Origin: an uncultured Enterobacteriaceae bacterium
GTDB lineage: Bacteria; Desulfobacterota; Binatia; Bin18
Assembly: GCA_964495015.1 (NCBI GenBank)
Contig: CAZBUD010000001.1
Span: forward strand, 69,357 to 133,356
Direction: 5' to 3'
Length of the DNA: 64,000 bases
Positions within the stretch are counted from its first letter, which is position 1, and the number at the start of each line of letters is the position of its first letter. This document shows positions 1 through 64,000 of the stretch, piece after piece. Made by a program: the position numbers and the translations under genes. A model generated the notes under the pieces. That model was not told the DNA's origin, ran no database searches, and saw only the letters and a list, made by a program, of their open reading frames with translations.

Positions 1-26
1 GGCCAATAAGCTTCCGGTATGTTGGC

Positions 27-419
27 TTGCTGGGAATCAAAGCGGACTCCACGCTTGATATCCTTAAGCGAATTGAAGCTGGGGTCTCATTCAGAAATTT
101 TGAAAAGTTTCAGCGTACGGTTGCACTTCCTCTCGGCGAACTCGCCTTGTTGATCCAAGTGAAGCCGCGGACCCTGACGCGGCGGCAAGCTGAGGGGCGT
201 TTTCAGCGGGACGAATCCGACCGGCTGTTACGTGCTTCACGACTCTTTCAGATGGCCGTGGACTTGTTCGAAGGGGATACTGCCGCTGCCAGAATATGGG
301 TGGCTTCGTCCAAGAAGGCGCTCGGAGGGAAAACACCTCTCGAGTTTGCCCGAACCGAAGTTGGCGCAGGGGAGGTCGAAAATCTTATTGGTCGCCTTGA
401 ATATGGTGTCTATTCTTAA
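27..419 (+). CDS. Xre/ParS/MbcA-type antitoxin (HTH plus DUF2384-like C-terminal domain) of a RES-Xre toxin-antitoxin pair; possibly 5'-partial
   Basis: ORF 27..419. The frame stays open back to nt 3, and TTG at 27 is the only in-window start. The sequence RTLTRRQAEGRF..DESDRLLRASRLFQMAVDLFEGD..AARIWV..KALGGKTPLEFARTEVGAGEVENLIGRLEYGV fits the conserved antitoxin layout. The stop TAA overlaps the ATG of the next gene (TAATG, 417-421). Confidence 0.8.
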   Translation: MLGIKADSTLDILKRIEAGVSFRNFEKFQRTVALPLGELALLIQVKPRTLTRRQAEGRFQRDESDRLLRASRLFQMAVDLFEGDTAAARIWVASSKKALGGKTPLEFARTEVGAGEVENLIGRLEYGVYS

Positions 420-882
420 TGGTCGAGTCATGGCGCATCATCAAAACAAAGCATGCCGCCCAAGCATTTGACGGTGAAGGCGCGCGTCGCTACGGGGACG
501 CTGGAAATCTCCGGGCCGGCGCGCTGTGTATACTTCGTCGACTATTTCCCTGGCAGTTTTAGAAGTGCTTGTGCACCTTGAGCAGAGTGCATTTTTACCG
601 GCCTATTCGCTCCAGCGTGTCCAGCTCGATGAGTCACAGCTCCTACCGCTCCCACGGACAAAACTCCCCAAAAATTGGCGCAACGATCCAGCTCCTTCAA
701 CCCTTCGGGCTCTTGGAGATCAGTGGCTCTCAGAAGGACGGTCTCTCCCCTTGGCTGTGCCCAGCGCACTTGTCCCACATGAGACCAACTATCTCCTCAA
801 TCCGGATCACTCGGCCTTCTCTCACCTTTTCATCGAACCCGCACAACCATTCTCGTTTGATCGGCGTTTACTGAGAAAGTAG
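419..882 (+). pseudogene. RES-domain toxin (NAD+-targeting RES family), disrupted by a 1-nt frameshift
   Basis: From ATG 419 the N-terminal codons read MVESWRIIKTKHAAQAFDGEGARRYG. The rest (GRWKSPGRRAVYTSSTISLAVLEVLVHLE...NYLLNPDHSAF, ORF 526..882) lies in another frame. The junction is the G4 run at 494-497, and one extra G restores the canonical ARRYGGRW.SPG..VYTS motif. Confidence 0.8.
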
Positions 883-1186
883 TTTAGATGGAGCCGCGAG
901 AGAACCAAGATTCAACCTTATGATTGAATGAATGTGATTACAGGCTCTGCTTTTCATCAAATCTCTGTTGCATTATTTCCGTGGAACCTCTTCCACTGAG
1001 CTGTACAGACGCGCTAGGATGTCTTCTGTGGAGGGGAGGCCCGAAGGAAAAAGGAAGGGAACCCACGGACCTTCGCCTTGCCGGATCGGGAACAATCCAG
1101 CAGCTACCTACCCCAACGCCAGCGTCGTCTCTTGCTAAGTTCATGTCGCAGCCTGTACGGTATTCGCCAATACAGGGAGGACGCCT

Positions 1187-1651
1187 ATGTCGGATGCACT
1201 ATTCACAGTCTCAGGACAGTCAGAATCACCGACCCGTCTTGCCGTACAGGCGAGAGACTTCGAGCTGATTGTTGATGAACCCCCCAGTCTGGATGGAGAT
1301 GATGAAGGTCCGAATCCGGTTGAATATATCCTTGCCGGGCTCGCCGGGTGTCTCAACGTAATGGGGCATATTATTGCAAAGGAGATGGACTTCACCATCC
1401 GCTCCCTCAAGATCAACGCTGCGGGCCCACTGAATCCAGCCAAATTGCTCGGTCAACCGACGGATGATCGGGCGGGTTATAAAAGCATCGCAGTCACACT
1501 CAACGTTGATGCTGATGTTGACCAGGCTACGCTTGATCGCTGGCTGGCAACCATCGAATCCCGGTGTCCGGTATCGGATAATCTAATGAATCTGACGCCG
1601 GTTTCGATACACGCTACACCTGCTGAGTCTTCTGAGGCTGCGGCTCTCTAA
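1187..1651 (+). CDS. OsmC family peroxiredoxin-like protein
   Basis: 154-aa ORF preceded by the RBS GGGAGGA. Motifs DEPPSLDGDDEGPNPVEYILAGLAGC and ..ESRCPVSDNL carry the two conserved Cys of the OsmC/Ohr fold. Confidence 0.85.
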   Translation: MSDALFTVSGQSESPTRLAVQARDFELIVDEPPSLDGDDEGPNPVEYILAGLAGCLNVMGHIIAKEMDFTIRSLKINAAGPLNPAKLLGQPTDDRAGYKSIAVTLNVDADVDQATLDRWLATIESRCPVSDNLMNLTPVSIHATPAESSEAAAL

Positions 1652-1726
1652 CGCCGAGCATCCCCGCTTTTCAGATCTATTCTCGCCTGCTCGTCACCCA
1701 AGAAAGAAAGCAAGAGAGATAGAAGA

Positions 1727-1951
1727 ATGCCTCAGCTCACAGCCATATCCCTTTCCCAGCTTCTGCAGAATCTCCAAGAGATCTACGATCAACAGGGAGA
1801 TGTAGAGGTCTATCTTGTAGCAGATGCTGGGACTGACCTGCCCATTACAGAAGTGACAGTCAGCCCACTCGGAAATGATCCTGAGCAAAGAGTGGTCCGC
1901 CTCCAGGGTCCAACGACCCGAACCGTAGACCCAGAGCTAGAAGATTGGTAG
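1727..1951 (+). CDS. hypothetical small acidic protein
   Basis: 74-aa ORF with a weak RBS and no recognisable motif. Confidence 0.35.
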   Translation: MPQLTAISLSQLLQNLQEIYDQQGDVEVYLVADAGTDLPITEVTVSPLGNDPEQRVVRLQGPTTRTVDPELEDW

Positions 1952-2126
1952 TCCGATTCTCCTTAGAGTGTGTCTAATAAGTGTCTCCGTGGCCGAAGCC
2001 CGAGCGAAAGCAGCATGACCAAGGCGCCCGAACCAGCTATATCCGCTGTGATATGGCGATGCAGGGCAACAGGGACATGCTGCTTGCAGCCGGGCGACGC
2101 TCAGAACGTACCTTTTGGACACACGC

Positions 2127-3899
2127 TTAGCGCACCATCTCCCACTCCGGCATGGTGAGCACCCCAGGCTTGGTCCAGAGACCCAGGCGTTGTCCCATCT
2201 GGGCGACGGGGTGAATCATCTGTACCGCCTGACGCAGGGCAACTCCTGTCGCACTAGTCTTGGCGGCGGCATCATCACCGCCTTGCAAACTTGTCAGGAC
2301 AGCCTCAAACAGGGTCTTGGGGGCGGGAAAGAGTTTCAGATAGACACCAGCATCCTCAGCAATCCCAGCCGCATCCTTGGCGAGTTGCAGCGCGACGGGG
2401 AATCCGCCGAGTTCATCAACCAGCCCTATGCCTTTGGCATCCTCGCCGGTCCAAATCCGTCCTTTGGCCACGGCATGAACCTGTTCTTGGCTGAGACCGC
2501 GTCCCTCAGCAACCTTACCGGTGAAATCTTCATATACTCGGTCGAGCCACGCGGTAATCCGCGTCCATTGTTCCGGAGTGTAATCCAGCGAACTCGACCA
2601 CATGTTTGCATTGGTGCTGGTATGGACCTCATCCGACGACAAGCCTATTTTCTCCGCCAGCTCAGCGGTCAGCATTTTTCCACCGAGCACTCCGATGGAG
2701 CCGGTAATCGTTCCGGGTTGGGCCACAATCTTGTCCGCGGCCATCGCCACAAAATAGCCGCCCGAGCCTGCCACATTGCCCATAGACACGATGACGGGTT
2801 TCCCGGCCTCTTTGGCCCGAATGGTCTCGCGCCAAATCGTGTCTGAGGCCACATATGACCCGCCCGGACTATCCACGCGAAAGAGAATCGCCTTGACCGC
2901 CTTATCTTGAACGGCGGCGCGGAATGCTGCGGAAACAGAATCCGCGCCCATGGTGGGACCGCTAAAGGCTGCACTATATTCGCTCTTGCCGCGCCGGACC
3001 CCGCCGACGCCGTAAATCAGAGCAATCGCATCTCCGTCAGTATGCGGTCGGCCCATGCGCCGCAGATAGGACAGCAGGCCGAGTCGCTGTGCATCATCCC
3101 CAACAGTGTCTTCGACCCGGGCAAAGACTTCATCCCGGTACATGAGCCCATCAACGAGTTTCTCTGCCAGCGCCTGTCGTCCCAGAAAAGGTCCACGATC
3201 AACAAGTCCACGCACGTGCCCGGCCTCAAGTCCACGCCCGTCAGCAATCCCCTGAACGATTTGCCCAAACTGTGACTCGATAATCTGCAGTATCGCCTCA
3301 CGGTGCGGCGGAGTGTATTTTTTCTCCGTAAACATGTTCAGCGCATTTTTGTACTCGTAGCGGTGATCCATGCGTGGAATGATCCCCAGCTTCTCAAACG
3401 TCCCACTCACAAACGAGGATTCTGCCATCAGCCCGGTCAGGCCGATATCACCAGAGGGTTGGAGATAGATCTCATCAAAGGCTGATGCCAAATAATAGGC
3501 ACCGTTTCCTGGCCCAAACTCACCAAACGTTTCAGCATACGCAATGGCCGGCTTGCCGCTTTGACGAAAGGCAAGCACCGCATCCCGAACCTCTTGGATC
3601 TCGGCTAACCCCATGCGCGGATTACCCGCCCGAGCAACCAGCGCCAGCACGCGGTCGTCGTCTGCGGCCTGCTGGAGCGCCTCAACCAGATCTCGTACAG
3701 AAACGGTTTGTTCCATCAGGATACTGGCCAGCGGGTCATCCGGGATATACTCGGCAAATTCACGTTCAAAGTCGATCTCGACAACAACTTTGTCAGGGAC
3801 ACTTTCTTTACTCATCAGCGTTGAGATCGTGCCAACAACGGCCATGACGACGACCCACGCGCCAATAAGCATAAGCATCCGCCCTAAGAATTTTCGCAT
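2127..3899 (-). CDS. sppA: signal peptide peptidase SppA, 67K type (tandem S49 domains)
   Basis: 590-aa ORF preceded by the RBS GGGAGGA. It has an N-terminal TM helix (MLMLIGAWVVVMAVVGTISTL), two ClpP/crotonase-like halves and the serine motif GNVAGSGGYFVAMAADKI. Confidence 0.9.
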   Translation of the reverse strand: MRKFLGRMLMLIGAWVVVMAVVGTISTLMSKESVPDKVVVEIDFEREFAEYIPDDPLASILMEQTVSVRDLVEALQQAADDDRVLALVARAGNPRMGLAEIQEVRDAVLAFRQSGKPAIAYAETFGEFGPGNGAYYLASAFDEIYLQPSGDIGLTGLMAESSFVSGTFEKLGIIPRMDHRYEYKNALNMFTEKKYTPPHREAILQIIESQFGQIVQGIADGRGLEAGHVRGLVDRGPFLGRQALAEKLVDGLMYRDEVFARVEDTVGDDAQRLGLLSYLRRMGRPHTDGDAIALIYGVGGVRRGKSEYSAAFSGPTMGADSVSAAFRAAVQDKAVKAILFRVDSPGGSYVASDTIWRETIRAKEAGKPVIVSMGNVAGSGGYFVAMAADKIVAQPGTITGSIGVLGGKMLTAELAEKIGLSSDEVHTSTNANMWSSSLDYTPEQWTRITAWLDRVYEDFTGKVAEGRGLSQEQVHAVAKGRIWTGEDAKGIGLVDELGGFPVALQLAKDAAGIAEDAGVYLKLFPAPKTLFEAVLTSLQGGDDAAAKTSATGVALRQAVQMIHPVAQMGQRLGLWTKPGVLTMPEWEMVR

Positions 3900-4146
3900 A
3901 CCATCCTCCCTCTAACTGTTCCCATACCAGCCTAGCAGAGAAAGGTGAGCGGACGGGAGTGGGAAGACAGAGATAAAGACACAATCCAAAATAAAATGGA
4001 CAGACAAAGAGCCTTAGAAACTATGAGGAAAAGCGGTGCGAGCGCAGGAGATTTTTACACAGCTGCTTACTCTTTTCTTCCATTTCCCGTAAACTCTCCC
4101 ACGCGGAGCCCCTATGAAATAGGAGTCCATCTTTCTCTTCCCTCCT

Positions 4147-4385
4147 TTGCGCTTCGATCCAGCCAATGCCCAACTCTGGAATGGAGCCCAGGAGATTCCT
4201 TTGAGGCCACAGGCCTTGGCCCTCCTGCGCTATTTGCCGGAGCATGCACCGCGGCTTGTCACCAAAAAAGAGTTATTTGAGCAATTCCGGACGACGCGTA
4301 TGGCAGCGAAAGGAATCTCTGGGTTTGCATCGGGGCGTTACGCAAGACTCTCGGGGATCAGGCGAGAGCCCCGCAGTTCATTCAG
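4147..4385 (+). pseudogene. N-terminal winged-helix (OmpR/PhoB-type DNA-binding) fragment of a large ATPase-type regulator, frameshifted and truncated
   Basis: LRFDPANAQLWNGAQEIPLRPQALALLRYLPEHAPRLVTKKELFEQF continues only after a frame change near 4286-4290, as PDDAYGSERNLWVCIGALRKTLGDQARAPQFIQ. Homology ends at ~4385, where the 3' end of the convergent MCP remnant begins. Confidence 0.6.
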
Positions 4386-5335
4386 CTTAAATTGGCCGAC
4401 AACCGTCTGCAGGCCTTCGGCTTGTTCTTGCATCGACTTCGAGGCCGCCGACGTCTCTTCCACCAACGCCGCATTCTGCCGCGTAAACTGGTCGAGTTGG
4501 GCCACCGGCGTGTTCACCTGATCGATGGCCGAAGACTGTTCCTCTGAAGCCGCACTAATTTCGCCGATGATATCAGCCACACGTTTCACCGAGCAGACGA
4601 TCTCTTCCAGCGAGGTGCCGGACTGATTGACCAATTTGCTACATTTATCCACCTTCTCCACACTGTCCTGGATCAGGCCCTTTATCTCTTTGGCAGCGCC
4701 CGCACTCCGTTGGGCTAGGTTGCGCACTTCTGCGGCCACCGCCGCAGAGACACGGCCATGCTCACCCGCCCGGGCGGCCTTGAAGGTCAGGAGATTCGTC
4801 TGGAATTCGATTTCATTAATCACGCCGATGACCTCCGCGATCTTTTTGGACGACGCATTAATCACTTCCATAGACGAGACCTTTTTCTCGACCACCTCGC
4901 CGCCTTTTTCCGCCACCTCGCGGCACTAGAGGGCGAGTTGGTTGGCCTCTTTGTTGTCCGCATTCTGGCGCACGATTGAGGTCTTTCTTCCATCGAATCC
5001 GCCATTTCCTCGAGTGAAGCGGCCTGTTTCTCCATGCGTTGGGTCAGGTCGTCATTGCCTGAGGCGATCTCGCCTGACCCGTGGACGATGATTTCGGAGG
5101 CTAAGCGGATCATTGCCTTTGGCCATACCCTCCAGGGGCACCGCTTTCTTCCCTGGCTTGTACCTGCTCGGTCACATCCGCGGCATACTTCACGGCTTTG
5201 AAAGGCTGCCCGTTGAGGTCCGCGATGGGGTTTTACTCCGCACTCCCGGCATAGGCGGGCTTGGCGAACATCCAGTGATGCTGCCCCTGGGACAAAAGCT
5301 CGTCAATATTGAATGGGGGCTCGCTACAGGAGGTG
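4338..5335 (-). pseudogene. PAS-domain methyl-accepting chemotaxis protein, degraded (frameshifts, in-frame stops, N-terminus missing)
   Basis: The MCP signalling domain is readable (EEMADSMEE / TSIVRQNADNKEANQLAL*CREVAEKGGEVV...FQTNLL..ARAGEHGR..AVAAEVRNLAQRSAGAAKEIKGLIQDSV...QFKLNE). It has a frameshift near 4985, an in-frame TAG at 4926-4928 and a shortened hairpin-tip motif. Upstream PAS-like sequence (NPIADLNGQPFKAVKYAADVTEQV) is interrupted by TAA at 5233-5235 and lies in a different frame. Confidence 0.8.
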
Positions 5336-5385
5336 TCGGATTACGCTCCGCTAATCGACCTGCGGGACTAATGCTATAAATCCAC

Positions 5386-5793
5386 TCACGCAAACCGCAC
5401 CAGCGTCTCCGGACTATGAGCCACAACAGTGACGAATTGCCACGCATTGCTGGACTTGCACATCGTATACGTTGCGCTTAGGCGTTCGAGTTCTTCACCC
5501 GTTTTGGTGTAACGAACGGCAAGGCCGCTGAACAAAGCCACTTCTCCGCTGAGTTCTTTGATCTGAACATCCATGACTTCACTGTGGCTGTAATTTCGGC
5601 CCTGAAGTCCTTCAATAACTTGCGCAAATAGCTTTTCAATCTCTGCTTCATCGGAAAGCAGCATCACTCCTTGGTCCGTGATGAACAGACACGGGACGTG
5701 GTAAAAAGGCACCATCGCCTTGGTCTCACCGGCATGAAAAGTATCGAGGTAGCTCCCATAGAATTGTTTGATGTCCTCTTCTCGGTTAGGCAT
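5386..5793 (-). CDS. NTF2-like (SnoaL/DUF4440-like) protein
   Basis: I place the start at ATG 5793, which has the RBS AAAGGAGAG (the longer track ORF 5386..5919 has no RBS). The size of 135 aa and the alternating beta pattern are typical of NTF2-fold proteins. No catalytic assignment is possible. Confidence 0.55.
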   Translation of the reverse strand: MPNREEDIKQFYGSYLDTFHAGETKAMVPFYHVPCLFITDQGVMLLSDEAEIEKLFAQVIEGLQGRNYSHSEVMDVQIKELSGEVALFSGLAVRYTKTGEELERLSATYTMCKSSNAWQFVTVVAHSPETLVRFA

Positions 5794-5810
5794 GTTTATG
5801 TCTCTCCTTT

Positions 5811-6077
5811 CTAAAATTCTCGTGACGGCTCGGTGAGTTTTTCCAGTCGTGTCAAATAGGCCAATGCGTATTCGTTGCTCTGTCCGCACATCGGTGCGCT
5901 GGGTTGCAGGTCTCGGCATACCGCCGGACGTTCACGGAGACCAAATAGCAGACATCGATTCTCGGGGCTGAGATGGGGACAGCGTACTCCGGCAAGCTTG
6001 CCGGTCGGCAGCCCAGGTAGGGGGGATGAAATCGACGGGGCGATACAGCATCCGCCACAGCCTACTCGACATTCCAC
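5811..6077 (-). CDS. YkgJ-family cysteine-cluster (zinc/iron-chelating) protein
   Basis: (V/M)ECRVGCGGCCIAPSISSPLPGLPTGKLAGVRCPHLSPENRCLLFGLRERPAVCRDLQPSAPMCG carries the CxxCxxCC plus distal Cys pattern. I infer GTG 6077 as the start, because family members begin MECR. Confidence 0.6.
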   Translation of the reverse strand: MECRVGCGGCCIAPSISSPLPGLPTGKLAGVRCPHLSPENRCLLFGLRERPAVCRDLQPSAPMCGQSNEYALAYLTRLEKLTEPSREF

Positions 6078-6087
6078 GAAAGTTCTC

Positions 6088-6273
6088 TCAATCGACGGTC
6101 TCTGTCTGCAAAGGCGCTCGGTGTTTCGCTGTCGCTGCCTCGTCAAGGCTTAAATCGTCTCGTATAACCACCCCGTAATCGCACGCAGCACCTTGACGGC
6201 TGACATACCCGTCGATTACATCCTCACGTACGTGCACGGGAGCGCGTTCCCCACCCGCTAGCATATCATGCAC
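6088..6273 (-). pseudogene. C-terminal remnant (~55 codons) of a hydantoinase B/oxoprolinase-family gene
   Basis: LAGGERAPVHVREDVIDGYVSRQGAACDYGVVIRDDLSLDEAATAKHR matches the conserved tail (GGGG.GDP..R.P..V..DV..GYVS...A...YGVV......VD..AT..LR). The remaining ~500 codons are absent. Confidence 0.55.
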
Positions 6274-6314
6274 CCTTTACCACCTTCAGCGGGCCGGATA
6301 CAAGCAAGAAGGAA

Positions 6315-7190
6315 ATGAAGCCTCCGCCTTTTGACTACTACGACCCAACCAGCATCGAAGAGGCCGTCGATCTGCTCCAACGTTACGGAGACGAGGCAAA
6401 GGTGCTGGCGGGCGGGCAGAGTCTTATGCCGTTGCTGAATTTTCGACTGACTTATCCGTCTGCCCTGATCGATATCAACCGCGTAGCAGACCTTTCATAT
6501 ATTCAGCAAAAAGACGGACAGATCCGTATTGGGGCGTTAACTCGGCAGAGAACGATTGAGTTTTCCGAACTAGTCCGCAGCCAGCTTCCGCTTCTGTCTG
6601 AGGCAACGACACTCGCTGGTCATCTACCCATCCGGACGCGCGGCACCATAGGCGGCAGTCTGGCCCATGCCGACCCAGCAGCAGAGTATCCAACTGTCGC
6701 GATGGCCTTAGACGCTAAACTGGTCATTCAAGGACCAAGTGGTCAGCGAGTCGTCTCAGCTGAAGAATTTTTTGTGAACTATCTCACCACCGCGCTCACA
6801 CCGAACGAAGTCTTAACTGAAGTCCACATTTCACCCCCCCCTTCGACCAGCGGTTGGGCGTTTGAAGAGTTTGCCCGGCGGCATGGGGACTTCGCCGTTG
6901 TCGGAGTTGCGGCAGTAATTGATACGGATGGCGAACAGTGTCGGACAGCGCGTTTGGCTGCCGCTGGAGTTGGGCCAACACCGATCCGGTTACGCGCAGC
7001 AGAAGACATTCTTACACAAGAGGGAGTCACCAACCAAGCCATTGAAAATGCCGCAGTCGAAGCGGCCGAACTCGTCGGACCTAATAGCGATATCCATGCG
7101 TCAGCCGCTTTTCGACGGCATTTAACCCAAGTACTGACTCGCCGCGCGGTGAAACGTGCAATTGAACGCGGCCGGGAGCGAAAGACATGA
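6315..7190 (+). CDS. Mo-hydroxylase medium (FAD-binding, CoxM/CutM-like) subunit
   Basis: 291-aa ORF. FDYYDPTSIEEAVDLL..YGDEAKVLAGGQSLMPLLNFRL and RGTIGGSLAHADPAAE are FAD_binding_5/CO_deh_flav_C hallmarks. The 4-nt ATGA overlap with the next gene indicates coupling. Confidence 0.9.
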   Translation: MKPPPFDYYDPTSIEEAVDLLQRYGDEAKVLAGGQSLMPLLNFRLTYPSALIDINRVADLSYIQQKDGQIRIGALTRQRTIEFSELVRSQLPLLSEATTLAGHLPIRTRGTIGGSLAHADPAAEYPTVAMALDAKLVIQGPSGQRVVSAEEFFVNYLTTALTPNEVLTEVHISPPPSTSGWAFEEFARRHGDFAVVGVAAVIDTDGEQCRTARLAAAGVGPTPIRLRAAEDILTQEGVTNQAIENAAVEAAELVGPNSDIHASAAFRRHLTQVLTRRAVKRAIERGRERKT

Positions 7191-7699
7191 GCGAGCCTAG
7201 ACAGATCAATCAAAATAGGCAGATCACGCTCACGATCAACGGAACAGTGCACCGCGCACAGGTTGAACCGCGCAAATTGCTGGTTGATTTTCTGCGCGAA
7301 GATCTTGGTCTGACAGGCTCACACGTCGGCTGTGAACATGGCATCTGCGGGGCGTGTACGATTCTCGTCAACGGTGAATCCGCTCGCTCGTGTCTGATGT
7401 TGGCAGTCCAGGCCGATGGGACTGAGTTGATGACGGTTGAGGGTCTTGCTCAAGATGGCAAGCTCCACCCGCTCCAAACATCTTTTTGGGAACACCACGG
7501 ACTCCAGTGTGGCTTTTGCACACCAGGGATGCTGATGGCAGCCTACGATCTCCTACAAACAAACCCGACACCAAGCGAGGAAGAAATCCGCGCAGGCGTA
7601 TCCGCGGTTCTGTGCCGCTGTACCGGCTATCAGGGGATTGTCCAGGCTGTTCAGGCGGCGGCGGAACTTCGTGTTGATAATGAGGAGACCGAGGGATGA
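7187..7699 (+). CDS. Mo-hydroxylase small (2x[2Fe-2S], CoxS/CutS-like) subunit
   Basis: 170-aa ORF with the Cys motifs GCEHGICGACTILVNG and CGFCTPGM...CRCTGY. Confidence 0.9.
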   Translation: MSEPRQINQNRQITLTINGTVHRAQVEPRKLLVDFLREDLGLTGSHVGCEHGICGACTILVNGESARSCLMLAVQADGTELMTVEGLAQDGKLHPLQTSFWEHHGLQCGFCTPGMLMAAYDLLQTNPTPSEEEIRAGVSAVLCRCTGYQGIVQAVQAAAELRVDNEETEG

Positions 7700-7811
7700 G
7701 GCGTCAGATGTTCGGTTCTTTCCCTTCTCCCTGCTAGGCAGAGCGCAGCGACTGCGAAGCGGGAGCGGGTGAGGGTCGCTCAGATGAACATTTCATTTAG
7801 AGTCCCCTCAC

Positions 7812-7844
7812 CTAAATCCTCTCCCCTAAGGGGCGAGGATTTAG
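7812..7844. repeat. REP-like GC-rich hairpin (15-nt arms, 3-nt loop, 14/15 paired) inside the 167-nt S-L spacer
   Basis: ctaaatcctctcccc-taa-ggggcgaggatttag read directly from the sequence. It has the same C-rich/G-rich (cccctc..gagggg) flavour as the hairpin at 33926-33948. Confidence 0.6.
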
Positions 7845-7865
7845 TGATAGGCAAAGAGAAACAAA

Positions 7866-10232
7866 GTGGAAGAGTTTACGCCAAAGATAGTTGGTGCGCG
7901 GGTGAAACGCAGGGAGGATCGGCGCCTCCTGACCGGCCAGGGTGCGTATGTGGACGATCATCATCTGCCGGGCATGCTTTACGCGGCCTTTCTCCGCAGC
8001 CCTCATGCACACGCACGCATCATGCAGCTTGATCCAGCTGTGGCCCAAACGCTTGAGGGCGTTATGGCCGTGGTCACGGGTGAAGAACTTGCGCGCTGGG
8101 TCAAGCCGGTTCGCGCGGCGTCGAAGATGCGCGAATATAAAGAGACCAGTTTTCCGCCGCTGGCCATTGATAAGGTGAGACATGTCGGCGAGGCCGTAGC
8201 GGTCGTTGTGGCCGAAAGCCGCTACCTGGCTGAAGATGCGCTAGAGCAAATCATTGTGGAGTATGATCCTCTCCCCGCAGTTGCCGATGCGGAAGAAGCA
8301 AGCCGAAGCGAAGCAACAGTTTTACACGAAGACGCAGGCAGCAACGTCCTCTTGTCTCGCGAATTTGTCCGAGGCGATGTGGATGCAGCGGTAGAGGCGG
8401 CGGCTGTGCGTGTCCGCGCACGCTTTCGCTTCCGTCGGCACGCCGCAGTGTGTATGGAAAATCGTGGCTGCTTGGCCGACTACAATACCGGTACCTGTGA
8501 GCTGACGCTGCGCTCTGCCACCCAATGTCCAGGCCTGCTGCGAGATGCCTTGGCCGACCTGTTAGATATGCCCGAGCATCGCATTCGTGTTGTGGCCGCC
8601 GATGTAGGCGGCGGCTTTGGAGCAAAATCATCCCTCTACCCTGAAGAGATCACCCTGTGTGCGGTCACAAGACGACTTGAACGACCGATAAAGTGGATCA
8701 GCGATCGACGGGAAGATCTCATGACCTCGACCCAGGCATGGGATGAGGTGGTTGACGCCGAACTCGGCCTACAGGCTGATGGAACAATTGTCGGACTCAG
8801 AGCAAATGTCACAACAGATATTGGCGCCTACTCGATTTATCCCTGGACAGCGACGGTTGAGCCCATTCAGACCATTAGCTTTCTGTCCGGGCCGTACCGT
8901 ATGCCCGCCTATCGGGGCCGTAACCGGGGGGTCGCTACATGTAAAGCACCGATGGGGCCGTACCGTGGCGTGGGGCGTCCGATTACGACATTCGTTCTGG
9001 AAAGTCTGATGGATCGGGCTGCACGGCGACTCGATATGGACTCTGCCGAGTTGCGTCTCAAAAACTATATCCAAGCCCACGAGTTCCCGTACAAAACACC
9101 GTCCGGCCTGGTGTGGGATCAAGCCAGCCTGACCGAATGCATGCAAAAAGCGCGAGAAGTGCTGGATTATGACACAACGAAACAATGGCGCACGCAAGCT
9201 CGGGCAGAGGGCCGTTGGGTCGGGATAGGATTTGCTACCTATATTGAACTGACCGGTGTGGGTTCCGCCATTCCCGTCTCACCAGGCATGCCCATCTCTA
9301 CCGGTACCGAGGCAGCCTTTCTTCGCGTCGATCCATCAGGAACCGTGACTGCAACGTTTAGCGTTGCTCCCCAAGGTCAGGGGCATGAAACTGCCCTGGC
9401 GCAGGTTGTCGCGGATGCACTTGGCGTTTCCTTGGACGACGTACGTATTATTTGCGGGGATACTGCTCTTGCTCCACAAGGGACGGGAACCTATGCCAGC
9501 CGAAGTGCCGTGTTAGCAGGCGGAGCAGCCATACGCGCGGGCCAGACGCTTAAAGAGAAAGCACTCAAAATTGCTGGCCATATGATGGAGAGCAATCCAG
9601 CTGATCTTGATATGCAAGACAGCCAGGTCTTCGTACCTGAAAAGCCGGAGCGTACTCTTCCCTTTCGTGATGTCGCCAAGACCGCGTACGCTGGTTTGCG
9701 ACGTCTCCCCAAAGACATGGAGCCCGGCCTAGAGGTCACGCGGTTCTACGATCCTTTCTTTGGTACAGCGTCCAGTGCTACTCACGTTGCTGTCGTGGAG
9801 GTAGATAAAGAAACCTACGAAGTGAAGATCAATCGCTATATTGTGGTTGAAGACTGCGGGCGGATTATTAATCCACTGATCGTCGACGGTCAGGTACGCG
9901 GCGGCGTAGCACAGGGCATTGGTGCGGCACTCTATGAAGAAGTTGTCTACGACGAAAAAGGCCAACTTCTGACTGGCTCACTGGTAGACTATCTCGTCCC
10001 GACCGCCTGCGAACTCCTGCCCATAGAAGTTCATCATATCGAAACCCCATCACCCACCACGCTGGGCGGCTTTCGCGGTATGGGTGAAGGCGGCACCATC
10101 GGCGCACCGGCAGCCATCGCCAATGCCGTCTCCGACGCGCTGTCTCATCTGGGGATAGAAATCAACGAAATTCCGATTACACCAGAAAAGTTGTTTCGGT
10201 TGGTGAGGGAAGCGGCAGCTAACAGACGCTAG
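7866..10232 (+). CDS. Mo-hydroxylase large (molybdopterin-binding, CoxL/XdhB-like) subunit; substrate unknown
   Basis: 788-aa ORF with a GTG start. Motifs: RREDRRLLTGQGAYVDD, ADVGGGFGAKSS and the C-terminal FRGMGEGGTIGAPAAIANAV (catalytic Glu loop). The active-site loop reads GPYRGVGRP, not the AYxCSFR loop of true CO dehydrogenase. Confidence 0.9.
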   Translation: MEEFTPKIVGARVKRREDRRLLTGQGAYVDDHHLPGMLYAAFLRSPHAHARIMQLDPAVAQTLEGVMAVVTGEELARWVKPVRAASKMREYKETSFPPLAIDKVRHVGEAVAVVVAESRYLAEDALEQIIVEYDPLPAVADAEEASRSEATVLHEDAGSNVLLSREFVRGDVDAAVEAAAVRVRARFRFRRHAAVCMENRGCLADYNTGTCELTLRSATQCPGLLRDALADLLDMPEHRIRVVAADVGGGFGAKSSLYPEEITLCAVTRRLERPIKWISDRREDLMTSTQAWDEVVDAELGLQADGTIVGLRANVTTDIGAYSIYPWTATVEPIQTISFLSGPYRMPAYRGRNRGVATCKAPMGPYRGVGRPITTFVLESLMDRAARRLDMDSAELRLKNYIQAHEFPYKTPSGLVWDQASLTECMQKAREVLDYDTTKQWRTQARAEGRWVGIGFATYIELTGVGSAIPVSPGMPISTGTEAAFLRVDPSGTVTATFSVAPQGQGHETALAQVVADALGVSLDDVRIICGDTALAPQGTGTYASRSAVLAGGAAIRAGQTLKEKALKIAGHMMESNPADLDMQDSQVFVPEKPERTLPFRDVAKTAYAGLRRLPKDMEPGLEVTRFYDPFFGTASSATHVAVVEVDKETYEVKINRYIVVEDCGRIINPLIVDGQVRGGVAQGIGAALYEEVVYDEKGQLLTGSLVDYLVPTACELLPIEVHHIETPSPTTLGGFRGMGEGGTIGAPAAIANAVSDALSHLGIEINEIPITPEKLFRLVREAAANRR

Positions 10233-10261
10233 TATGCTAGGAGGACGGAAGTAAGGAGGCT

Positions 10262-10327
10262 GTCATCCGGAGCCAGTGGCGAAGGATCTCTCTGAGGGGT
10301 CAGATTCTTCACTACGCTCAGAATGAC
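10262..10327. repeat. ~66-bp imperfect palindromic element with GTCAT...ATGAC termini (MITE/REP-like)
   Basis: gtcatccggagccagtggcgaaggatctctctgaggggtcagattcttcactacgctcagaatgac. The two halves are imperfect reverse complements. On the minus strand it translates to HSERSEES..SERSF, a peptide I recall as typical of spurious ORFs over this repeat type. Confidence 0.55.
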
Positions 10328-10889
10328 ATTGAGCGTCGAGCACCGATTTCTGTTTGATATGATTCACGAGGCACCCATTAATGAGATTCTGGTAGTTCCT
10401 CGCTGCCTTACTCGCCGCATAGGCGGGGGCCTTTGGCGTTCCTCGAAAAGCTCCTCGTGAGGAAAGTTTAACAATTTGTCCGCCTCCATTTTCTGCCATA
10501 TGTCGGGCCGCCCAGAACATGACATTTGCCGGACCGACCAGGTTAGTATCAAGCCTGCGCCGCCAGACGTCATTCCACACCTCGTACTCAACTCTCAGGG
10601 GCGGCTGCCACTCGTTGATTGCTGCGTTGTTCACAACGATATGCAGACCGCCCATCTGATCAATCACAGCCGCTAACATTTCTTCCACGGCTGTTGCGTC
10701 GGCAATATCTGCCTGGAAAATATGATGAGGTCCATCAGGCAACACAGTAAGGGTCTGTTCCGCCGCCTCTCTGTTCTGGTTGTAATCGATAGCAATATGG
10801 GCGCCCTCCTGAACAAGCTTCAGCGCGACGGAGCGACTAATGCCGCGTGACGCGCCTGTCACGAGTGCTACTTTCTCCGATAAAGCCAT
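10263..10889 (-). pseudogene. SDR-family oxidoreductase, 3'-truncated (C-terminal third replaced by the palindromic repeat)
   Basis: VALVTGASRGI, VNNAAI and S..YAASKAA motifs are present. About 90 expected residues after YxxxK are missing, replaced by unrelated sequence that runs into the repeat at 10262-10327. The start is chosen at ATG 10889 (RBS GAGGAA). Confidence 0.6.
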
Positions 10890-10908
10890 ACACATATTTC
10901 CTCATGCT

Positions 10909-11982
10909 CTACGAAGATTTCACGTCGCGCTCCGCCACAAGAGCCCGGATTCTGGGGATCAACTCTTTACCAAATTCCTGTGCGTCATTGAGTGGATCAA
11001 ACCCACGAATAAGGACGCCGCGCATACCTAAGTTGTAATAGGCGACAATAGACTCAGCCACCTGCTCGGGCGTCCCCACGAGCGCAGTCGTGTTTCCGCT
11101 TGCTCCGGAGATCTTCACCAGCCCCATCCATAAGCATTCGTCATAGACCTCTTGTGTCTCAGCAATCTCCGTGAGACGGCGGCTAAACTCGGCTTCGACT
11201 TTGAGTGGGAGTTTGGGCTTGGATTTCTCCAGACGAGCAAGGATCCCACGCGCCTTATCCCACGCTGCCCCTTCTGTTGGAGCAATAATAGGTCGTAGAG
11301 ACACATTAAAGCGGGGTTGACGCTTATGCTGAGCCGCCTGTGTGGAGATGCGATCCATCATTGCCTTCACTGAGGCGCGCGGCTCCCCAAAGAGGGCGTA
11401 TACGTCGGCGTGCTTTGCCCCAACTTGCACGGCAGCATCGGATGCACCGCCAAAATAGATCGGAACATGGGGCTGCTGTGCTGAGCCAACCTCAGAAAAA
11501 GCCTTTTTGACACGGTAATACCGTCCCTCAAAATTGAATGGTTTGTCGGACGTCCACATGCGACGAAGGATTTCCAGATATTCGTCCGTTCGCGCATAAC
11601 GCTCATCATGACTCAGCCAGTCGCCGTCACGGCGTTGCTCAACATCCGCAGTTCCAGAAATAATATGTAACCATAGTCGTCCGCCAATGAGGGAGTCGCA
11701 GGTGGCGACGGTCCGAGCGGCTAAGGTGGGCATGACAAAGCCCGGACGGTGGGCAACCAGGAAGTTGAGGCGTTCAGTGTGAACTGCCGCGTACTGCGCG
11801 ACCTGAAAGCCCTCGGCAGACGATGACGTGTAGCCGACCAATACTGAGTCGAACCCGGCCTGTTCGTGGGCTTGTGCAAAACGGCGCAGATAGGCTTGGT
11901 CGATGCCCCCACCAATCACGTGCACCGTTGCGTCGCCACCAGGCGGGGCCACGCCGATCATGCCGAGGATATTCATAGGCAT
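10909..11982 (-). CDS. LLM-class flavin-dependent monooxygenase, SsuD (alkanesulfonate monooxygenase)-like
   Basis: 357-aa ORF. LNFLVAHRPGFVMPTLAARTVATCDSLIGGRLWLHIISG..DGDWLSHDERYARTDEYLEILRRMW aligns by eye with the recalled E. coli SsuD core (LKFLVALRP..PTVAARQAATLDRLSNGR...LDHSERYE). Confidence 0.8.
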   Translation of the reverse strand: MPMNILGMIGVAPPGGDATVHVIGGGIDQAYLRRFAQAHEQAGFDSVLVGYTSSSAEGFQVAQYAAVHTERLNFLVAHRPGFVMPTLAARTVATCDSLIGGRLWLHIISGTADVEQRRDGDWLSHDERYARTDEYLEILRRMWTSDKPFNFEGRYYRVKKAFSEVGSAQQPHVPIYFGGASDAAVQVGAKHADVYALFGEPRASVKAMMDRISTQAAQHKRQPRFNVSLRPIIAPTEGAAWDKARGILARLEKSKPKLPLKVEAEFSRRLTEIAETQEVYDECLWMGLVKISGASGNTTALVGTPEQVAESIVAYYNLGMRGVLIRGFDPLNDAQEFGKELIPRIRALVAERDVKSS

Positions 11983-11991
11983 GCGATATCC

Positions 11992-12624
11992 TTATTTTCG
12001 CTTGGGACAAATACGATACGCACACCGGCGCGCACCATCCAAAATGTAGTCTGTTCGTTCGACGTGGGCCGCCCGACCAAGGGCTTTTCGAAAAACAGCG
12101 AGTTCCGATCGACACAAACCCTGACACTGCTGAGCCGCGGCACAAATCGGACAGTGATTTTCGAGCAACAGAAAGCTGCCGTCTTCACTCTGCTGCCAGT
12201 CCGCCATATAGCCTTCGGTATCCCGAAGAGCAACTAATTGTTTAATCTTGGCCTTCAGAGTTTTCGCCGAGGCTAAGGCGTTCCGATAGCGTTTGAGCGT
12301 CTCGCGTTCCCTTTGGGCAATCAGTTCTCCGAGTCCATCCTCACCAAAGACCGACCGAATCGACGTAATGAGTTCCACAGTGAGTTGAGCATGTGTGTCC
12401 GGAAACTGTTGCTGCCCCTGATCCGACATAAACCAATAGCGCTTAGGTCGACCCACCTCTTCACGCATGTCTTCGTACGCCACGAGTCCACAGTCCAGCA
12501 ATTTATTCAAATGTTGTCGAGCCCCCACCGGTGTCATCTCAAGGTACTGAGCTAATGATCCTGCTGTTTGCGGCCCATAGGTCTTCAAGCGAAAGAGAAT
12601 GCGCTCGTTTGTGTTTGATGCCAT
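11992..12624 (-). CDS. winged-helix (ArsR/SufR-like) transcriptional regulator with a C-terminal cysteine cluster
   Basis: 210-aa ORF with an N-terminal wHTH (ILFRLKTYGPQTAGSLAQYLEMTPVGARQHLNKLLDCGLV). The C-terminal sequence NHCPICAAAQQCQGLCRSEL..F...L.....VERTDYILDGARRCAYRI has a Cys spacing reminiscent of SufR-type Fe-S sensing regulators. Confidence 0.7.
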   Translation of the reverse strand: MASNTNERILFRLKTYGPQTAGSLAQYLEMTPVGARQHLNKLLDCGLVAYEDMREEVGRPKRYWFMSDQGQQQFPDTHAQLTVELITSIRSVFGEDGLGELIAQRERETLKRYRNALASAKTLKAKIKQLVALRDTEGYMADWQQSEDGSFLLLENHCPICAAAQQCQGLCRSELAVFRKALGRAAHVERTDYILDGARRCAYRICPKRK

Positions 12625-12702
12625 GAACGGACTATAGCAATGGTTTTTGCCAATACCAATAAAGAAAGTAACGAGTTGATAAATTGGATTGTATAATATA
12701 AA

Positions 12703-12714
12703 AAGTTCGAACTT
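12703..12714. promoter_or_regulatory. perfect 12-bp palindrome AAGTTCGAACTT in an AT-rich divergent promoter region; candidate operator
   Basis: Read directly. It lies 20 nt upstream of the VOC gene ATG (12735), just downstream of a TATAAT hexamer (12692-12697), between the regulator (11992..12624, minus) and the VOC genes (plus). Confidence 0.35.
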
Positions 12715-12734
12715 ATTTAATTAAAGAGGCCAAG

Positions 12735-13160
12735 ATGACGACGTGTCTCGAACACGCAAACATGACGGTTCCGGACACAGACGCGACGATTGCTTTTCTC
12801 CGAACGGTCGAGCCGAGTTTCCATGTCCGGCATGACGGGACCTCAGAGGGGGGGGGTTGCCGCAGGGCGCATATCGGTTCTAATCAGTTCTACGTTGCCC
12901 TACAGGAGCCTCATCTGGGTTCAAACGCGCAATCAGACCGTCGCCCGTACAAAGACTACGGCGTGAACCATCTGGCTTGGGTCGTCGAAGACTTTGGCGT
13001 GGTCACGGAGCGATTAGAAAAGAAAGGATATCAGAAAGGTATTCCAGTCGAGCCTCACCCGCATCGCAAACGTGCCTATTATTTCGATACGGGTAGATTT
13101 GAATGGGAAATAGTTGAATACTTGAGCGACACGCAGAAAGAGCGGAATGGCTACGCTTAG
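12735..13160 (+). CDS. VOC (glyoxalase/bleomycin-resistance/dioxygenase) family protein
   Basis: 141-aa ORF preceded by the RBS AAGAGG. LEHANMTVPD..ATIAFL and GVNHLAWVVEDF..V..RLEKKGY are paired beta-alpha-beta-beta-beta motifs. The CDS contains a G9 run at 12848-12856. Confidence 0.8.
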   Translation: MTTCLEHANMTVPDTDATIAFLRTVEPSFHVRHDGTSEGGGCRRAHIGSNQFYVALQEPHLGSNAQSDRRPYKDYGVNHLAWVVEDFGVVTERLEKKGYQKGIPVEPHPHRKRAYYFDTGRFEWEIVEYLSDTQKERNGYA

Positions 13161-13225
13161 CGGAGTGTCCCTTTTAGAGGACCGGGCAACGTGCGAACTG
13201 GCGCACCTCAGGAGGATGTTTGACT

Positions 13226-13600
13226 ATGATACCTACCAACGGCCTGAATCACCTGGCCTTACCCGTAAAGGATCCGGAGCAATCGGCGCGGTTTTATGCA
13301 GACCTATTCAGTATGGAAATCACATCCAGTTCGCCTGAGATAGCTTTCCTGAAAACTGTCGATTCTACAGATATGCTCACGCTCAATCGGTCTCAAGTAG
13401 CAATAACGTCAGGAAGAGAATCGCTGCACTTTGGATTTATCGTTACTCCAGATCAGTTCGACGCCGCTCTGCGTACCATCAAGGAGAAATTGGGCGAGAA
13501 GGTCTCGCAGCCGGGCAAACGGAGCATCGGACGCTTCATCTTTATCGCGGATCCGGACGGTTATGTGGTAGAGATTTTCGAGTGCCTTTCACCGCTTTGA
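13226..13600 (+). CDS. VOC family protein
   Basis: The start is chosen at ATG 13226, 9 nt after the RBS GGAGGA. Motifs GLNHLALPVKDPEQSARFYADLF and FIADPDGYVVEIFE. Confidence 0.8.
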   Translation: MIPTNGLNHLALPVKDPEQSARFYADLFSMEITSSSPEIAFLKTVDSTDMLTLNRSQVAITSGRESLHFGFIVTPDQFDAALRTIKEKLGEKVSQPGKRSIGRFIFIADPDGYVVEIFECLSPL

Positions 13601-13733
13601 GCATCGGGGAACCGTACCAGGGAGAGTCTCCGTTTTCGCGTTATTTGGACTCCTCGACGGAAGAGTGCAATTCGTACAGGTTTTCTTCGATAGTACTCTT
13701 CCGGGCAATTGCCATTAGCTCTGCCTGCTTCCA

Positions 13734-14579
13734 TTAATCGCGCTCAGCGACCCAACGGGCCATGGCCTGGAATTTTTCCGCTCCGTCCTTGAGTGTCGCC
13801 GCAACGTCGGTGAGGTCGTCGTAGTAGGTCTTCTCTGATCTTTCTTCCAAAACCAAGCCGGCCCGGTAGCTGTCGAGCGCCCCGCATTCGAGCAAGTCCT
13901 TATAGCGTTTCACCATCACCGGGTGGTTGTGTGACATGAGACGCGCGATGTACAGGCTCTCGCGATCAAGTTCTTCGTTGGTTGCGAATACGCGTTGTAC
14001 CAACCCCCAGTTGAAAGCGAGCTGAGCGTCAATCGGATACGCCGCCATTGTTGCAAGCTTGGCGTTGTTCATACCGCAGACCTGGGTAAGTCGCTGCGAA
14101 ATGCGACGTCCAGGGTGTACGCCGTATTTGGCGTGATTGTCCATAAAAATCGCACGTTCTGAGGCAAGAAGGACGTCGCAACATAACGCGATTTCGAAAC
14201 CACCCGTCACCGCTGGGCCGTTGATCGCACCAATGATCGGAAAGGGGCACTCCCACATCGCCCGAAACGGATCGCCGGCTGGAGTGATGCCTGCTTCCAG
14301 ATACTCATCGAGCTTACCGATATCGAGACCAACGGTGAACGCACGGCCCTCGGCACGCAATATCACGACGCGTACTCTATCGTTATTAGGATCAGGATTG
14401 CGCAAAGCCGTAATTCCGTCAAAGGCTTCAGCAATCGCACGCATAAAACCGCTGCTGAGTACGTTAAACTCGTGTGGATTGTTCATCGTCACGACGAAAA
14501 GCCCATTGTCTCCGTTCACTTCGTCGACGAGGACGCCCTCGTTTTCACCGTAGCTGGCGATGCGTGTTCGATCGGTCAT
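13734..14579 (-). CDS. enoyl-CoA hydratase/isomerase (crotonase) family protein
   Basis: 281-aa ORF preceded by the RBS AGGAGG. Motifs VVILRAEGRAFTVGLDI and PIIGAINGPAVTGGFEIALCCDVLLASE form the oxyanion-hole pattern. Confidence 0.85.
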   Translation of the reverse strand: MTDRTRIASYGENEGVLVDEVNGDNGLFVVTMNNPHEFNVLSSGFMRAIAEAFDGITALRNPDPNNDRVRVVILRAEGRAFTVGLDIGKLDEYLEAGITPAGDPFRAMWECPFPIIGAINGPAVTGGFEIALCCDVLLASERAIFMDNHAKYGVHPGRRISQRLTQVCGMNNAKLATMAAYPIDAQLAFNWGLVQRVFATNEELDRESLYIARLMSHNHPVMVKRYKDLLECGALDSYRAGLVLEERSEKTYYDDLTDVAATLKDGAEKFQAMARWVAERD

Positions 14580-14870
14580 TTCACTACCTCCTGCTTACTC
14601 CAGAGAATCGGCCCAAGGTTGTAGTATCAGTATGAAAGTTTGAGTTGTCAAAGTAATGGATAAGGCGTGGAAGTCCATCAGCTATGGGATACTCATAACA
14701 AACACATTGGACAAACACATGAGTCACGGTAGACGGGTTAGACACGCAAGAAGAGGCAGGCTATGTTCGTCCTCCGGTTCTGTGCACACAGGAATGGAGG
14801 GCTTTCGTACGGGGGAAAGAGGTTCGCATAGCCTGACTAAGTCCATTTTTCAATCCGTACTTATGAAGGT

Positions 14871-17630
14871 GTGGGTGTAGTGTCTGGGTTTTTACTCGCC
14901 AGCCTTATACTCCTCCCGCTATTAGGCTCGCTCGTTTCATGGCCGGCACGCTTGCGGCAGCTTATCGCTCCGGCCTATACGCTTGTCCCCATACTCCAAC
15001 TGCTCATTGTTGTATCCCTCTGGCCGACGGTCCAAGAGGGCAATCGACTGCTGCTCGCATGGCCTTGGCTGCCCGGCTTGGGACTGAATCTAAGCCTGGC
15101 CCTAGATGGTCTGAGTTGGCTGTTTGCCGGCTTGATTTCGGGCGTAGGCGTGCTCATATTCGCCTACGCTGCCGCCTATATGCATGGTGATTCCACGCTC
15201 CCGCGCTTATACCGGCTGTTGCTCTTGTTCAATGCCGCCATGATGGGCATTGTTCTAGCGGACAACCTCATTCTTCTCATTGTCTTCTGGGAATTAACCA
15301 GCATCTCTTCTTTTCTCCTGATCGGTTTTCGCTCTCAACGCGCTGCCGCTTGCCAGGGGGCGAGTAAGGCATTCGGGATCACGGTGAGCGGCGGCCTGGT
15401 CATGATGTTCGGTATTTTCCTCGTGTATGCCGAACACGGGACTTTTGAGCTATCAGTCTTACTGTCTGGTCCAACTCCGATTTCTACTGCGGCGGGACTG
15501 TGTTTTCTGGTTGGCGCATTCACCAAATCTGCCCAGTTCCCCTTCCATATTTGGCTGCCTTCAGCCATGGAAGCCCCGACTCCAGTCAGCGCGTATCTAC
15601 ACGCGGCCACTATGGTCAAAGCTGGTCTGTATCTCATTGCCCGGCTCACCCCACTTTTTGCGAACGACCCGGTCTGGTCCGCTACGGTCATCAGCGTGGG
15701 AACGGTGACGCTTGTGTGGGGAGGAATTTTGGCTTGCAAACAGGTCGATCTCAAGGCCCTGCTTGCCAACTCGACCGTCAGTCAATTGGGACTGATCGTG
15801 CTGCTGCTCGGTCTACGGACCGAGATCGCCCTGCTGGCTGCCATACTCCACATTGTGAATCATGCTGCTTTTAAAGGCGCTCTCTTTTTGACAGCTGGGA
15901 CAGTCGAGCACGAAACCGGGACACGAGACCTGCGTCAGCTCGGCGGCCTACGGATGCGCATGCCCCTAGCGGCCGGCGCCGCAACGCTAGCGGCGGTGTC
16001 CATGGCCGGCCTGCCACCTCTGGGAGGCTTTATCAGTAAGGAATTATTCTACGAGGCAGCCCTTGAAGCCGGAACGGTGTTGACCGTCCTGGCGGTTGGG
16101 GCGAGTTGCCTCACCTTTTTGTATTCCTTTCTTTTCTTTCACGGTACCTTTTTCGGCCAGCCTGTCCCTACGCCACATCAACAGACTCGTAACCACATCG
16201 GAGCAACGCCATGGGGTTTGCTCCTACCCATCCTCGTCCTCAGCGGAATTGCCGTTTTGTTTGGACTTATACCCGGTTTGGCACAAGCCCTGATTACACC
16301 AGCTTTCATCAGCATTCACGGTGCCCCCCCGCAGTTCCACCTGTCCGTGTGGCATGGCTTGACACCGGCGCTTGGCTTAAGTGCGCTTACGGTCGGCATT
16401 GGCGCTGGGGCTTTTTTCTTGCGGCAGCGTTTTCTTTCTGCGGTTCGAGACCGTCAGGCGGTTTATTCTTTCAATCGTATGTATAACGACAGCCTCGATA
16501 TGTTTAGCCGTGTGTTTAAGTGGACGCGCGCGTTCTATATGACCGGCCTCGTCACCGACTATATACGCTACCTCCTCATTGCACTGATCGTGGGGCTGAG
16601 TGTTCCACTGTGGGACTTCTTCGACCATGTTGATTTTACCGATATTGCCGCACTTCAACTCGACATGGTTCCACCCGAATACTATGAGATCGGCCTTGCC
16701 GTACTCATGGCTTTCGCCGGCATTATGAGTTGCACCGTCTACTCGCGCATTGTCCTTGTCCTCTCACTCAGCCTGGTCGGCGCCCTGATGTCCATTTTTT
16801 TTGTATTGTTTAGTGCACCAGACGTGGCGCTGACCCAAATTTTGGTCGAAGTAGTCAGCTTAGTGCTCTTTCTCCTGGTGCTGCGCTATTTTTCGGTGAT
16901 CGTCCCACGACCAACCCCACCGGGCACGCGGGTGTTAAATATCGGGATCAGTGTTGGGACCGGCCTGCTGGTTGTCCTCCTGCTGTGTGCCGCCAATATT
17001 GGTCCATCCCTGCCCTCGCTCATTGGGCCCTACTACCTCTCGAATAGCTATGCCGTGGCGGGCGGACAGAATGTGGTGAATGTCATCTTGGTTGACTTTC
17101 GTGGTTTTGACACCATGGGCGAGATCACCGTCTTCAGCGTGGCCGTCTTTGCCGTCTTTGCCATGGTGCGACTCGGAGAAAAAGGTGCGCGACCTTTTGG
17201 TGCGATTCTTGTCTGGTTTCCTTCGCCCATTCTGCAATCGTTTGCCCGCCTGACTCTTCACCTCATGCTCGTGTTTGCTATTTATCTGCTACTGCGCGGC
17301 CATGACGCCCCAGGCGGCGGATTTATTGCCGGCGTGCTCACCGCAGTTGCCATCACGTTTCAGATGATGGCCTTTAACCTTGAAGCCGTTGTGGATGAAA
17401 TGCCGTGGAATCCGCTGCGGATGGTCGTCCTCGGGCTGCTGCTGGCAGCCTTCACCGGTTTGGGCGCATTGGCCTTCGGTCACCCTTTTCTGACCAGCGC
17501 GATCGGCCATTTTGTCCTGCCGCTTTTTGGCGAGGTCGAACTTGTCACCGCCATAGGATTCGACATCGGCGTGTATCTCGTCGTGCTGGGAACGACTGTG
17601 GGCATTATTCGTACGATTGCTGAGGACTAG
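14871..17630 (+). CDS. mrpA: Mrp-type monovalent cation/H+ antiporter subunit A (fused MrpA+MrpB, group-2 architecture)
   Basis: 919-aa polytopic ORF. It has a NuoL-like core ([44 protein letters not shown]) plus a C-terminal MnhB-like domain. The start is GTG 14871 or GTG 14880. Confidence 0.9.
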
Positions 17631-17633
17631 CAC

Positions 17634-17966
17634 ATGGAATTTGTCATCATCTGTGTTATCGGCGTGTTGTTCGCAAGTGGGACATATCTAATCCTGCAAC
17701 GGCACTTATTACGGGTGATCGTAGGCTTGTCGCTCTACTCACACGCCGCCAACCTGGCCTTGATGGTTTCGGGCGGCCTCAAGCGCGGGCGACCGCCGCT
17801 ACTGACGACGGATCCGCCATACGCTGACCCTTTACCCCAGGCGTTGGTTTTAACGGCCATTGTTATCAGTTTCGGGATGACGGCGTTTGCCATGGTCTTA
17901 GCCTTTCGAACCAGACAGGTGTTTGGGTCAGACGGCGTGGATAAGTTAGCCGGAGGAGAAGAGTAA
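17634..17966 (+). CDS. mrpC: Mrp antiporter subunit C (NuoK-like)
   Basis: 110 aa with 3 TM helices. It begins 3 nt after the mrpA stop. Motif DPLPQALVLTAIVISF. Confidence 0.9.
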   Translation: MEFVIICVIGVLFASGTYLILQRHLLRVIVGLSLYSHAANLALMVSGGLKRGRPPLLTTDPPYADPLPQALVLTAIVISFGMTAFAMVLAFRTRQVFGSDGVDKLAGGEE

Positions 17967-17969
17967 TTC

Positions 17970-19454
17970 ATGCTGCCGGATCTCTTCATCATCCTCATCA
18001 TAGGTCCAGTTCTGACAGCGGCCTTCCTCGCGGCCTTTCGTCAGCAGCACGCCTTGCAGCACGGGCTGAGCCTTACTGTATGTTCCGGGCTTTGGCTGTT
18101 GTCGGTTCTAGGGCTGTTGCATGTGCTGCAGCACGGGATCGTGGTCTTGCGCATGGGCAATTGGCAGGCGCCATACGGCATCGTCCTGGTGGCCGATGTC
18201 CTCAGTATGGTCATGGTCGCCTTGACCATGACGGTTGCGGTCGCGGTGATCCTATTCTCAATACGCACGGTCGAGCGCGAACGACAGGAACATTTTTATT
18301 ACCCCCTGTTTTTTATTCTGCTAATGGGTGTCAATGGTGCGTTTCTGACTGGGGATCTGTTCAATTTGTTTGTATTCTTTGAGATCTTACTTATTGCCTC
18401 CTTTGCCCTATTGGCGCTGGGCTCGGAACCGGGCCAACTGCGGGAGACTGTTAAGTATTTAGTTATTAATTTGGTTTCGTCGACATTTTTTCTTATCGGC
18501 CTCGCGCTCCTCTACCGGACGATGGGCACCCTCAATATGGCCGATTTAGCGTTCAAGATCCAAAATTCTTCAGGCGAATTGGACCCCATGCTGACCATCC
18601 TGGCCATGGTGTTCCTGTTTGTCTTTGGCACCAAGGCCGCCATCTTTCCACTATTTTTCTGGTTGCCTGGTCCTTATTTTCAGCCGTCGGCAGGCTTGAG
18701 CGCGTTTTTCGGCGGCATTCTGACCAAGGTCGGCGTGTATGCCATCTTCCGGACATTCACCCTTCTCTTTCGCCATGCGCCGTCTTTCACCCACGAACTC
18801 TTGCTGGTCCTGGCTGCCCTGACTATTTTCATTGGCGTTTTTGGTGCCCTGTCACAAATGGATATGAAACGCATTCTGTCCTACCACATCGTCAGTCAGA
18901 TCGGGTATCTCATACTCGGTATCGGCCTGCTTACTCCCCACGGGCTGGCTGGCGCGCTCTTCTATATGGTGCCCTACGTCATGGCCAAGTCGGCATTATT
19001 CCTGATTGCCGGAGTGGTTCAGGAAGCGACAGGAAGCACCCATTTGAAGGCGGTCGGCGGTCTCCAGACACATTCGTGGACTCTCAGTGCGTTGTTCTTA
19101 CTGGCTGCACTCAGTCTGGCCGGCTTGCCACCTCTAGCCGGCTTCTTTAGCAAGTTTATCGTGCTGCAGGCCGGGATGGAGGCTGGCCGCTACGGCTATG
19201 TCGGCATTGGTCTGTTGGGCGGGTTGCTCACATTGGCGTCTATGCTCAAAATTTGGAACGGTATTTTTTGGGGCGAAGAAAAAGGCGAGCGCCGCCCGGT
19301 GGCGCTCCAACCCCTGTTTCCGAGCATAGTCTTGCTCGTCTTTTTTATTGTCGCTATTGGTTTGTTTCCCCGCATCCTGTACAGCGTCACTGAAGCCGCA
19401 GCACAACAAGTGTATGATCCGCAGATCTATATCTCTGCGGTCTTAGATTATTGA
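17970..19454 (+). CDS. mrpD: Mrp antiporter subunit D (NuoM/N-like)
   Basis: 494-aa polytopic ORF. Motifs FVFFEILLIASFALL and FPLFFWLPGPY. Confidence 0.9.
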   Translation: MLPDLFIILIIGPVLTAAFLAAFRQQHALQHGLSLTVCSGLWLLSVLGLLHVLQHGIVVLRMGNWQAPYGIVLVADVLSMVMVALTMTVAVAVILFSIRTVERERQEHFYYPLFFILLMGVNGAFLTGDLFNLFVFFEILLIASFALLALGSEPGQLRETVKYLVINLVSSTFFLIGLALLYRTMGTLNMADLAFKIQNSSGELDPMLTILAMVFLFVFGTKAAIFPLFFWLPGPYFQPSAGLSAFFGGILTKVGVYAIFRTFTLLFRHAPSFTHELLLVLAALTIFIGVFGALSQMDMKRILSYHIVSQIGYLILGIGLLTPHGLAGALFYMVPYVMAKSALFLIAGVVQEATGSTHLKAVGGLQTHSWTLSALFLLAALSLAGLPPLAGFFSKFIVLQAGMEAGRYGYVGIGLLGGLLTLASMLKIWNGIFWGEEKGERRPVALQPLFPSIVLLVFFIVAIGLFPRILYSVTEAAAQQVYDPQIYISAVLDY

Positions 19455-19939
19455 AAAATATGGTTACTCGACTTCTGCTCAATATCGCTCTCGCTGTAGT
19501 GTGGTGCCTGCTGCAGAACGAGGTCTCTCTGCGTCAGTTCCTGATCGGCTCGTTGGTCGCGACTGCAGCCATGCTCTTTTTTCCGCGCTCTTTTCATCAA
19601 GAGCGTCGCTATCTGCACAAGGTCAGCTTGAGTTTTCAGCTAGCGGTGTTCTTTTTCAAAGAATTGCTGATTGCCAACGTGACGGTCGTCAAGCAGGTCT
19701 TGGCGCCAAAGCTCAAGATTCAATCTGGGATTATTGCCTATCCCGTTGAATTGAAGGACGATTTTCTCATTACCCTACTGGCGAACATGATCACCCTCAC
19801 CCCAGGCACGCTGTCGGTGGAAGTCGCACCCGATCGGAAGTTTCTCTTCATTCACTTCCTTAATGTCGAGGATATCGCGCAAGAACGGCGTCTTATCAGA
19901 GACGGTTTTGAACACTATCTCCAACGCATTGCCCAATGA
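19451..19939 (+). CDS. mrpE: Mrp antiporter subunit E
   Basis: 162 aa. It overlaps the mrpD stop, and its position and size are typical of MnhE. Motif ANMITLTPGTLSVEV. Confidence 0.85.
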   Translation: MKNMVTRLLLNIALAVVWCLLQNEVSLRQFLIGSLVATAAMLFFPRSFHQERRYLHKVSLSFQLAVFFFKELLIANVTVVKQVLAPKLKIQSGIIAYPVELKDDFLITLLANMITLTPGTLSVEVAPDRKFLFIHFLNVEDIAQERRLIRDGFEHYLQRIAQ

Positions 19940-20208
19940 TTACCCCCTTTGTGTCACTTGTTGTTTTGTGCGGCATTACGCTATCGGTATTGCTGAGTGC
20001 GTACCGAGTCCTACGCGGCCCAACCATACCCGACCGGGTGGTTGCCCTAGATAATATCTCAGTCAATTTGGTCGCAGCCATCATCGTCTTTTCGATTCAC
20101 ACTCAGAGTGCCCTCTATATGGATGTGGCCCTCGTGCTTGCCATTCTGTCGTTCTTAGCGACCGTGGCGGCAGCTAAATACTTACTCGGAGGAACGGTTA
20201 TTGACTGA
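19936..20208 (+). CDS. mrpF: Mrp antiporter subunit F
   Basis: 90 aa with an ATGA overlap. Motif YRVLRGPTIPDRVVALD. Confidence 0.85.
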   Translation: MITPFVSLVVLCGITLSVLLSAYRVLRGPTIPDRVVALDNISVNLVAAIIVFSIHTQSALYMDVALVLAILSFLATVAAAKYLLGGTVID

Positions 20209-20560
20209 AGTCCCCTACATACTCGACGTCTTCGTTAGTCTCTTATTACTGCTCGGCTTATTTTTTCTCTTGACCGGGACTTTCGGACTACTGCGGCTCA
20301 GGGACGTGTATGCGCGTATGCATGCCACGACTAAAAGCACCACGTTTGGCGTCGCGGGGCTCGTGCTCGCCGCACTCCTGTACCTGCGCTATTTGGGTTT
20401 GTCGTCAGGTCTCAAAGAAAGTCTGGTTCTGATCTTTCTCTTTCTCACCGCTCCGGTTGGCGCGCATATGATCGCGCGGGCGGCCTACCGAGCCGGCGTA
20501 TCCATGTGGCAAGGTGGCGTGGTCGACGAGTTCAGGGATGGGGAAGAGAGGAATCGGTAA
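20201..20560 (+). CDS. mrpG: Mrp antiporter subunit G
   Basis: 119 aa with a TTG start overlapping mrpF. Motifs GTFGLLRLRDVYARMHATTK and APVGAHMIARAAY. Confidence 0.85.
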   Translation: MTEVPYILDVFVSLLLLLGLFFLLTGTFGLLRLRDVYARMHATTKSTTFGVAGLVLAALLYLRYLGLSSGLKESLVLIFLFLTAPVGAHMIARAAYRAGVSMWQGGVVDEFRDGEERNR

Positions 20561-20751
20561 GTCGATTCGCGAGATTGTTGTGACAGAGGCAGAAGGCACC
20601 AGTGGGAGCGGTAACAACAGACTCCCACAAATTCAAATTCTTTTTCCACTATGTATAGACCAAGTCCTATTTTGAAAATTGCGTTACACTGGCCTTGTTC
20701 TTCTGGGCCGGAGCCGAAGACGTACCGAGCATGTCAGAGCGACCCTGCGCC

Positions 20752-21105
20752 TTAGCCCAACGCCTCCGCTAAGATATCCCCTTCCTGGCAGTCTCCGGTG
20801 TCAAACCCTTCGGTGAACCAGTCGTAGACCGGGGCGAGGAGGTCGCGAGCTTCCGCCGTCTTTCCTCGCCGCTGCCACAGGCGAGCTAGGCTCATGACAG
20901 CACGCCGTTTCTAGGATTTGGCCTGTTGGTGGAGGGCAATCTCTATTGTCTTCCAGAAACAGACTTCCACTCCCTCCTCGCTGTTGAACTCGGAACGTTG
21001 AACCTTCAGCTCTTACAATATCCGCTCCCCGTCGAGCCTATAAAGTTCCACCTCGTAGCAGCGCTCTCCGGCCCGCCCGTAAAAGCCAGCCCCTCGGCGC
21101 CAGGC
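20752..21105 (-). pseudogene. C-terminal remnant of a large AAA/STAND-TPR signal-transduction regulator, with two in-frame stops
   Basis: The minus-strand frame reads ..GERCYEVELYRLDGERIL*ELKV....VEVCFWKTIEIALHQQAKS*KRRAVMSLARLWQRRGKTAEARDLLAPVYDWFTEGFDTGDCQEGDILAEALG*, with stops at 21013-21015 and 20911-20913. The LARLW..GK..EAR.LLAPVY.WFTEGFDT tail is a hallmark I recall for this protein class. Confidence 0.65.
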
Positions 21106-21374
21106 CTACTTAACCGTGCGCTTCGCCGGGCACGGCAAGACAGAGCAATTGAACCATTGCTCACCCTGTCGCCCGGTAGCCAGCGGGACCCTACCGCATC
21201 TGCCCATTCACCTTTTTGACCCGTCCCTGTGCAGCCCGTGCCCGCCACTATCTCCGTCGCCGCCGCCGCCGCCGAGAACAGCGCAAATCCTTGCTCAGCA
21301 GCTAGCCAGAGGAAGAAATTCTTCGCCGCAAACCTCCCCAGACCAGCAAACATCAAATCCACGTTGACAAAGTA

Positions 21375-22397
21375 TTAGTGCAACGCTGGCATGACCTCTT
21401 TGGCAAACAGTTCCATCGAGCGCCGGCTTTTGGACGGGTCAAGACCGGGTAAGTGCATGCCGAGGACGAGGTGGGTAGTACGTACGTCTTTCGTAAACTG
21501 CGCGATCTCACGTCCGACTTCCTCCGGAGTGCCGATCATGGGACTGGCCAGTAACTGTTCCGGATTGTTCCGCAGCTCAGATACTGGTGGTAACTGACTG
21601 AACTGTTCAGCGCCCGGAAAATCTTTGGCTTCCGCCAGCCAGCGACCGTACCAGGTCAACATATAGTGCAGATGCTCCTGCGCGTCGTCCCAAGCTTCAG
21701 CGTGGGTCGACGCGACGTAGGTCCAACGCAATTGCGCGGCATGAAAATCTTTAGGGTCACGCCCATGCCTGCGCAATGCGGAGTCATATATCTCCTGAGC
21801 GGCGGAGGTCCCTCCTCCCATAAAGTGGCAACCAAGTCGAGCGGCGCGCTCGACGGCCTTTTGCGCGTTAGCACCGATCCACAGCGGCGGATGTGGAGTC
21901 TGAGCTGGCTTGGGTTCGAGGCGGATATTCTTTAGTTGATAGTGTTTGCCCTCATGCGAAAACGGATCTTGGGTCCACATGCCCTTGATGACCTCAATGC
22001 CTTCTTCCAAGAGTGATGCACGCTCCTTACGAGGAATACCGTAGCCCTCAAACTCAGAGGGGGTATAGCCTTGTCCAAGGCCCAGATCAAAGCGACCGTC
22101 GGTCAACACATCCACAGTCGCAGCATCTTCGCCAACGCGAACGGCATTGTGCAGAGGTAAGAGGAGAAGAAACGTGCCAATACGCACCCGAGTCGTCATA
22201 GCGGCAAGCGCGCCGGCAATTGGCAGTAGCGAAGGCGAATAACCATCTTCGGCAAAATGATGCTCGGTGAGCCAGATCGTGTCATAGCCGAGTTCCTCGG
22301 CAACCTGGGCCTGACGCAACTGTTCGGCGTAAAACTGTGTAAACGGCTTGCGCCATTGAGGGGGATTCCGAAAGGGGAAGAGTAACCCAACATCCAT
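21375..22397 (-). CDS. LLM-class (luciferase-like) flavin/F420-dependent oxidoreductase
   Basis: 340-aa ORF. Motifs LGYDTIWLTEHHFAEDGY, RFDLGLGQGY and PPLWIGA. Confidence 0.85.
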   Translation of the reverse strand: MDVGLLFPFRNPPQWRKPFTQFYAEQLRQAQVAEELGYDTIWLTEHHFAEDGYSPSLLPIAGALAAMTTRVRIGTFLLLLPLHNAVRVGEDAATVDVLTDGRFDLGLGQGYTPSEFEGYGIPRKERASLLEEGIEVIKGMWTQDPFSHEGKHYQLKNIRLEPKPAQTPHPPLWIGANAQKAVERAARLGCHFMGGGTSAAQEIYDSALRRHGRDPKDFHAAQLRWTYVASTHAEAWDDAQEHLHYMLTWYGRWLAEAKDFPGAEQFSQLPPVSELRNNPEQLLASPMIGTPEEVGREIAQFTKDVRTTHLVLGMHLPGLDPSKSRRSMELFAKEVMPALH

Positions 22398-22425
22398 AAA
22401 GTCCTCCTTTGTTGCTACGATACGT

Positions 22426-23619
22426 CTAGATCAGACCCGTTTCTCGCATAGCTGCAATGGCATCCTCACTGTATCCCAGCTCCGTCAAAATCTCAGCGCT
22501 GTGCTCGCCGAGGAGCGGGGATGCTTTGATTGGAACATCTGAGTCGGATAGCCTGATGGGGTTACCCGCCATGGTATAGGTCCCTCGGGTTGGATGGTCG
22601 AGGTCGAGTATCATCTCTCGTTCGCGCAAATGAGGGTCATTTAGTACCTCACCTGTATCCTGACACGCTCCGCACGGTACCCCTGCACTCGCCAGGATTT
22701 GCATGACCTCGTGTTTTGGTCTTTTCGCCGTCCACTCTTCGATGAAGGCATTCACCTCATCCACGTGTTCTACGCGTGCATCAGCTGTCTGGTAACGAAC
22801 ATCACCGATCAGCTCAGCGCGCTCTATGGCCCGCAGGAGCGGCTCCCACATTTGCTGCTGGGCAATGATGAACACGTAGTCGTTTGCCCCGCCGGGATGA
22901 CACCGGTAGGTGTTTGCCGGAACAAACGAGCCAAGCTGATTGCCGTTACGTTCAACCGGCTTGCCGTAGCGCTGATGATCGCGCAGGCTGACGCGCACCA
23001 AATTCACGACTGCATCTTGCATCGACACTTCGACCTGTTGACCTTCGCCGCTTGTATTACGTTGCATGAGAGCCGCCAATATACCGATCGCACAATGCAT
23101 ACCCGTACCCGAGTCTCCAACGCACGACCAGGTTACTGTTGGCGGATTGTCGGGAAAGCCGGTGACACTCATGGAGCCGCCCATTGCTTGCGCGACCGGC
23201 TCAAAGCTCTTGAACGAACTATACGGACCGGAGGAGCCAAAGCCTTTAATACTGGCGTAGACAATGCGAGGGTTGAGTTGTTTGAGTATGTCGTAGCCAA
23301 ACCCCAACCGTTCCATCGTGCCAGGACCAAAATTCTCCAACACCACATCTGCAGTCTGGACCAGTTTGCGTAAGGCCTCTTTGCCCTGCGACTGTTTGAG
23401 ATTGAGCGTCAGGCTCCGTTTATTGGCATTGAAGAAGAGAAAGAATAGGCTGTCAGTCCCAGGCCGATCACTCAGGCTCACCCGCGCAATATCTCCGCGG
23501 CCCGGGGGTTCGACCTTGATGACATCGGCACCAAGCCAGGCCAAGATTTGGGCGCACGAAGGTCCCGCTTGGTTATGGGTGAGATCAAGAACACGGATGC
23601 CGTCCAGCGCACTGCCCAT
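22426..23619 (-). CDS. class III (CaiB/BaiF) CoA-transferase, formyl-CoA transferase (Frc)-like
   Basis: 397-aa ORF preceded by the RBS GAGGGGA. LDGIRVLDLTHNQAGPSCAQILAWLGADVIKVEPPGRGD, NANKRS, ENFGPG and DSGTGMHCAIGILAAL follow the recalled Frc sequence closely, but without its long insertion. Confidence 0.9.
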   Translation of the reverse strand: MGSALDGIRVLDLTHNQAGPSCAQILAWLGADVIKVEPPGRGDIARVSLSDRPGTDSLFFLFFNANKRSLTLNLKQSQGKEALRKLVQTADVVLENFGPGTMERLGFGYDILKQLNPRIVYASIKGFGSSGPYSSFKSFEPVAQAMGGSMSVTGFPDNPPTVTWSCVGDSGTGMHCAIGILAALMQRNTSGEGQQVEVSMQDAVVNLVRVSLRDHQRYGKPVERNGNQLGSFVPANTYRCHPGGANDYVFIIAQQQMWEPLLRAIERAELIGDVRYQTADARVEHVDEVNAFIEEWTAKRPKHEVMQILASAGVPCGACQDTGEVLNDPHLREREMILDLDHPTRGTYTMAGNPIRLSDSDVPIKASPLLGEHSAEILTELGYSEDAIAAMRETGLI

Positions 23620-23637
23620 AGCAAATACTCCCCTCTG

Positions 23638-23988
23638 CTAGTCCAGCGTAATGAAAAGCGACTTTCGCGGTTTGCCCTTCACCGCCCGGCTAATATGGCC
23701 CTGACCGGTCGTATCTTCGGCAAGCAGGATGTCTCCCGTTCCAAGAACCCGCTTGGTGCCATCGCCGATTTCAATCTCGACCTCGCCGTCCAGCATCACC
23801 ACATATTGGCGGCGTGGGGCATTGTGAAAATCAAGATCATAGTCGCCCGAGGTGTGGCGAAATATCACTCCAGTTGCTTGGACGAGCTCAGACACCTGCC
23901 CAACCATTCCTCCGTCTTTGAGCGGTATATCCACATCTTCAAAATGCGACCGGTTGTCTGGCCCGGTGTACACACGTGTCGCTTTCAT
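23638..23988 (-). CDS. cupin-domain protein
   Basis: The start is chosen at ATG 23988 (MKATRVYTG..). A single cupin barrel (HNAPRRQYVVMLDGEVEIEIGDG..RVLGTGDILLAED). It ends 18 nt upstream of the CoA-transferase gene. Confidence 0.7.
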   Translation of the reverse strand: MKATRVYTGPDNRSHFEDVDIPLKDGGMVGQVSELVQATGVIFRHTSGDYDLDFHNAPRRQYVVMLDGEVEIEIGDGTKRVLGTGDILLAEDTTGQGHISRAVKGKPRKSLFITLD

Positions 23989-24236
23989 TTTTATCCCCCC
24001 TTCGCAAACGTCCGTCGGCGGTATGACAGCTGGCACTGTATGACAGCGGGAAGGGAGGTGTCAAACAAAATGATATTTCTCAGTTCTGTCAGGCTTTCAG
24101 CAACCGTCAGACATCTTTCTAGAGATGCCTCTCCCACGTCTTTCTCTCAGGTCTTGCCCATCTGTCCCTGGACACAAGCATAGGCGCTGGCCTATAGTTG
24201 GGCCGCCGATCACACGACCACGAAGGAGATACACCT

Positions 24237-25322
24237 ATGCGCGCTGCAGTCATGCTCGATCATAAACTTACGGTTGACGATGTCCCCGTTCCTGAGCCTG
24301 GGCCAGGGGAAGTTCTGGTGAAAACACTTGCCTGTGGCATTTGCGGCTCAGATCTCCACGCCCTCAAGCATACCGAGCAACTTGTTGCAGTCTCAGAGCG
24401 TTCAGGTGGAGTTTTCGACATGGATCTAAGTCGCGGTGTTGTGATGGGTCATGAGTTTTGCGTTGAAGTGGTCGACCATGGGCCAGACACCCAAAAAATA
24501 CTCAAGGTCGGCACCCGAGCGGTTTCTATGCCGTTAATCTTACGCTCAAGCGGCATCCAAACGGTTGGATATTCGAACGAGAATCCTGGTGGTTACGGTG
24601 AGTATATGCGTCTGACTGAAAATTTACTGATCGAGGTGCCGAATGGTCTCCCGACAGAAAAGGCAGCCCTAACCGAACCGATGGCCGTCGGTCTGCACGC
24701 TGTTGAGAAGGCACGCTTGGACAAGGATGACGTACCGCTGGTGATCGGCTGTGGCCCAGTCGGCCTTGCAGTTATTTCCTCTTTGCGGATGAAAGGTATC
24801 CATCCGATTGTTGCAGCGGACTTCTCTTCGCGCCGCCGTCAGCTTGCCGAGGAAGTAGGGGCAGACGTTATTATCGATCCGGCGGAAAAGTCGCCGTACA
24901 CAAGCTGGCAAGAAGCTGCGGTCTGGGCCGATCCAAGCCAGGCACCTGCCCAACCACCCTGGGCGACCGGCCCCGCTTCGCGGCCAGGTGTCATTTTTGA
25001 ATGCGTGGGCATACCGGGAGTCATTGATCAGATTATGGCTGCCGCGCCGCAAGGTGCCCGTATTGTTGTAGTCGGAGTATGTATGGAAAAAGACAGCTTC
25101 GAGCCCATGTTCGGGATCAATAAAGAGCTAAACCTTCAATTTGTACTGGGCTATAGCGGCGAAGAATACGCGGCAACGCTGCACCATATTGCGGAAGGTA
25201 AAATCATTGCGGATCCACTCATTACAGGTACGGTCGGTGTTAATGGAATTGCACAGGCGTTTGAAGACCTTAGTTCACCTGAACAGCATGCAAAAATTAT
25301 CGTTGAACCATGGCGAAGTTAG
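24237..25322 (+). CDS. zinc-dependent MDR alcohol/polyol dehydrogenase
   Basis: The start is chosen at ATG 24237 (RBS AAGGAGA). Motifs CGICGSDLH, GHEFCVEV and the Rossmann motif VIGCGPVGLAVI. Confidence 0.85.
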   Translation: MRAAVMLDHKLTVDDVPVPEPGPGEVLVKTLACGICGSDLHALKHTEQLVAVSERSGGVFDMDLSRGVVMGHEFCVEVVDHGPDTQKILKVGTRAVSMPLILRSSGIQTVGYSNENPGGYGEYMRLTENLLIEVPNGLPTEKAALTEPMAVGLHAVEKARLDKDDVPLVIGCGPVGLAVISSLRMKGIHPIVAADFSSRRRQLAEEVGADVIIDPAEKSPYTSWQEAAVWADPSQAPAQPPWATGPASRPGVIFECVGIPGVIDQIMAAAPQGARIVVVGVCMEKDSFEPMFGINKELNLQFVLGYSGEEYAATLHHIAEGKIIADPLITGTVGVNGIAQAFEDLSSPEQHAKIIVEPWRS

Positions 25323-25387
25323 CTTCGCATTCGTGTGCGTCGTATTCACCCTCATCACACCTCAATATCGGGGGGAAAGAGAGAAGT

Positions 25388-26026
25388 ATGGCCGACATCA
25401 AAAATTGGACTCTACGTGGCGACTGGTTTGACGTCTGCAGCTGCAATATCGCCTGTCCGTGTGAGTTCGCCCAAGCGCCAACAAACAATCACTGCGATGG
25501 CGTCCTGGCTTATCACGTTCGAGAAGGTAGCTACGGGTCCGTGCATCTCGATGGGTCGAGTGTCGTTGCGGTCGCCAGCTTCGACGGCAATGTGTGGGCT
25601 GGGGAGGCAAGTATTTCACTCGGACTATTCATCGACGAACAAGCCGACACGGAGCAACGTGAGGCCTTGCAACTCATCTTTTCGGGTCAGGCTGGCGGAT
25701 TTATGGGGAATTTTGCTCAATCCATCGGCGAGGTGCGGGGTATAGAGTTTGTCCCTATTAACTTTGAAGTTGCAGACGATCTCGCCTCCTGGAAGGTTGA
25801 GATTGCAAATAAAGTCAGAGCCTTTGCTGAGGCGCTATCTGGTCCAACCACACCGAAAGGCAAACGCGTCCAGCTACTCAATCCGCCGGGATCTGAAGTT
25901 GGTCCTGGTCAAGTCGCGACATGGGGTAAAACGGTCGAAAATCAAGTCGATGCCTACGGTTTTCAGTGGGACTGGGCCGGTCAATCGAGTAAGCATATTC
26001 CGTTTGATTGGAGTGGCCCAGCATAG
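25388..26026 (+). CDS. DUF1326-family protein
   Basis: The start is chosen at ATG 25388. WTLRGDWFDVCSCNIACPCEFAQAPT is the characteristic N-terminal Cys-rich motif of DUF1326 as I recall it. Confidence 0.7.
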   Translation: MADIKNWTLRGDWFDVCSCNIACPCEFAQAPTNNHCDGVLAYHVREGSYGSVHLDGSSVVAVASFDGNVWAGEASISLGLFIDEQADTEQREALQLIFSGQAGGFMGNFAQSIGEVRGIEFVPINFEVADDLASWKVEIANKVRAFAEALSGPTTPKGKRVQLLNPPGSEVGPGQVATWGKTVENQVDAYGFQWDWAGQSSKHIPFDWSGPA

Positions 26027-26081
26027 ACCGGAGGACCATCCACGTCGATTCGAGGTTCCGGCCTGACCAGTTTGGAGAAAC

Positions 26082-26129
26082 GGCAAGGGAAAGGCTCATG
26101 TTAGGGGGGGCATGAGCACTTTCCCTGCC
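26082..26129. other. long imperfect hairpin between convergent genes (possible bidirectional terminator or REP)
   Basis: ggcaagggaaaggctcatg-ttaggggggg-catgagcactttccctgcc. A 19-nt stem with one indel and a 10-nt loop containing G7. Confidence 0.5.
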
Positions 26130-26200
26130 GCTGCTTAGGGAAGGAGGAAGAGAGTTACTTACTCAGACGCAAAATACACGTTGATATTCAACAGTACCAA

Positions 26201-26914
26201 CTAGTCCGACAAATATTCTATCTTCTCCAAAAAGGCCGCTGCGCCACCGAAAGTCCCTTTCGTATTCATCTGAAAACCAAGCCGACTTATGGGTGGAACA
26301 ATTGCTTGGCCAAACTGAGTGCGAAAAGCGAGGCCCAAGTCGAACTCTGTCACAACGACCTTTCCGAACGGCACGCCGCACGGCGTACAGAAATAGCGCC
26401 CACCCTTTTTGTAATAATTCCCTGTATACACTTGATTGTCTTGTTCTTTTTCGCCTAAGAAGAGGCCGATGAAATACGGGGCGTTGGGAACGAACAACGA
26501 TCCGCTGCTTATTTTTTTTGTCCCAAACGAGGTCATTACCGCAATGGGGACTGCGGTGACTCCCCTCTCCCAATCCGCTCCTCGTGGATAACGGTCCACC
26601 CCCCAATGAATGCGGAGCCGTTTTGCATTCGACAAGTTGAGCGGCACCTCGAAGAGTCCCCTTTTTTTTCGAGTAGTCTGCAACACCAAACGGTTGTTCT
26701 GGAAATGTGGCTGTAAGTCATCCGCATCAAGCCGCCAGCCAAAACCCTGACGTTTTAACCATTCGTTCGCGGGTCCATCAGGCTGGCCAGAGAAGTCGAG
26801 TCTATACAGCACTTCCGCACTGGCCACGGAAACGGACACAATGCAGACGAGACCGAATAAGAGACTAATGAACAATAGTCTTTCAGCCCCCATCAAACGA
26901 GAACGGTAAAACAT
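26201..26914 (-). CDS. secreted hypothetical protein, possibly a distant DUF3047-like jelly-roll protein
   Basis: The start is chosen at ATG 26914 (RBS GGAGGA). It has a signal peptide (LLFISLLFGLVCIVSVSVASA). The overall block layout (LRIHWGV..P.GADW, terminal ..FLEKIEY) loosely parallels the DUF3047 protein at 45675..46427. Confidence 0.5.
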   Translation of the reverse strand: MFYRSRLMGAERLLFISLLFGLVCIVSVSVASAEVLYRLDFSGQPDGPANEWLKRQGFGWRLDADDLQPHFQNNRLVLQTTRKKRGLFEVPLNLSNAKRLRIHWGVDRYPRGADWERGVTAVPIAVMTSFGTKKISSGSLFVPNAPYFIGLFLGEKEQDNQVYTGNYYKKGGRYFCTPCGVPFGKVVVTEFDLGLAFRTQFGQAIVPPISRLGFQMNTKGTFGGAAAFLEKIEYLSD

Positions 26915-27095
26915 GAATACTTTCCTCCGTCGCCCCATACTCACAACCCACAGGGTACATATTTTTTCCCGCAGAGAACGCCAACGGCAATTTGCGTGTC
27001 TGCAGTCCTCTCTCTTGGCTCGCTGACTTGACGCTAGCGTGGATCCAGTCGAGAATACCTTGCATCATATTTCTGCGTCATAAAGGAGAACAAAT

Positions 27096-28088
27096 ATGGC
27101 TCGTATTGGTCTCGCCCTGGCCGGTGGTATGTCTCCCACAGATATTGTTGACTGCGTAAAACATGCTGAAGAGCTGGGTTATGAATCTGCCTGGTTTGCA
27201 GAAGGCCACGGCGGAGATCAATTCTGTATTCTGACAGCGTGCGCGTTGGCAACACATCGTATTCTACTAGGGACCAGTATTAGCAGCATTTTCGTGCGTA
27301 GTGCGCCCACCATTGCCATGGCAGCTGCGTGTGTTGATTACTATTCTCAGCAGCGTCTCATTTTGGGCCTGGGCTCGAGCCACAAAGTCCAGGTTGAACC
27401 GGAACATAGCATCCCCTATGGCCAGCCTGTACAGCGCATGCGGGAAACCGTTGAAATTATCCGCACGCTGCTGCGCGAAGGAGAGGTATCGTATCAGGGA
27501 GAAGTCCTCACGATTGAACATTTCGACCTCTGGTTTCAACCTGCCCGCAAAGAGATTCCGATCTATCTTTCGGCCGTTTTTCCTCAGATGCTGCAAACCT
27601 GCGGTGAGATCGCACAGGGTACCATTCTGGTCTGGAGTGCGCCTGAAGTAGGAAAACTCGCAGCTGAAAACCTTAAGATCGGCGCCCAACGAGCGGGACG
27701 TCGTGTGGAAGATATCGACATTGTCTCGCTTCTACCAATGAGTGTTTCCGAAGACCGTAAGGAGGCAATGGCGCGAATACGCCCGATTATCGCTTTCTAC
27801 GGTGGATTCTTTCCTCGCTACAATCGCTCAATGGCTGAGCAAGGGTTTCCTGATGAAGCGCACGCGATCCGGGAAGCCTGGAAGCAAGGTGATAAGGAAA
27901 AGGCGATCCAACTTGTGCCGGATGCCCTGATTGAGACTCTCAGTATTGTTGGGAAGCCGGCTGAATGCCGAGAGCGTGTGGAATCCTATCGCTATTCAGG
28001 CATAGGGCATCCGGTTATTTTTCCGGTGAGTGACGGGCCTACGGGGAAACAGCATGTCCTGGAGGCAGTCCAGGCGTGTGCTCCCTAA
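27096..28088 (+). CDS. LLM-class F420/flavin-dependent oxidoreductase
   Basis: 330-aa ORF preceded by the RBS AAGGAGA. Motifs LGYESAWFAEGHGGD, RLILGLGSS and IPIYLSA. Confidence 0.85.
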   Translation: MARIGLALAGGMSPTDIVDCVKHAEELGYESAWFAEGHGGDQFCILTACALATHRILLGTSISSIFVRSAPTIAMAAACVDYYSQQRLILGLGSSHKVQVEPEHSIPYGQPVQRMRETVEIIRTLLREGEVSYQGEVLTIEHFDLWFQPARKEIPIYLSAVFPQMLQTCGEIAQGTILVWSAPEVGKLAAENLKIGAQRAGRRVEDIDIVSLLPMSVSEDRKEAMARIRPIIAFYGGFFPRYNRSMAEQGFPDEAHAIREAWKQGDKEKAIQLVPDALIETLSIVGKPAECRERVESYRYSGIGHPVIFPVSDGPTGKQHVLEAVQACAP

Positions 28089-28397
28089 TCGACGAGGATT
28101 CTTTTGTGTCAGTACGGGTGACAGGAACAGGGAGACCGGACCACGGGCATTCTTGGCCAAGAAGACCTCAGCGGTGTTTCCCGAGAATGCCCTGATGCTA
28201 GGTCGTTCCATTTGGCCCACTTGCATCAAAGACTTTCTCCCGTCTCCAGGGTTTCTCTGTATGGCTGTCTGGAGAGGTGGCCCTGTCTTGTTCATCTGGC
28301 GCTTCCATTGGTTGTCTCCAGGTTTGCCTTACAGCGGCCTTGTATCCCAAGCACGTGCTTGAAAAATAAGGATAGTCCAAAGGAGCTGTAGAGCTTT

Positions 28398-28616
28398 TTA
28401 TGCCGTCGTGGCAGCCTCGGTCTCAAGAACTTCCACTTCATCCGGAAAGACGGGTACGTTCACGCCGTTATCCCAGTCTACGAACACGAGGGGTCGGGCT
28501 AAGTTTTCTTCCTCGTAACGCAACGTGCCATAGGTCTCACGAGGTAAGAGCCCTTTTACCGTATCGATCCATCGTAGGGTATAACACCGTGCTCCAGTAC
28601 GAGATCGATCGACCAT
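28398..28616 (-). CDS. hypothetical small protein
   Basis: ATG 28616 has the RBS GAAGGA. The 72-aa product contains ..FVDWDNGVNVPVFPDEVEVL. No confident family assignment. Confidence 0.4.
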   Translation of the reverse strand: MVDRSRTGARCYTLRWIDTVKGLLPRETYGTLRYEEENLARPLVFVDWDNGVNVPVFPDEVEVLETEAATTA

Positions 28617-28955
28617 TGCTATTCCTTCACTTAAAAATTGATAGAAACGGCAATATGTGTGCCGAGTCTGCATCGACTCTCTCAACAAATGGTAATAAGG
28701 GAATTCAGCCCTTTAGGGAAAATGGGGACGAAATTGTAGTTCCTTTAAGAGTCAATTTTTGTCCCTTGGACTAAAATATTGACGCAAGGCAAAATCAAGT
28801 GAGTCCGGCGTAGAGGAGTTGCACAGCCTCTCAGCAGCTTGTTCTTATGGGGTGCATGCCGGATTGACGGAGGGGGAGTTCTCTCTATACACTGCCCGGG
28901 TAGGTGGAGATCTACTTAGGGGGGTGTGACGTGGAGGCGGCCAGAGGGGCACAGA

Positions 28956-29192
28956 ATGATTATCGATTCAGAAACCTTCGGAGAAATAGAAAATGCTGTC
29001 ACCCAGGCAACCCAGGGGATTGGTTCTGCCACACAGCTCGTCAAAGGACTTGGGCCCCAAACCGAAGAGGCTCGAGCTTATATCGGCCGTCTGCTGAATC
29101 AGATCCTCGAAGTCCAAGTCTACGTCCAACAGGCTAACGCTGTTCTCGACGCCGTTAAAGAGGCGAACCAAGAAGAGACTTCGCATCGGTGA
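28956..29192 (+). CDS. hypothetical small helical protein
   Basis: ATG 28956 has the RBS AGAGGGG. 78 aa with no motif. Confidence 0.35.
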   Translation: MIIDSETFGEIENAVTQATQGIGSATQLVKGLGPQTEEARAYIGRLLNQILEVQVYVQQANAVLDAVKEANQEETSHR

Positions 29193-29379
29193 CGTTGTAA
29201 CTCCGGATCACGTTCTGTTTCCCCCGAAGTCGCTCACTTCGCGCAATTCACCTCCCGTGCTTTCCTGCCAGGCTATTTCTCACGCTTCCCCTTTTCCCGG
29301 GTTGAGCATGCTGCATTGATGAGGAAAACAGGATTCCTCTCACTCGGGAATTGGGCTATAGTAGGGTCCAGCCCGTAAT

Positions 29380-29973
29380 ATGGTCGACAATAAAATTTTG
29401 CATATTCGTGATCGGCTTTCCAATCACAGCCCAGCTCCGGTTGATATTGAATCACCCACACGCGCTGCAGTCGCGCTGCTCCTTCAACCACAGACTGATG
29501 ACTTGCACGTTCTCTTCATCCATCGCGCCCACCATCCACAAGACCCATGGTCTGGACACATGGCTTTTCCGGGAGGCCGACATGAGCCAGAGGATCCAGA
29601 CCTGTTCGTCACAATCGAGCGTGAGACACACGAAGAAGTCGGAATCAATCTCAATGCTCAGGGCGAATATCTCGGTCGTCTGGCTGAGGTGCAAGCCATG
29701 GCTCGTGGGAAAAATACGGGCATGGCCGTTGCCCCTTTTGTCTATCTCGTGTCTGGGGAAGCGACCCCTATCCCTGATCCAGTTGAGGTACAAGATACTA
29801 TTTGGGTGCCGCTGTCGTTTATGCAGCAAGAAGATGTTGAACAGATCGTGCAACGGGATCTTCCAGACGGATCAACGATTCAAGTCCCAGCTTTGCTCTA
29901 TGGCGGAAAAACTATCTGGGGCCTAACCTACCGCATGCTGCGGGGATTTTTGGAACTCATTAACGAGTCGTGA
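29380..29973 (+). CDS. NUDIX hydrolase, CoA pyrophosphatase-like
   Basis: 197 aa. It has the Nudix box GGRHEPEDPDLFVTIERETHEEVGI, preceded by the PWSGHMAFPGG motif typical of the NudL/CoA pyrophosphatase subgroup. Confidence 0.8.
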   Translation: MVDNKILHIRDRLSNHSPAPVDIESPTRAAVALLLQPQTDDLHVLFIHRAHHPQDPWSGHMAFPGGRHEPEDPDLFVTIERETHEEVGINLNAQGEYLGRLAEVQAMARGKNTGMAVAPFVYLVSGEATPIPDPVEVQDTIWVPLSFMQQEDVEQIVQRDLPDGSTIQVPALLYGGKTIWGLTYRMLRGFLELINES

Positions 29974-29987
29974 GGGGAGGACGTGCG

Positions 29988-30344
29988 ATGCAGCAGCTCA
30001 AGAAAAGATCTGAAGAAATCGAAGAAGCGCTTATCCCAAAACCCACAGCTGCACAAAAGCCTCACTTCGTCCGTTGTAAAATTATCGGCCCTGATGGGAA
30101 AAAGCGGCCCGGTTGGGAGATGTGGCTGGGCGAGCACTGCTTTGGTCGTTCAGACTGCAAAGAGTCACTGGTCGAGAGTCTTGAACGCCAGCTGCAACCG
30201 CCCCAGTCCTTTCACTGGCGGGAAGTCCATCGGCAGCGGTTTGAGCGCGCCCGCATAGAAAAGACCCAGGACAAGAGCGGTCAGAGAGACCCGCTAGCCC
30301 TTCCTACAGCACCTCGTGTAAAAACTCTTGTACCACGTCGGTAA
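29988..30344 (+). CDS. hypothetical basic protein
   Basis: ATG 29988 has the RBS GAGGGGAGGA, immediately after the NUDIX stop. 118 aa with no motif. Its 3' end overlaps the convergent hydrolase gene by ~40 nt. Confidence 0.35.
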   Translation: MQQLKKRSEEIEEALIPKPTAAQKPHFVRCKIIGPDGKKRPGWEMWLGEHCFGRSDCKESLVESLERQLQPPQSFHWREVHRQRFERARIEKTQDKSGQRDPLALPTAPRVKTLVPRR

Positions 30345-31131
30345 ACCCGTCCGGATTATCCAGCATCACATGATGATGCGTGTCGGGCACCTCTGCCCAG
30401 CGACTATCTGGTAAGCCCGCGCACATGCGCTCAAGTTTCTGAGGGGTGAGTATCGGGCTGTGCTGGGCTTTCACAATGAGTGTGGGGCAGGCAATTCGGG
30501 CCAACAAAGGCCAACCGTTGATAGGCTCGCGAAAGAGTGTCCGCCGATCAAACTTAGACGTCCATTTCCCGTCAGATCTCTCTTTAAAAGCAAAAGAGGC
30601 GAGATAGCGCAGCTTATCAACTGAGACTAAAGACTCACGGGGAAATAGGCGAAAACGGGCTATGGCTTGCTGAGAAGAGTCAAACACTTTGGCCGGCTTA
30701 TCGCCCATTCGACGCAGCAATGTGACAGCGGCCTCAGGATAGCCTGGTTCGATATCCACCAAGATCAAGGCGCTGAGTTCATCAGCATGTTGCGCGGCAT
30801 AAATTAGCGTGTTGTGCCCACCCATCGAGTGCCCTAAGAGGCCGTGACGGCCGATCCCTAGGGTTTGGACAAGCTGCTGCAGATCGTCAATGTAATGCCG
30901 GGTACTATAGGCTGGCGCTTCTGCATGTTGACTCTCACCGTGCCCGCGCCAATCCGGAGTAATGACGTGAAAGTCTTTGGCGAAGACGGGAGCAATAAAA
31001 TCCCACCAGCGAGCGTGGGCCGAGCCACCGTGACACAGGATCAATGGGGGTTTGCCTGCCGTGCCCCAATCGAGATGATGCAGGCGCAGGTCGTTGATAG
31101 TTACGAAATGGGACTGGGGCTGGGGCATCAC
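30304..31131 (-). CDS. alpha/beta-fold hydrolase
   Basis: 275 aa. Motifs ILCHGGSAHARWW and the nucleophile elbow GHSMGG. It is the last gene of the Mo-hydroxylase supercluster. Confidence 0.85.
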   Translation of the reverse strand: MMPQPQSHFVTINDLRLHHLDWGTAGKPPLILCHGGSAHARWWDFIAPVFAKDFHVITPDWRGHGESQHAEAPAYSTRHYIDDLQQLVQTLGIGRHGLLGHSMGGHNTLIYAAQHADELSALILVDIEPGYPEAAVTLLRRMGDKPAKVFDSSQQAIARFRLFPRESLVSVDKLRYLASFAFKERSDGKWTSKFDRRTLFREPINGWPLLARIACPTLIVKAQHSPILTPQKLERMCAGLPDSRWAEVPDTHHHVMLDNPDGFTDVVQEFLHEVL

Positions 31132-31178
31132 TTCTCAATGAAAACATATGGAAGGGCGAGGGAACCTCGTCCCTGCGG

Positions 31179-33473
31179 TTATATTCTCTTCTTGTCCAGA
31201 ATTGCTTTGGCCACTTTAGCCGGCGACATGGGAAGTTCGGTCATGCGTACCCCCGTCGCGCGGTAGATGGCGTTTGCAATCGCTGCAGGTGGCGGGATGA
31301 TCGGTACTTCGCCTACGCCACGAATCCCGATTGGATGACCGGGGTTAGCGACTTCAACCAAGATGGTTTCGATCATAGGTAGATCAAGACACGTCGGCAT
31401 ACGGTAATCCAGAAAACCCGTGTTGCATAGCGTGCCGTCCTCGGCGTAGTAGTACTCTTCATTCAGCGCCCAGCCAACTCCTTGAGCTACGCCGCCCTGA
31501 ATCTGGCCTTCCACATAACTAGGGTGAACGGCTTTACCCACATCTTGCGCTGCAGTGTAGCGCAAGATGTCGACTTTCCCGGTTTCGGGATCGACTTCTA
31601 CATCCACGACGTGCGCTGCAAAGGCCGGACCAACACCACGCGGACGGACAGACGCCCGGCCCATGACGGGTCCTCCGGCTCGTGGAAACTTTGGCGCAAG
31701 CTCTTTTAACCCCATGGACTCATGCCCGTTACTCGTACACGACACCCTGCCATCCTGGTATATAATCTCTTCGGGTTTGACCTTCCAAATAATCGCCGCC
31801 CGCTGCTTGAGTTGATCGATGGCATCTTGGGCGGCTTGGTATACAGCAAAGCCTGTCGCAAAGGTCACCCGACTGCCACCCGTCGTATCCGTATGACCGA
31901 TAGATTCCGTATCCGCGACAACGGGATGGATTTCTTCTGCCCTCAGTCCCAACACTTCCGCTGCAATCATGGCACACGATACACGACTGCCACCAATATC
32001 GGGCGAGCCAGTGACAACGTTAGCCGTTCCATCGGTATTAATACTCACGGTCGCGCTGGACTGAAATGCGGCATTAAACCAAAAGCCGGAAGCTACCCCC
32101 CGGCCGCAGAGTTTCCCATTTTCGGCTCGCGGCAGCGGCGACTCATAGTGTGCGCTGTTCTTGATCGCCTCAATGGTTTCGAGATAGCCGATCCGTTTGA
32201 ATTTGGGCCCTGCGGGTTGGGCCGTTCCTTCTTGGGCTCCATTAATACGTCGGAGTTCCAGCGGATCAATATTGAGGTTTTCCGCGATTTCATCAATAAC
32301 GGTTTCCGCAGCCATGGCCGGGTTCGTAGCGCCAGGCGCACGATAGGCACACGTCTTGGGCTTATTGAGCACCACGTCGTAGCCGTCGACCAGGAAGTTC
32401 TCCAAGTCGTACGGAGCAAGGACGGTCATACAGCCAGCGGCAACAGGCGAGCCAGGAAACGCGCCTGCTTCAAACGACAGCTGCAGTTCGGCAGCGGTGA
32501 TTTTGCCATCAGCATTCGCCCCAATTTTGACCCGAATATGCGATCCTGGCGTCGGACCAGTGGCGCGTAGAACTTCACTTCTGGACATAACCATTCTGAC
32601 CGGACGACTTGTTATCTTGGACATAAGCAGCGCCAGAGGCTCCAAATAGACAGTCGTCTTACCGCCAAAACCACCGCCAATCTCGGCTGGCACGACTTTG
32701 ATATCGCCCGGCTTTATGTGTAGCATCGAGCCGCACAATTCACGCACGGCAAACGGCCCCTGGGTACTGACCCAGACCGTAGCTCGACCGTCTTGATTGT
32801 ACTGGGCAAGCGCATTATGCGGCTCGATATAGCCCTGGTGAACCATCGTCGTACGAAACTCACGCTCGATTACGACCTCGGCAGCTGCAAAGCCGGTTTC
32901 GAGCTCACCCCGAGAAAACTGGACGTGATTCGCGATATTGGTCTCTTCATCACTGCCTTTATCGACCCCGCCTGTCCGTAAGTCGGCATGCAGGATGACA
33001 GCATCGTCCTGCATGGCCTCAAGGACGTTTTGCACAAAGGGTAGTGGTTCATACTCCACCTTGATGCGCTTCAATGCCTCATCGGCAATATGCGGGCTTG
33101 TTGCCGCGACTGCTGCGACCGCGTGTCCATCGTACAAGACCTTATCCCGGGCCATGATATTAAACGCTAAGTGGCGCGGATTGACAAAATTCTCACCTAT
33201 TTGCAGCATGCCAGGTGCAATATCGGGGAAGTCGGCTCCGGTAATGACACCTTTGACACCTGGTAGGGCTTTAGCCGCAGACGTATCAATAGATTTGATA
33301 AACGCGTGCGCATGGGGACTGCGTAACACTTTTCCGTGCAACAGTCCGGGCAGCGTAATATCCGCGCCATATCTAGCTCTGCCTGTGACCTTATCAACGC
33401 CGTCATGCCGAATCGGACGGGTTCCGATTACTTTGAATTGATGCTCCGGTTGATGCTTTTGGTCCGACTCCAT
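31179..33473 (-). CDS. Mo-hydroxylase large subunit, paralogue L2
   Basis: The start is chosen at ATG 33473 (RBS AGGAGAGGAAG). Motifs FKVIGTRPIRHDGVDKVTGRARYGAD, AEIGGGFGGK, AYRAPGATN and IRGVGEVPIIPPPAAIANAI. It is ~70% identical by eye to L1 (33959..36229). Confidence 0.9.
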   Translation of the reverse strand: MESDQKHQPEHQFKVIGTRPIRHDGVDKVTGRARYGADITLPGLLHGKVLRSPHAHAFIKSIDTSAAKALPGVKGVITGADFPDIAPGMLQIGENFVNPRHLAFNIMARDKVLYDGHAVAAVAATSPHIADEALKRIKVEYEPLPFVQNVLEAMQDDAVILHADLRTGGVDKGSDEETNIANHVQFSRGELETGFAAAEVVIEREFRTTMVHQGYIEPHNALAQYNQDGRATVWVSTQGPFAVRELCGSMLHIKPGDIKVVPAEIGGGFGGKTTVYLEPLALLMSKITSRPVRMVMSRSEVLRATGPTPGSHIRVKIGANADGKITAAELQLSFEAGAFPGSPVAAGCMTVLAPYDLENFLVDGYDVVLNKPKTCAYRAPGATNPAMAAETVIDEIAENLNIDPLELRRINGAQEGTAQPAGPKFKRIGYLETIEAIKNSAHYESPLPRAENGKLCGRGVASGFWFNAAFQSSATVSINTDGTANVVTGSPDIGGSRVSCAMIAAEVLGLRAEEIHPVVADTESIGHTDTTGGSRVTFATGFAVYQAAQDAIDQLKQRAAIIWKVKPEEIIYQDGRVSCTSNGHESMGLKELAPKFPRAGGPVMGRASVRPRGVGPAFAAHVVDVEVDPETGKVDILRYTAAQDVGKAVHPSYVEGQIQGGVAQGVGWALNEEYYYAEDGTLCNTGFLDYRMPTCLDLPMIETILVEVANPGHPIGIRGVGEVPIIPPPAAIANAIYRATGVRMTELPMSPAKVAKAILDKKRI

Positions 33474-33524
33474 ACTTCCTCTCCTACACAAAAACGGGGA
33501 AGAGTACTGTCTACCCTTCCCCGT

Positions 33525-33812
33525 TCAACCGTCATCATTACTTCGTTCGCATCCGCCCCCGATGGCTGGCACAAAATGGATTTCGCTTTCAGCCGGGACG
33601 GACTCGTGTAACCCTTCGGTACTAATTTCTCCGTTGACAGATACCGCAATGGAGCCGGTCAGGTCGCCGTTCTCGATAACACGGTCACGAAAACCAGGAA
33701 ATTGGCGTTCGAGGTCTTCAATAATTTCTCTCACCGTTGCTCCGAGCGCGTCTGTCCGATCTCTTCCACCGGTCAGTTTGCGCAGAAGTGAGGGAATAAA
33801 GACAGTTGCCAT
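33525..33812 (-). CDS. MoaD/ThiS/CysO-type beta-grasp sulfur-carrier-like protein with a C-terminal extension after Gly-Gly
   Basis: I place the start at ATG 33812, because the longer track ORF runs through a REP hairpin. MATVFIPSLLRKLTGGRDRTDALGATVREIIEDLERQFPGF..RVIENGDL..SIAVSVNGE......GL.ESVPAESEIHFVPAIGGG follows the CysO/MoaD pattern, and is followed by CERSNDDG before the stop. Confidence 0.8.
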   Translation of the reverse strand: MATVFIPSLLRKLTGGRDRTDALGATVREIIEDLERQFPGFRDRVIENGDLTGSIAVSVNGEISTEGLHESVPAESEIHFVPAIGGGCERSNDDG

Positions 33813-33925
33813 AGCAGTACCTAAAGGTTCTGGCTCTCTCCTTCCCCGCATATGCATATAAGGAAAGGTTGAGATGAATGGACCAATCTGATTTGAGATC
33901 TCGCAGACACCCCCCCCCACCCTTG

Positions 33926-33948
33926 CCCTCTCCCACAAGGGGAGAGGG
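33926..33948. repeat. REP-like GC hairpin (ccctctccc-acaag-gggagaggg), preceded by a C9 homopolymer (33910-33918)
   Basis: Read directly. It lies in the 146-nt spacer between the L1 stop (33959) and the moaD-like start (33812). Confidence 0.55.
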
Positions 33949-33958
33949 GATTTCTGGT

Positions 33959-36229
33959 TTACCCGTTTTTCTCCAAGATCGCCTTACACAGCCGGGGTGG
34001 CGACATCGGCAGATCGGCCATGCGGACCCCGGTCGCGCTGTAGATCGCGTTAGCGATAGCTGCAGGCGGGGGGATGATAGGCACCTCGCCCACACCGCGT
34101 ACGCCAACCGGATGGCCCGGGTTGGGCACCTCGACCAGCACGGTTTCAATCATGGGCAGGTCCAGGCAGGTCGGCATCCGATAGTCCAGAAAGCCCGCGT
34201 TCTGCATTCTGCCGTCATCACCGTAGACGTATTCTTCGTTGAGCGCCCAACCGATGCCTTGGGCCACACCGCCCTGCATCTGGCCTTCAACATAGCTCGG
34301 ATGAATAGCAGTACCAACATCCTGGACTGCAGTGTAGCGTAGAATATCGACCTTGCCGGTCTCCTCATCAACCGCGACATCCACCACATGGGTGGCAAAG
34401 GCGGGACCAACGCCACGCGGGTTGACCGACGCCCGGCCCGTGACTGGCCCGCCCGTACGCGGCAGTTTGCCCGAGAGTTCTTTGAGAGTCATCGACTCGT
34501 TGCCATTAGCCGTGCAGGTGAATACGCCGTCCTGAAACGTGACTTTATCGGCTTCGACTTTCCAAGACTTCGCAGCACGCTCTTTCAGTTGACTGAGCAC
34601 ATCCTGAGCCGCTTCGTATACCGCAGTCCCGGTGGCAAAGGTCACCCGGCTGCCGCCGGTCATATCGGTATGACCAATGGACTCGGTATCCGCCACAACG
34701 GGGTGAACTTCTTCTGCAGTCAGTCCCAAGACCTCAGCCGCAATCATGGCGCACGACGTCCGCGTGCCACCAATATCGGTCGAACCGGTTACCACATTGG
34801 CCGTGCCATCGCTATTAATCGCTACAGTCGCGCTCGACTGAAAACCGGCGTTGAACCAAAAACCCGATGCCACACCACGCCCAACCCGCCGGCCTTCGAC
34901 CTTGGGCAACTCGGATTTAAAGTGGTCACTGGTCTTAGCCGCCTCAACAGTTTCGAGATAGCCGATCTGTCCAAATTTTGGGCCGGCCGGTTGGGCCGTG
35001 CCCTCTTTAGCCCCATTGATGCGCCGGAATTGAAGCGGATCTATGCCGAGCTTTTCCGCTAGCTCGTCAATAACGGTCTCTGAGCCCATGGACGCATTGG
35101 TTGACCCTGGAGCCCTGTATGCTGCTGTCTTGGGCTTATTGACCAACACGTCATAGCCGTCGATCTTGAGGTTCTCAATGTCATACGGGGTAATAACCGT
35201 CATACAGCCGGCGCCAACCGGGGAGCCCGGGAACCCGCCCGCTTCATACGCCATCCAGACTTCGGCAGCCGTAATTTTTCCGTCCTTATCCGCGCCCATC
35301 TTCACCTTGATATGTGAGCCCGGAGTCGGCCCGGTGGCTTTAAGCACCTCAGCCCGGCTCATGACCATCTTGACCGGCTTGCCTGTTTTTTTTGATAGAA
35401 TCAAGGAAATAGGTTCAAAGTAGACTGGAATCTTGCCGCCAAACCCACCACCGATTTCGGCCGGAATGACCTTAATTTTACTTGCCGGCATGTCAAGAAC
35501 CATGGCCGTTTGATCACGGGCCGTAAACGCACCCTGAGTGCTCACCCAAATCGTGCTTTGCCCGTCCGAACTGTATTGGGCCACCGAGTTATGAGGCTCG
35601 ATATAGCCCTGGTGGACCATGGAGGTATCAAATTCGCGCTCAACGACGACCTCAGCCGCGGCAAACCCGGCAGCAAGATCGCCGCGCTCGAACTGAACAT
35701 GGTTGGCAACATTGGTGTCTTTTGGTTCCCCCTCGTTCCCTTTTCCTAATCCAGGTAAGAGAATGGGGGCATCATCATTCATGGCTTCCATAACGTTCTG
35801 CACATGTGGCAGCACTTCATAGTCAACCTTGATCAGTTTGAGTGCTTCCTCAGCAATATGCGGGCTCGTCGCTGCAACCGCAGCCACAACATGGCCGTCG
35901 TAGACGACCTTGTCCCGGGCGATACAGTTCAAAGACATATGTTGCGGGTTGACCGGCAGCTCACCCATTTGGGCCATACCCGGTTCAATATTCGGCAAAT
36001 CTTGAGCAGTAACCACAGCCTTCACCCCAGGCAGAGCCTCGGCAGCTGAGGTATCGATTGATTTAATATTGGCGTGGGCATGTGGGCTGCGCAGGGTTTT
36101 ACCATGCAGGAGGCCCGCCAGATCGATATCGGCCCCGTACTGCGCCCGACCTGTGACCTTATCAGCGCCGTCGTGTCGAATCGGACGCGTCCCAATGACC
36201 TTAAACTTGTGTTCTTGCTGCGCTGCCAT
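33959..36229 (-). CDS. Mo-hydroxylase large subunit, paralogue L1
   Basis: 756 aa. Its ATG lies 2 nt after the S-subunit stop, with the RBS GGGAGG. Motifs FKVIGTRPIRHDGADKVTGRAQYGAD, AEIGGGFGGK, AYRAPGSTN and VRGVGEVPIIPPPAAIANAI. Confidence 0.9.
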   Translation of the reverse strand: MAAQQEHKFKVIGTRPIRHDGADKVTGRAQYGADIDLAGLLHGKTLRSPHAHANIKSIDTSAAEALPGVKAVVTAQDLPNIEPGMAQMGELPVNPQHMSLNCIARDKVVYDGHVVAAVAATSPHIAEEALKLIKVDYEVLPHVQNVMEAMNDDAPILLPGLGKGNEGEPKDTNVANHVQFERGDLAAGFAAAEVVVEREFDTSMVHQGYIEPHNSVAQYSSDGQSTIWVSTQGAFTARDQTAMVLDMPASKIKVIPAEIGGGFGGKIPVYFEPISLILSKKTGKPVKMVMSRAEVLKATGPTPGSHIKVKMGADKDGKITAAEVWMAYEAGGFPGSPVGAGCMTVITPYDIENLKIDGYDVLVNKPKTAAYRAPGSTNASMGSETVIDELAEKLGIDPLQFRRINGAKEGTAQPAGPKFGQIGYLETVEAAKTSDHFKSELPKVEGRRVGRGVASGFWFNAGFQSSATVAINSDGTANVVTGSTDIGGTRTSCAMIAAEVLGLTAEEVHPVVADTESIGHTDMTGGSRVTFATGTAVYEAAQDVLSQLKERAAKSWKVEADKVTFQDGVFTCTANGNESMTLKELSGKLPRTGGPVTGRASVNPRGVGPAFATHVVDVAVDEETGKVDILRYTAVQDVGTAIHPSYVEGQMQGGVAQGIGWALNEEYVYGDDGRMQNAGFLDYRMPTCLDLPMIETVLVEVPNPGHPVGVRGVGEVPIIPPPAAIANAIYSATGVRMADLPMSPPRLCKAILEKNG

Positions 36230-36231
36230 GA

Positions 36232-36708
36232 TTACCTCCCTTGCATTTCAGAAGCGGCATCCTGGACCGCTCTCACAATTTTGTCATAGCCTGTGCAGCG
36301 GCAGAGATTGCCGGCCAGGGCGTAACGTATTTCGTGTTCGGTTGGATTGGGATTACGGTCGAGCAGCGCCTTGGACGTGACCAGAAAGCCAGGCGTGCAG
36401 ATCCCGCACTGGAGCGCCGCATGCTCGAGAAATTTCTTTTGCAGCGGATGCAGCGTATCTCCATCAGCCAACCCTTCCACGGTCGTAATCTCTTTGCCTT
36501 CCGCCTCAACACCAAGTACGAGACACGAGTCGGCGGGCCGTCCGTCCATAATGACGCTACATGCGCCACAGTCACCCGTCAGACAGCCTTCTTTTGTGCC
36601 CGTATACCCGACGACGTCACGCAGCACTTCGAGCAAACTCTGACGTGGTTCACACAAAAACTCGGTCTCTTCTCCGTTTAAAGTCATTTGAACATGTACT
36701 TTTTTCAT
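36232..36708 (-). CDS. Mo-hydroxylase small (2x[2Fe-2S]) subunit
   Basis: 158 aa. Motifs TGDCGACSVIMDG and CGICTPGF...CRCTGY. Confidence 0.9.
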   Translation of the reverse strand: MKKVHVQMTLNGEETEFLCEPRQSLLEVLRDVVGYTGTKEGCLTGDCGACSVIMDGRPADSCLVLGVEAEGKEITTVEGLADGDTLHPLQKKFLEHAALQCGICTPGFLVTSKALLDRNPNPTEHEIRYALAGNLCRCTGYDKIVRAVQDAASEMQGR

Positions 36709-36767
36709 GCTTTTCCTACCTTCCCCAAGACATCACTAGAGTATGGCTACCATGGGCGTGCGCACTA

Positions 36768-37637
36768 TCATCGTGCGCGTGCGCGTGCGGCCGCTTCCTT
36801 CAGGGTGCGCCGGGTGAGGACGCCAACCAGATGGGTCCGAAACTCTGCCGTGCCCCGCATATCATCAATGGGCGAGGCTGCTTGCTGAGCAAGTTTTGCC
36901 GCCGCAGCAATAGTCTCATCATTCAGCGGCCTGCCCACAAGGGAATCTCCCGCTTCTTTGGCAAAGAGTGGTCGTGCGGCAACCGCACCCAGACCAATGC
37001 GCGCGGCCGTACAGGTGTTCCCATCAAGGGCAACACACGAACCCACACCGACGACGGCAATATCCATTTCATTTCGGGGAATAAAGCGTTGGTAACAATC
37101 AGCAGCCTTTCCTTGCAGCGCAGGAATCCGCAGTTCTACGAGGAGTTCATTGGGTTCAAGCACCGTTTGGCCAGGAGCAGTTACAAAATCTTCAACCGGA
37201 ACCTCACGCGTACCATTGGGTCCGGCGATGTGACATACGGCGCTCAGGGCTATCAGAGCCGGTGTTGTATCTGCTGCGGGCGATCCATTACATACATTTC
37301 CGCCCACCGACGCGCGCGCGAGCACCTGATCGGAACCAATCAGTCCAGCGGCTTCTACTAGCCCGGGATATTGCTGCTGCGCGGTGGCATCTTCGATGAT
37401 CTTACAGCAGGCCAGCGAAGCTCCGAGGCGGAGTCCATTCTGGGTGTTAAAAGACAGCGTTTGGAGTTCTGGGATCTTTTTGGCGTCAATCACCTGTCCC
37501 GGTTGTCGTACACCAGCACGCATCTGGATAATCAGATCCGTGCCTCCAGCTAACAGACGCCCATTTTCACCCGCCGCCGCCAGCATGCTGATGGCCTGAT
37601 CGAGCGAAGTCGGCGCTTCATAAGTCAGTTCGTGCAA
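36768..37637 (-). CDS. Mo-hydroxylase medium (FAD-binding) subunit
   Basis: 289 aa with a TTG start and the RBS AGGAGGA. Motifs LLAGGTDLIIQMR and ASVGGNVCNGSPAADT. Confidence 0.9.
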   Translation of the reverse strand: MHELTYEAPTSLDQAISMLAAAGENGRLLAGGTDLIIQMRAGVRQPGQVIDAKKIPELQTLSFNTQNGLRLGASLACCKIIEDATAQQQYPGLVEAAGLIGSDQVLARASVGGNVCNGSPAADTTPALIALSAVCHIAGPNGTREVPVEDFVTAPGQTVLEPNELLVELRIPALQGKAADCYQRFIPRNEMDIAVVGVGSCVALDGNTCTAARIGLGAVAARPLFAKEAGDSLVGRPLNDETIAAAAKLAQQAASPIDDMRGTAEFRTHLVGVLTRRTLKEAAARARAR

Positions 37638-37762
37638 GGTCTCCTCCTTTTCCTAATAAACCGTATTGGAAAATCTATTTATCCCTTGTAGACTCCTAGA
37701 TTGCTATAGAAAAGTGCCAGGGAGTGCAAGGGTTCTTACAAGGATTATCAGTGATTCCCTTG

Positions 37763-38362
37763 CTACGTTTTTGTGGCACCCACCCACTGGGCGTACGCTT
37801 TGGGAGTATCAATATCGGCCCGGATACCTGGATCGTCGAAGCAGACTTCCCGGACGCGATTGGGGTCCTTTCGGACGACTACTTTGGCGCCTTGATCCAG
37901 CGGCGCGGCCAGAATCTCCCCATATACGAGACTGGAGAAAAGGACAGGATGTCCTCGTCGGCCTTGATACGAAGCAATAATAATGGGGAGTGGATCTGCG
38001 CGAAATGACGAGATAAGCGTTTGTATTGTCTCTGCCTTCACCAGGGGATGGTCCACCAGATTCACAACAGCCGCCTCACTTTCGGACGACAGCGCATGAA
38101 TGCCAAACATAAGCGACGATAATTGCCCAAGTCGATGGCGTGGATTCACCCTAACCTGGAGCATACGATGATCCGGCACGGCGGCGCGGATTCTCCCCTC
38201 ATGTTCATGCGCTCCGAGAACAACGATCAATTCGTCTACTCCGGCAGTCACGAAAGCATCACAGATATTCTCAATAAACGTCCGTCCCTGGTAGTCGAGT
38301 AACGCTTTGGGCGAGCCCATACGCCGCGACTCACCTGCAGCCAAGACAATTCCGGAGATCAT
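37763..38362 (-). CDS. mocA: MobA-like nucleotidyltransferase, probable molybdenum cofactor cytidylyltransferase
   Basis: 199 aa. Motif GIVLAAGESRRMGSPKALL. An ATGA overlap with the xdhC stop and the position within a Mo-hydroxylase cluster support the call. Confidence 0.75.
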   Translation of the reverse strand: MISGIVLAAGESRRMGSPKALLDYQGRTFIENICDAFVTAGVDELIVVLGAHEHEGRIRAAVPDHRMLQVRVNPRHRLGQLSSLMFGIHALSSESEAAVVNLVDHPLVKAETIQTLISSFRADPLPIIIASYQGRRGHPVLFSSLVYGEILAAPLDQGAKVVVRKDPNRVREVCFDDPGIRADIDTPKAYAQWVGATKT

Positions 38363-39540
38363 GAACGGTTGGAGCCCGTGAACTTGAGTGCCCCGCTCGG
38401 ACGAGCCTTGGCCGCCAACGAGAGCGTATCAACCGGACCGTTACGACGCGCCCGTATGAGCTCAGCAGCAATTGCAACCGCAATCTCAGCTGGTGTTTCG
38501 GCCGCAATATCAAGTCCCAAAGGCGTGTGCACCCGGCTCAGGTCTTGCGGGTTATAGCCCTGTTCAACCAGGCGTTCGAGCGTCCTCTTTGACCGGCGCC
38601 GACTCCCAATCATACCGATATAGGCCGGGTTCTTTTTGAGCACAATCTTGACCGAAACTTCATCCCATACATGTCCACGCGTCACCACAACTACCAAGGT
38701 CTGCTCTTTCATATCGAGGCTGTTTAACACGTCTTCAAACGGTCCGACTCGAATATCTGCCGCACGGGGAAAGCGTTCACGATTGGCAAAGGCCTGACGG
38801 TCGTCCACCACGACAGTATGAAAGCCCAGCATGAAACCTATTTCACATAAGGGCTGAGCAATATGTCCAGCACCAACGATGAGTAAGGTCTGAAGCCCGG
38901 TCTGGACATCTACAAAAACACGTGGCCAATCCTCCTTGCGAGCAACAGCGTCTTCGAATACTTCACCGTTTGGTGAGACGGCAAAGAGTTGTGGTTTCCC
39001 GGTAGAAAGTGACGAAGAAAAAGTTTTGACTGTTTCCTCTGCAATGGGAACATCCGGAGAGAGAGACGCGCCACTCGGGTCGAGAGACAGACAGCTTTTT
39101 GTACCGGGTAGTACATCACGGACAGAATTGAGGGCCGTCACCAAAGCCGCCGGACGACGGGCATGGGCTGCCTGTGCCAACGTATGGGCAAGTTCGCGGT
39201 GTTCATCCGGCCGCCACAGATCGAGCGCGACGTCCATCAAACCACCACAGACCTGGATTTCATCCTGGTCGAAATCGCCCGTTAGATCAACCTGAACAAT
39301 GCGTGGAGACAGATTTTGGCGTGGCGGTAGGTTTTGGTCGAGAAGCGGATAGGCTCGGCGCAGGACTTCGCCTTCACCACATCCGCCACCAATCGTTCCA
39401 AACGGCTGCCCTTCGGGCGGGACAACCATTTTTGCGCCAACTTCACGCGGGACTGACCCGCGTGTACGGATAATGGTGGCTAAAACAAACGGCTTACCGG
39501 ATGCCAAAATTTCTTCGGCACGTTCCCAGAGATCTTCCAC
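38359..39540 (-). CDS. xdhC: XdhC/CoxI-family Moco insertion/sulfuration accessory protein
   Basis: 393 aa with a GTG start. It has the N-terminal XdhC_CoxI motif (GKPFVLATIIRTRGSVPREVGAKMVV) and a C-terminal Rossmann domain (LLIVGAGHIAQPL...VVVTRGH..D). Confidence 0.85.
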   Translation of the reverse strand: MEDLWERAEEILASGKPFVLATIIRTRGSVPREVGAKMVVPPEGQPFGTIGGGCGEGEVLRRAYPLLDQNLPPRQNLSPRIVQVDLTGDFDQDEIQVCGGLMDVALDLWRPDEHRELAHTLAQAAHARRPAALVTALNSVRDVLPGTKSCLSLDPSGASLSPDVPIAEETVKTFSSSLSTGKPQLFAVSPNGEVFEDAVARKEDWPRVFVDVQTGLQTLLIVGAGHIAQPLCEIGFMLGFHTVVVDDRQAFANRERFPRAADIRVGPFEDVLNSLDMKEQTLVVVVTRGHVWDEVSVKIVLKKNPAYIGMIGSRRRSKRTLERLVEQGYNPQDLSRVHTPLGLDIAAETPAEIAVAIAAELIRARRNGPVDTLSLAAKARPSGALKFTGSNRS

Positions 39541-39637
39541 GTCACGAATCCTATCTGAATGGTGAGGGGTAAAGCAATGGAACCCTTTGTCCCTTGAAGT
39601 GAACTCTTGCTGGCTTTCTTTTCCTCACTTATGCTAC

Positions 39638-40708
39638 ATGCTGATGCAGGCCCGTTTCTTGACCCAACTCGATCTTTCTCCGGCCCAGAGCGTGGCGACC
39701 GATCAGTATTTTCTCCAAACGATAGGCAGCACGCGGACGCCGATCTTACGCCTCTATACCTATCCAGGCGATGTCGTTCTGCTTGGCCGGTATCATGCAC
39801 TCGACTCTTTCGCCGAAAACACAACGATTAGCATGACTCGCCGTCTGACTGGCGGGCGAATATTCCCCAGCGGTCACGGCTTCGTCCAATTCTCTCTGAT
39901 CCTCCCCCATCGCTCAGCTTTATTCTCTGACGATCCGTATCACCTCGCCCCGTTCCATGTTCTCAATCGCTATGTGCGCGGAGTCTTACACGGCCTTAAA
40001 ACAAACAGCGTCGAGGCCTTTTATCCCGGTCGTGATTTTCTCACTATCCATCGGCTGCCCATCGGCTGGATTTCGTTTGTGACCGAGGATAATGGTGCGC
40101 TGTTGTGCGAAGGCGGACTGTTTGTCCAACGGGATATGAGCCTGCTGCCACATTTGCTCGATCGGGTCGATCCACATGGGGCGCTGCCGTGTCAGCTCTT
40201 TATGCCAGACCAAATAGCTAATTTAGAAAAGACAAGAGGCAAGACCGTTCCCATATCGCAGGTAACGGATTTACTCCGTAGAGGTTTTGCTCAGCAGTTC
40301 GGCCAGTTTGGTTTAGAGCTGAACGATCAGAACCTCAGCGCAACTGAGCAGAAAGCCATAGAGTCTCTTACTCAGGAAAAATCGGCTGCCCGTCGGTTGG
40401 AAGAACGCTCCGTCCGATCTGATCTTTCTTGTTTTGTAACAACGGCAACCCCCCTCGGACAACTTCAAATCCGTTTCTCAGTAACTCCAGAAAACGCAAT
40501 CGTTGAAGTCCAGTTCTCAGGCGACTGTATTGCCAACCCGGCAGGTATCAGCGCACTGGAATACAATCTTCAAAAGTGTCCGCTTGAGAAAGAATCTCTT
40601 TGGAAAGTTATTGATCGTACGTTTCTTCAACCGGAGCATTATCTGCTCGGAGTCGGGACGCTGGAGACACTGCCGGATGTTATTTTGAAGGGCCTAGAGG
40701 ATCAATGA
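39638..40708 (+). CDS. lipoate/biotin protein ligase-fold (LplA-like) protein lacking the catalytic lysine
   Basis: The track ORF is 39587..40708; the first ATG is 39638 and the start is uncertain. PILRLYTYPGDVVLLGRY, RRLTGGRIFPSG and GRDFLTIHRLPIGWISF..NGALLCEGGL align by eye to LplA (RRSSGGGAVFHD; GDRKVSGSAYRE..HHGTLL), with the ligase Lys position occupied by Leu. A C-terminal LplA-like accessory domain is present. Confidence 0.65.
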   Translation: MLMQARFLTQLDLSPAQSVATDQYFLQTIGSTRTPILRLYTYPGDVVLLGRYHALDSFAENTTISMTRRLTGGRIFPSGHGFVQFSLILPHRSALFSDDPYHLAPFHVLNRYVRGVLHGLKTNSVEAFYPGRDFLTIHRLPIGWISFVTEDNGALLCEGGLFVQRDMSLLPHLLDRVDPHGALPCQLFMPDQIANLEKTRGKTVPISQVTDLLRRGFAQQFGQFGLELNDQNLSATEQKAIESLTQEKSAARRLEERSVRSDLSCFVTTATPLGQLQIRFSVTPENAIVEVQFSGDCIANPAGISALEYNLQKCPLEKESLWKVIDRTFLQPEHYLLGVGTLETLPDVILKGLEDQ

Positions 40709-41511
40709 ATCGCTCTCAAATCGCCACAGACCTTCTTTCAAACGATATCCAAATAAGTCTTTCAGCGCTCAGCGCGCTTGGAGAACAAGACCATCAGACT
40801 CCTCTTGCGCCAGATATCTGCCGCAGTCTTCTCCAGTGTCTTGGTCACAATCAGAAAAACGTTCAACGTGCTGCGGCGGCCCAACTGATCCATTTCGCCC
40901 CCGACCAGCCTGAAATCTTTACAGCCCTGACACACAGATTGTCCGATCCGGACTCGCGTGTCCGCTGGACAGCCGCATTTACCCTGTCACAGCTGGACCT
41001 GCCCGGCCCTTCTCCGTTGCCCGTACTCATTGAAAACCTCGGCCACCAGGAAAGCGACCTACGCTGGGCTGCTGCAACCGCGCTATTGCACTTAGCAGAA
41101 CAGCATCGTCACGCGGTTGTCTCGGCAATGATCCGTCTAGTCTACGCTGACAATGCCGTCCAACGTCGTATGGCCCTCTACTGTCTGCGTGATCTTGGAC
41201 AGACGGGTCACGAGGCGCAGGCAGCCTATCTAGCCAGCCTGAACGACGCAGATGCTATGGTCCGATTGGGAGGACTGTCCTGCCTCGGCAGGCTCCGGCT
41301 CACAAGTGTAACGATCTGTGAGTCCACCCTTCGGCTCTTATTAAATGATCCAGATATGGGCGTGCGGCGTTCGACTGCGGTCACACTTGGACAGATCGGA
41401 GATTCGAATCCGGCAGTCCTCGAAGCGCTGCAAACAGCTTCTCGCGGCGCTGATACTGGCCTGCGCAAAGCCGCCGTCAGAGCGCTGGTAAAATTATCGG
41501 AACGTTTATAA
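40705..41511 (+). CDS. HEAT (PBS-lyase-type) repeat protein
   Basis: 268 aa with an ATGA overlap with the upstream gene. It has repeated units such as L.D.D..VR..AA.AL (LSDPDSRVRWTAAFTL, QESDLRWAAATAL, NDADAMVRLGGLSCL, NDPDMGVRRSTAVTL, ADTGLRKAAVRAL). Confidence 0.75.
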   Translation: MNRSQIATDLLSNDIQISLSALSALGEQDHQTPLAPDICRSLLQCLGHNQKNVQRAAAAQLIHFAPDQPEIFTALTHRLSDPDSRVRWTAAFTLSQLDLPGPSPLPVLIENLGHQESDLRWAAATALLHLAEQHRHAVVSAMIRLVYADNAVQRRMALYCLRDLGQTGHEAQAAYLASLNDADAMVRLGGLSCLGRLRLTSVTICESTLRLLLNDPDMGVRRSTAVTLGQIGDSNPAVLEALQTASRGADTGLRKAAVRALVKLSERL

Positions 41512-41544
41512 CGTTGACGACAAAACAATGGCCCGTTACGACAA

Positions 41545-41745
41545 CTAGCCGGTGGGTTCGCTTTTCAGCAGCTCCACAATGGCCTGCTGCTGAGTCTTGG
41601 AACGTGCTTGTTTCTTGCCCTTCCCGTCCAAAACAAACAGGCCACGTTTGTACCGCCCTCCGCCGTGCTGGCAGGTTGCCCATAACTTCTGCCAGCGTTC
41701 CGGAGAATGCACCCACCTTTTGAGTATCCTCTCTTGGCTTGCCAT
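41545..41745 (-). CDS. hypothetical small protein (may be a remnant)
   Basis: 66-aa ORF preceded by the RBS AGGAAAG. No confident similarity. Confidence 0.25.
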   Translation of the reverse strand: MASQERILKRWVHSPERWQKLWATCQHGGGRYKRGLFVLDGKGKKQARSKTQQQAIVELLKSEPTG

Positions 41746-41746
41746 A

Positions 41747-42285
41747 CTATTGTCTTTCCTGAATTCTTGTGGCAGCGCAAGAGCAGCTCAAGAGACGAAG
41801 GAACCACCCACGCCGATTCAATCCTCCAAACCAAGCCACTCGCACACCACCGACCGCACGCAGACGATACGTCATAACCGTCTCAAAGCCAAGCGCTTCC
41901 ATGCGGCGTGTCTCCGCGTCCAGGTCGTCGGCAAACCAGGTCAGGTATTGTACCCCCGTCTATCCCAGCGCGTACATTCCCCGCGCACCGGATGGGTTAT
42001 TGCAACGCTGTTGAAACAGCTCGACTTGAGGGCGCCCCATTGGCCGACGCCGGACGACTGATCCAGCGTGGAAGGTTTGCCGCGATAGGTCAGCTCGTCG
42101 AGTTGAATATGCCGGAACAGGAAAAACGGTCCCGCCCGCATTGTCTCAACCCACTGCTGGGCCGAGGCTTCCACATCTGCCAACACAAGCCGCCCGCCTC
42201 GGCTGGCAAGTGCACGCGCCAAGGCCAGTCTAATCCCACTTGCTCGGCCAGTGATGCCGGCGACTTGGTCCGTAAGTTGTTCCAT
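41747..42285 (-). pseudogene. chimeric remnant: degenerate SDR N-terminus fused to a VOC-family gene carrying a frameshift and an in-frame stop
   Basis: VAGITGRASGIRLALARALASRGGRLVLADV is a decayed TGxxxGIG motif. It runs directly into VOC-like GPFFLFRHIQLDELTYRGKP... The continuation VELFQQRCNNPSGARGMYALG*TGVQYLTWFADDLDAETRRMEALGFETV is in another frame, with TAG at 41960-41962. Confidence 0.6.
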
Positions 42286-42318
42286 CCTGCTTCAATCCCT
42301 CAATACTTTGAGCCTTGT

Positions 42319-43989
42319 CTACTCTTCGACCAGAAGCCCTTCAACGAATCGTAGATCCATGGTCTTGCCATCAAGAACCAGAACCTCTTCGATCTTCTCT
42401 CGGGCGTGGCGGGCAAGCGTTTCGAGTGCGGCTTGTTCTTCGTGCGTTAACCGCATCAGCTCAGCCGCGAACGCACGAAACCCATTCCAGCGCTCTTCTA
42501 ACACGGCATGTCTCAATTGCTCATGCAAGGTTTCGAGTTCTTGACGCTGCAGCGGACGGACGTCGGCCCGACTTTCGAGGACCCAGCGAGCAAACGCCGT
42601 ATTCCAAAGCACCGCCAACGTGACACCCTCAGGCGCTTTTCCCTCGGGCAAAATTTCCCACCGCCGTAGGACTCCGAACCAAATCGGAATCTCTGCAAGC
42701 AAGGCTTGCACCTGTTTGACTTCGGATAACCGGCTAAACTGTCGAGACACAATCTCACCCGGAGTCTCCAGACCCACAAAGAAGACGGGCATCCTCCTCC
42801 GAACCCCGACAGCCATTTCCCGAAACGGTGTATCAAGATAGCTTTCCCATTCCAGTAAATCGTTTTCATGCAACTGGGCAGCCATTTGGTTTGCCTGATG
42901 CCGGAGACGTTGGACCAAGCCCAGGCCCACTTGGAAAAACGGGCGGACTTGCGTCGCCTGGAGCAGGTGTTGCGCTTCTATCTCACTCTCTTTGGCAGTA
43001 AAAGCCAGACCAATATTGACATAGTCATGTGCCGTTTCTACACAACGGCGAATTTCTCTGATTTCTCCAGTATCTCGTGCTTCCGCCGTGACAATACTGT
43101 TGGTCAGGTAGGCCAACTCTTGCCCGATCTGTTCGAGAGATTCAGCCGGAAGGGCCGTCAAGGTACGGAAAAAAAATGAACCAGTCTGTGACAAGAGGGC
43201 CAAGGCATGATCGGGGGGCGTAACGACTTCGTCTCCTGAAACAAAATGTATCTGGACTGCCGCACGTTCATACGGCTGTAAATTGACGGACTCTGGAGGG
43301 ACAAAGCGAAAGAGATCCTGTACTTCCTCATATGTGGGATAACCGCGGTCTTCCAACCGGGCAGTCCGCCAGCGGAAGGCCGCTTCTTCAAGGCCGCTTT
43401 CGAGTTCGAACAGGCTGTTTTCAAGGACATACACATACATCCTGTAGTCCAACGCTCGCACACGCTCGATCAGCAAGTGTAAAATTGGCTCCGGTTCGCC
43501 ACGAAAACGGAGCAGATATTGATCGTCAAACGTGAAATATTTTGCCTGATCGAAATCCGGATCCTCTTCAATATCGGCCTGGCGGACAACCTCGAAGTAG
43601 CGCTTCACCAAGAGCACCAGCAGTTCGATATCGGTGTGCAGAAACCATTCCGCAATTTTGTTGGTGCCGCCTTCATCAAGCAACATGAGCCAATTAATCA
43701 GGCGTTCGTCATCCAGGCTATCCTTACGCCAGCAGTCCAGGTCCACGATGTCACGCACCTGCTCAGGAGCCGCCAAGACAAGCAGGTCGACGGCATCTTC
43801 GATTCCAATCTCTTTGATCGTGTACAGGAGCGTCTCCGAAGACAGCGCCCGTACGAGGTCAAGACTGTTGGCTGCCGCAAGAATTAACTCTTGGCGACTT
43901 TTGGCATCAACCTGCACGAGTTGCGCGGCCTGCTCCGGGACGGACAGCTTGGGCAACATCACGTTCTCAGGGTCTACCATACCCCTCAC
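42319..43989 (-). CDS. large acidic conserved hypothetical protein (I recall a DUF6178-like family with an MgtE-N-like N-terminus; unverified)
   Basis: 556-aa uninterrupted ORF. GTG 43989 overlaps the upstream stop (GTGA); an alternative start is ATG 43980. No catalytic motif recognised. Confidence 0.55.
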   Translation of the reverse strand: MRGMVDPENVMLPKLSVPEQAAQLVQVDAKSRQELILAAANSLDLVRALSSETLLYTIKEIGIEDAVDLLVLAAPEQVRDIVDLDCWRKDSLDDERLINWLMLLDEGGTNKIAEWFLHTDIELLVLLVKRYFEVVRQADIEEDPDFDQAKYFTFDDQYLLRFRGEPEPILHLLIERVRALDYRMYVYVLENSLFELESGLEEAAFRWRTARLEDRGYPTYEEVQDLFRFVPPESVNLQPYERAAVQIHFVSGDEVVTPPDHALALLSQTGSFFFRTLTALPAESLEQIGQELAYLTNSIVTAEARDTGEIREIRRCVETAHDYVNIGLAFTAKESEIEAQHLLQATQVRPFFQVGLGLVQRLRHQANQMAAQLHENDLLEWESYLDTPFREMAVGVRRRMPVFFVGLETPGEIVSRQFSRLSEVKQVQALLAEIPIWFGVLRRWEILPEGKAPEGVTLAVLWNTAFARWVLESRADVRPLQRQELETLHEQLRHAVLEERWNGFRAFAAELMRLTHEEQAALETLARHAREKIEEVLVLDGKTMDLRFVEGLLVEE

Positions 43990-44858
43990 TCGGATTTGGT
44001 ATACTGATCGATAAAGGCCAAGGCTTGATCCCAGCCGAGCAGCCCATTAAACACGTCATTAAACGGCAGCATTTCGTGCCACGCGCCTTGGGTACTCCCA
44101 CTTGCTCGTAGGGTCTGTAGCGTTTTCTTCATCTGGTATGTCGCAGCTAGAACATTCGTTACCGGATATATGGCAAGGCAAAACCCTAAGTCTTCAAGAT
44201 CTCGGGCAGGCAGGAAGGGTGTTTTTCCACCCTCTACCATGTTGACCATAAGCGGTGTGGAAGAAAACTCGCGACACACCTGTTCCATCTGTTTAACCGA
44301 TTCAAACGCCTCAAAGAACAGCATGTCAGCGCCCGCCTCCAGATAGACGCCCGCTCGCGCTATTGCATCATCCAGCCCGTTGACGGAAATGGCGTCGATG
44401 CGTGCAATAATTACTGTGTCAGAATTTGTACGATTCTCAACCGCTGCCCGAATCTTGGCCGCGTGATCGGTTGCAGAGACGAGACGTTTTCCGTCCAGAT
44501 GTCCACACCGCCGAGGCAAATCTTGATCTTCGATATGCAGACCAGCTACATCCACCCGTTCATACTCCTGCACCATGCGTACGACATTCAACACCGAACC
44601 AAAGCCGGCTTCGGCGTCGGCGATCACAGGCACGTTCACCGCACGGCATACCCCTTCGAGCTGGATGATCATTTCTGTCAACGTCCGCATACCAAAGTCT
44701 GGATAGCCGAGCGCCCCAGCAGATACGCCACCGGAGTAATAGACAAGAGGGAAGCCAGCTTCTTCAATAAGCCGAGCCGAAATAACATCATAGGCACCTG
44801 CGGCCATGAGGAATTGATTCTGGGAAAGTAGCGTCCGTAACGATTGCGCTTGGGCCAT
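43986..44858 (-). CDS. isocitrate lyase/PEP mutase superfamily enzyme (methylisocitrate lyase / oxaloacetate decarboxylase / phosphorylmutase-like)
   Basis: 290 aa. Motifs AAGAYDVISARLIEEAGF..VYYSGG, PVIADAEAGFG and GLHIEDQ..PRRCGHL.GK form the family active-site loop K(R)CGH. Confidence 0.85.
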   Translation of the reverse strand: MAQAQSLRTLLSQNQFLMAAGAYDVISARLIEEAGFPLVYYSGGVSAGALGYPDFGMRTLTEMIIQLEGVCRAVNVPVIADAEAGFGSVLNVVRMVQEYERVDVAGLHIEDQDLPRRCGHLDGKRLVSATDHAAKIRAAVENRTNSDTVIIARIDAISVNGLDDAIARAGVYLEAGADMLFFEAFESVKQMEQVCREFSSTPLMVNMVEGGKTPFLPARDLEDLGFCLAIYPVTNVLAATYQMKKTLQTLRASGSTQGAWHEMLPFNDVFNGLLGWDQALAFIDQYTKSE

Positions 44859-45019
44859 GAAAATATAAATTCCTTACAAAGAGAGATACACAGGCATGCG
44901 AATATCCGAAGGGCTATTTCTGCCATGCTGGACCGGCTTGTCAAGGTAGTACACAAAACGACAGCAGCTCTTGCTTTTCAGCGCCGAGTAAGCCAAAAGA
45001 GCAACAAGGAGGGAATCTC

Positions 45020-45637
45020 ATGAGTAATCTTGCCTATCAGAACGAATCAAACTATACCCTGCAGCAACTCGGAGCAGACGTGGAAGCGATTGTTGCAGAC
45101 GAGCGGGAGCATGCCAAAATTGTTGCTGCAGCAGAGCCCCTGCTTGAACGGTTTCTTACGACAAACAGTTTGCCTGAAGAATATTGTCAGCCGGCCCCCG
45201 GCCGCATTACTACGGAGCATAAGGAATTTACGCTATACCGTCTCCATCGTGGTCCCGAAGACTGCTTTAATATTATGGCAGCCATCTGGCCCCCAGGCGG
45301 ATCGAGCGGCGTACACGATCATGCAGGGAAATGGGTGGTCGAAGGTGTCTACCGCAATCAGCTCCACACTATCCGCTATAAACGTTTGGATGATGGTACA
45401 CATACGGGCCACGCAGAACTCAAGGAAACCGTCTCGCTAGATCTTCATCCGGGGAACGTTTCGCATGTCTTGTCCCCAAACGAAGAGGTCCACGATTTTA
45501 TCAATCAAACCAATGAGCCGGTGGTGAGCGTCCATATTTACGGGGGAGATATCAGCACCGAGACGCTGAACTATTTTGATCCAGCGGCCCAAACAGTCGA
45601 GCAGATCGCTCACGATCTGAATTACGATAACGAATAA
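45020..45637 (+). CDS. cysteine dioxygenase type I-like cupin (thiol dioxygenase family)
   Basis: 205 aa preceded by the RBS AAGGAGGG. The cupin His motif is GSSGVHDHAGKWVVEGV...VHDF..., and the size and layout match bacterial CDO/MDO homologues. Confidence 0.65.
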   Translation: MSNLAYQNESNYTLQQLGADVEAIVADEREHAKIVAAAEPLLERFLTTNSLPEEYCQPAPGRITTEHKEFTLYRLHRGPEDCFNIMAAIWPPGGSSGVHDHAGKWVVEGVYRNQLHTIRYKRLDDGTHTGHAELKETVSLDLHPGNVSHVLSPNEEVHDFINQTNEPVVSVHIYGGDISTETLNYFDPAAQTVEQIAHDLNYDNE

Positions 45638-45674
45638 AGTTGTAGTGGCGCATTCTGGAAAGGACCGGTCGCCC

Positions 45675-46427
45675 CTACTCTTCTTGCCCTATCGACGACA
45701 ACTCGACGACTGATTTTTCTGCGTCGAGCACGGACAGCGCTTCTGCCGGGAGCAAGATAAAATCGTCATACGCCGCCTCAGCTACGCTCGTCATCGTATC
45801 GGAATCGGTGAGTAGGGCTATGCCGCGCACTTCGCCAGGTTCAAAGCCGAACAGAAATTTATAGTCCTGGTAAAAATTAACTGTCTCCTGCCGCCACTCA
45901 TCAGGCTCGGCCGGCCCGTGCTGCAAGACCACGACCTTAGCCCGCCAATAGACCGGACTGTCGAAACGCGTCCCAACCGGAAGGCTCGAACTCCAGACAT
46001 ACTTGATCGCCCGAGGAAGAATCCCGCTATCGAAAATAACATAGACTGCTGCAGCGGAATCATTCGTCCTCTTTGCTCGTTCGTTCGCACCGGAAGGGAG
46101 TTTTGTTGCCCGCCAGCGCCAGCGCAAAATGGGATAGTCTTTAGGTTCAAAGGCATATTCCATGCCGATTTGCACATCTTGATTATTGGCATAGGCATGC
46201 AGAAATCGATTACCCTCTTCTTCAGTAATCCGGTATACGGCGAGGGCGACCGATCTTTTGCCACGGACTTTCCAGCGTGATGGAAACACACCAGGAGGAT
46301 CTTGCTGAAACGTCTCCACAAACGGTGACAGGCGCAGGAGTACCTGCTGAATGCCGTTTTCGGGCTCAGCCGCTACGCTCAGTGGTACACTAAATATAAT
46401 TAGACAGATTAACCCAGCAACACTCAT
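45675..46427 (-). CDS. DUF3047-family secreted protein
   Basis: The start is chosen at ATG 46427 (RBS GGAGG); the longer track ORF begins inside a C-rich repeat-like tract. It has a signal peptide, and motifs YPILRWRWRATKLP, DSAAAVYVIF, AIKYVWSS and GIALLTDSD. Confidence 0.75.
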   Translation of the reverse strand: MSVAGLICLIIFSVPLSVAAEPENGIQQVLLRLSPFVETFQQDPPGVFPSRWKVRGKRSVALAVYRITEEEGNRFLHAYANNQDVQIGMEYAFEPKDYPILRWRWRATKLPSGANERAKRTNDSAAAVYVIFDSGILPRAIKYVWSSSLPVGTRFDSPVYWRAKVVVLQHGPAEPDEWRQETVNFYQDYKFLFGFEPGEVRGIALLTDSDTMTSVAEAAYDDFILLPAEALSVLDAEKSVVELSSIGQEE

Positions 46428-46659
46428 CTTCCTCCCCCGACCCCATACCCTCTCCCCCCTCAGCCCCATGTCGTGGACGGATCACTGTAGGCATGTGACC
46501 AATTCCCCAGCTGGCCCATGGATAGAGGAAGGCCCTCCAGATTGCAAGCCCGACTTTCTCTATATGTACGTCAATCGACGTGCCCCGACACCTCGGCCTT
46601 GGCAGGTCTAGCGCGGCTATGGTATCTAACCCCGAGGCTACCCAAGGAGGCTGATACAC

Positions 46660-47631
46660 ATGGAAATTCTTGCAGAGGGCCAAGGCGAATACTTTCCCCC
46701 TGATCCTGACGGATTCCGAGCGTGGGTCCGAGACCATAAGCCGCGTACGCTCATCAATAAAATGATGAACGAGCATGAGGCCATCGAGAAACTTGTGTCC
46801 GATGGTGACTATCTGGCCTATGATTGCAACTACTTTCAGCGCGGGCCGAGTTCGCTCATCCGTGAGGTCATTCGCCAAAAGAAAAAAGACCTCTGGATCT
46901 GCGGAAAATTTACTTATGTGGCTCTGGCTCTGCTCGTCGAAGGCGGCTGCGCCCGTAAGGCGGATATCGCCTTTGTCGGCTTTGGTCCATGGCTGTCGAA
47001 AGCAGTCGCAGAAGGACGGCTCCAGACCTATGAATACTCGAATGTGGTCATGACCTATCGATTGCAGGCTGGGGCCCAGGGCTTGCCTTTTATCGGGGTC
47101 CGATCATTTGGTGGAACGGATGGATTTCCGAAATCCGGTGCCAAATTAGTCAACGACCCGTTCTCCGGGAAGCCAGTAGTACTCTTGCCTGCGCTGAATC
47201 CTGATGTCTCGATCATTCACGTGCATCAGGCCGATGTGTATGGCAATGCACGCGTTTTCGGCACTGGCATCTCCCATATCGATTGTGCCTTAGCTTCAAA
47301 AAAAGTCATTCTGTCCGCCGAAGAAATCATTGAGACGGATGAAATTCGGCGTGATCCGGCCCGGACTGCCGTTCCACATTTTACCGTTGACGCCGTTGTC
47401 CATGCGCCCTTTGGTGCCTACCCTGGTACGGTCCAAGGGCGCTATGCTTCTGATGTGAAGCACGTGGTCGAGTGCTTCGGCGGTATGATGCGCGGAGATC
47501 TCCAACCGTATCTTGAAAAATGGGTGTATAGTGTAGACTCGCATACCGAAATGTTAGAGAAACGCGTAGGTTGGAAAAATCTGCAAGGGCTGCAACGACG
47601 CGAAACTATTCGGGAGGGATACTCGATATGA
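46660..47631 (+). CDS. class I CoA-transferase subunit A (glutaconate CoA-transferase-like)
   Basis: 323 aa preceded by the RBS AAGGAGG. The sequence (IHVHQADVYGNARVFG) and the ATGA overlap with the B subunit support the call. Confidence 0.85.
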   Translation: MEILAEGQGEYFPPDPDGFRAWVRDHKPRTLINKMMNEHEAIEKLVSDGDYLAYDCNYFQRGPSSLIREVIRQKKKDLWICGKFTYVALALLVEGGCARKADIAFVGFGPWLSKAVAEGRLQTYEYSNVVMTYRLQAGAQGLPFIGVRSFGGTDGFPKSGAKLVNDPFSGKPVVLLPALNPDVSIIHVHQADVYGNARVFGTGISHIDCALASKKVILSAEEIIETDEIRRDPARTAVPHFTVDAVVHAPFGAYPGTVQGRYASDVKHVVECFGGMMRGDLQPYLEKWVYSVDSHTEMLEKRVGWKNLQGLQRRETIREGYSI

Positions 47632-48479
47632 CACCGGCCACACATTTTGCGGAACGGGAGCATCTGATCTGTACGGTCTCTCGTATTATTGAAGAGGAAA
47701 AGAGCTATTGGGTCGGTGGTGGTGGAGAGCCACTGTACAGCATTTTGCTGGCACAACGACTCTACGCCGCAGGCGTCCAGTATATGACCGAGGATGGTGT
47801 GATTGCTCCGCAATCTCTGATGCCTTTGGATCCCCTCATGACCATGGTTGCCTCTCGAGCAGGGTATCGGGCCCTACAATGGGGAACCATGAACACCGCG
47901 GGCAACTTGGCTCAACTCGGCTATGTCGATGTGGGCATTCTCAACACCCTCCAAGTTGATCGGTACGGGAATGTGAATTCCACTGTACTGGGCGAATACG
48001 AGGGTGGACAAGGCCGCCGCTTTGGAGGTCCAGGAGGGGCAGATACGATCGCGGCTCAATGTTGGCGGACGATTCTGATGACCGACCAACAAAAACGCAA
48101 ATTCGTTGATCGGGTCGATTTTATCTCCTCTCCAGGGTTTCTCGACGGTCCGGGTGCACGGGAGAAAGCAGGCCTGCCCGCAGGAACCGGCCCATGGCGC
48201 GCATTCACCCCGTGGGCCATGTTTGGCTACGAGGAGAAGTCGTGTGAACTCATGCTCATGGCTATCTCCCCGTTTGTTACTGTAGGTATGGTTCTCGAAG
48301 AAATGTCCTTTATGCCTAAGATGGCACCCAAGATCGAGACTCTTGATCCGCCGACTGAGGAAGAGCTGAAGATCATCCGTACCCAGCTTGACACCGATGG
48401 TCAAACCACCGGACGCGGACAGTGGATCGAAAAACGTGATGGACAATACGTTTTTGCCGAAACGCAGGGGCGGGAATAG
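47628..48479 (+). CDS. class I CoA-transferase subunit B
   Basis: The start is chosen at ATG 47628 (the track ORF starts earlier, at 47571, inside subunit A). Motif LQVDRYGNVNST. It pairs with subunit A. Confidence 0.85.
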   Translation: MTPATHFAEREHLICTVSRIIEEEKSYWVGGGGEPLYSILLAQRLYAAGVQYMTEDGVIAPQSLMPLDPLMTMVASRAGYRALQWGTMNTAGNLAQLGYVDVGILNTLQVDRYGNVNSTVLGEYEGGQGRRFGGPGGADTIAAQCWRTILMTDQQKRKFVDRVDFISSPGFLDGPGAREKAGLPAGTGPWRAFTPWAMFGYEEKSCELMLMAISPFVTVGMVLEEMSFMPKMAPKIETLDPPTEEELKIIRTQLDTDGQTTGRGQWIEKRDGQYVFAETQGRE

Positions 48480-48522
48480 AGTCGGAGGTCCCTTGTGTCT
48501 GATGGCTAAGAGTCCAAATCCC

Positions 48523-48560
48523 AAGGGGCAAAGCATGCTGTGCCCCTTTCTTATCTTTCT
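48523..48560 (+). terminator. probable Rho-independent terminator of the CoA-transferase operon
   Basis: An 8-bp stem aaggggca/tgcccctt with a 10-nt loop, followed by a T-rich tract tttcttatctttct. It lies 44 nt after the stop. Confidence 0.55.
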
Positions 48561-48623
48561 CGCTGAATTCGCTACACAAGGCCTTTGCGCCCTGCAAATC
48601 TGAGGCAGGCCATCACACGCTCG

Positions 48624-49190
48624 CTATCGGCCACCGCCGAGCATGTCGAGATCCCGGTCAGTTTCTTGCGCCCATTGTTTGATAATTTTTTCTAATGCCG
48701 CGGCATTTGGACTTTTCAGGCTTTTCAAAAATCCTAACACTTGCCGCTGACGCCAGACCGGAAGGGGTTCATGCACTGGCATGGACTCGAAAGGAAAAAA
48801 TATCGTGCGATATAGCCCGACAATAATGTCTCGGGTTTTTTCTTCATCAATATTTTCCCAACACCATCTAAAAAATTCCTGGAGGTGACCAAGTGCGAGA
48901 CCGAAGGAGAATGCCTCTAGCCATTCCTGGGAAGCGATCTTTGGTGAAGGGGTCGCTCGCTTGGCCTTCTTTGCCGCCGCCTTAGGCGCGACCTTCTTCG
49001 ACGGCACTTTTTTCGGCGGGGCCTTTTTTACCGCCGCCTTAAGCGCGACCTTCTTCGACGGCACTTTTTTCGGCGGGGCCTTCTTTTTTGCTACGGTTTT
49101 CTGAACCGGAGCTCTGCGGGTGGTTTGTGGCTGGACCTTCTTCTTTTTCGGTCCCTTCGTCCCCTGCTTGCCGGGCTCTTTCCTCGCCAT
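48624..49190 (-). CDS. protein with a lysine-rich histone H1-like N-terminal tail and an uncharacterised C-terminal domain
   Basis: 188 aa. The N-terminal ~85 residues are K/P/A-rich, with a duplicated 19-aa unit KKAPPKKVPSKKVA(L/P)KAA(V/A). The C-terminal domain (WLEAFSFGLALGHLQEFFRWCWENID...) has no family I recognise. Confidence 0.6.
   Translation of the reverse strand: MARKEPGKQGTKGPKKKKVQPQTTRRAPVQKTVAKKKAPPKKVPSKKVALKAAVKKAPPKKVPSKKVAPKAAAKKAKRATPSPKIASQEWLEAFSFGLALGHLQEFFRWCWENIDEEKTRDIIVGLYRTIFFPFESMPVHEPLPVWRQRQVLGFLKSLKSPNAAALEKIIKQWAQETDRDLDMLGGGR
48974..49087. repeat. 2 x 57-bp tandem direct repeat (coding, in frame)
   Basis: ccgccgccttaRgcgcgaccttcttcgacggcacttttttcggcggggcctt occurs at 48974 and 49031, with 3-4 mismatches. 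Confidence 0.85.
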
Positions 49191-49320
49191 ATTTTCTCCA
49201 AATCCGATAAAATCCTTTTATATCAGAATCTTATCAAAGACACAAAAGGTGTTATATTACCGCACTTGGCAAAAGACTTTTCTCGGCCGGGGGAAAGACC
49301 TGGACGGCTACCCGACTATA

Positions 49321-50400
49321 CTAATCGGCTACGTTAGGTGAGAGAGTCGCTAGCCTATCATTAATTTGCTCAGGATTTGGTGCAGTCAACCCACATGCTT
49401 CTGCCACGAGTTCATACGACCGTATCCGCTTGGCAAAATCATAGCAAATCGTAACGATACCCAGGTCACTAGTCTGAAACACCTCTGACAGGCGTTCAAG
49501 CATTTCCTTGACTTGTTGCGGATCTCCGTCAACATTCGTACGCAGATACTGCTCAAGATAGGCCAGCTCATCCTGGCTGTACGGGTAGGCAAGCGCCTCT
49601 TCCGGCGTTGCTACGCCTCGGCGGCGGCCGCGAACAATATTCAGCCGAACTAGGTTTCGGCTGGCGGCCAGGTGCCGGGCTTCTTCTTCGGTCTCTGCAC
49701 AGAGAACCTGAATGGTGACATTGACTTTGGGCTCAGTCAGAAACTCTGATGGACGAAAGTGCTGGCGGTAACTTTCAACAATAGGCGGCCCGTGTTGAAC
49801 GCCAACACCAAAAAAGTAGGCGTAGCTAAACGGCAAACCACGCTCCGCGGCAATATGCGCAGAGTCAATGCCTGAGCCGAGCAACCACACTTCCGGCATT
49901 GTCCCGGCAGTCGGTCCGGCATGAACATCGGCAAAACGGTGATCCGGCGGGAGATCATCGGCAAGATACGTAATCAAATCATCAACCTGCTCGGGGTAGT
50001 AGCGGATATCACGCGGCTGGCCCGGATACGATAACGCGGCGGCCGTCCGCTGGTCACTGCCCGGCGCACGGCCAAGTCCGAGATCAATCCGGCCTGGATA
50101 AAAGGACTCCAGGACGCGAAAGGTCTCAGCCACTTTCAGCGCGCTGTAGTGAGACAGCATCACTCCACCACTGCCGACACGGATAGTCTTTGTGCGGGCA
50201 GCGATCTGGCCGACAAGAATCTCAGGACTCGTTCCTGCGAATCCGGGCAGGTTGTGGTGCTCGGCCACCCAGAAACGTTCATACCCAAGTGCCCCAGCCG
50301 CCTCAGCAAGCGCAACTGTCTCCTGGAGTGCCTGAGCAGCCGTCCCACCTTGGCGTACCGGTGACTGGTCCGCTATGCTGAGGTGCAGTTCTTTGGCCAT
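49321..50400 (-). CDS. LLM-class oxidoreductase (luciferase family, group 1 / YhbW-like)
   Basis: 359 aa. Motifs LSIADQSPV, LGYERFWVAEHHN, GSGGVMLSHYS and RIDLGLGRAPG. Confidence 0.85.
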   Translation of the reverse strand: MAKELHLSIADQSPVRQGGTAAQALQETVALAEAAGALGYERFWVAEHHNLPGFAGTSPEILVGQIAARTKTIRVGSGGVMLSHYSALKVAETFRVLESFYPGRIDLGLGRAPGSDQRTAAALSYPGQPRDIRYYPEQVDDLITYLADDLPPDHRFADVHAGPTAGTMPEVWLLGSGIDSAHIAAERGLPFSYAYFFGVGVQHGPPIVESYRQHFRPSEFLTEPKVNVTIQVLCAETEEEARHLAASRNLVRLNIVRGRRRGVATPEEALAYPYSQDELAYLEQYLRTNVDGDPQQVKEMLERLSEVFQTSDLGIVTICYDFAKRIRSYELVAEACGLTAPNPEQINDRLATLSPNVAD

Positions 50401-50405
50401 AACGC

Positions 50406-50434
50406 AAAAAAAAAGGCAGCCACACAGGGCTGCC
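50406..50434 (-). terminator. Rho-independent terminator (7-bp GC stem, 6-nt loop, T9 on the minus strand)
   Basis: The minus strand reads ggcagcc-ctgtgt-ggctgcc-ttttttttt. It lies 27 nt after the esterase stop (50461). Its T-run ends 5 nt before the ATG of the next gene (50400). Confidence 0.65.
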
Positions 50435-50460
50435 CCTACTATGCTTCTATTATGATCTGC

Positions 50461-51345
50461 CTACGCCGTGCGTTCTTTGAAAAACGCGCCAATCTCTTCG
50501 ATGGCCTGCTGGCCTTCAGGAAGAATCGGTGCGAACAGATGCCAAACATGAGGCATTTCGTCCCAAATTTTCAGCGTCACATCCACACCAGCTTTTCGAG
50601 CCCGCTCAGTAATCCGAGTGGCGTCGTTAAGCAGCGTCTCCGCATCACCAACATGAATCAAGAGTGGCGGTAGGCCCGCAAGGTTGGCATGTAAAGGTGC
50701 GGCGAGCGGATTTTTTGGATCGGCATCACCAAGGTATAGTTTGGCCATCTCAAGCAGACCTTCCTTCTGGACCACCGGATCGACTGCAGCGCGTGTCGTC
50801 ATCGACTCTCCGGAGCCTTCCATATCAACCCACGGCGAGATCCCCACGCCGGCAGCCGGCACAGGATCGCCCCCATCGCGTAAGGCCAAAAGGGTGGCAA
50901 AAGCCAATCCGCCACCGGCCGAATCGCCGGCAATCGCCATGTTTGACGAGCGAATGCCTTGCGCCACCAGCCAACGATAGGCAGCCACGGCGTCATCAAC
51001 TGGCGCCGGGAATGGGTGCTCCGGTGCCAAGCGGTAATTGAGAGACAAAACGCGCGCGCCTGATGCCTTGGACAAGCGGCCCGTCAGATCACGATGCGAG
51101 CCGGCAGAGCCCATAACATAGCCGCCGCCGTGCACGTACAGGATGACCTTGTCTTCGGCCGCGCCATCGGCGACGCTCCACTCGGCGGATACACCGCCAG
51201 CTTCAACTGGGGTACACGTCACCCCAGCAGGAGTTGCCGCTTCTATCATGACGGCGCGCATGGCGTTCATATCTTTTGCCTCGGCCATCGCCTGTCCCAT
51301 CTGTTTGAACATGTCGATTGCTTGTTGTAATTGCGGACTCGCCAT
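50461..51345 (-). CDS. alpha/beta hydrolase, hormone-sensitive-lipase-type esterase
   Basis: 294 aa. It has the oxyanion motif HGGGY and the nucleophile elbow GDSAGG. Confidence 0.85.
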   Translation of the reverse strand: MASPQLQQAIDMFKQMGQAMAEAKDMNAMRAVMIEAATPAGVTCTPVEAGGVSAEWSVADGAAEDKVILYVHGGGYVMGSAGSHRDLTGRLSKASGARVLSLNYRLAPEHPFPAPVDDAVAAYRWLVAQGIRSSNMAIAGDSAGGGLAFATLLALRDGGDPVPAAGVGISPWVDMEGSGESMTTRAAVDPVVQKEGLLEMAKLYLGDADPKNPLAAPLHANLAGLPPLLIHVGDAETLLNDATRITERARKAGVDVTLKIWDEMPHVWHLFAPILPEGQQAIEEIGAFFKERTA

Positions 51346-51484
51346 ACTGCACCTCCATTTTTGTTTTCGAAATCCTTACAGCCCTCCACGTATAGCCCTG
51401 ACAAAGCGTTGTCAACTCAAAACAAGGCGGGTCAAGAGCGCGCGAATACTGGTTGGCAGAAGTTTCCCGCCGGTTCCGGTTGCT

Positions 51485-51553
51485 GTCATTCCTCCGCAGG
51501 CAGGATTCCATCCCCCGGCGCGGCACTGGATTCCCACTCAAGTTGGGAGTGAC
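51485..51553. repeat. ~69-bp composite palindromic element with GTCAYTCC termini, related in style to 10262-10327
   Basis: gtcattcctccgcaggcaggattcca...tggattcccactcaagttgggagtgac. Each half holds a short hairpin. I recall this motif class (translations VIPAQAGI / WIP...) as a widespread intergenic repeat. Confidence 0.5.
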
Positions 51554-51626
51554 AGGGGAGTGCGGCTAGGACAGGCTGAGGCGGCTTCCTTTCGGATAAC
51601 AGGGGAAGAACTTCCGCCACCGTGTA

Positions 51627-51923
51627 CTATGCAACCCAGCCATGCTGGAAGGTGTGGATCGTTCCAGGCGGATACCACCATTCGCCGACGCGACACAAAG
51701 GGCAGTTCTTGTGCATGAAACGCGCATATTCCGGCACGCCGGCCATGGCCTTGACCGCGCCCTCAAAAGTTCCGTCCCGAGTAACCTTCTTGGTCAGCAG
51801 ATAGAGGCCCATGCCACACGACGGGCAGGACAGAATGGTCCCGGAGTCTAAAAAAGGGCGGGGGTTGATTTGGTCCGGCGATGGTTGCGGCATGATCCAA
51901 AGAGCATAAAAGGTTAGACTCAT
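51627..51923 (-). CDS. small zinc-ribbon protein (CPSC...CPLC)
   Basis: 98-aa ORF. Its ATG overlaps the stop of the upstream 404-aa gene (ATGA). It has two CxxC pairs. Confidence 0.5.
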   Translation of the reverse strand: MSLTFYALWIMPQPSPDQINPRPFLDSGTILSCPSCGMGLYLLTKKVTRDGTFEGAVKAMAGVPEYARFMHKNCPLCRVGEWWYPPGTIHTFQHGWVA

Positions 51924-53134
51924 CGTTGCCGCTGCGACTGCTGTACGCGGGCAGCGAATTCCGACGGCTTCATAATCAAGGAGCCTTTCGCGTCCTCCTG
52001 CTCTTGTTGTTTTTCTTCTGCGTAGTGCATACCGATACTCTGTTGCACCAGGCCTTCACAAAAGGGAATCTGGCTTCCGTTCGCCCCTTCTTTTTGCAGC
52101 GCAAGCGAAACGGCCAAGGCTCGTTTCGCGGCTTCAAGCCGATCAGTCGCACAGAGATACAGCGCGGTCTCTTCTAAACGTCGGGAATAAGTCTGACCTT
52201 TTTCGCCTGAGAAGATTTCGACAACAGCCGCTTTGATAACGTCTTCGACCCGGTCGTGTTGTTGTTGCTGGTTGAGGACGAGCGGACTCTCCTGTGCATT
52301 GGTGATCTTTTCGACATAGGGTTTGGCCTGTTCAGAGTCAAACAGCCAGCGCTGGAGTTCTTTTTCCTCAAACAGCTTAAGAGACGTTATTAACAAATTT
52401 TCGTCTGCGGCAATGGCGCCTCGGTCCAGGTGAGCCGGTACAGGAACTTCTTGCGGTTGCGCGGGCACAGCCAGCAGATGTGACCGGGCAGCCAGATAGG
52501 ACTCGACTTCCTTTTTGCCCTGCGCCTTAACCCGTTCATACCCCTCGTGCATGAGGAAATCACAGTACTGCCACTGCGCTTCGACCATCGTAATCTGATG
52601 AGTGTCACTGAGATCCTGACGCGCATGACGCAGCATTTTACGCGTGACTTCAGTGCCTTCAACATAACGCATGCCTTCGGGTTCGTTGACAAGCGAAGAT
52701 AAGAAATGTAGCCCTCCACCAATGCGCGATTTGACAAGCCAGACTAAACGGTCGCCTCGTCCGTCCATTGGTGAGATATAGCCCTCGGGTTCAACCGGAG
52801 TCAGGATTGAGCGTGCTGCTTCCTTTTCCGGCCGGTCAGCATGTATCCCTTTTTGGGAGAGTCGGTAGATGGCACGATGAATTTCTTTCCGCAACCGCTT
52901 ATCACTGATCTTCTCTTCCCAACTCACCAAAAATTGAGCAGACACAGCAGCCTGGATGTCGCCCAGTAATGCGGCTAACGCCAAATCGGCATCAGCATTC
53001 TGCCCAACCCGCTCATTCAAGCTTCCGACCGCCACGCTGCTGTCTCGCAATGTAGAGAGATTAATCCCCCATTCTTCCAATATTTTGTTGCCCTGTATGA
53101 GCCGCGGGTCGTGCTTCGCGCCTTTTTTCGCCAT
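51920..53134 (-). CDS. conserved-looking hypothetical protein, 404 aa
   Basis: The start is chosen at ATG 53134 (RBS GGAGGA). It is a long uninterrupted ORF with a helical C-terminal half and no motif I recognise. Confidence 0.55.
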   Translation of the reverse strand: MAKKGAKHDPRLIQGNKILEEWGINLSTLRDSSVAVGSLNERVGQNADADLALAALLGDIQAAVSAQFLVSWEEKISDKRLRKEIHRAIYRLSQKGIHADRPEKEAARSILTPVEPEGYISPMDGRGDRLVWLVKSRIGGGLHFLSSLVNEPEGMRYVEGTEVTRKMLRHARQDLSDTHQITMVEAQWQYCDFLMHEGYERVKAQGKKEVESYLAARSHLLAVPAQPQEVPVPAHLDRGAIAADENLLITSLKLFEEKELQRWLFDSEQAKPYVEKITNAQESPLVLNQQQQHDRVEDVIKAAVVEIFSGEKGQTYSRRLEETALYLCATDRLEAAKRALAVSLALQKEGANGSQIPFCEGLVQQSIGMHYAEEKQQEQEDAKGSLIMKPSEFAARVQQSQRQR

Positions 53135-53280
53135 GTTTCCTCCGCAGTGCTGCGAGCTTACCCAGCCTGCTCCTTGACTGTCAACAGGATTCACTGTCTC
53201 ATGGTCCCTCCCAAGCGCTCCTGGGCCTAGCCCGTATATGGTATTGTTGTTAGGTAGTTTGCCAAGAAACGGAGGCTATA

Positions 53281-54480
53281 GTGGCAGCAGCGCGCTTTTG
53301 TCCGCAATGCGGTATACAGACCATTCCCAAAGCCAATTTCTGTACGGAATGTGGAGCAACCCTCTCGGGTGAGGGAAGCAAGTGGAGTAAGAAAAAAGGT
53401 AAAAAACCTGCGGCTGCAGCAGCTCCAGTGGAACGCCGTCTGGCTGTCCCTGGACTCGTCGTCCTGTCGCTGTATCTTGTTGTTGGAATGGGGTTATGGA
53501 TTTTCGTGCTCCAGACTGACCCCTTTGCGCCTAGCGCTGGCCCGTCAACCGCATCTACGAGTAGACCCGCGAGTACTGGTGGGTCTGCATTGCCACAAGA
53601 TCATCCCCAGGTTGCGCTGCCTGAAGAAGTCACTGCTCGCATTACCGAACTCGTCGCCCAAGCCAACGCGGCGCCACAAGACCCAGAAGCCTGGCGCACT
53701 CTTGCTGAAGTTCAGTTCCGCGCGTCCCAGATTGACGCCAGTTACCGGAGTGCTGCCCTGGCATCATATCGACGTCTGTCTGAACTTGCTCCGAACGATT
53801 TGGATATGCTGCGCGGTCTGGGCAATGTGTACTACGACTTAGAAGAATATCCTAAAGCGATTGACCACTATCAGCGCTATCTCGCACTGAATCCGGATGA
53901 TCCAGGCACGCAAACGGACCTCGGTACGATGTATCTCTACACGGGTCAGATCGACCAGGCGATCGCTTCATATGAAGCCGTCTTAGAGAAACAGCCTAAT
54001 TTCTTCCAAGCCCATTTTAACCTCGGCATTGCCTATCAAGAAAAAGGCCTGCCGAAACAAGCCCGTGCATCTTTACGAAAATCCAAGACCCTGACCGACA
54101 ATGCCAATATCCAGGCCCGGATCGATCAGATCCTGGCTCAACTTACGAATGGAACGGGAGCGTCCCAGACTGCACCGCAAACCAGTTCCGCTACTCCTCC
54201 GTTTCAACAAGCGGTCGAATCACTCTTCCGTATGCATGAAATGATGGCACCCAAGATTGTCCGCATCGAATGGCCGTCACAAACCGAGGCCCAGGTGTTC
54301 TTTCGCAATTTTCCTATGGCTGGTATGCCTCAGACGGTGCGAGAGGGATTCCGAAAGAAGCTCCAAGCCCAAATTACTGGCGCGCAGCAAAAAAATGGTG
54401 TCAGCGGCCAGGTGACTGTTGAGCTCGTCGATATCGATACACAGCAGGTTATGGAGCGCATCACCACGGCAGCGTCGTAG
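53281..54480 (+). CDS. zinc-ribbon / single-TM / TPR-repeat protein
   Basis: GTG start with the RBS GGAGG. It has an N-terminal double CxxC (FCPQCG...FCTECG) and a TM helix (LAVPGLVVLSLYLVVGMGLWIFVL). TPR units follow (AWRTLAEVQF.., MLRGLGNVYYDLEEYPKAIDHYQRYLALNPDD, GTMYLYTGQIDQAIASYEAVLEKQPNF, AHFNLGIAYQEKG). Confidence 0.75.
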   Translation: MAAARFCPQCGIQTIPKANFCTECGATLSGEGSKWSKKKGKKPAAAAAPVERRLAVPGLVVLSLYLVVGMGLWIFVLQTDPFAPSAGPSTASTSRPASTGGSALPQDHPQVALPEEVTARITELVAQANAAPQDPEAWRTLAEVQFRASQIDASYRSAALASYRRLSELAPNDLDMLRGLGNVYYDLEEYPKAIDHYQRYLALNPDDPGTQTDLGTMYLYTGQIDQAIASYEAVLEKQPNFFQAHFNLGIAYQEKGLPKQARASLRKSKTLTDNANIQARIDQILAQLTNGTGASQTAPQTSSATPPFQQAVESLFRMHEMMAPKIVRIEWPSQTEAQVFFRNFPMAGMPQTVREGFRKKLQAQITGAQQKNGVSGQVTVELVDIDTQQVMERITTAAS

Positions 54481-54496
54481 AAAGTGAATCACGATT

Positions 54497-55321
54497 ATGA
54501 GTCAAGATACTACAAATGGTTCCGTCCCGTTTTATTTACCAATAGGCGATGAGGTCGATATTTTTTGCGCCGCGTATGAATGTCGTCTGCCGGTCTTGCT
54601 CAAAGGCCCAACCGGCTGCGGCAAGACACGCTTTGTCGAACATATGGCTCATACGCTCACGTCAGATCGCAATGAAGATATTCCGGAGAATATTGTCACG
54701 GTTGCCTGCCATGAAGATTTAACAGGCAGTGACTTGGTTGGCCGTTATCTCATCAAGGGCGACGATACGGTTTGGGTGGACGGCCCTTTGACTCAAGCCG
54801 TACGAACCGGGGCGATTTGCTATTTGGATGAAATTGTCGAAGCCCGCAAGGATACGATTGTCCTTATCCACCCGCTGACCGATCATCGGCGTATTCTTCC
54901 GATTGATAAAAAAACTGAGATTCTTCAGGCGCACGAAAATTTTCTTTTAGTGATATCGTATAATCCCGGCTACCAGAGCATACTCAAAGATCTGAAGCAC
55001 TCGACCCGGCAGCGCTTCGTCACTATTGAGTTCACCTACCCGCCACGGGATAAAGAGGCTGAGATCATTGCGCATGAGAGCCAACTCCCGCTTGAAACTA
55101 CGCTTGATCTGGCCAAGCTGGGAGAAAAGGTGCGCCATCTGAAAGCAAGCGGACTCGAAGAAGGCGTCAGCACCCGACTGCTTATTTATTCCGGCCAACT
55201 CATCCGCCGAGGCGTGGCGCCGCGCCGCGCCTGCACAGTCGCCGTCTCCCGTTCGTTGACGGATGACAACGATTCGCAGCGGGCTATTGATGAAGTCATT
55301 AATGCCATCTTTCCAGAGTAG
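54497..55321 (+). CDS. CbbQ/NirQ/NorQ/GvpN-family MoxR-type AAA+ ATPase
   Basis: 274 aa. Motifs [18 protein letters not shown] (Walker A), [31 protein letters not shown] (Walker B), HPLTDHRR and [11 protein letters not shown]. Confidence 0.9.
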
Positions 55322-55376
55322 CGCTGCGTGAGCGGCGATCAGGGACACCATGCATTGCACGCGTTACGCGGCCTGA

Positions 55377-56090
55377 TCAATAATCGTTCTCAATGATCTT
55401 GCGTGCCGTGTGAAAGACGGAGTGAAACATCCGCCGCGTGAGTCGACCCGTGAATGTATTCTGCTGACTTGGATCGTAAGAGCCGGGGAGGGTTACGCCG
55501 CCAAGATCATACTTCTTGGCGTGCCCAAACTTTGGAACTGGAGAAGGAAGAGCCAGCCCGATCTCCCGGCGCACCCTGAGGTAGGCGACGAAAGCAAACT
55601 GCCTGAGCGCAATCACAACGCGAACCTGCTGAAGCAACTGGAGTTCACACGGTAAATGCGCCTGGCAAGCATCAAATTCTTCGCGGAGTGGCTTGTTGTA
55701 CGGCGGCGCGCAATGCAAAGGCGCCGTGACGTGAGAATTCTGTAAGACGAGCCCGTCGTCGATATGCGTCGAGGTCGGCTGGTTGGCAAATCCTTAGGCA
55801 TGCAGTGCTCCGAAAACCCAGTTCCCACTTCGGTCACCAGTAAACACCCGGCCTGTCCAGTTTCCGCCGTGGGCGGCTGGCGCAAGACCGACAATATAGA
55901 GGCGAGCGTATCGGTCGCCAAGACTCGGCGCGGGTTTTCCCCAGTAATCCCAGTCGCGGTAGCGTTTTACTTTTTCTTGGGCCGTACGTTGACAGTGCTG
56001 AATGAGCCGGGGACGGCGTTGAAAGTTAACAATGCGGCATTGGAGGTCGGCGATGGTGCGCATCGTGGTCGCGTCGTGGTACTTATGCAT
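55377..56090 (-). pseudogene. family-5-type uracil-DNA glycosylase with a single in-frame TAA
   Basis: The N-terminal ORF (..ARLYIVGLAPAAHGGNWTGRVFTGDRSGNWVFGALHA*) and the C-terminal ORF (..HCAPPYNKP...VIALRQFAF...FGHAKKY...SYDPSQQNTFTGRLT) are in the same frame. They are separated only by TAA at 55794-55796, and the stretch between them reads GFANQPTSTHIDDGLVLQN. Confidence 0.75.
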
Positions 56091-56146
56091 ACAAGCAGTC
56101 GAGGCAAAACATGAATAGCCCCGACAAAAGAAAAAATAGCGAGCGT

Positions 56147-57625
56147 CTACAAACTCAGCACATACTGCACCAGGGTGCGGACGCCAAAGCCGGTTCCGCC
56201 TCTCGGGGTATAGGACAATTCGCGTTCCGAAAAGGCCGGACCTGCAATATCAAGGTGCGCCCAGGGAACATCGGACACAAATTCTTCCAAAAAGAGAGCG
56301 GCCGTAATAGCACCACCATAGCCCCCACCGATATTTTTGACATCGGCAATCGAGCTCTTAATATCGCCTCTGTATTCTTTGACCAGCGGCATATGCCACA
56401 GCTGCTCCCCTGTTTCTTTGCTGCACTTGAGCAGCGCATCTGTCAGCTTCTGATTGTTACTGAACAGTCCGGCAACCTGGGAGCCCAACGCGACCATGCA
56501 GGCGCCGGTCAGGGTTGCCAGGTCAATAATGACGTCTGGTTTTTCTTCTACGGCACAAATAAGCGCGTCGGCTAGGATCAAACGCCCTTCGGCGTCAGTG
56601 TTGAGCACCTCCACCGTTTTCCCGTTCCGATAGCTGATAATATCGCCCGGTTTCTGAGCCGTCCCGCTCGGCATGTTTTCAGATGAAGGAATATAGCCAG
56701 TGACCTGGACTTGGGGCTTGAGCTGCGCAATCGCGCGCATAGTCCCAAGCACAGTTGCCCCGCCTGACATATCGATCTTCATCGTCTCCATGGACTTCGC
56801 CGGCTTGAGAGAGAGGCCACCCGAGTCAAAGGTCAGTCCTTTACCGACCAAAGCAACTTTCCTCTTGGGCTTGCCTGAGGGCTTATAGGTCAGCTTAATA
56901 AAGCGTGGCTCTTCCAGGCTACCGCGCGCAACAGCCAGCAGCCCGTTCATCTTGGCCGCTTTGATCTTATTCACACCCCAGACTTCAGCTTTCAGTCCGT
57001 TGCCACCGCACAGTTTTTTGGCCTGATTGGCGAGGTAGGTCGGCGTCGAGACTGAGGCTGGCTCATTGACTAAGTCCCGTGCGAGGAAGACACCGGGAAC
57101 AATATGCTGAACTGCTTCGAGCGTCTGTGCCAGTTTGGCGTTTTTCTTGAGTTCGGGGCCGACAAACGTTAGCGTCTCAACCTGCGTTTGTTTCCCGTCG
57201 TCGGATTTATATTTCTGAAACGTATAACCTGATAACAGCAGACCTTCGAGGACAGCAACGCAGGCTGCTGTCCCGCCCGTGTCTTCTGCCACAAACCATG
57301 CGAGCCCTTTGGCCCGTTGCACTTGGGCTTGTTTGCGGGCGTAGGCCGCGCTCTGCCGCCACGTTGCGGGCTCAAGACCGTCTCGTTTGCCTAACCCAAT
57401 AAAAAGAATAGCCGAGCTCGGAAGGCGTCTCTGGGTCTGGAATAACATCATCTCACCACGTTTGCCTTGAAAACGGCGGCGCATCAGTTGCTCCCGAAGT
57501 ACGCCATCAACACGGACATCAAGTTCTCTGATGCCCGGTCCATTTTGCCCCCCTTGAAGAACGGGGACGACCAGGAGTTCACTTCTCACGGCAGCAACCG
57601 GTTGAGACTGAACACGAATATTCAT
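56147..57625 (-). CDS. pepA: leucyl aminopeptidase (M17)
   Basis: The start is chosen at ATG 57625 (MNIRVQS..). Motifs VGKGLTFDSGG, NTDAEGRL and the M17 metal ligands. Confidence 0.9.
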   Translation of the reverse strand: MNIRVQSQPVAAVRSELLVVPVLQGGQNGPGIRELDVRVDGVLREQLMRRRFQGKRGEMMLFQTQRRLPSSAILFIGLGKRDGLEPATWRQSAAYARKQAQVQRAKGLAWFVAEDTGGTAACVAVLEGLLLSGYTFQKYKSDDGKQTQVETLTFVGPELKKNAKLAQTLEAVQHIVPGVFLARDLVNEPASVSTPTYLANQAKKLCGGNGLKAEVWGVNKIKAAKMNGLLAVARGSLEEPRFIKLTYKPSGKPKRKVALVGKGLTFDSGGLSLKPAKSMETMKIDMSGGATVLGTMRAIAQLKPQVQVTGYIPSSENMPSGTAQKPGDIISYRNGKTVEVLNTDAEGRLILADALICAVEEKPDVIIDLATLTGACMVALGSQVAGLFSNNQKLTDALLKCSKETGEQLWHMPLVKEYRGDIKSSIADVKNIGGGYGGAITAALFLEEFVSDVPWAHLDIAGPAFSERELSYTPRGGTGFGVRTLVQYVLSL

Positions 57626-57788
57626 GCTGTTCTTCCCTTCGTGGACAAATACGTAGGTTTGTAGGTACGTTTGAAAACCGCGAGGGGAGGGAAAAGAGCC
57701 GTGCAGCGCAATAGATAGATGGAGCGGTTCCCCCGTGCGCCCTCTCCACAGCAATCACCCCAGTCGGTGCCAGGGAAAAGAGGAAGAC

Positions 57789-58082
57789 TTATGAAGCCGG
57801 AGTTGCCTCATGTTCTGGCGTCTCAGGTTCCTGAGCCTCAACTTTTTGCGCCTCAGCGTCCTGAGCCGGCTCAGCAGCAGCGGCAGTTTCCCGAGCTTGG
57901 GCTGCCGCCGCCTGCACTTTGGCTATGGCTGCCTCTCGCGCCAAGGCACGCAACTGGCGCTTTATAGAGCGAATATTTCGCCGAACTTTCTTGAGTTCTT
58001 TATGCTCCTTCTGCTCCAGCGCGCTAGCCCGCTGGGCTTTGAGTTCTTTCATCTGCGTTTTCAGTTCGGCTTTCTCCGCCAT
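57789..58082 (-). CDS. hypothetical coiled-coil, Ala/Glu/Lys-rich small protein
   Basis: 97 aa, beginning 3 nt after the upstream gene. Low-complexity sequence. Confidence 0.45.
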   Translation of the reverse strand: MAEKAELKTQMKELKAQRASALEQKEHKELKKVRRNIRSIKRQLRALAREAAIAKVQAAAAQARETAAAAEPAQDAEAQKVEAQEPETPEHEATPAS

Positions 58083-58085
58083 AAT

Positions 58086-58397
58086 CTAATCCCCACTCTC
58101 TTCCTCTGATTGTGCGTTTGGCTTAAACGTCTTCTTTGCCAGATAAAACATCGTCGCGCCAGCCACCCCGTACATAATTACACCCTCGAATAATCCGACT
58201 CCGCCAGCCAACATGAGTACCACTAGAACGAGGGCGGTGCCAATGACAGCAACGATCTTTTCGATCCGTTCTTCCCGGTCGCGGACTTCTTCTACATGGG
58301 CACTGACCGGCGTTGCACACGACGGGCACTGCCCGTCTCGCTTTCGATACAGAATCTTTCCGCACTGGGGGCAAGGAATTCGAAGGTGAAGTGACAT
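58086..58397 (-). CDS. zinc-ribbon membrane protein (CPQC...CPSC plus 2 TM)
   Basis: 103 aa with two CxxC pairs and the hydrophobic segments IVAVIGTALVLVVLMLAGGVGLF and IMYGVAGATMFYL. Confidence 0.5.
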   Translation of the reverse strand: MSLHLRIPCPQCGKILYRKRDGQCPSCATPVSAHVEEVRDREERIEKIVAVIGTALVLVVLMLAGGVGLFEGVIMYGVAGATMFYLAKKTFKPNAQSEEESGD

Positions 58398-58467
58398 AGG
58401 CTAGAAACACGAAGACCCCAGCCTATAGTAAATTCACAAGCTAGGGCCTCCTCTATCTATCAGGCGT

Positions 58468-59481
58468 CTATTCCACAGTCCACACATCACCGCGGCGGAG
58501 GAGATCGTCAAGCTTGCCCGGTCCGGACTTTTCAACTGCAGTCTCAATTTGTTGGGCCATCAGGGCTTCAATAGTCGGTCTTTCCGTTGAAAACAGCACG
58601 CCAAGCGGTGTTGGGAAGTTGGGCTGCGCCATGCGGCTGAGTACATACGCCAGCGTTTGATCGTGTTCATCGTGCACCAAGAGATCTGAGGTGCTTACGC
58701 CGTTACCAATGCTGACCACTTCCGGCTTTAACCCGTTGAGGCGAATGCCACGCTCTTTGTTCTTTCCAAAAACCATAGGTTTGCCATGCTCAAGAAGCAA
58801 TTGGGTATCGGCTTTGGAGCCTTTATCCTTCAGGTGTTCCCATACCCCGTCATTATAGACATTGCAGTTCTGCAAGATCTCAAGAAAAGTGCCACCTTTA
58901 TGAGCGGCAGCCTGTCTGAGTGTCTCTTGCTGGTGTTTGGCTTCAGTGTCGATAGTGCGTGCAATAAACGTAGCTTCTGCGCCCAGCACCAATGTCATCG
59001 GGTTGAGCGGATGATCGACCGAGCCCATGGGTGTGGACTTGGCCACTTTTCCTAGTTCAGAGGTCGGAGAGTATTGGCCCTTGGTCAAACCATAGATGCG
59101 GTTGTTAAAGAGCATGATTTTCAGCTCAACATTACGGCGCAGGGCGTGGATGAGATGATTGCCACCGATGCTCAAACCATCGCCGTCACCAGTGACGAGC
59201 CAAATATGCAGGTCGGGCCTGGATATCTTCAATCCAGTTGCAATTGCAGGAGCACGACCATGAATAGTATGAAAGCCGTACGTGTTCATATAATACGGGA
59301 AGCGGCTGGCACAGCCGATGCCCGAGATGAATACCGCTTTTTCTTTTGGGATGCCAAGCTCAGGAAAGATTTTTTGGACCTGGGCCAGAATGGCATAGTC
59401 TCCGCAGCCGGGACACCAGCGCACATCCTGGTCGGAGACAAAATCTTTTCGTGTCAGTTTTACTGCAGCTTCTGTACTCAT
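58468..59481 (-). CDS. korB: 2-oxoacid:ferredoxin oxidoreductase beta (TPP-binding) subunit
   Basis: 337 aa. Motifs WCPGCGDYAIL, GIGCASRFPYY, HGRAPAIATG and GDGDGLSIGGNH. Confidence 0.9.
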   Translation of the reverse strand: MSTEAAVKLTRKDFVSDQDVRWCPGCGDYAILAQVQKIFPELGIPKEKAVFISGIGCASRFPYYMNTYGFHTIHGRAPAIATGLKISRPDLHIWLVTGDGDGLSIGGNHLIHALRRNVELKIMLFNNRIYGLTKGQYSPTSELGKVAKSTPMGSVDHPLNPMTLVLGAEATFIARTIDTEAKHQQETLRQAAAHKGGTFLEILQNCNVYNDGVWEHLKDKGSKADTQLLLEHGKPMVFGKNKERGIRLNGLKPEVVSIGNGVSTSDLLVHDEHDQTLAYVLSRMAQPNFPTPLGVLFSTERPTIEALMAQQIETAVEKSGPGKLDDLLRRGDVWTVE

Positions 59482-59486
59482 GATCC

Positions 59487-61346
59487 TTATCCCTCCAGCA
59501 TGCGCGCAATCCGAGTCGCAACTTCAGACACCTTGAACGGACGGCCTTGTATCTTGTTAAGTCCAACCGCATCAATCAGGTATTCCGCTCGGATCAACTT
59601 CACCAATTGGCCCATATTCATTTCTGGGACGAGGACCTTGTCGTACCGGCCCAGCACATCACCCAGATCAGCCGGCAGGGGGTTCAAATAACGCAGATGC
59701 ACATGTGCGACTGAGTGGCCTTGCGCCTGGGCGTCGTCGACTGCAGCGGCAATGGGGCCGTAGGTACTGCCCCAACCCAACACCAGCAACTTTCCCTGCT
59801 CAGGGCCATTCACCTTGATCGGGGGAATCTCCTGGGTAATCTTCTTCACTTTCTGATGCCGGACCCGCACCATTTGTTCGTGGTTGGCGGGAGCATAGCT
59901 GATGTTTCCAGTCAGATAGTCTTTTTCAATGCCGCCAATACGGTGTTCAAGGCCGGGCGTGCCAGGCGTGGCCCACGGGCGGGCGAGGGTTGCTTCATCG
60001 CGCAGATACGGGAAAAAGCCTTGCGGATCAGTCCGGAATTCAACAGGAATATCCGGCAGATCATCTGCCGACGGCAGCAGCCACGGTTCTGACGCGTTAG
60101 CCAGAAAACCGTCAGTCAAAAGAATCACCGGGGTCATATATTTCATCGCGATACGGGCAGCCTCAAAGGCAGCATAAAAACAATCTACCGGAGTCGAGGC
60201 GGCAATGACGGGGATCGGGGATTCACCGTGACGTCCGTAGATCGCCTGCATGAGGTCGGTCTGCTCAGGCTTGGTCGGCATACCCGTACTCGGGCCAGCA
60301 CGCTGAATATTGGTGATCACCATTGGTAATTCGACCGTAGCAGCCAAACCGATCGTCTCGCCCTTGAGATTCATGCCGGGACCACTCGTCGTCGTAATGC
60401 CGAGTGCCCCGCCAAAAGCGGCACCCAGCGCGGCGCCAACCCCAGCGATTTCGTCTTCGGCTTGAAACGTATAGACGTTGTAGTTTTTATACTCAGCCAA
60501 TTCGTGTAACACATCGCTGGCCGGAGTAATGGGATAACTGCCCAAGAAGAGTGGGAGTCCAGCCTTCTGTGCGGCAATAACAAAACCCAGCGCGGTTGCT
60601 GAGTTGCCGGTGATATTGCGATAGACGCCGGGCGCAATCTCGGCAGGCTTGATTTCGTAGGACGAGGCAAACATGTCGGTGTTTTCACCGAGATTATAGC
60701 CACCTTTGATGGCAAGGGTGTTGGCGTCGGCTACAGCTGGATTCTTGCCGAATTTTTGCTGGATCCACTCCAACGTGGGCTCAATGGGGCGATTAAAAAG
60801 CCATGAGACAACGCCCAAAGCGAAAAAGTTGCGACTCCGCATAACCGACCTGTTCGGCAGCCCGGTCTCTTTAAGGGCCAGCGTCGTCATCTTTGTGACT
60901 TCGACTTGATAGACCTGATATTTATCGAGCGAGTTCCCCGCGAGCGGGTCCTCTTTGTACTCGGCCTTTCGCAGATTGCCGCTGCTGAACTCAGCCGGAT
61001 CTACGATCAGGATGCCGTTTTGTTTCAAATCGGCAATATTGGTCTTAAGAGCGGCGGGATTCATGCACACCAGCGTATCCAGCTCATCGCCCGGTGTGTA
61101 CACATTTTTATTACTAAAATTTATTTGAAAGGCGCTGACTCCGTATAACGTGCCGGTAGGCGCCCGGATTTCTGCTGGAAAATCAGGTAGGGTTCCAATA
61201 TCGTTACCAGCCAGAACGGATTCAGATGTAAAGCGGGTCCCAGTAAGCTGCATTCCGTCGCCAGAGTCTCCGGCGAAACGAATGACGACACTGTCGCGTT
61301 CTTGTGTAGATTTTTGCCGGTTGACGCCCTCTGGATTTGTCGCCAT
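59487..61346 (-). CDS. korA: 2-oxoacid:ferredoxin oxidoreductase alpha subunit (fused gamma-alpha type)
   Basis: 619 aa. Motifs IRFAGDSGDGMQLTG, YPITPASD and the large transketolase-like domains. It ends 5 nt upstream of korB. Confidence 0.9.
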   Translation of the reverse strand: MATNPEGVNRQKSTQERDSVVIRFAGDSGDGMQLTGTRFTSESVLAGNDIGTLPDFPAEIRAPTGTLYGVSAFQINFSNKNVYTPGDELDTLVCMNPAALKTNIADLKQNGILIVDPAEFSSGNLRKAEYKEDPLAGNSLDKYQVYQVEVTKMTTLALKETGLPNRSVMRSRNFFALGVVSWLFNRPIEPTLEWIQQKFGKNPAVADANTLAIKGGYNLGENTDMFASSYEIKPAEIAPGVYRNITGNSATALGFVIAAQKAGLPLFLGSYPITPASDVLHELAEYKNYNVYTFQAEDEIAGVGAALGAAFGGALGITTTSGPGMNLKGETIGLAATVELPMVITNIQRAGPSTGMPTKPEQTDLMQAIYGRHGESPIPVIAASTPVDCFYAAFEAARIAMKYMTPVILLTDGFLANASEPWLLPSADDLPDIPVEFRTDPQGFFPYLRDEATLARPWATPGTPGLEHRIGGIEKDYLTGNISYAPANHEQMVRVRHQKVKKITQEIPPIKVNGPEQGKLLVLGWGSTYGPIAAAVDDAQAQGHSVAHVHLRYLNPLPADLGDVLGRYDKVLVPEMNMGQLVKLIRAEYLIDAVGLNKIQGRPFKVSEVATRIARMLEG

Positions 61347-61495
61347 GGCATCTCCTCCTCAGTTGCAGTTGCACGATTTTCTCACTTGGAATTGTTACGG
61401 ACAAGTAGCGAGATACCGATGATTATTATGATAGGTACAATATCCGACGTTCTGAAGCATTACAAGTTCAGCGTGCCAGTGGACTGTCACCTAGG

Positions 61496-63175
61496 TTACA
61501 AAAAATGCAAAGAAAACGGCATAATTGCCCACACCCGGTCCCTCTCCCACAGCCAGGTAAGCCTATTGCTTCCGGGAAGAAGACGCAAAACAGCCGGCAA
61601 GTGAAACAGGGATGAAGGCTTGGGAAACCGTTCGATGCCAACAGGCCAGTTATCCGGCACCCCAACCTGATGTTTGACCTCGCTTATTGCCTCTTCCAGC
61701 CCGCCTATCGCGTCGACCAGGCCACGTGCCAACGCCTGCCGTCCGCTCCATACACGACCTTGGGCGCAACCATCAACGATCTCATAACTCAGCGACCGAC
61801 ACTGAGCGACTTTCTCGACAAAGTCTCGATAAAAACTTTGAATTTCGACATTCACGCGTTCTTGGTCCGCAGGACCAAAGGCGAGATAGTCCGAAAACAA
61901 TGCAGCCCGCTTCCCGCGTGTCAGGATTTCCTTTTCCAGGCCGAGCTGCGCGTATAATCCCTGCAACACCGCCTTACCCGCAATCACTCCGATAGAACCG
62001 GTAATCGTCCCTTCCTCAGCAAAAACCGTATTGCCAGCAAGAGCAACATAGTATCCCCCAGAAGCAGCAACGTCCCCCATTGAAACGATAACAGGTTTCT
62101 CCTCTCGCGTTTGCAGGAGTTGATGCCACACCAGATCAGAAGCCAGTCCGGATCCACCCGGGCTAGTCACCCGCACGATTATTCCTGCGACGCTCGGATC
62201 TTGGCGTACCTGCTTGAGATCGCGAATAAAACTCGTCGACCCGGTCGAGTGGACACCGTCACGCCCGGTTACACTCTCTCCACGAATGATCGTTCCGCCC
62301 ACTGTCATCAGCGCAATGCGAAACGGAACATGTTTGAGCGCGTGGCGCCGCATGAGACGCCCGCGTCGACGCTGGTACTGCCCAGCCTCAATCATTTCAA
62401 CCGAGCCGCCTTGCCCAACGTGTTCCTCTAACCACGTTGGGATCTCGTCTTCATACCCAATATGGTCAATTAAACCGGCTTCTTGTGCCTCTTGAGACAG
62501 AAAAAGACCACGATCAATGAGCTCACGCGCCACGGTCTTTTCTGTGTTTCGAGCCGAAGCAATGGCTTCGACAAGTTGATCATACAGATCGTCGAGGAGA
62601 CTGTTCATCATCTCCCGATGCGGCTCTGAGAGCGAGGTCCGGGTAAAGGGTTCGCCGGCAGATTTATATTGTCCTGCCTGGCTCACCTGGGCTTCAATCC
62701 CGAGTTTATCCAGAGCGCCCTTAAAGAACAGCGTTTCCGTAGCAAGGCCGGTCACTGTGAGATGGCCGGCCGGTGCCAAGGCAATCGCATTTGCCACGCT
62801 GGCCAGATAGTACTCCTGAGTCCCCGCCTCAGAGAGGTAGACCAGAATATATTTCCCGGCCTGGCGCAGGGCTAGGAGGGAACGACGCAGACTCTGCAGC
62901 CGAGCCCAGCCCATGTCCAGATCGTCGATGGTTAACACAACCGCCTTGATCTGATCATCCTCACGCGCCCAGCGCAGCAGAAAGGTAAATGCTAAAAGAT
63001 CCGGGGCGGCCGTGCGTCGGAACGGGAGGAAGCCAAGTATCCCATCCTCAGCCAGGGAGCCTGTCAATTCAAGCTGGAGGGTATTATACGGACCGTGCCG
63101 TCCGGTCAGACGGCCAAGAAGGTCCATCGTCCATAAAGCACAGCGAGTGATGCTACGTAGCAGGAAGTGTATCAC
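61496..63175 (-). CDS. SppA-type signal peptide peptidase paralogue (tandem S49 domains) with no obvious N-terminal TM helix
   Basis: 559 aa. The start is GTG 63175 (GTGA overlap with the upstream ORF) or ATG 63127. Motifs [17 protein letters not shown] and GTITGSIGV. Confidence 0.85.
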
Positions 63176-63672
63176 GAATGCGAGACACCATATGCCCCGC
63201 TCGCCTGCTTCAGCAAGTGCGGGTGTCCCCGCTCGTTGCGCGCCCGCCAGGGGCTCACACCGGAGGCGCTCTCAACACGCCGAGTCGCAGGCTGGTATCG
63301 CGCGCGTTGGCCGCTGCGCCGTAAGAGCAAACCGCGCCGGAGGAAGGGCGACTGGATACCGAGTGCTTTACACACGTTCACAGACGCAAACGGCCAGCTA
63401 TCATCGTTAGAGAAAAGCCAGGCCTCGGCATCTGCGTAAAGTTTGCAGTTTCTCCGGTCCTCTGCCCCAAGATATTTTTGAAAGCAGTCAACAACATCCT
63501 CCAGAAAAGCAACGCCTAAGCGCCGTGCGCCCTGCGAGTCAGTCCGTCGTCTCATTGCTAGAACAAATTGACCACGCAGGGCAGTATCCGGCTGGGAGAT
63601 ATGTACGCCACCCTCGGCGAACAGTTTCCCCGTTCCGAGAGGCTGCACTCTCTTCTCGTTCGCCCCCACCAT
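63172..63672 (-). CDS. hypothetical protein
   Basis: The start is chosen at ATG 63672 (RBS GGAGGTGG). It contains ..AEAWLFSNDDSWPFASVNVCKALGIQSPFLRRGL... No family assigned. Confidence 0.45.
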   Translation of the reverse strand: MVGANEKRVQPLGTGKLFAEGGVHISQPDTALRGQFVLAMRRRTDSQGARRLGVAFLEDVVDCFQKYLGAEDRRNCKLYADAEAWLFSNDDSWPFASVNVCKALGIQSPFLRRGLLLRRSGQRARYQPATRRVESASGVSPWRARNERGHPHLLKQASGAYGVSHS

Positions 63673-63803
63673 ATTCCACCTCCACCACGGTAACGTTTTC
63701 GTGCGCTCTGATGCGCAATACTGCCTTCCCTTTCGCATAGCAAAGATATACCCTGGATGTCAGAGTATTCCTTCATGAAAGTTTAACCTAAGCGATCCGC
63801 TGG

Positions 63804-64000
63804 CTACCCCTGTTCTTCTTTATAGAGTTCAAGCCAGGCCATCTGAATGGCTTCGAGTTTTCCTTCACTCGAGTCTTGTGGATTATCGCTAAAGTCCGCC
63901 AGTTCCGTTACCCATTGGTGCAGATCAGTAAAGCGGACAGTCAATGGATCCATCTCTGGTTGCGCTTCAAAAAGCTGCTCAGCAAGATCTTCGACGTTGT
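63804..64000 (-). CDS. hypothetical protein, 5'-partial at the window edge
   Basis: The minus-strand frame is open from 64000 to the stop at 63804-63806. It reads ..NVEDLAEQLFEAQPEMDPLTVRFTDLHQWVTELADFSDNPQDSSEGKLEAIQMAWLELYKEEQG. Confidence 0.4.
   Translation of the reverse strand, partial: NVEDLAEQLFEAQPEMDPLTVRFTDLHQWVTELADFSDNPQDSSEGKLEAIQMAWLELYKEEQG

What the first reader, a model, noticed from the sequence alone, without database searches (positions are those of the whole stretch)
30304..39540. Mo-hydroxylase supercluster: one M/S pair, two full-length paralogous catalytic subunits in tandem, dedicated xdhC and mocA-like genes, and a trailing hydrolase
Seen in the sequence: nine same-strand genes run xdhC (ATGA-coupled to) mocA-like, a 125-nt gap, M (FAD), S (2Fe-2S), L1 (2 nt after S), a 146-nt REP-containing gap, moaD/cysO-like, a 51-nt gap, L2, a 47-nt gap, then alpha/beta hydrolase. 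L1 (756 aa) and L2 (764 aa) are about 70% identical by eye along their whole length. Both keep GGGFGGK, AYRAPG and the C-terminal GVGEVPIIPPPAAIANAI catalytic loop. Established knowledge: characterised bacterial enzymes of this family are (LMS)2 with one L gene per M/S pair. MocA makes the cytidine-dinucleotide cofactor, and XdhC holds and helps sulfurate Moco before insertion. Inference: two alternative catalytic subunits may compete for a single electron-transfer module, either as isoenzymes with different substrates or as an L1-L2 heteromer. I am not aware that this arrangement has been studied. The hydrolase suggests a hydroxylate-then-hydrolyse pathway, for example for N-heterocycles or lactams, but the substrate cannot be read from the sequence.
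Basis: partly seen in the sequence, partly recalled or inferred. Interest (0 to 1): 0.7.

Follow-up and report, generated by a model that had tools for sequence, protein, structure and literature searches.

The report
Molybdenum hydroxylase cluster with spare catalytic subunit
An uncultured Binatia bacterium carries a real but fairly ordinary molybdenum-enzyme gene cluster in which a second, intact copy of the catalytic subunit sits behind a terminator and has no electron-transfer partners of its own, and whose most widely conserved extra gene is a small sulfur-carrier-like protein that has not been described for this enzyme family.

Summary
On the minus strand lie xdhC, mocA-like, M (FAD), S (2Fe-2S), L1, a MoaD/CysO-like gene, L2 and an alpha/beta hydrolase. 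That is eight genes, not nine. L1 and L2 are 73% identical, keep all catalytic motifs, and are both under strong purifying selection (dN/dS 0.04-0.07).

A survey of 80 related loci changes the emphasis:
- The conserved core is M-S-L plus the MoaD-like protein, which has an invariant C-terminal Gly-Gly. It occurs across many phyla.
- xdhC/mocA and the hydrolase are linked only in the window's own lineage. The hydrolase is missing in one close relative.
- Extra L copies without extra M/S arose independently at least four times. Orphan L genes are common.

This supports, but does not prove, sharing of one M/S module by alternative catalytic subunits. Within tandem pairs the copies often differ at the residue after GGGFGGK, a substrate-contact position in xanthine oxidase.

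A conserved intrinsic terminator lies between the MoaD-like gene and L2, so L2 is probably expressed less, or conditionally. The window's MoaD-like copy has lost its stop codon, adding 8 residues. A second, divergent M-S-L set lies 24 kb away.

The substrate is unknown. This is a new variant of a known kind, of moderate interest.

The parts
38359..39540 (-). XdhC-family Moco chaperone, 393 aa
   Evidence: Pfam XdhC_CoxI + XdhC_C. Best NCBIfam hit is NF045664, XdhC family aldehyde oxidoreductase maturation factor: 288.5 bits, below the cut-off of 350. Adjacent to the cluster only in L001, L041 and L081, with a weaker xdhC match (33%) on the opposite strand near M in L052.
37763..38362 (-). MocA-like nucleotidyltransferase, 199 aa, ATGA-overlapped with xdhC
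   Evidence: Pfam NTP_transf_3. TIGR03310 MocA scores 151.9 bits, below the cut-off of 186.45. The overlap was read directly.
36768..37637 (-). M subunit (FAD), 289 aa, CoxM type
   Evidence: FAD_binding_5 + CO_deh_flav_C. Aligns end to end with CoxM/CutM (8uem_B, E = 2.5e-49) but only partly with 4-hydroxybenzoyl-CoA reductase beta. TTG start behind AGGAGG.
36232..36708 (-). S subunit (two 2Fe-2S domains), 158 aa
   Evidence: Pfam Fer2 + Fer2_2. 96% identical in L001 and L041.
33959..36229 (-). L1, molybdopterin-binding catalytic subunit, 756 aa
   Evidence: Ald_Xan_dh_C + MoCoBD_1 + MoCoBD_2. Best solved relative is 4-hydroxybenzoyl-CoA reductase alpha, 1rm6_A, E = 3e-103. Orthologue dN/dS is 0.04-0.06.
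33904..33956 (-). GC-rich hairpin, a dispersed REP/boxC-like palindromic element inserted between L1 and the MoaD-like gene
   Evidence: Folds at -34.7 kcal/mol, z = -3.9. Absent at this site in L001, L041 and L081. Single copy in the window. 22 exact 30-nt copies in metagenome contigs with unrelated flanks.
33525..33812 (-). MoaD/CysO-like beta-grasp protein, 95 aa: GG-terminated in relatives, here with an 8-residue extension
   Evidence: Pfam ThiS. Best solved relatives are CysO 4n6e_B and 3dwg_C. The family alignment has an invariant C-terminal GG. The stop TGA became TGC in the window. The gene follows L in 34 of 42 S-preceded L genes.
33490..33526 (-). Intrinsic-terminator-like hairpin plus U-run, starting at the MoaD-like stop codon and ending about 16 nt before the L2 start
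   Evidence: 15-bp stem, -24.6 kcal/mol, z = -5.35, followed by UUUUU. The stem is conserved with different loops in L001, L041 and L002, and is nearly identical in L081.
31179..33473 (-). L2, paralogous catalytic subunit, 764 aa
   Evidence: Same three Pfam domains as L1. 73% identical to L1. Orthologue dN/dS is 0.04-0.07. Thr273 after GGGFGGK, where L1 has Ile267. GGAGAGG lies before the ATG.
30304..31131 (-). Alpha/beta hydrolase, 275 aa (the ATG one codon in would give 274 aa)
   Evidence: Abhydrolase_1/6. Only generic NCBIfam hits, far below cut-offs. Present in L001, L002 and L081, absent in L041.
6315..10232 (+). Separate, divergent M'-S'-L' set (context, not part of the cluster)
   Evidence: tblastn: M' 32%, S' 51% and L' 29% identical to M, S and L1. 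Best NCBIfam hits are CODH group 5 and glyceraldehyde dehydrogenase, below cut-offs.

Best explanation
The cluster encodes an uncharacterised clade of aerobic-type, three-subunit molybdenum hydroxylases of the xanthine oxidase family. The clade keeps the catalytic Glu, has an AYRAPG active-site loop, and uses a CoxM-type flavoprotein. The substrate is unknown.

The ancestral unit is M-S-L plus a small MoaD/CysO-like protein ending in Gly-Gly, closed by a terminator. L2 is an old duplicate of L that was retained downstream of that terminator. It has no M or S of its own. It therefore most likely assembles with the same M and S as L1, giving a second isoenzyme (L2-M-S)2 with a somewhat different substrate pocket. 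It would be made at a lower or conditional level, by read-through of the terminator.

XdhC and the MocA-like enzyme supply and insert the cytidine-dinucleotide Moco. The MoaD-like protein most likely acts as a thiocarboxylate sulfur carrier serving cofactor maturation for this enzyme, by analogy with the MoaD genes linked to tungsten aldehyde oxidoreductases.

Shown: gene content, paralogy, purifying selection, conservation of the module, recurrent L-only duplication, and the terminator hairpin. Inferred: M/S sharing, different specificity, terminator function, and the role of the MoaD-like protein.
For: - Domain content of all eight genes, with independent gene calls in L081.
- L1 and L2 are 73% identical. 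Synonymous divergence between them is saturated, and both are under dN/dS of 0.04-0.07.
- Catalytic motifs are conserved in 98-99 of 99 family members.
- The M-S-L-MoaD-like order recurs across Binatia, Acidobacteriota, Latescibacterota, Dehalococcoidia, Planctomycetota, Gemmatimonadota and others. 34 of 42 S-preceded L genes are followed by the MoaD-like gene.
- The C-terminal GG is invariant in the MoaD-like family.
- Extra L copies without extra M/S occur in 14 loci, from independent duplications.
- 28 of 80 loci have an L with no M/S nearby.
- Ile267/Thr273 after GGGFGGK is a fixed difference. The same position differs within pairs in L047, L063 and L050.
- The terminator hairpin is conserved in four relatives.
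- There is precedent for MoaD genes strictly adjacent to a pterin enzyme, the tungsten AOR (PMC1779556).
Against: - No expression, assembly or activity data exist.
- Another M'S' pair lies in the same window, and more may exist in the genome, so L2 need not use the adjacent M/S.
- The terminator is predicted only, and the promoter scan is uninformative for this phylum.
- The tree pattern could also come from an older duplication followed by gene conversion.
- The window's own MoaD-like copy has a blocked GG end. Either it needs processing, or it is impaired, or there is a sequencing error.
- No E1-like (MoeB/ThiF), MoaE or JAMM gene is conserved nearby.
- The link between the residue after GGGFGGK and substrate contact rests on my knowledge of bovine xanthine oxidase Glu802, not on a structure of this enzyme.
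Confidence: 0.55

Rival explanations
1. L1 and L2 form one heteromeric enzyme, (L1-M-S)(L2-M-S), through the L-L dimer interface. Both are needed in a single complex, for example for two consecutive hydroxylations.
For: The genes are adjacent and retained together in the window, L001, L041, L081 and L002. Paralogous Arabidopsis aldehyde oxidases form active heterodimers (Akaba 1999 and Koiwai 2004, as cited in bioRxiv 10.1101/2023.09.22.559040).
Against: A conserved terminator between the MoaD-like gene and L2 predicts unequal amounts. Most family members have a single L. L002 has three L copies. Duplications are independent and placed variably, as L-D-L, L-L-D or L-D-gap-L. This fits optional add-ons better than an obligate pair.
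Confidence: 0.15
2. L2 does not share the adjacent M/S. It pairs with M/S subunits encoded elsewhere, such as M'S' at 6315..7699, or with an unidentified partner.
For: A second M'S'L' set exists in the window. Orphan L genes far from any M/S are common in this family, so assembly in trans must occur in any case.
Against: M' and S' are only 32% and 51% identical to M and S, and have their own divergent L' (29% identical to L1). L2 is 73% identical to L1, so its docking surfaces should fit the L1 partners best. L2 is kept directly downstream of M-S-L1 in five genomes.
Confidence: 0.15
3. L2 is a functionally redundant copy with the same substrate, kept for dosage or for expression under other conditions.
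For: Only 11 fixed differences separate the L1 and L2 clades, and all catalytic motifs are shared. The terminator suggests separate regulation.
Against: The divergence is old (saturated dS, 73% identity), with strong purifying selection on both copies. There is a fixed difference at the position after GGGFGGK, and also M versus T/V/G two residues before GGSR. L duplicates have been retained independently and repeatedly.
Confidence: 0.15

Closest known systems
4-Hydroxybenzoyl-CoA reductase HcrABC of Thauera aromatica (PDB 1RM6)
   Same: It is the best solved relative of L1: E = 3e-103, aligned over residues 11-751. The three-subunit architecture and the cytidine-dinucleotide Moco family are shared. 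CoA-transferases and enoyl-CoA hydratase lie in the neighbourhood.
   Different: The NCBIfam equivalog score is 487.7, against a cut-off of 994.55. M is a 289-aa CoxM-type protein that aligns only partly with the longer HcrB, which carries an extra iron-sulfur loop (plus my knowledge of HcrB). This enzyme therefore looks like an oxidising hydroxylase, not a ferredoxin-driven reductase.
Aerobic CO dehydrogenase CoxMSL/CutMSL (PDB 1N5W, 1FFV, 8UEM)
   Same: The gene order is M-S-L. M is most similar to CoxM/CutM. L aligns over its full length with CoxL.
   Different: The active-site loop is AYRAPG with Ala, not the Cys of AYRCSFR, in 99 of 99 family members. TIGR02416 scores 330 against a cut-off of 991. 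No coxD/E/F genes are adjacent.
MoaD genes strictly linked to tungsten aldehyde:ferredoxin oxidoreductase (Iyer, Burroughs and Aravind 2006, PMC1779556)
   Same: A GG-terminated MoaD-family gene sits directly next to the pterin-binding catalytic subunit across distant phyla, separate from the general Moco operon (compared).
   Different: Here the partner enzyme belongs to the xanthine oxidase family, not the AOR family. No MoeB or MoaE is linked. The protein is closest to CysO-type carriers. I found no description of this linkage.
Arabidopsis aldehyde oxidase isoenzymes AAO1/AAO2/AAO3
   Same: Paralogous catalytic polypeptides of the same enzyme family give homo- and heterodimeric isoenzymes, and compete for sulfurated Moco.
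   Different: The eukaryotic enzymes carry the Fe-S, FAD and Moco domains in one chain, so no separate electron-transfer module is shared.
XdhC / MocA maturation pair (R. capsulatus XdhC; E. coli MocA and PaoD)
   Same: XdhC_CoxI + XdhC_C domains and a MobA-like cytidylyltransferase lie next to the structural genes. The role of XdhC in sulfuration and insertion is as reviewed in PMC13653126.
   Different: Both score below the NCBIfam equivalog cut-offs. They are linked to the cluster mainly in the window's own lineage.

Membership tests
Xanthine oxidase family, three-subunit (L-M-S) molybdenum hydroxylase | L with hammerhead plus two Moco-binding domains; S with two 2Fe-2S domains; M with FAD-binding and CO_deh_flav_C domains | tested here: met
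   Pfam hits are above gathering scores for L1, L2 and M. For S, Fer2_2 and Fer2 pass, while the overlapping Fer2_3 hit does not.
Xanthine oxidase family, three-subunit (L-M-S) molybdenum hydroxylase | Catalytic glutamate near the C-terminus, and the Gln and Arg active-site motifs | tested here: met
   The Glu of GVGE aligns with the Glu of HcrA, CoxL and Qor. It is present in 98 of 99 family members, and the Arg of AYRAPG in 99 of 99.
Xanthine oxidase family, three-subunit (L-M-S) molybdenum hydroxylase | Bound Moco (MCD form) with a terminal sulfido ligand; (LMS)2 assembly | not testable with these tools
   This needs purified protein. No multimer modelling was available.
Form I aerobic CO dehydrogenase (CoxL) | Active-site loop AYRCSFR with the copper-binding Cys | tested here: not met
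   The loop is AYRAPG, with Ala at the Cys position in 99 of 99 members. TIGR02416 scores 330 against a cut-off of 991.
4-Hydroxybenzoyl-CoA reductase | Equivalog-level similarity of all three subunits, and a beta subunit with an extra Fe-S insertion | tested here: not met
   L1 scores 487.7 and L2 466.1 against a cut-off of 994.55. M scores 152.6 against 404.55, matching in two pieces. M aligns over its full length with the 287-296 aa CoxM/CutM, and only residues 114-277 align with HcrB.
Xanthine dehydrogenase proper | Glu after GGGFGGK (Glu802 of the bovine enzyme; numbering from my own knowledge) and an equivalog score | tested here: not met
   The residue is Ile in L1 and Thr in L2. XdhA models score 465 and 440 against cut-offs of 780 and 916.
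ThiS/MoaD/CysO sulfur-carrier proteins | Beta-grasp ThiS-family fold signature | tested here: met
   Pfam PF02597 scores 39.3 bits against a cut-off of 22.5. The family profile hits CysO 4n6e_B at 3.9e-18 and 3dwg_C at 1.4e-15.
ThiS/MoaD/CysO sulfur-carrier proteins | Free C-terminal Gly-Gly for adenylation and thiocarboxylate formation | tested here: inconclusive
   The GG is invariant in 53 aligned members, and most end exactly there. The window's copy carries 8 extra residues after a TGA to TGC change.
Canonical MoaD (molybdopterin synthase small subunit) | Equivalog match (TIGR01682), and a MoaE or MoeB partner | tested here: not met
   Only 10 of 53 members touch TIGR01682, and weakly. 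All match moaD_arch and SAMP1; the two scores on record (window copy 36.3 and 41.1 bits, cut-offs 49.5 and 60) are below cut-off, and per-member scores were not returned. No MoaE or MoeB family recurs in the 80 neighbourhoods or among the window ORFs scanned against Pfam or NCBIfam.
MocA (Moco cytidylyltransferase) | Equivalog score | tested here: inconclusive
   TIGR03310 is the best hit, but at 151.9 bits against a cut-off of 186.45.
REP-type dispersed palindromic element | Many copies of one imperfect palindrome in intergenic sites with unrelated flanks | tested here: inconclusive
   One copy in the window and none in 82 loci. There are 22 exact 30-nt copies in metagenome contigs with different flanks. 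Copy number in this genome is unknown.

The most novel reading that the evidence does not exclude
The GG-terminated MoaD/CysO-like protein that follows L in this clade across many phyla is a dedicated thiocarboxylate sulfur donor for maturing this enzyme's cofactor. It might even supply the terminal Mo=S ligand, in place of the cysteine desulfurase/XdhC route. In addition, this clade routinely runs several interchangeable catalytic subunits on one M/S electron-transfer module, a modular way of widening substrate range.
Probability: 0.15. Interest if true: 0.7.

Novelty: new variant of a known kind. Interest (0 to 1): 0.4.

Why it matters
Xanthine-oxidase-family hydroxylases are normally thought of as fixed L-M-S sets. 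This work identifies a large clade from uncultured soil and sediment bacteria, one that is easily mis-annotated as CO or xanthine dehydrogenase. In that clade catalytic subunits outnumber electron-transfer subunits and were duplicated on their own several times.

If sharing of M/S is real, gene counts of 'coxL-like' genes cannot be read as counts of enzymes. Substrate range could also evolve by swapping only the catalytic subunit.

The tight, cross-phylum linkage of a GG-terminated sulfur-carrier-like protein to L points to an unstudied step in maturing these enzymes. It is directly testable by heterologous expression.

Tried and rejected
- E. coli genomes: no DNA match. The window is from Candidatus Binatia.
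- Moco or other riboswitch, or any known RNA, in 29500..41000: nothing credible in Rfam.
- Sigma-70 promoter scan: no more hits than in shuffles, and none usable between the MoaD-like gene and L2.
- CO dehydrogenase, xanthine dehydrogenase and 4-hydroxybenzoyl-CoA reductase identities: rejected on motif and score grounds.
- Substrate inference from neighbours. The acyl-CoA dehydrogenase plus APH-like kinase found upstream of M in Binataceae, and the CoA-transferases in the window, hint at CoA thioesters. They are not conserved across the family, so I do not rely on them.
- Hydrolase as a pathway partner: rejected as a general feature.
- Search for a linked E1 (MoeB/ThiF), MoaE or JAMM protease: none among the window ORFs scanned or among recurrent neighbour families.
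- Literature searches for tandem L genes, or for MoaD linked to molybdenum hydroxylases: nothing relevant.
- Structure prediction was not run. Only single chains can be modelled and no coordinates are returned, so it could not test docking or channel residues.


Full report
**1. What is there**

| Gene | Coordinates | Length |
|---|---|---|
| XdhC-family chaperone | 39540..38359 | 393 aa |
| MocA-like nucleotidyltransferase | 38362..37763 | 199 aa |
| M, FAD subunit | 37637..36768 | 289 aa |
| S, 2x[2Fe-2S] subunit | 36708..36232 | 158 aa |
| L1 | 36229..33959 | 756 aa |
| ThiS/MoaD-family protein | 33812..33525 | 95 aa |
| L2 | 33473..31179 | 764 aa |
| alpha/beta hydrolase | 31131..30304 | 275 aa |

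- L1 and L2 are 73% identical over 755 residues.
- That makes eight genes, not nine.
- The organism is an uncultured Candidatus Binatia bacterium. The closest public loci are 90-91% identical in L1.
- A 164-kb ENA contig (L081) has the same eight genes in the same order, with independent gene calls.

**2. What kind of enzyme**

- L1's best solved relative is the alpha subunit of 4-hydroxybenzoyl-CoA reductase (E = 3e-103). CoxL and quinoline oxidoreductase follow.
- M is a full-length CoxM/CutM-type flavoprotein. It aligns only partly with the longer reductase beta subunit.
- All NCBIfam equivalog scores are far below their cut-offs.
- The active-site loop is AYRAPG, with Ala where CO dehydrogenase has Cys, in 99 of 99 family members. 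The catalytic Glu of GVGE is present in 98 of 99.
- The residue after GGGFGGK is Ile, Thr, Leu, Phe or Val, never the Glu of xanthine dehydrogenase. The bovine numbering is from my own knowledge.

This is therefore an uncharacterised clade of hydroxylase-type family members. It is not a CO dehydrogenase, a xanthine dehydrogenase or a benzoyl-CoA-type reductase. The substrate cannot be read from the sequence.

**3. Survey of related loci**

One genome-collection scan returned 80 loci with up to 10 kb on each side. I ran tblastn with the window's proteins and clustered all ORFs against each other.

- The only widely recurrent neighbours of L are M, S and the small MoaD-like gene.
- Of 42 L genes preceded by S with enough flank, 34 are followed by the MoaD-like gene. 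Ten more have it without S.
- The phyla include Binatia, Acidobacteriota, Latescibacterota, Dehalococcoidia, Planctomycetota, Gemmatimonadota, Poribacteria, Nitrospinota and Armatimonadota.
- Strong xdhC and mocA matches lie next to the cluster only in the window's close relatives; L052 has weaker ones near M, and four loci have distant low-identity mocA-like hits.
- The hydrolase is found only in L001, L002 and L081. It is missing in L041, where the NUDIX gene follows L2 directly.

The hydroxylate-then-hydrolyse idea therefore has little support.

**4. The second L**

- Fourteen loci have two or more L genes. The arrangements are M-S-L-D-L, M-S-L-D-L-L, M-S-L-L-D and M-S-L-D-gap-L, where D is the MoaD-like gene. 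M/S is never duplicated alongside.
- In a neighbour-joining tree, first and second copies group by lineage, not by position.
- Bootstrap values:
  - window-lineage first and second copies together, 100/100;
  - all second copies together, 0/100;
  - Binataceae second copies, 100/100;
  - the L063 pair, 99/100.
- L-only duplication therefore happened at least four times. The alternative is an older duplication homogenised by gene conversion.
- In the window lineage the duplication is old (dS about 3, saturated). Both copies are under equally strong purifying selection, with dN/dS of 0.04-0.07. The unsaturated L001-L041 pair gives 0.054 for L1 and 0.069 for L2.
- Only 11 positions are fixed differences between the L1 and L2 clades. 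One is Ile267/Thr273, directly after GGGFGGK.
- That position also differs within the pairs in L047, L063 and L050. So does the residue two before GGSR in the window lineage.
- Twenty-eight loci carry an L of this family with no M/S-like gene in the stretch held, 17 of them with the full 22 kb.

Together this makes an excess of catalytic over electron-transfer subunits a property of the clade. It makes sharing of M/S the most economical reading. It remains an inference.

**5.

(a) *A terminator before L2.* A 15-bp GC-rich stem followed by UUUUU starts at the stop codon of the MoaD-like gene and ends about 16 nt before the L2 start. Its folding energy is -24.6 kcal/mol, with z = -5.35.
- The stem is conserved with different loops in L001, L041 and L002, and is nearly identical in L081.
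- There is no room for a promoter after it.
- L2 and the hydrolase probably depend on read-through and are made at a lower or conditional level.

(b) *A lost stop codon.* In 53 aligned family members the MoaD-like protein has an invariant C-terminal Gly-Gly, and most end exactly there.
- The closest homologues, 92-95% identical, all end ...AIGGG.
- In the window the stop TGA is TGC, which adds CERSNDDG.
- This is either a recent lesion, a form that needs processing, or a sequencing error.

(c) *An inserted hairpin.* The 146-nt L1-D gap is inflated by an insertion carrying a GC-rich hairpin that is absent in L001, L041 and L081.
- It is unique in the window and absent from the 82 loci held at that point.
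- The same 30-mer occurs 22 times in metagenome contigs with unrelated flanks.
- Calling it REP-like is reasonable.

(d) *A second enzyme set.* A divergent M'-S'-L' set lies at 6315..10232 on the plus strand. L' is 29% identical to L1. The best NCBIfam hits are CODH group 5 and glyceraldehyde dehydrogenase, below cut-offs.

**6. The MoaD-like protein**

- A profile of the family hits CysO-type carriers best (4n6e_B at 3.9e-18, 3dwg_C). The Thermus MoaD-related protein, MoaD and SAMP1 follow.
- All members match the archaeal MoaD and SAMP1 models of NCBIfam; the window copy's scores (36.3 and 41.1 bits) are below the cut-offs, and per-member scores were not returned.
- Public names are generic: 'MoaD/ThiS family' or 'molybdopterin synthase sulfur carrier subunit'.
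- The invariant GG argues for adenylation and thiocarboxylate chemistry rather than a purely structural role.
- The only precedent I found is the strict linkage of MoaD genes to tungsten aldehyde:ferredoxin oxidoreductases (PMC1779556).
- A 2026 review of Moco sulfuration does not mention MoaD at all (PMC13653126).
- No E1, MoaE or JAMM gene is linked.

I consider service to cofactor maturation for this enzyme the most likely role. Donation of the Mo=S sulfur is a speculative, more novel variant.

**7. Verdict**

- The finding is real and carefully observed, apart from the gene count and the two missed features.
- The central inference, alternative catalytic subunits on one electron-transfer module, is strengthened by comparative evidence but untested.
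- The heteromer variant is less likely given the terminator and the optional, variable nature of the extra copies. Arabidopsis aldehyde oxidase heterodimers show it is possible in the family.
- No paper in the held library describes either the tandem-L arrangement or the L-linked MoaD-like gene.
- This is a new variant of a known kind. Interest is moderate (0.4), with most of the upside in the MoaD-like gene and in the modular-subunit idea.

Noticed in passing
window 6315..10232 (+): A second, divergent M'-S'-L' molybdenum hydroxylase operon. L' is 788 aa and 29% identical to L1. Its best NCBIfam hits are CODH group 5 and glyceraldehyde dehydrogenase alpha, below cut-offs. An SDR gene follows at 10263..10895 (-).
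   Followed up: partly
window 33525..33551 (-): The MoaD-like gene has lost its stop (TGA to TGC) compared with L081, L001 and L041. This adds CERSNDDG after the conserved C-terminal GGG. It may be a lesion, a processed precursor or a sequencing error.
   Followed up: yes
window 33904..33956: A GC-rich palindromic element (CCCCTCTCCCCTTGTGGGAGAGGGCAAGGG...) is inserted here but not in close relatives. Exact 30-nt copies occur 22 times in metagenome contigs from very different organisms and contexts (L083-L104). It looks like a widely dispersed REP/boxC-like element.
   Followed up: partly
L002 12686..17390: A complete Binatia chromosome (OZ246887.1) carries three L genes in a row behind one M-S pair (M-S-L-D-L-L-hydrolase), with the same terminator after the MoaD-like gene.
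   Followed up: partly
L005-L018, L030, L033, L034 and others, about 1-4 kb upstream of M: In Binataceae the M-S-L-D module is preceded by an acyl-CoA dehydrogenase and an APH-like phosphotransferase. From my own knowledge, this pair resembles the kinase/ACAD pair of 4-hydroxyacyl-CoA catabolism. It is a possible hint at a CoA-thioester substrate.
   Followed up: no
window 39587..41511 (+): An LplA-like lipoate-protein-ligase-family gene and a HEAT-repeat gene are transcribed divergently from xdhC. This pairing is conserved in L001, L041 and L081.
   Followed up: no
window 10909..11982, 21375..22397, 27096..28088, 49321..50400: Four luciferase-like monooxygenase paralogues, together with CoA-transferases (22426..23619 family III; 46660..48479 family I pair) and an enoyl-CoA hydratase (13734..14579). 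This is a dense patch of oxidative and CoA-dependent catabolic genes.
   Followed up: no
window 54497..55321 (+): A CbbQ/NorQ-type MoxR AAA+ ATPase. From my own knowledge, this is the same broad class as the CoxD maturation factor of CO dehydrogenase. It lies about 15 kb from the cluster and linkage was not examined.
   Followed up: no
window 2127..3899 (-) and 61496..63175 (-): Two SppA signal-peptide-peptidase paralogues lie near the two ends of the window. An Mrp-type antiporter cluster is at 14871..19939, and a 2-oxoacid:acceptor oxidoreductase at 58468..61346.
   Followed up: no
window 42319..43989 (-): A DUF6178 protein (556 aa, full-length match) lies next to a PEP-mutase/isocitrate-lyase-family gene (43986..44858). 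Function unknown.
   Followed up: no

Follow-up and report, generated by a model that had tools for sequence, protein, structure and literature searches.

The window considered here, a 64,000-nucleotide stretch of a Binatia genome (C1:69357-133356), carries a gene cluster for a molybdenum enzyme of the XDH family, all of whose features lie on the minus strand. The catalytic subunit that binds the molybdenum cofactor, L1 (33959-36229; 756 aa), matches Pfam Ald_Xan_dh_C, MoCoBD_1 and MoCoBD_2, and its closest solved structure is the alpha subunit of 4-hydroxybenzoyl-CoA reductase (1rm6_A, E 3e-103). It is accompanied by an S subunit with two [2Fe-2S] clusters (36232-36708; Fer2_2, Fer2) and a 289-aa FAD subunit, M (36768-37637; FAD_binding_5, CO_deh_flav_C), which, comparing lengths alone, is shorter than HcrB with its [4Fe-4S] insertion. 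The cluster also contains genes for a MocA-like molybdenum cofactor cytidylyltransferase (37763-38362; NTP_transf_3, and NCBIfam matur_MocA_YgfJ at 151.9 bits, under the cut-off of 186) and an XdhC-family Moco chaperone (38359-39540; XdhC_CoxI, XdhC_C, and NCBIfam XdhC_rel_AOR at 288 bits, under the cut-off of 350); in a tblastn search one copy of each was found in the genome. A tandem paralogue of L1, L2 (31179-33491), is a full-length XDH-family molybdenum-subunit gene whose product is 73% identical to L1, and its true start is likely to be the ATG at 33473, which is preceded by the ribosome binding site GGAGAGGAAG. Both L1 and L2 keep a GVGE motif, which by its sequence would hold the catalytic Glu of ordinary hydroxylases.

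Between L1 and L2 lies a 95-codon open reading frame (33525-33812), referred to here as the carrier gene, whose translation begins MATVFIPSLLRKLTGG and ends EIHFVPAIGGGCERSNDDG before the stop codon. The frame is real and contains all of the motifs on which the original prediction, that of a CysO/MoaD-type sulfur carrier, was based. That assignment held up in the profile search: Pfam ThiS (PF02597) matches residues 8-87 at 39.4 bits, above the curated cut-off of 22.5. The AF2 model of the protein (pLDDT 82.8) has a beta-grasp fold, and Foldseek places CysO first (TM 0.84-0.89), followed by SAMP1 and, at lower rank, MoaD, with a probability of 1.00 for CysO, SAMP1, MoaD and Urm1. A profile of the carrier likewise finds CysO structures in the PDB (4n6e_B, E 1e-14; 3dwg_C, E 1e-11). 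The best NCBIfam match is the SAMP1 equivalog NF041918, at 41.1 bits and below its cut-off of 60, and the moaD_arch model TIGR01687 gives a weak match (36.3 bits, under a cut-off of 49.5). Judged by profile and predicted fold, the product is thus a CysO/SAMP1-type beta-grasp sulfur-carrier protein of the ThiS/MoaD family. Comparisons within the genome score it nearly equally against the CysO-type and AOR-linked carriers (44 versus 39 bits), too close for a tree of an 87-residue protein to place it with either.

We identified 337 homologues of the carrier, nearly all of which are 87 aa long and end in HFVPAI[A/G]GG. Across 48 sequences with identities as low as 46%, residues F80, P82, A83, G86 and G87 are invariant, which indicates that the C-terminus is under selection. 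A search of 5.8 billion proteins with an L1-carrier concatenate, in which the carrier part alone was scored, found no fusion of the carrier to L or to any other larger protein. Long open frames at ThiS matches in other genomes proved to be TGS domains of RelA/SpoT proteins or a ThiS-like gene with transketolase as its neighbor, and a 936-aa frame in genome G265 is an out-of-frame artefact of DNA with 74% GC.

The core from Met1 to Gly87 (33552-33812; 87 codons), as delimited by the translation, the ThiS match and the homologues, is the full-length protein in most relatives. In the window strain eight further residues, CERSNDDG (33528-33551), follow the invariant Gly86-Gly87 pair, and the original prediction had read them as a mask over the Gly-Gly terminus. 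This does not extend to the family, as 117 of the 120 other homologues listed end exactly at Gly-Gly, including those that are 92-95% identical, and so do the proteins of 69 of 79 species. Ten of the 79 species do have residues after the Gly-Gly, and these tails share no sequence with one another. Homologue P0074 ends in GGGC, as does the ThiS of the window's genome, and four of the eight carriers in that genome bear tails.

Alignment of the DNA reveals the origin of the extension. The two nearest relatives (L020 and L021) have GGA-TGA where the window strain has GGA-TGC, such that the codon for Cys88 (33549-33551) occupies the position of an ancestral stop; the bases that follow the stop in these relatives are homologous to the tail, yet they are untranslated. 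The eight residues, which are modeled at low confidence (pLDDT 55-63), are therefore a read-through into the spacer, ending at the current TGA (33525-33527). Co-occurring marine strains are polymorphic at the old stop. Contigs from three runs carry the window allele, G at plus-strand position 33549 (TGC); X1 includes a second strain with A there (TGT, also Cys), and X2 a third with T, in which the TGA stop is retained. The presence of TGC in three runs and of TGT in the second strain rules out an assembly error, although the three runs may include the source samples of this assembled genome and are not fully independent. By these alignments the tail arose recently in this strain, when a TGA stop became TGC, and is not a feature of the family.

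The current stop codon falls within the 5' arm of a 15-bp hairpin followed by a U-rich sequence (33492-33526), located between the carrier gene and L2. RNA folding predicts a stability of -27 kcal/mol (z = -4.7; 0/200 shuffles equally stable), and the hairpin sequence is conserved in L020. It may act in partial termination or stabilize the mRNA, marking an old end of the operon. The spacer between L1 and the carrier gene showed no conserved structure (z = -1.35) and is unalignable between genera.

Eighty species-level loci with the carrier gene were compared, from Binatia, Dehalococcoidia/SAR202, Methylomirabilota and Gemmataceae. In about 76 of the 79 that were informative, the genes for the FAD subunit, 2Fe-2S subunit, molybdenum subunit L and carrier form a conserved unit, so that the gene itself is retained across orthologous clusters while the tail is not. 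Immediately upstream of the carrier gene, 76 of the 80 loci have an L gene, and the identities of L and carrier to their counterparts in the window co-vary closely (Spearman 0.91). Synteny indicates that the carrier gene is a conserved member, the fourth, of a four-gene operon in one putative clade of the XDH family. L2, by comparison, is located downstream at just 38 of the 80 loci; it is missing from L038, L040, L049 and all Dehalococcoidia, and is fragmented in L052. The position of the carrier gene between two catalytic genes, emphasized in the original prediction, is thus correct for this locus but specific to certain lineages, because what is conserved is M-S-L-carrier, and L2 is a later addition. 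A tie to L2, including the proposal that the carrier modifies it, is weak, since the carrier is kept in many genomes in which L2 is missing or decayed; its constant neighbor is the L gene upstream. Both Binatia and Dehalococcoidia repeatedly have NUDIX genes near the operon, but these fall into different subfamilies (CoA-pyrophosphatase-like and MutT1-like), and a conserved functional partnership is not established. The neighbors, which include an alpha/beta hydrolase, a CoA-pyrophosphatase-like NUDIX protein and an LLM oxidoreductase, together with 4-hydroxybenzoyl-CoA reductase as the closest solved relative, make aromatic or heteroaromatic acids and their CoA thioesters candidate substrates of the enzyme.

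Prevalence was taken from a class-level search, as a phylum-level sample, in which Binatia account for only 5 of 151 genomes, was uninformative. The carrier is present as a single copy in 60 of 201 Binatia genomes, including 24 of the 25 in the window's own family, and about 70% of the sampled Binatia genomes are without it. The window's genome has at least eight XDH-family L genes and the carrier is associated with one operon only; a second M-S-L operon within the window (6315-10232) is without a carrier.

Candidate partners are encoded elsewhere. Profile searches of the window gave no match to ThiF, MoaE, Prok-JAB, rhodanese or class-V aminotransferase models, in agreement with the original prediction, which had recognized no MoaE, E1, rhodanese, desulfurase or JAMM gene there. 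Extending this to 10 kb on either side of the carrier gene in all 80 loci revealed no homologue of E1, MoaE, JAMM or CysM. The remainder of the window's genome encodes a rhodanese-ThiF protein (C7), two ThiF proteins (C46) and a JAMM protein (C53), none of them linked to the carrier. The two ThiF genes belong to a CysO cluster of typical make-up, distinct from the carrier locus, that also encodes two PLP-dependent (PALP) enzymes, one provisionally classed as CysM-like and the other as ThrC-like. The genome also contains two AOR-linked carriers, one of which (C38) is 35% identical to the window carrier, and it has its own MoaD-MoaE fusion (C35), whose MoaD domain is only 28% identical to the carrier. 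All 16 other carrier-bearing genomes checked proved to have MoaE; 12 of them were also searched for ThiS-family genes, and each of these has a MoaD gene adjacent to MoaE or fused with it. JAMM genes are present in 26 of 26 carrier-bearing genomes and in 7 of 14 control genomes; because all 26 have one, JAMM cannot discriminate tailed from untailed species.

We favor the interpretation, at a probability of about one half, that the protein is a sulfur carrier dedicated to this enzyme, activated in trans and serving the maturation of its molybdenum cofactor. An E1 enzyme encoded elsewhere, for which the rhodanese-ThiF protein and either of the two C46 ThiF proteins are candidates, would adenylate and then thiocarboxylate the C-terminal glycine of the 87-residue core, and the sulfur would be used to mature the enzyme's molybdopterin-cytosine-dinucleotide cofactor. 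The carrier could supply the dithiolene sulfurs together with a MoaE domain, or the terminal Mo=S ligand together with XdhC. In the window strain the tail would either be trimmed by the unlinked JAMM peptidase, which may also trim the three other tailed carriers of this genome, or leave the window allele impaired. The occurrence of the genome's sole XdhC and MocA genes in the same cluster is supportive, as are the invariant C-terminus, the constant L neighbor, the restriction of the carrier to one XDH-family operon of this genome and the separate MoaD-MoaE. The thought that the carrier replaces XdhC where the two are not adjacent was abandoned, as 20 of 21 genomes do have XdhC, albeit far from the operon. 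Several observations weigh against a maturation role. Since all of the genomes have a canonical MoaD, a second donor of dithiolene sulfur seems redundant; the 80 loci have no E1, MoaE, JAMM or CysM gene linked to the carrier, and the protein search yielded no fusion; bacteria are known to make Mo=S by way of a persulfide; the carrier is closer in sequence to CysO than to MoaD and scores under the NCBIfam thresholds for SAMP1 and moaD_arch; and if the tails in 10 of 79 species are untrimmed, a free C-terminus may be dispensable.

The closest parallel is with the MoaD genes that are strictly adjacent to AOR genes and have been inferred to make pterin for AOR (PMC1779556; Iyer, Burroughs and Aravind 2006). 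Two of these, AorD and AorE of Aromatoleum aromaticum, are MoaD-like, are absent from purified AOR and are proposed to be maturation factors (PMC6365974). In both settings a stand-alone MoaD/ThiS gene that ends at Gly-Gly in the family sits beside the catalytic gene of a pterin enzyme, strictly so in the carrier loci, with a separate Moco locus, and the product is presumed to act in cofactor maturation; the carrier would be the XDH-family counterpart. The partner enzymes differ, being a tungsten AOR in the one case and a molybdenum hydroxylase with MCD, Mo=S and FAD and 2Fe-2S subunits in the other, and MoeB or MoaE often accompany the AOR-linked genes but never occur near the carrier gene in the 80 loci. 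The maturation function of the AOR-linked genes, AorD and AorE included, is itself unproven.

CysO of Mycobacterium tuberculosis (3DWG/3DWM) and Amycolatopsis (4N6E) is the best match by both sequence profile and fold, with 30-38% identity, and shares with the carrier an N-terminal IPxxLR..TGG and a C-terminal PA(I/V)(A/G)GG. CysO functions with CysM, MoeZ and Mec+, and the genes are usually clustered, whereas genes for these three proteins are near the carrier gene in none of the 80 loci.

A more specific and doubtful extension of the maturation role is that the thiocarboxylate delivers sulfur directly to the molybdenum center, installing or repairing Mo=S or, in the extreme case, re-sulfurating it at every turnover so that C-S bonds are formed. 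In bacteria, Mo=S is known to be installed by XdhC with a persulfide on a cysteine desulfurase, without a thiocarboxylate, and a 2026 review mentions neither MoaD nor sulfur carriers in this role (PMC13653126). Like XdhC with NifS4 or IscS, and like the eukaryotic ABA3/HMCS, the carrier would be a dedicated accessory factor of an XDH-family enzyme, with XdhC in the same cluster; the donors in those systems are persulfides on PLP-dependent desulfurases, and none of the described routes has a thiocarboxylate carrier.

The constancy of the upstream L gene, and its co-variation with the carrier, would also be accounted for by a structural role, in which the protein serves as a fourth, non-catalytic subunit or as an assembly chaperone that binds L, and performs no sulfur chemistry. 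The lack of a linked E1 and the tolerance of sporadic tails are in keeping with this, and the beta-grasp protein TmoB of toluene monooxygenase provides a precedent (PMC1779556). We nonetheless regard it as unlikely, because the invariant F-x-P-A-x-x-G-G and the usual termination at Gly-Gly are the signature of C-terminal activation and would not be expected of a purely structural subunit, and because the analogous AorD and AorE do not co-purify as AOR components (PMC6365974).

It is less likely still that the carrier is a SAMP- or TtuB-like modifier whose Gly87 is conjugated to lysines of L or other proteins, with JAMM as the deconjugase. SAMP1 is the best NCBIfam match and its structures are among the top fold matches, and the distribution of JAMM genes between carrier-bearing and control genomes fits such a role. 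However, the 41-bit SAMP1 score lies below the cut-off, the sequence data point to no conjugation target, and cofactor chemistry is a simpler explanation for the operon link to a pterin enzyme. SAMP1 of Haloferax volcanii resembles the carrier in fold and length and serves both in Moco-related sulfur transfer and in the modification of proteins; the carrier differs in being bacterial, in falling below the equivalog cut-off and in having no linked UbaA-type E1. As the known SAMP and TtuB proteins carry sulfur too, the roles of modifier and carrier are not exclusive.

The extreme form of direct delivery, in which the thiocarboxylate is a co-substrate that renews the molybdenum sulfur at each turnover while the substrate is thiolated and the FeS/FAD chain removes two electrons, is drawn by analogy and strikes us as improbable. 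It would explain why the carrier is encoded one-to-one with a catalytic subunit rather than with cofactor-synthesis genes, and the closest match, CysO, donates sulfur to small molecules. MES, a C-S-forming metallopterin enzyme, has its Mo=S re-sulfurated in each cycle by a fused cysteine desulfurase (PMC9516567), but MES is a member of the DMSO-reductase family, and its sulfur comes from a persulfide. The retention of GVGE in both L1 and L2, and the finding of no conserved thiol-handling or product-related genes near the carrier, also argue against this role.

We find it similarly hard to sustain the original proposal that the tail is a functional proteolytic gate from which a dedicated JAMM peptidase frees the carrier, and as a property of the family it is largely refuted. 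In the QbsE and PdtH systems, the pathway conserves both the extension and a neighboring JAMM gene (PMC1779556). The window carrier resembles these in having extra residues after Gly-Gly, the first of them Cys, and a JAMM gene in the genome; two strain alleles, TGC and TGT, keep Cys88, and the GGGC ends of P0074 and the genome's ThiS are comparable. But the extension arose by loss of a stop codon at the level of the strain and aligns with untranslated spacer in relatives that are 92-95% identical, a co-occurring strain still has the stop, most homologues and species have no tail, those of other species are unrelated, and JAMM is linked in 0 of 80 loci. Finally, despite its ThiS/MoaD family membership, the lower-ranked MoaD structures and the weak moaD_arch match, the carrier is most improbable as the cell's ordinary MoaD, the small subunit of MPT synthase found by chance in an XDH-family operon, which is ruled out by the canonical moaD-moaE in every genome examined, including the divergent MoaD-MoaE fusion of the window's genome, and by the many Binatia without a carrier.

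The open-access literature yielded no description of a MoaD- or ThiS-like gene in XDH-family or cox clusters; such an absence is no proof, but a carrier as a conserved member of an XDH-family operon appears to be undescribed so far, in line with the novelty originally claimed for this enzyme family. Several hundred species-level genomes have the carrier; they belong to Binatia, Dehalococcoidia/SAR202 and further uncultured lineages. The recurrence of unrelated tails after the Gly-Gly provides a small natural experiment on how well such carriers tolerate masking of the C-terminus. The supply of sulfur to the cofactors of bacterial XDH-family enzymes is only partly known, and the described routes all use persulfides; thiocarboxylate delivery to Mo=S, if true, would be a route alongside that of XdhC and a cysteine desulfurase. 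The carrier is thus a tangible candidate for a sulfur donor dedicated to one enzyme within the molybdenum-hydroxylase family, one that would extend the theme of AOR-linked MoaD proteins to a second family of pterin enzymes and that flags an uncharacterized enzyme clade.

The 95-residue open reading frame predicted at 33525-33812 is present, but lies on the minus strand (MATVFIPSLLRKLTGGRDRTDALGATVREIIEDLERQFPGFRDRVIENGDLTGSIAVSVNGEISTEGLHESVPAESEIHFVPAIGGGCERSNDDG), and its assignment as a CysO/MoaD-type beta-grasp sulfur carrier is correct; the profile search that had been proposed gives a Pfam ThiS/MoaD match of 39.4 bits against a threshold of 22.5. CysO is the closest solved protein in a family-profile search (4n6e_B, E 1e-14; 3dwg_C, E 1e-11), and superimposes with TM-scores of 0.84-0.89 on an AlphaFold2 model of the carrier (pLDDT 82.8, with the tail beyond Gly86-Gly87 poorly defined), followed among fold matches by SAMP1, a Thermus MoaD-related protein, MoaD, and Urm1. 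Residues F80, P82, A83, G86, and G87 are invariant among sequences down to 46% identity and homologues normally stop exactly at Gly87, together the signature of a C-terminus that an E1 enzyme activates.

The carrier is the sixth gene in a minus-strand cluster that contains, in transcription order, XdhC (38359-39540), a MocA-like gene (37763-38362), the FAD subunit M (36768-37637) and 2Fe-2S subunit S (36232-36708) of an XDH-family enzyme, its Mo-cofactor-binding subunit L1 (33959-36229), the carrier, a second such subunit L2 (31179-33491), and an alpha/beta hydrolase (30304-31131). As the original prediction stated, no ThiF, MoaE, JAMM, rhodanese, or cysteine-desulfurase-type gene was found in the 64-kb window. 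At least eight XDH-family L genes occur in the genome, which is about 90% complete, against a single XdhC and a single MocA; the latter two lie in this cluster (37763-39540, minus strand) and therefore probably serve all of the paralogous enzymes. The carrier accompanies only the L1 operon, and none follows a second complete M-S-L molybdenum-hydroxylase operon in the window (6315-10232, plus strand), whose L is 29% identical to L1; the association is thus specific, with the second operon as an internal control.

To place this arrangement in context we scanned one genome per prokaryotic species, recovering 317 loci encoding a carrier relative, and compared the window proteins by BLAST with all open reading frames of the best 80, of which the majority are in Binatia and the others in Dehalococcoidia/SAR202, Methylomirabilota, Gemmataceae, and Bryobacterales. 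The carrier is retained in orthologous clusters: at 76 of the 80 loci it directly follows an L gene of the same orientation (a contig end truncates one of the other four, and another contains a gap of 1 kb), and at 69 of the 80, M and S lie upstream of L. For L and the carrier, identity to the window is correlated across loci (Spearman 0.91), which is consistent with joint inheritance, although shared genome phylogeny may be a sufficient cause. A second L gene downstream is found at only 38 of the 80 loci; it is absent from some Binatia (L038, L040, and L049) and from all of the Dehalococcoidia among the 80, and is in fragments at another locus (L052:10441-13122), while the carrier and L1 are intact at all four of these named loci. 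L2 is thus dispensable, and the carrier is independent of it. L1 and L2 are 73% identical. The position 'wedged' between two catalytic subunits thus reflects a Binatia-specific tandem duplication following an ancestral four-gene operon, and the conserved unit is M-S-L-carrier. A 15-bp hairpin directly 3' of the carrier gene (-27 kcal/mol, z = -4.7), kept in the nearest relative, may mark the old operon end. The first-start call for L2 (TTG at 33491, minus strand) falls within the hairpin U-tract, and a start at ATG 33473 (minus strand), preceded by GGAGAGGAAG and giving 764 residues, is more likely.

Of 201 genomes sampled from the class Binatia, 60 have the carrier, without exception in single copy; within the window's own family it is present in 24 of 25. 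The nearest relative of the window is a Binatia MAG and the metagenome runs holding the sequence are marine, so the organism is most likely a marine Binatia bacterium. A NUDIX gene recurs beside the module in both phyla, as a CoA-pyrophosphatase-like gene on the opposite strand in Binatia (29380-29973, plus strand) and a MutT1-like gene directly downstream, followed by a GNAT acetyltransferase, in Dehalococcoidia (L079:10341-11386 and about 13 other loci); as these are different subfamilies, the recurrence may reflect chance or convergence.

The nearest parallel comes from MoaD genes that strictly neighbour those of tungsten aldehyde:ferredoxin oxidoreductase (AOR), for which a role in making the pterin of AOR has been inferred (PMC1779556); in Aromatoleum, the MoaD-like AorD and AorE are missing from purified AOR and are presumed maturation factors (PMC6365974). 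Two AOR loci in the window's genome (C5:98000-101949 and C38:1296-3339) each include a MoaD-like gene, and that of C38 encodes a protein with 35% identity to the carrier, a similar level to that of the genome's CysO (38%). At C5, the ferredoxin, AOR, and FAD-oxidoreductase genes are arranged as in AorABC. The suggested genome-wide search for JAMM, MoeZ/MoeB, and rhodanese partners found a JAMM gene on contig C53, a rhodanese-ThiF protein on C7 (3069-4229), and two ThiF proteins on C46, but none linked to the carrier; the latter three are candidate E1s encoded in trans. The C7 protein, with its N-terminal rhodanese, belongs to a conserved trio with a ThiS-like and a transketolase-like protein (C7:3069-6475, and L125 in genome G016).

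The E1 signature, the Mo-binding subunit as the only constant partner, and the AOR precedent lead us to propose, with a probability of about 0.5, a sulfur carrier dedicated to the L1-type enzyme and serving maturation of its cofactor. An E1 encoded in trans would activate the carrier C-terminus, and the activated carrier would then serve maturation. It could give the dithiolene sulfur via a MoaE domain, which looks redundant with the canonical MoaD, or could provide the terminal Mo=S ligand. That ligand is confined to XDH-family enzymes. All known routes to it use cysteine-desulfurase persulfides with XdhC (PMC13653126). In Binatia, the one XdhC and the one MocA gene of the genome also lie in the cluster. 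The carrier does not substitute for XdhC, which was found in 20 of 21 genomes.

A constant Mo-subunit partner might also be expected of a structural or assembly subunit, which we consider unlikely. A SAMP-like protein modifier is more doubtful still; SAMP1 is among the fold matches, and the NCBIfam SAMP1 and archaeal-type MoaD models match the carrier only below their cut-offs. Slightly less credible again is a per-turnover sulfur co-substrate for C-S bond formation, which would be analogous to metallopterin ergothioneine synthase (PMC9516567), and we give equally little weight to the original prediction of a proteolytic gate, in which removal of the tail would expose a masked Gly-Gly.

A search of 5.8 billion proteins returned 337 carrier homologues, and among the matches listed 117 of 120 others end exactly in HFVPAI[A/G]GG, including all four with 92-95% identity to the window carrier; only three of the 120 are tailed (AAD, ATN, and C), with short, unrelated residues. 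In DNA alignment the two nearest relatives read GGC GGA TGA ATA CGA CGT AAA GAC GAC GGT TGA and the window GGC GGA TGC GAA CGA AGT AAT GAT GAC GGT TGA, such that the tail represents translation of the former spacer as far as the following in-frame TGA. Public marine metagenome contigs carry three alleles at the codon third base (plus-strand 33549): G as in the window (TGC) in three runs, A (TGT, also Cys) in a second strain background, and T (TGA, stop) in a third. The recurrence of TGC and the presence of TGT rule out assembly error, and the stop loss is real, young, and polymorphic. Nor is the tail retained in orthologous clusters, as among the carriers of the 80 species-representative genomes 69 end at GG, ten are tailed by 2-12 residues without mutual similarity, and one is frameshifted; a further carrier, in G265, ends GGRI. 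These comparisons indicate that masking has arisen repeatedly and is tolerated, and is not a conserved device or family feature. In one high-GC Binatia genome (L129, G289:C12:184000-187500, plus strand) the carrier frame runs about 250 residues past GGG and includes a SAM-methyltransferase motif (VLDVPAGGG), which may be a fusion created by stop loss.

Residues follow Gly-Gly in four of the eight ThiS-family proteins of the window's genome, the carrier included; the others are a ThiS ending GGGC, a ThiS-like protein ending GGVRE, and a TtuB-like protein ending SGGV, with loci at C78:12952-13161, C7:4287-4544, and C37:9057-9326. The genome has a single stand-alone Prok-JAB gene (C53:13698-14177), and a JAB gene is present in all 26 carrier-bearing genomes tested. 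Housekeeping JAMM trimming of such C-termini would explain tail tolerance. The four tailed proteins and the lone JAB gene suggest that this organism may trim the C-termini of its sulfur carriers generally.

That the carrier is an ordinary MoaD, the genome's only one, is highly improbable given a separate in-frame MoaD-MoaE fusion on contig C35, MoaE in 16 of 16 other carrier-bearing genomes examined, and MoaD beside or fused to MoaE in all 12 also searched for ThiS-family genes. The fusion (C35:26942-27697, ...IPPVSGG-SMADIH...) resembles MoaX of M. tuberculosis, and with 246-290-residue MoaD-MoaE frames in eight of eight other Binatia genomes checked (L106-L114), MPT synthase in Binatia may usually be made as a fusion and then cleaved. 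Membership in a CysO pathway is likewise rejected, as C46 holds a typical cluster with a CysO-like gene ending AGG, two ThiF, and two PLP-dependent (PALP) enzymes, provisionally CysM-like and ThrC-like. No ThiF/MoeZ, JAMM, MoaE, or CysM homologue lies within 10 kb of the carrier at any of the 80 loci, and no larger protein with a carrier domain was found among the 5.8 billion proteins; apparent carrier fusions in other genomes were false leads.

No account of a conserved ThiS/MoaD-family member of XDH-family operons was found in the open-access literature searched, including a 2006 survey of prokaryotic ubiquitin-like proteins (PMC1779556) and a 2026 review of the sulfido ligand (PMC13653126). 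The masked Gly-Gly results from an ordinary mutation at the strain level, and the real interest lies in the conserved M-S-L-carrier module, in which the idea of an enzyme-linked carrier, already known for AOR, has an XDH-family version in lineages without cultured representatives.
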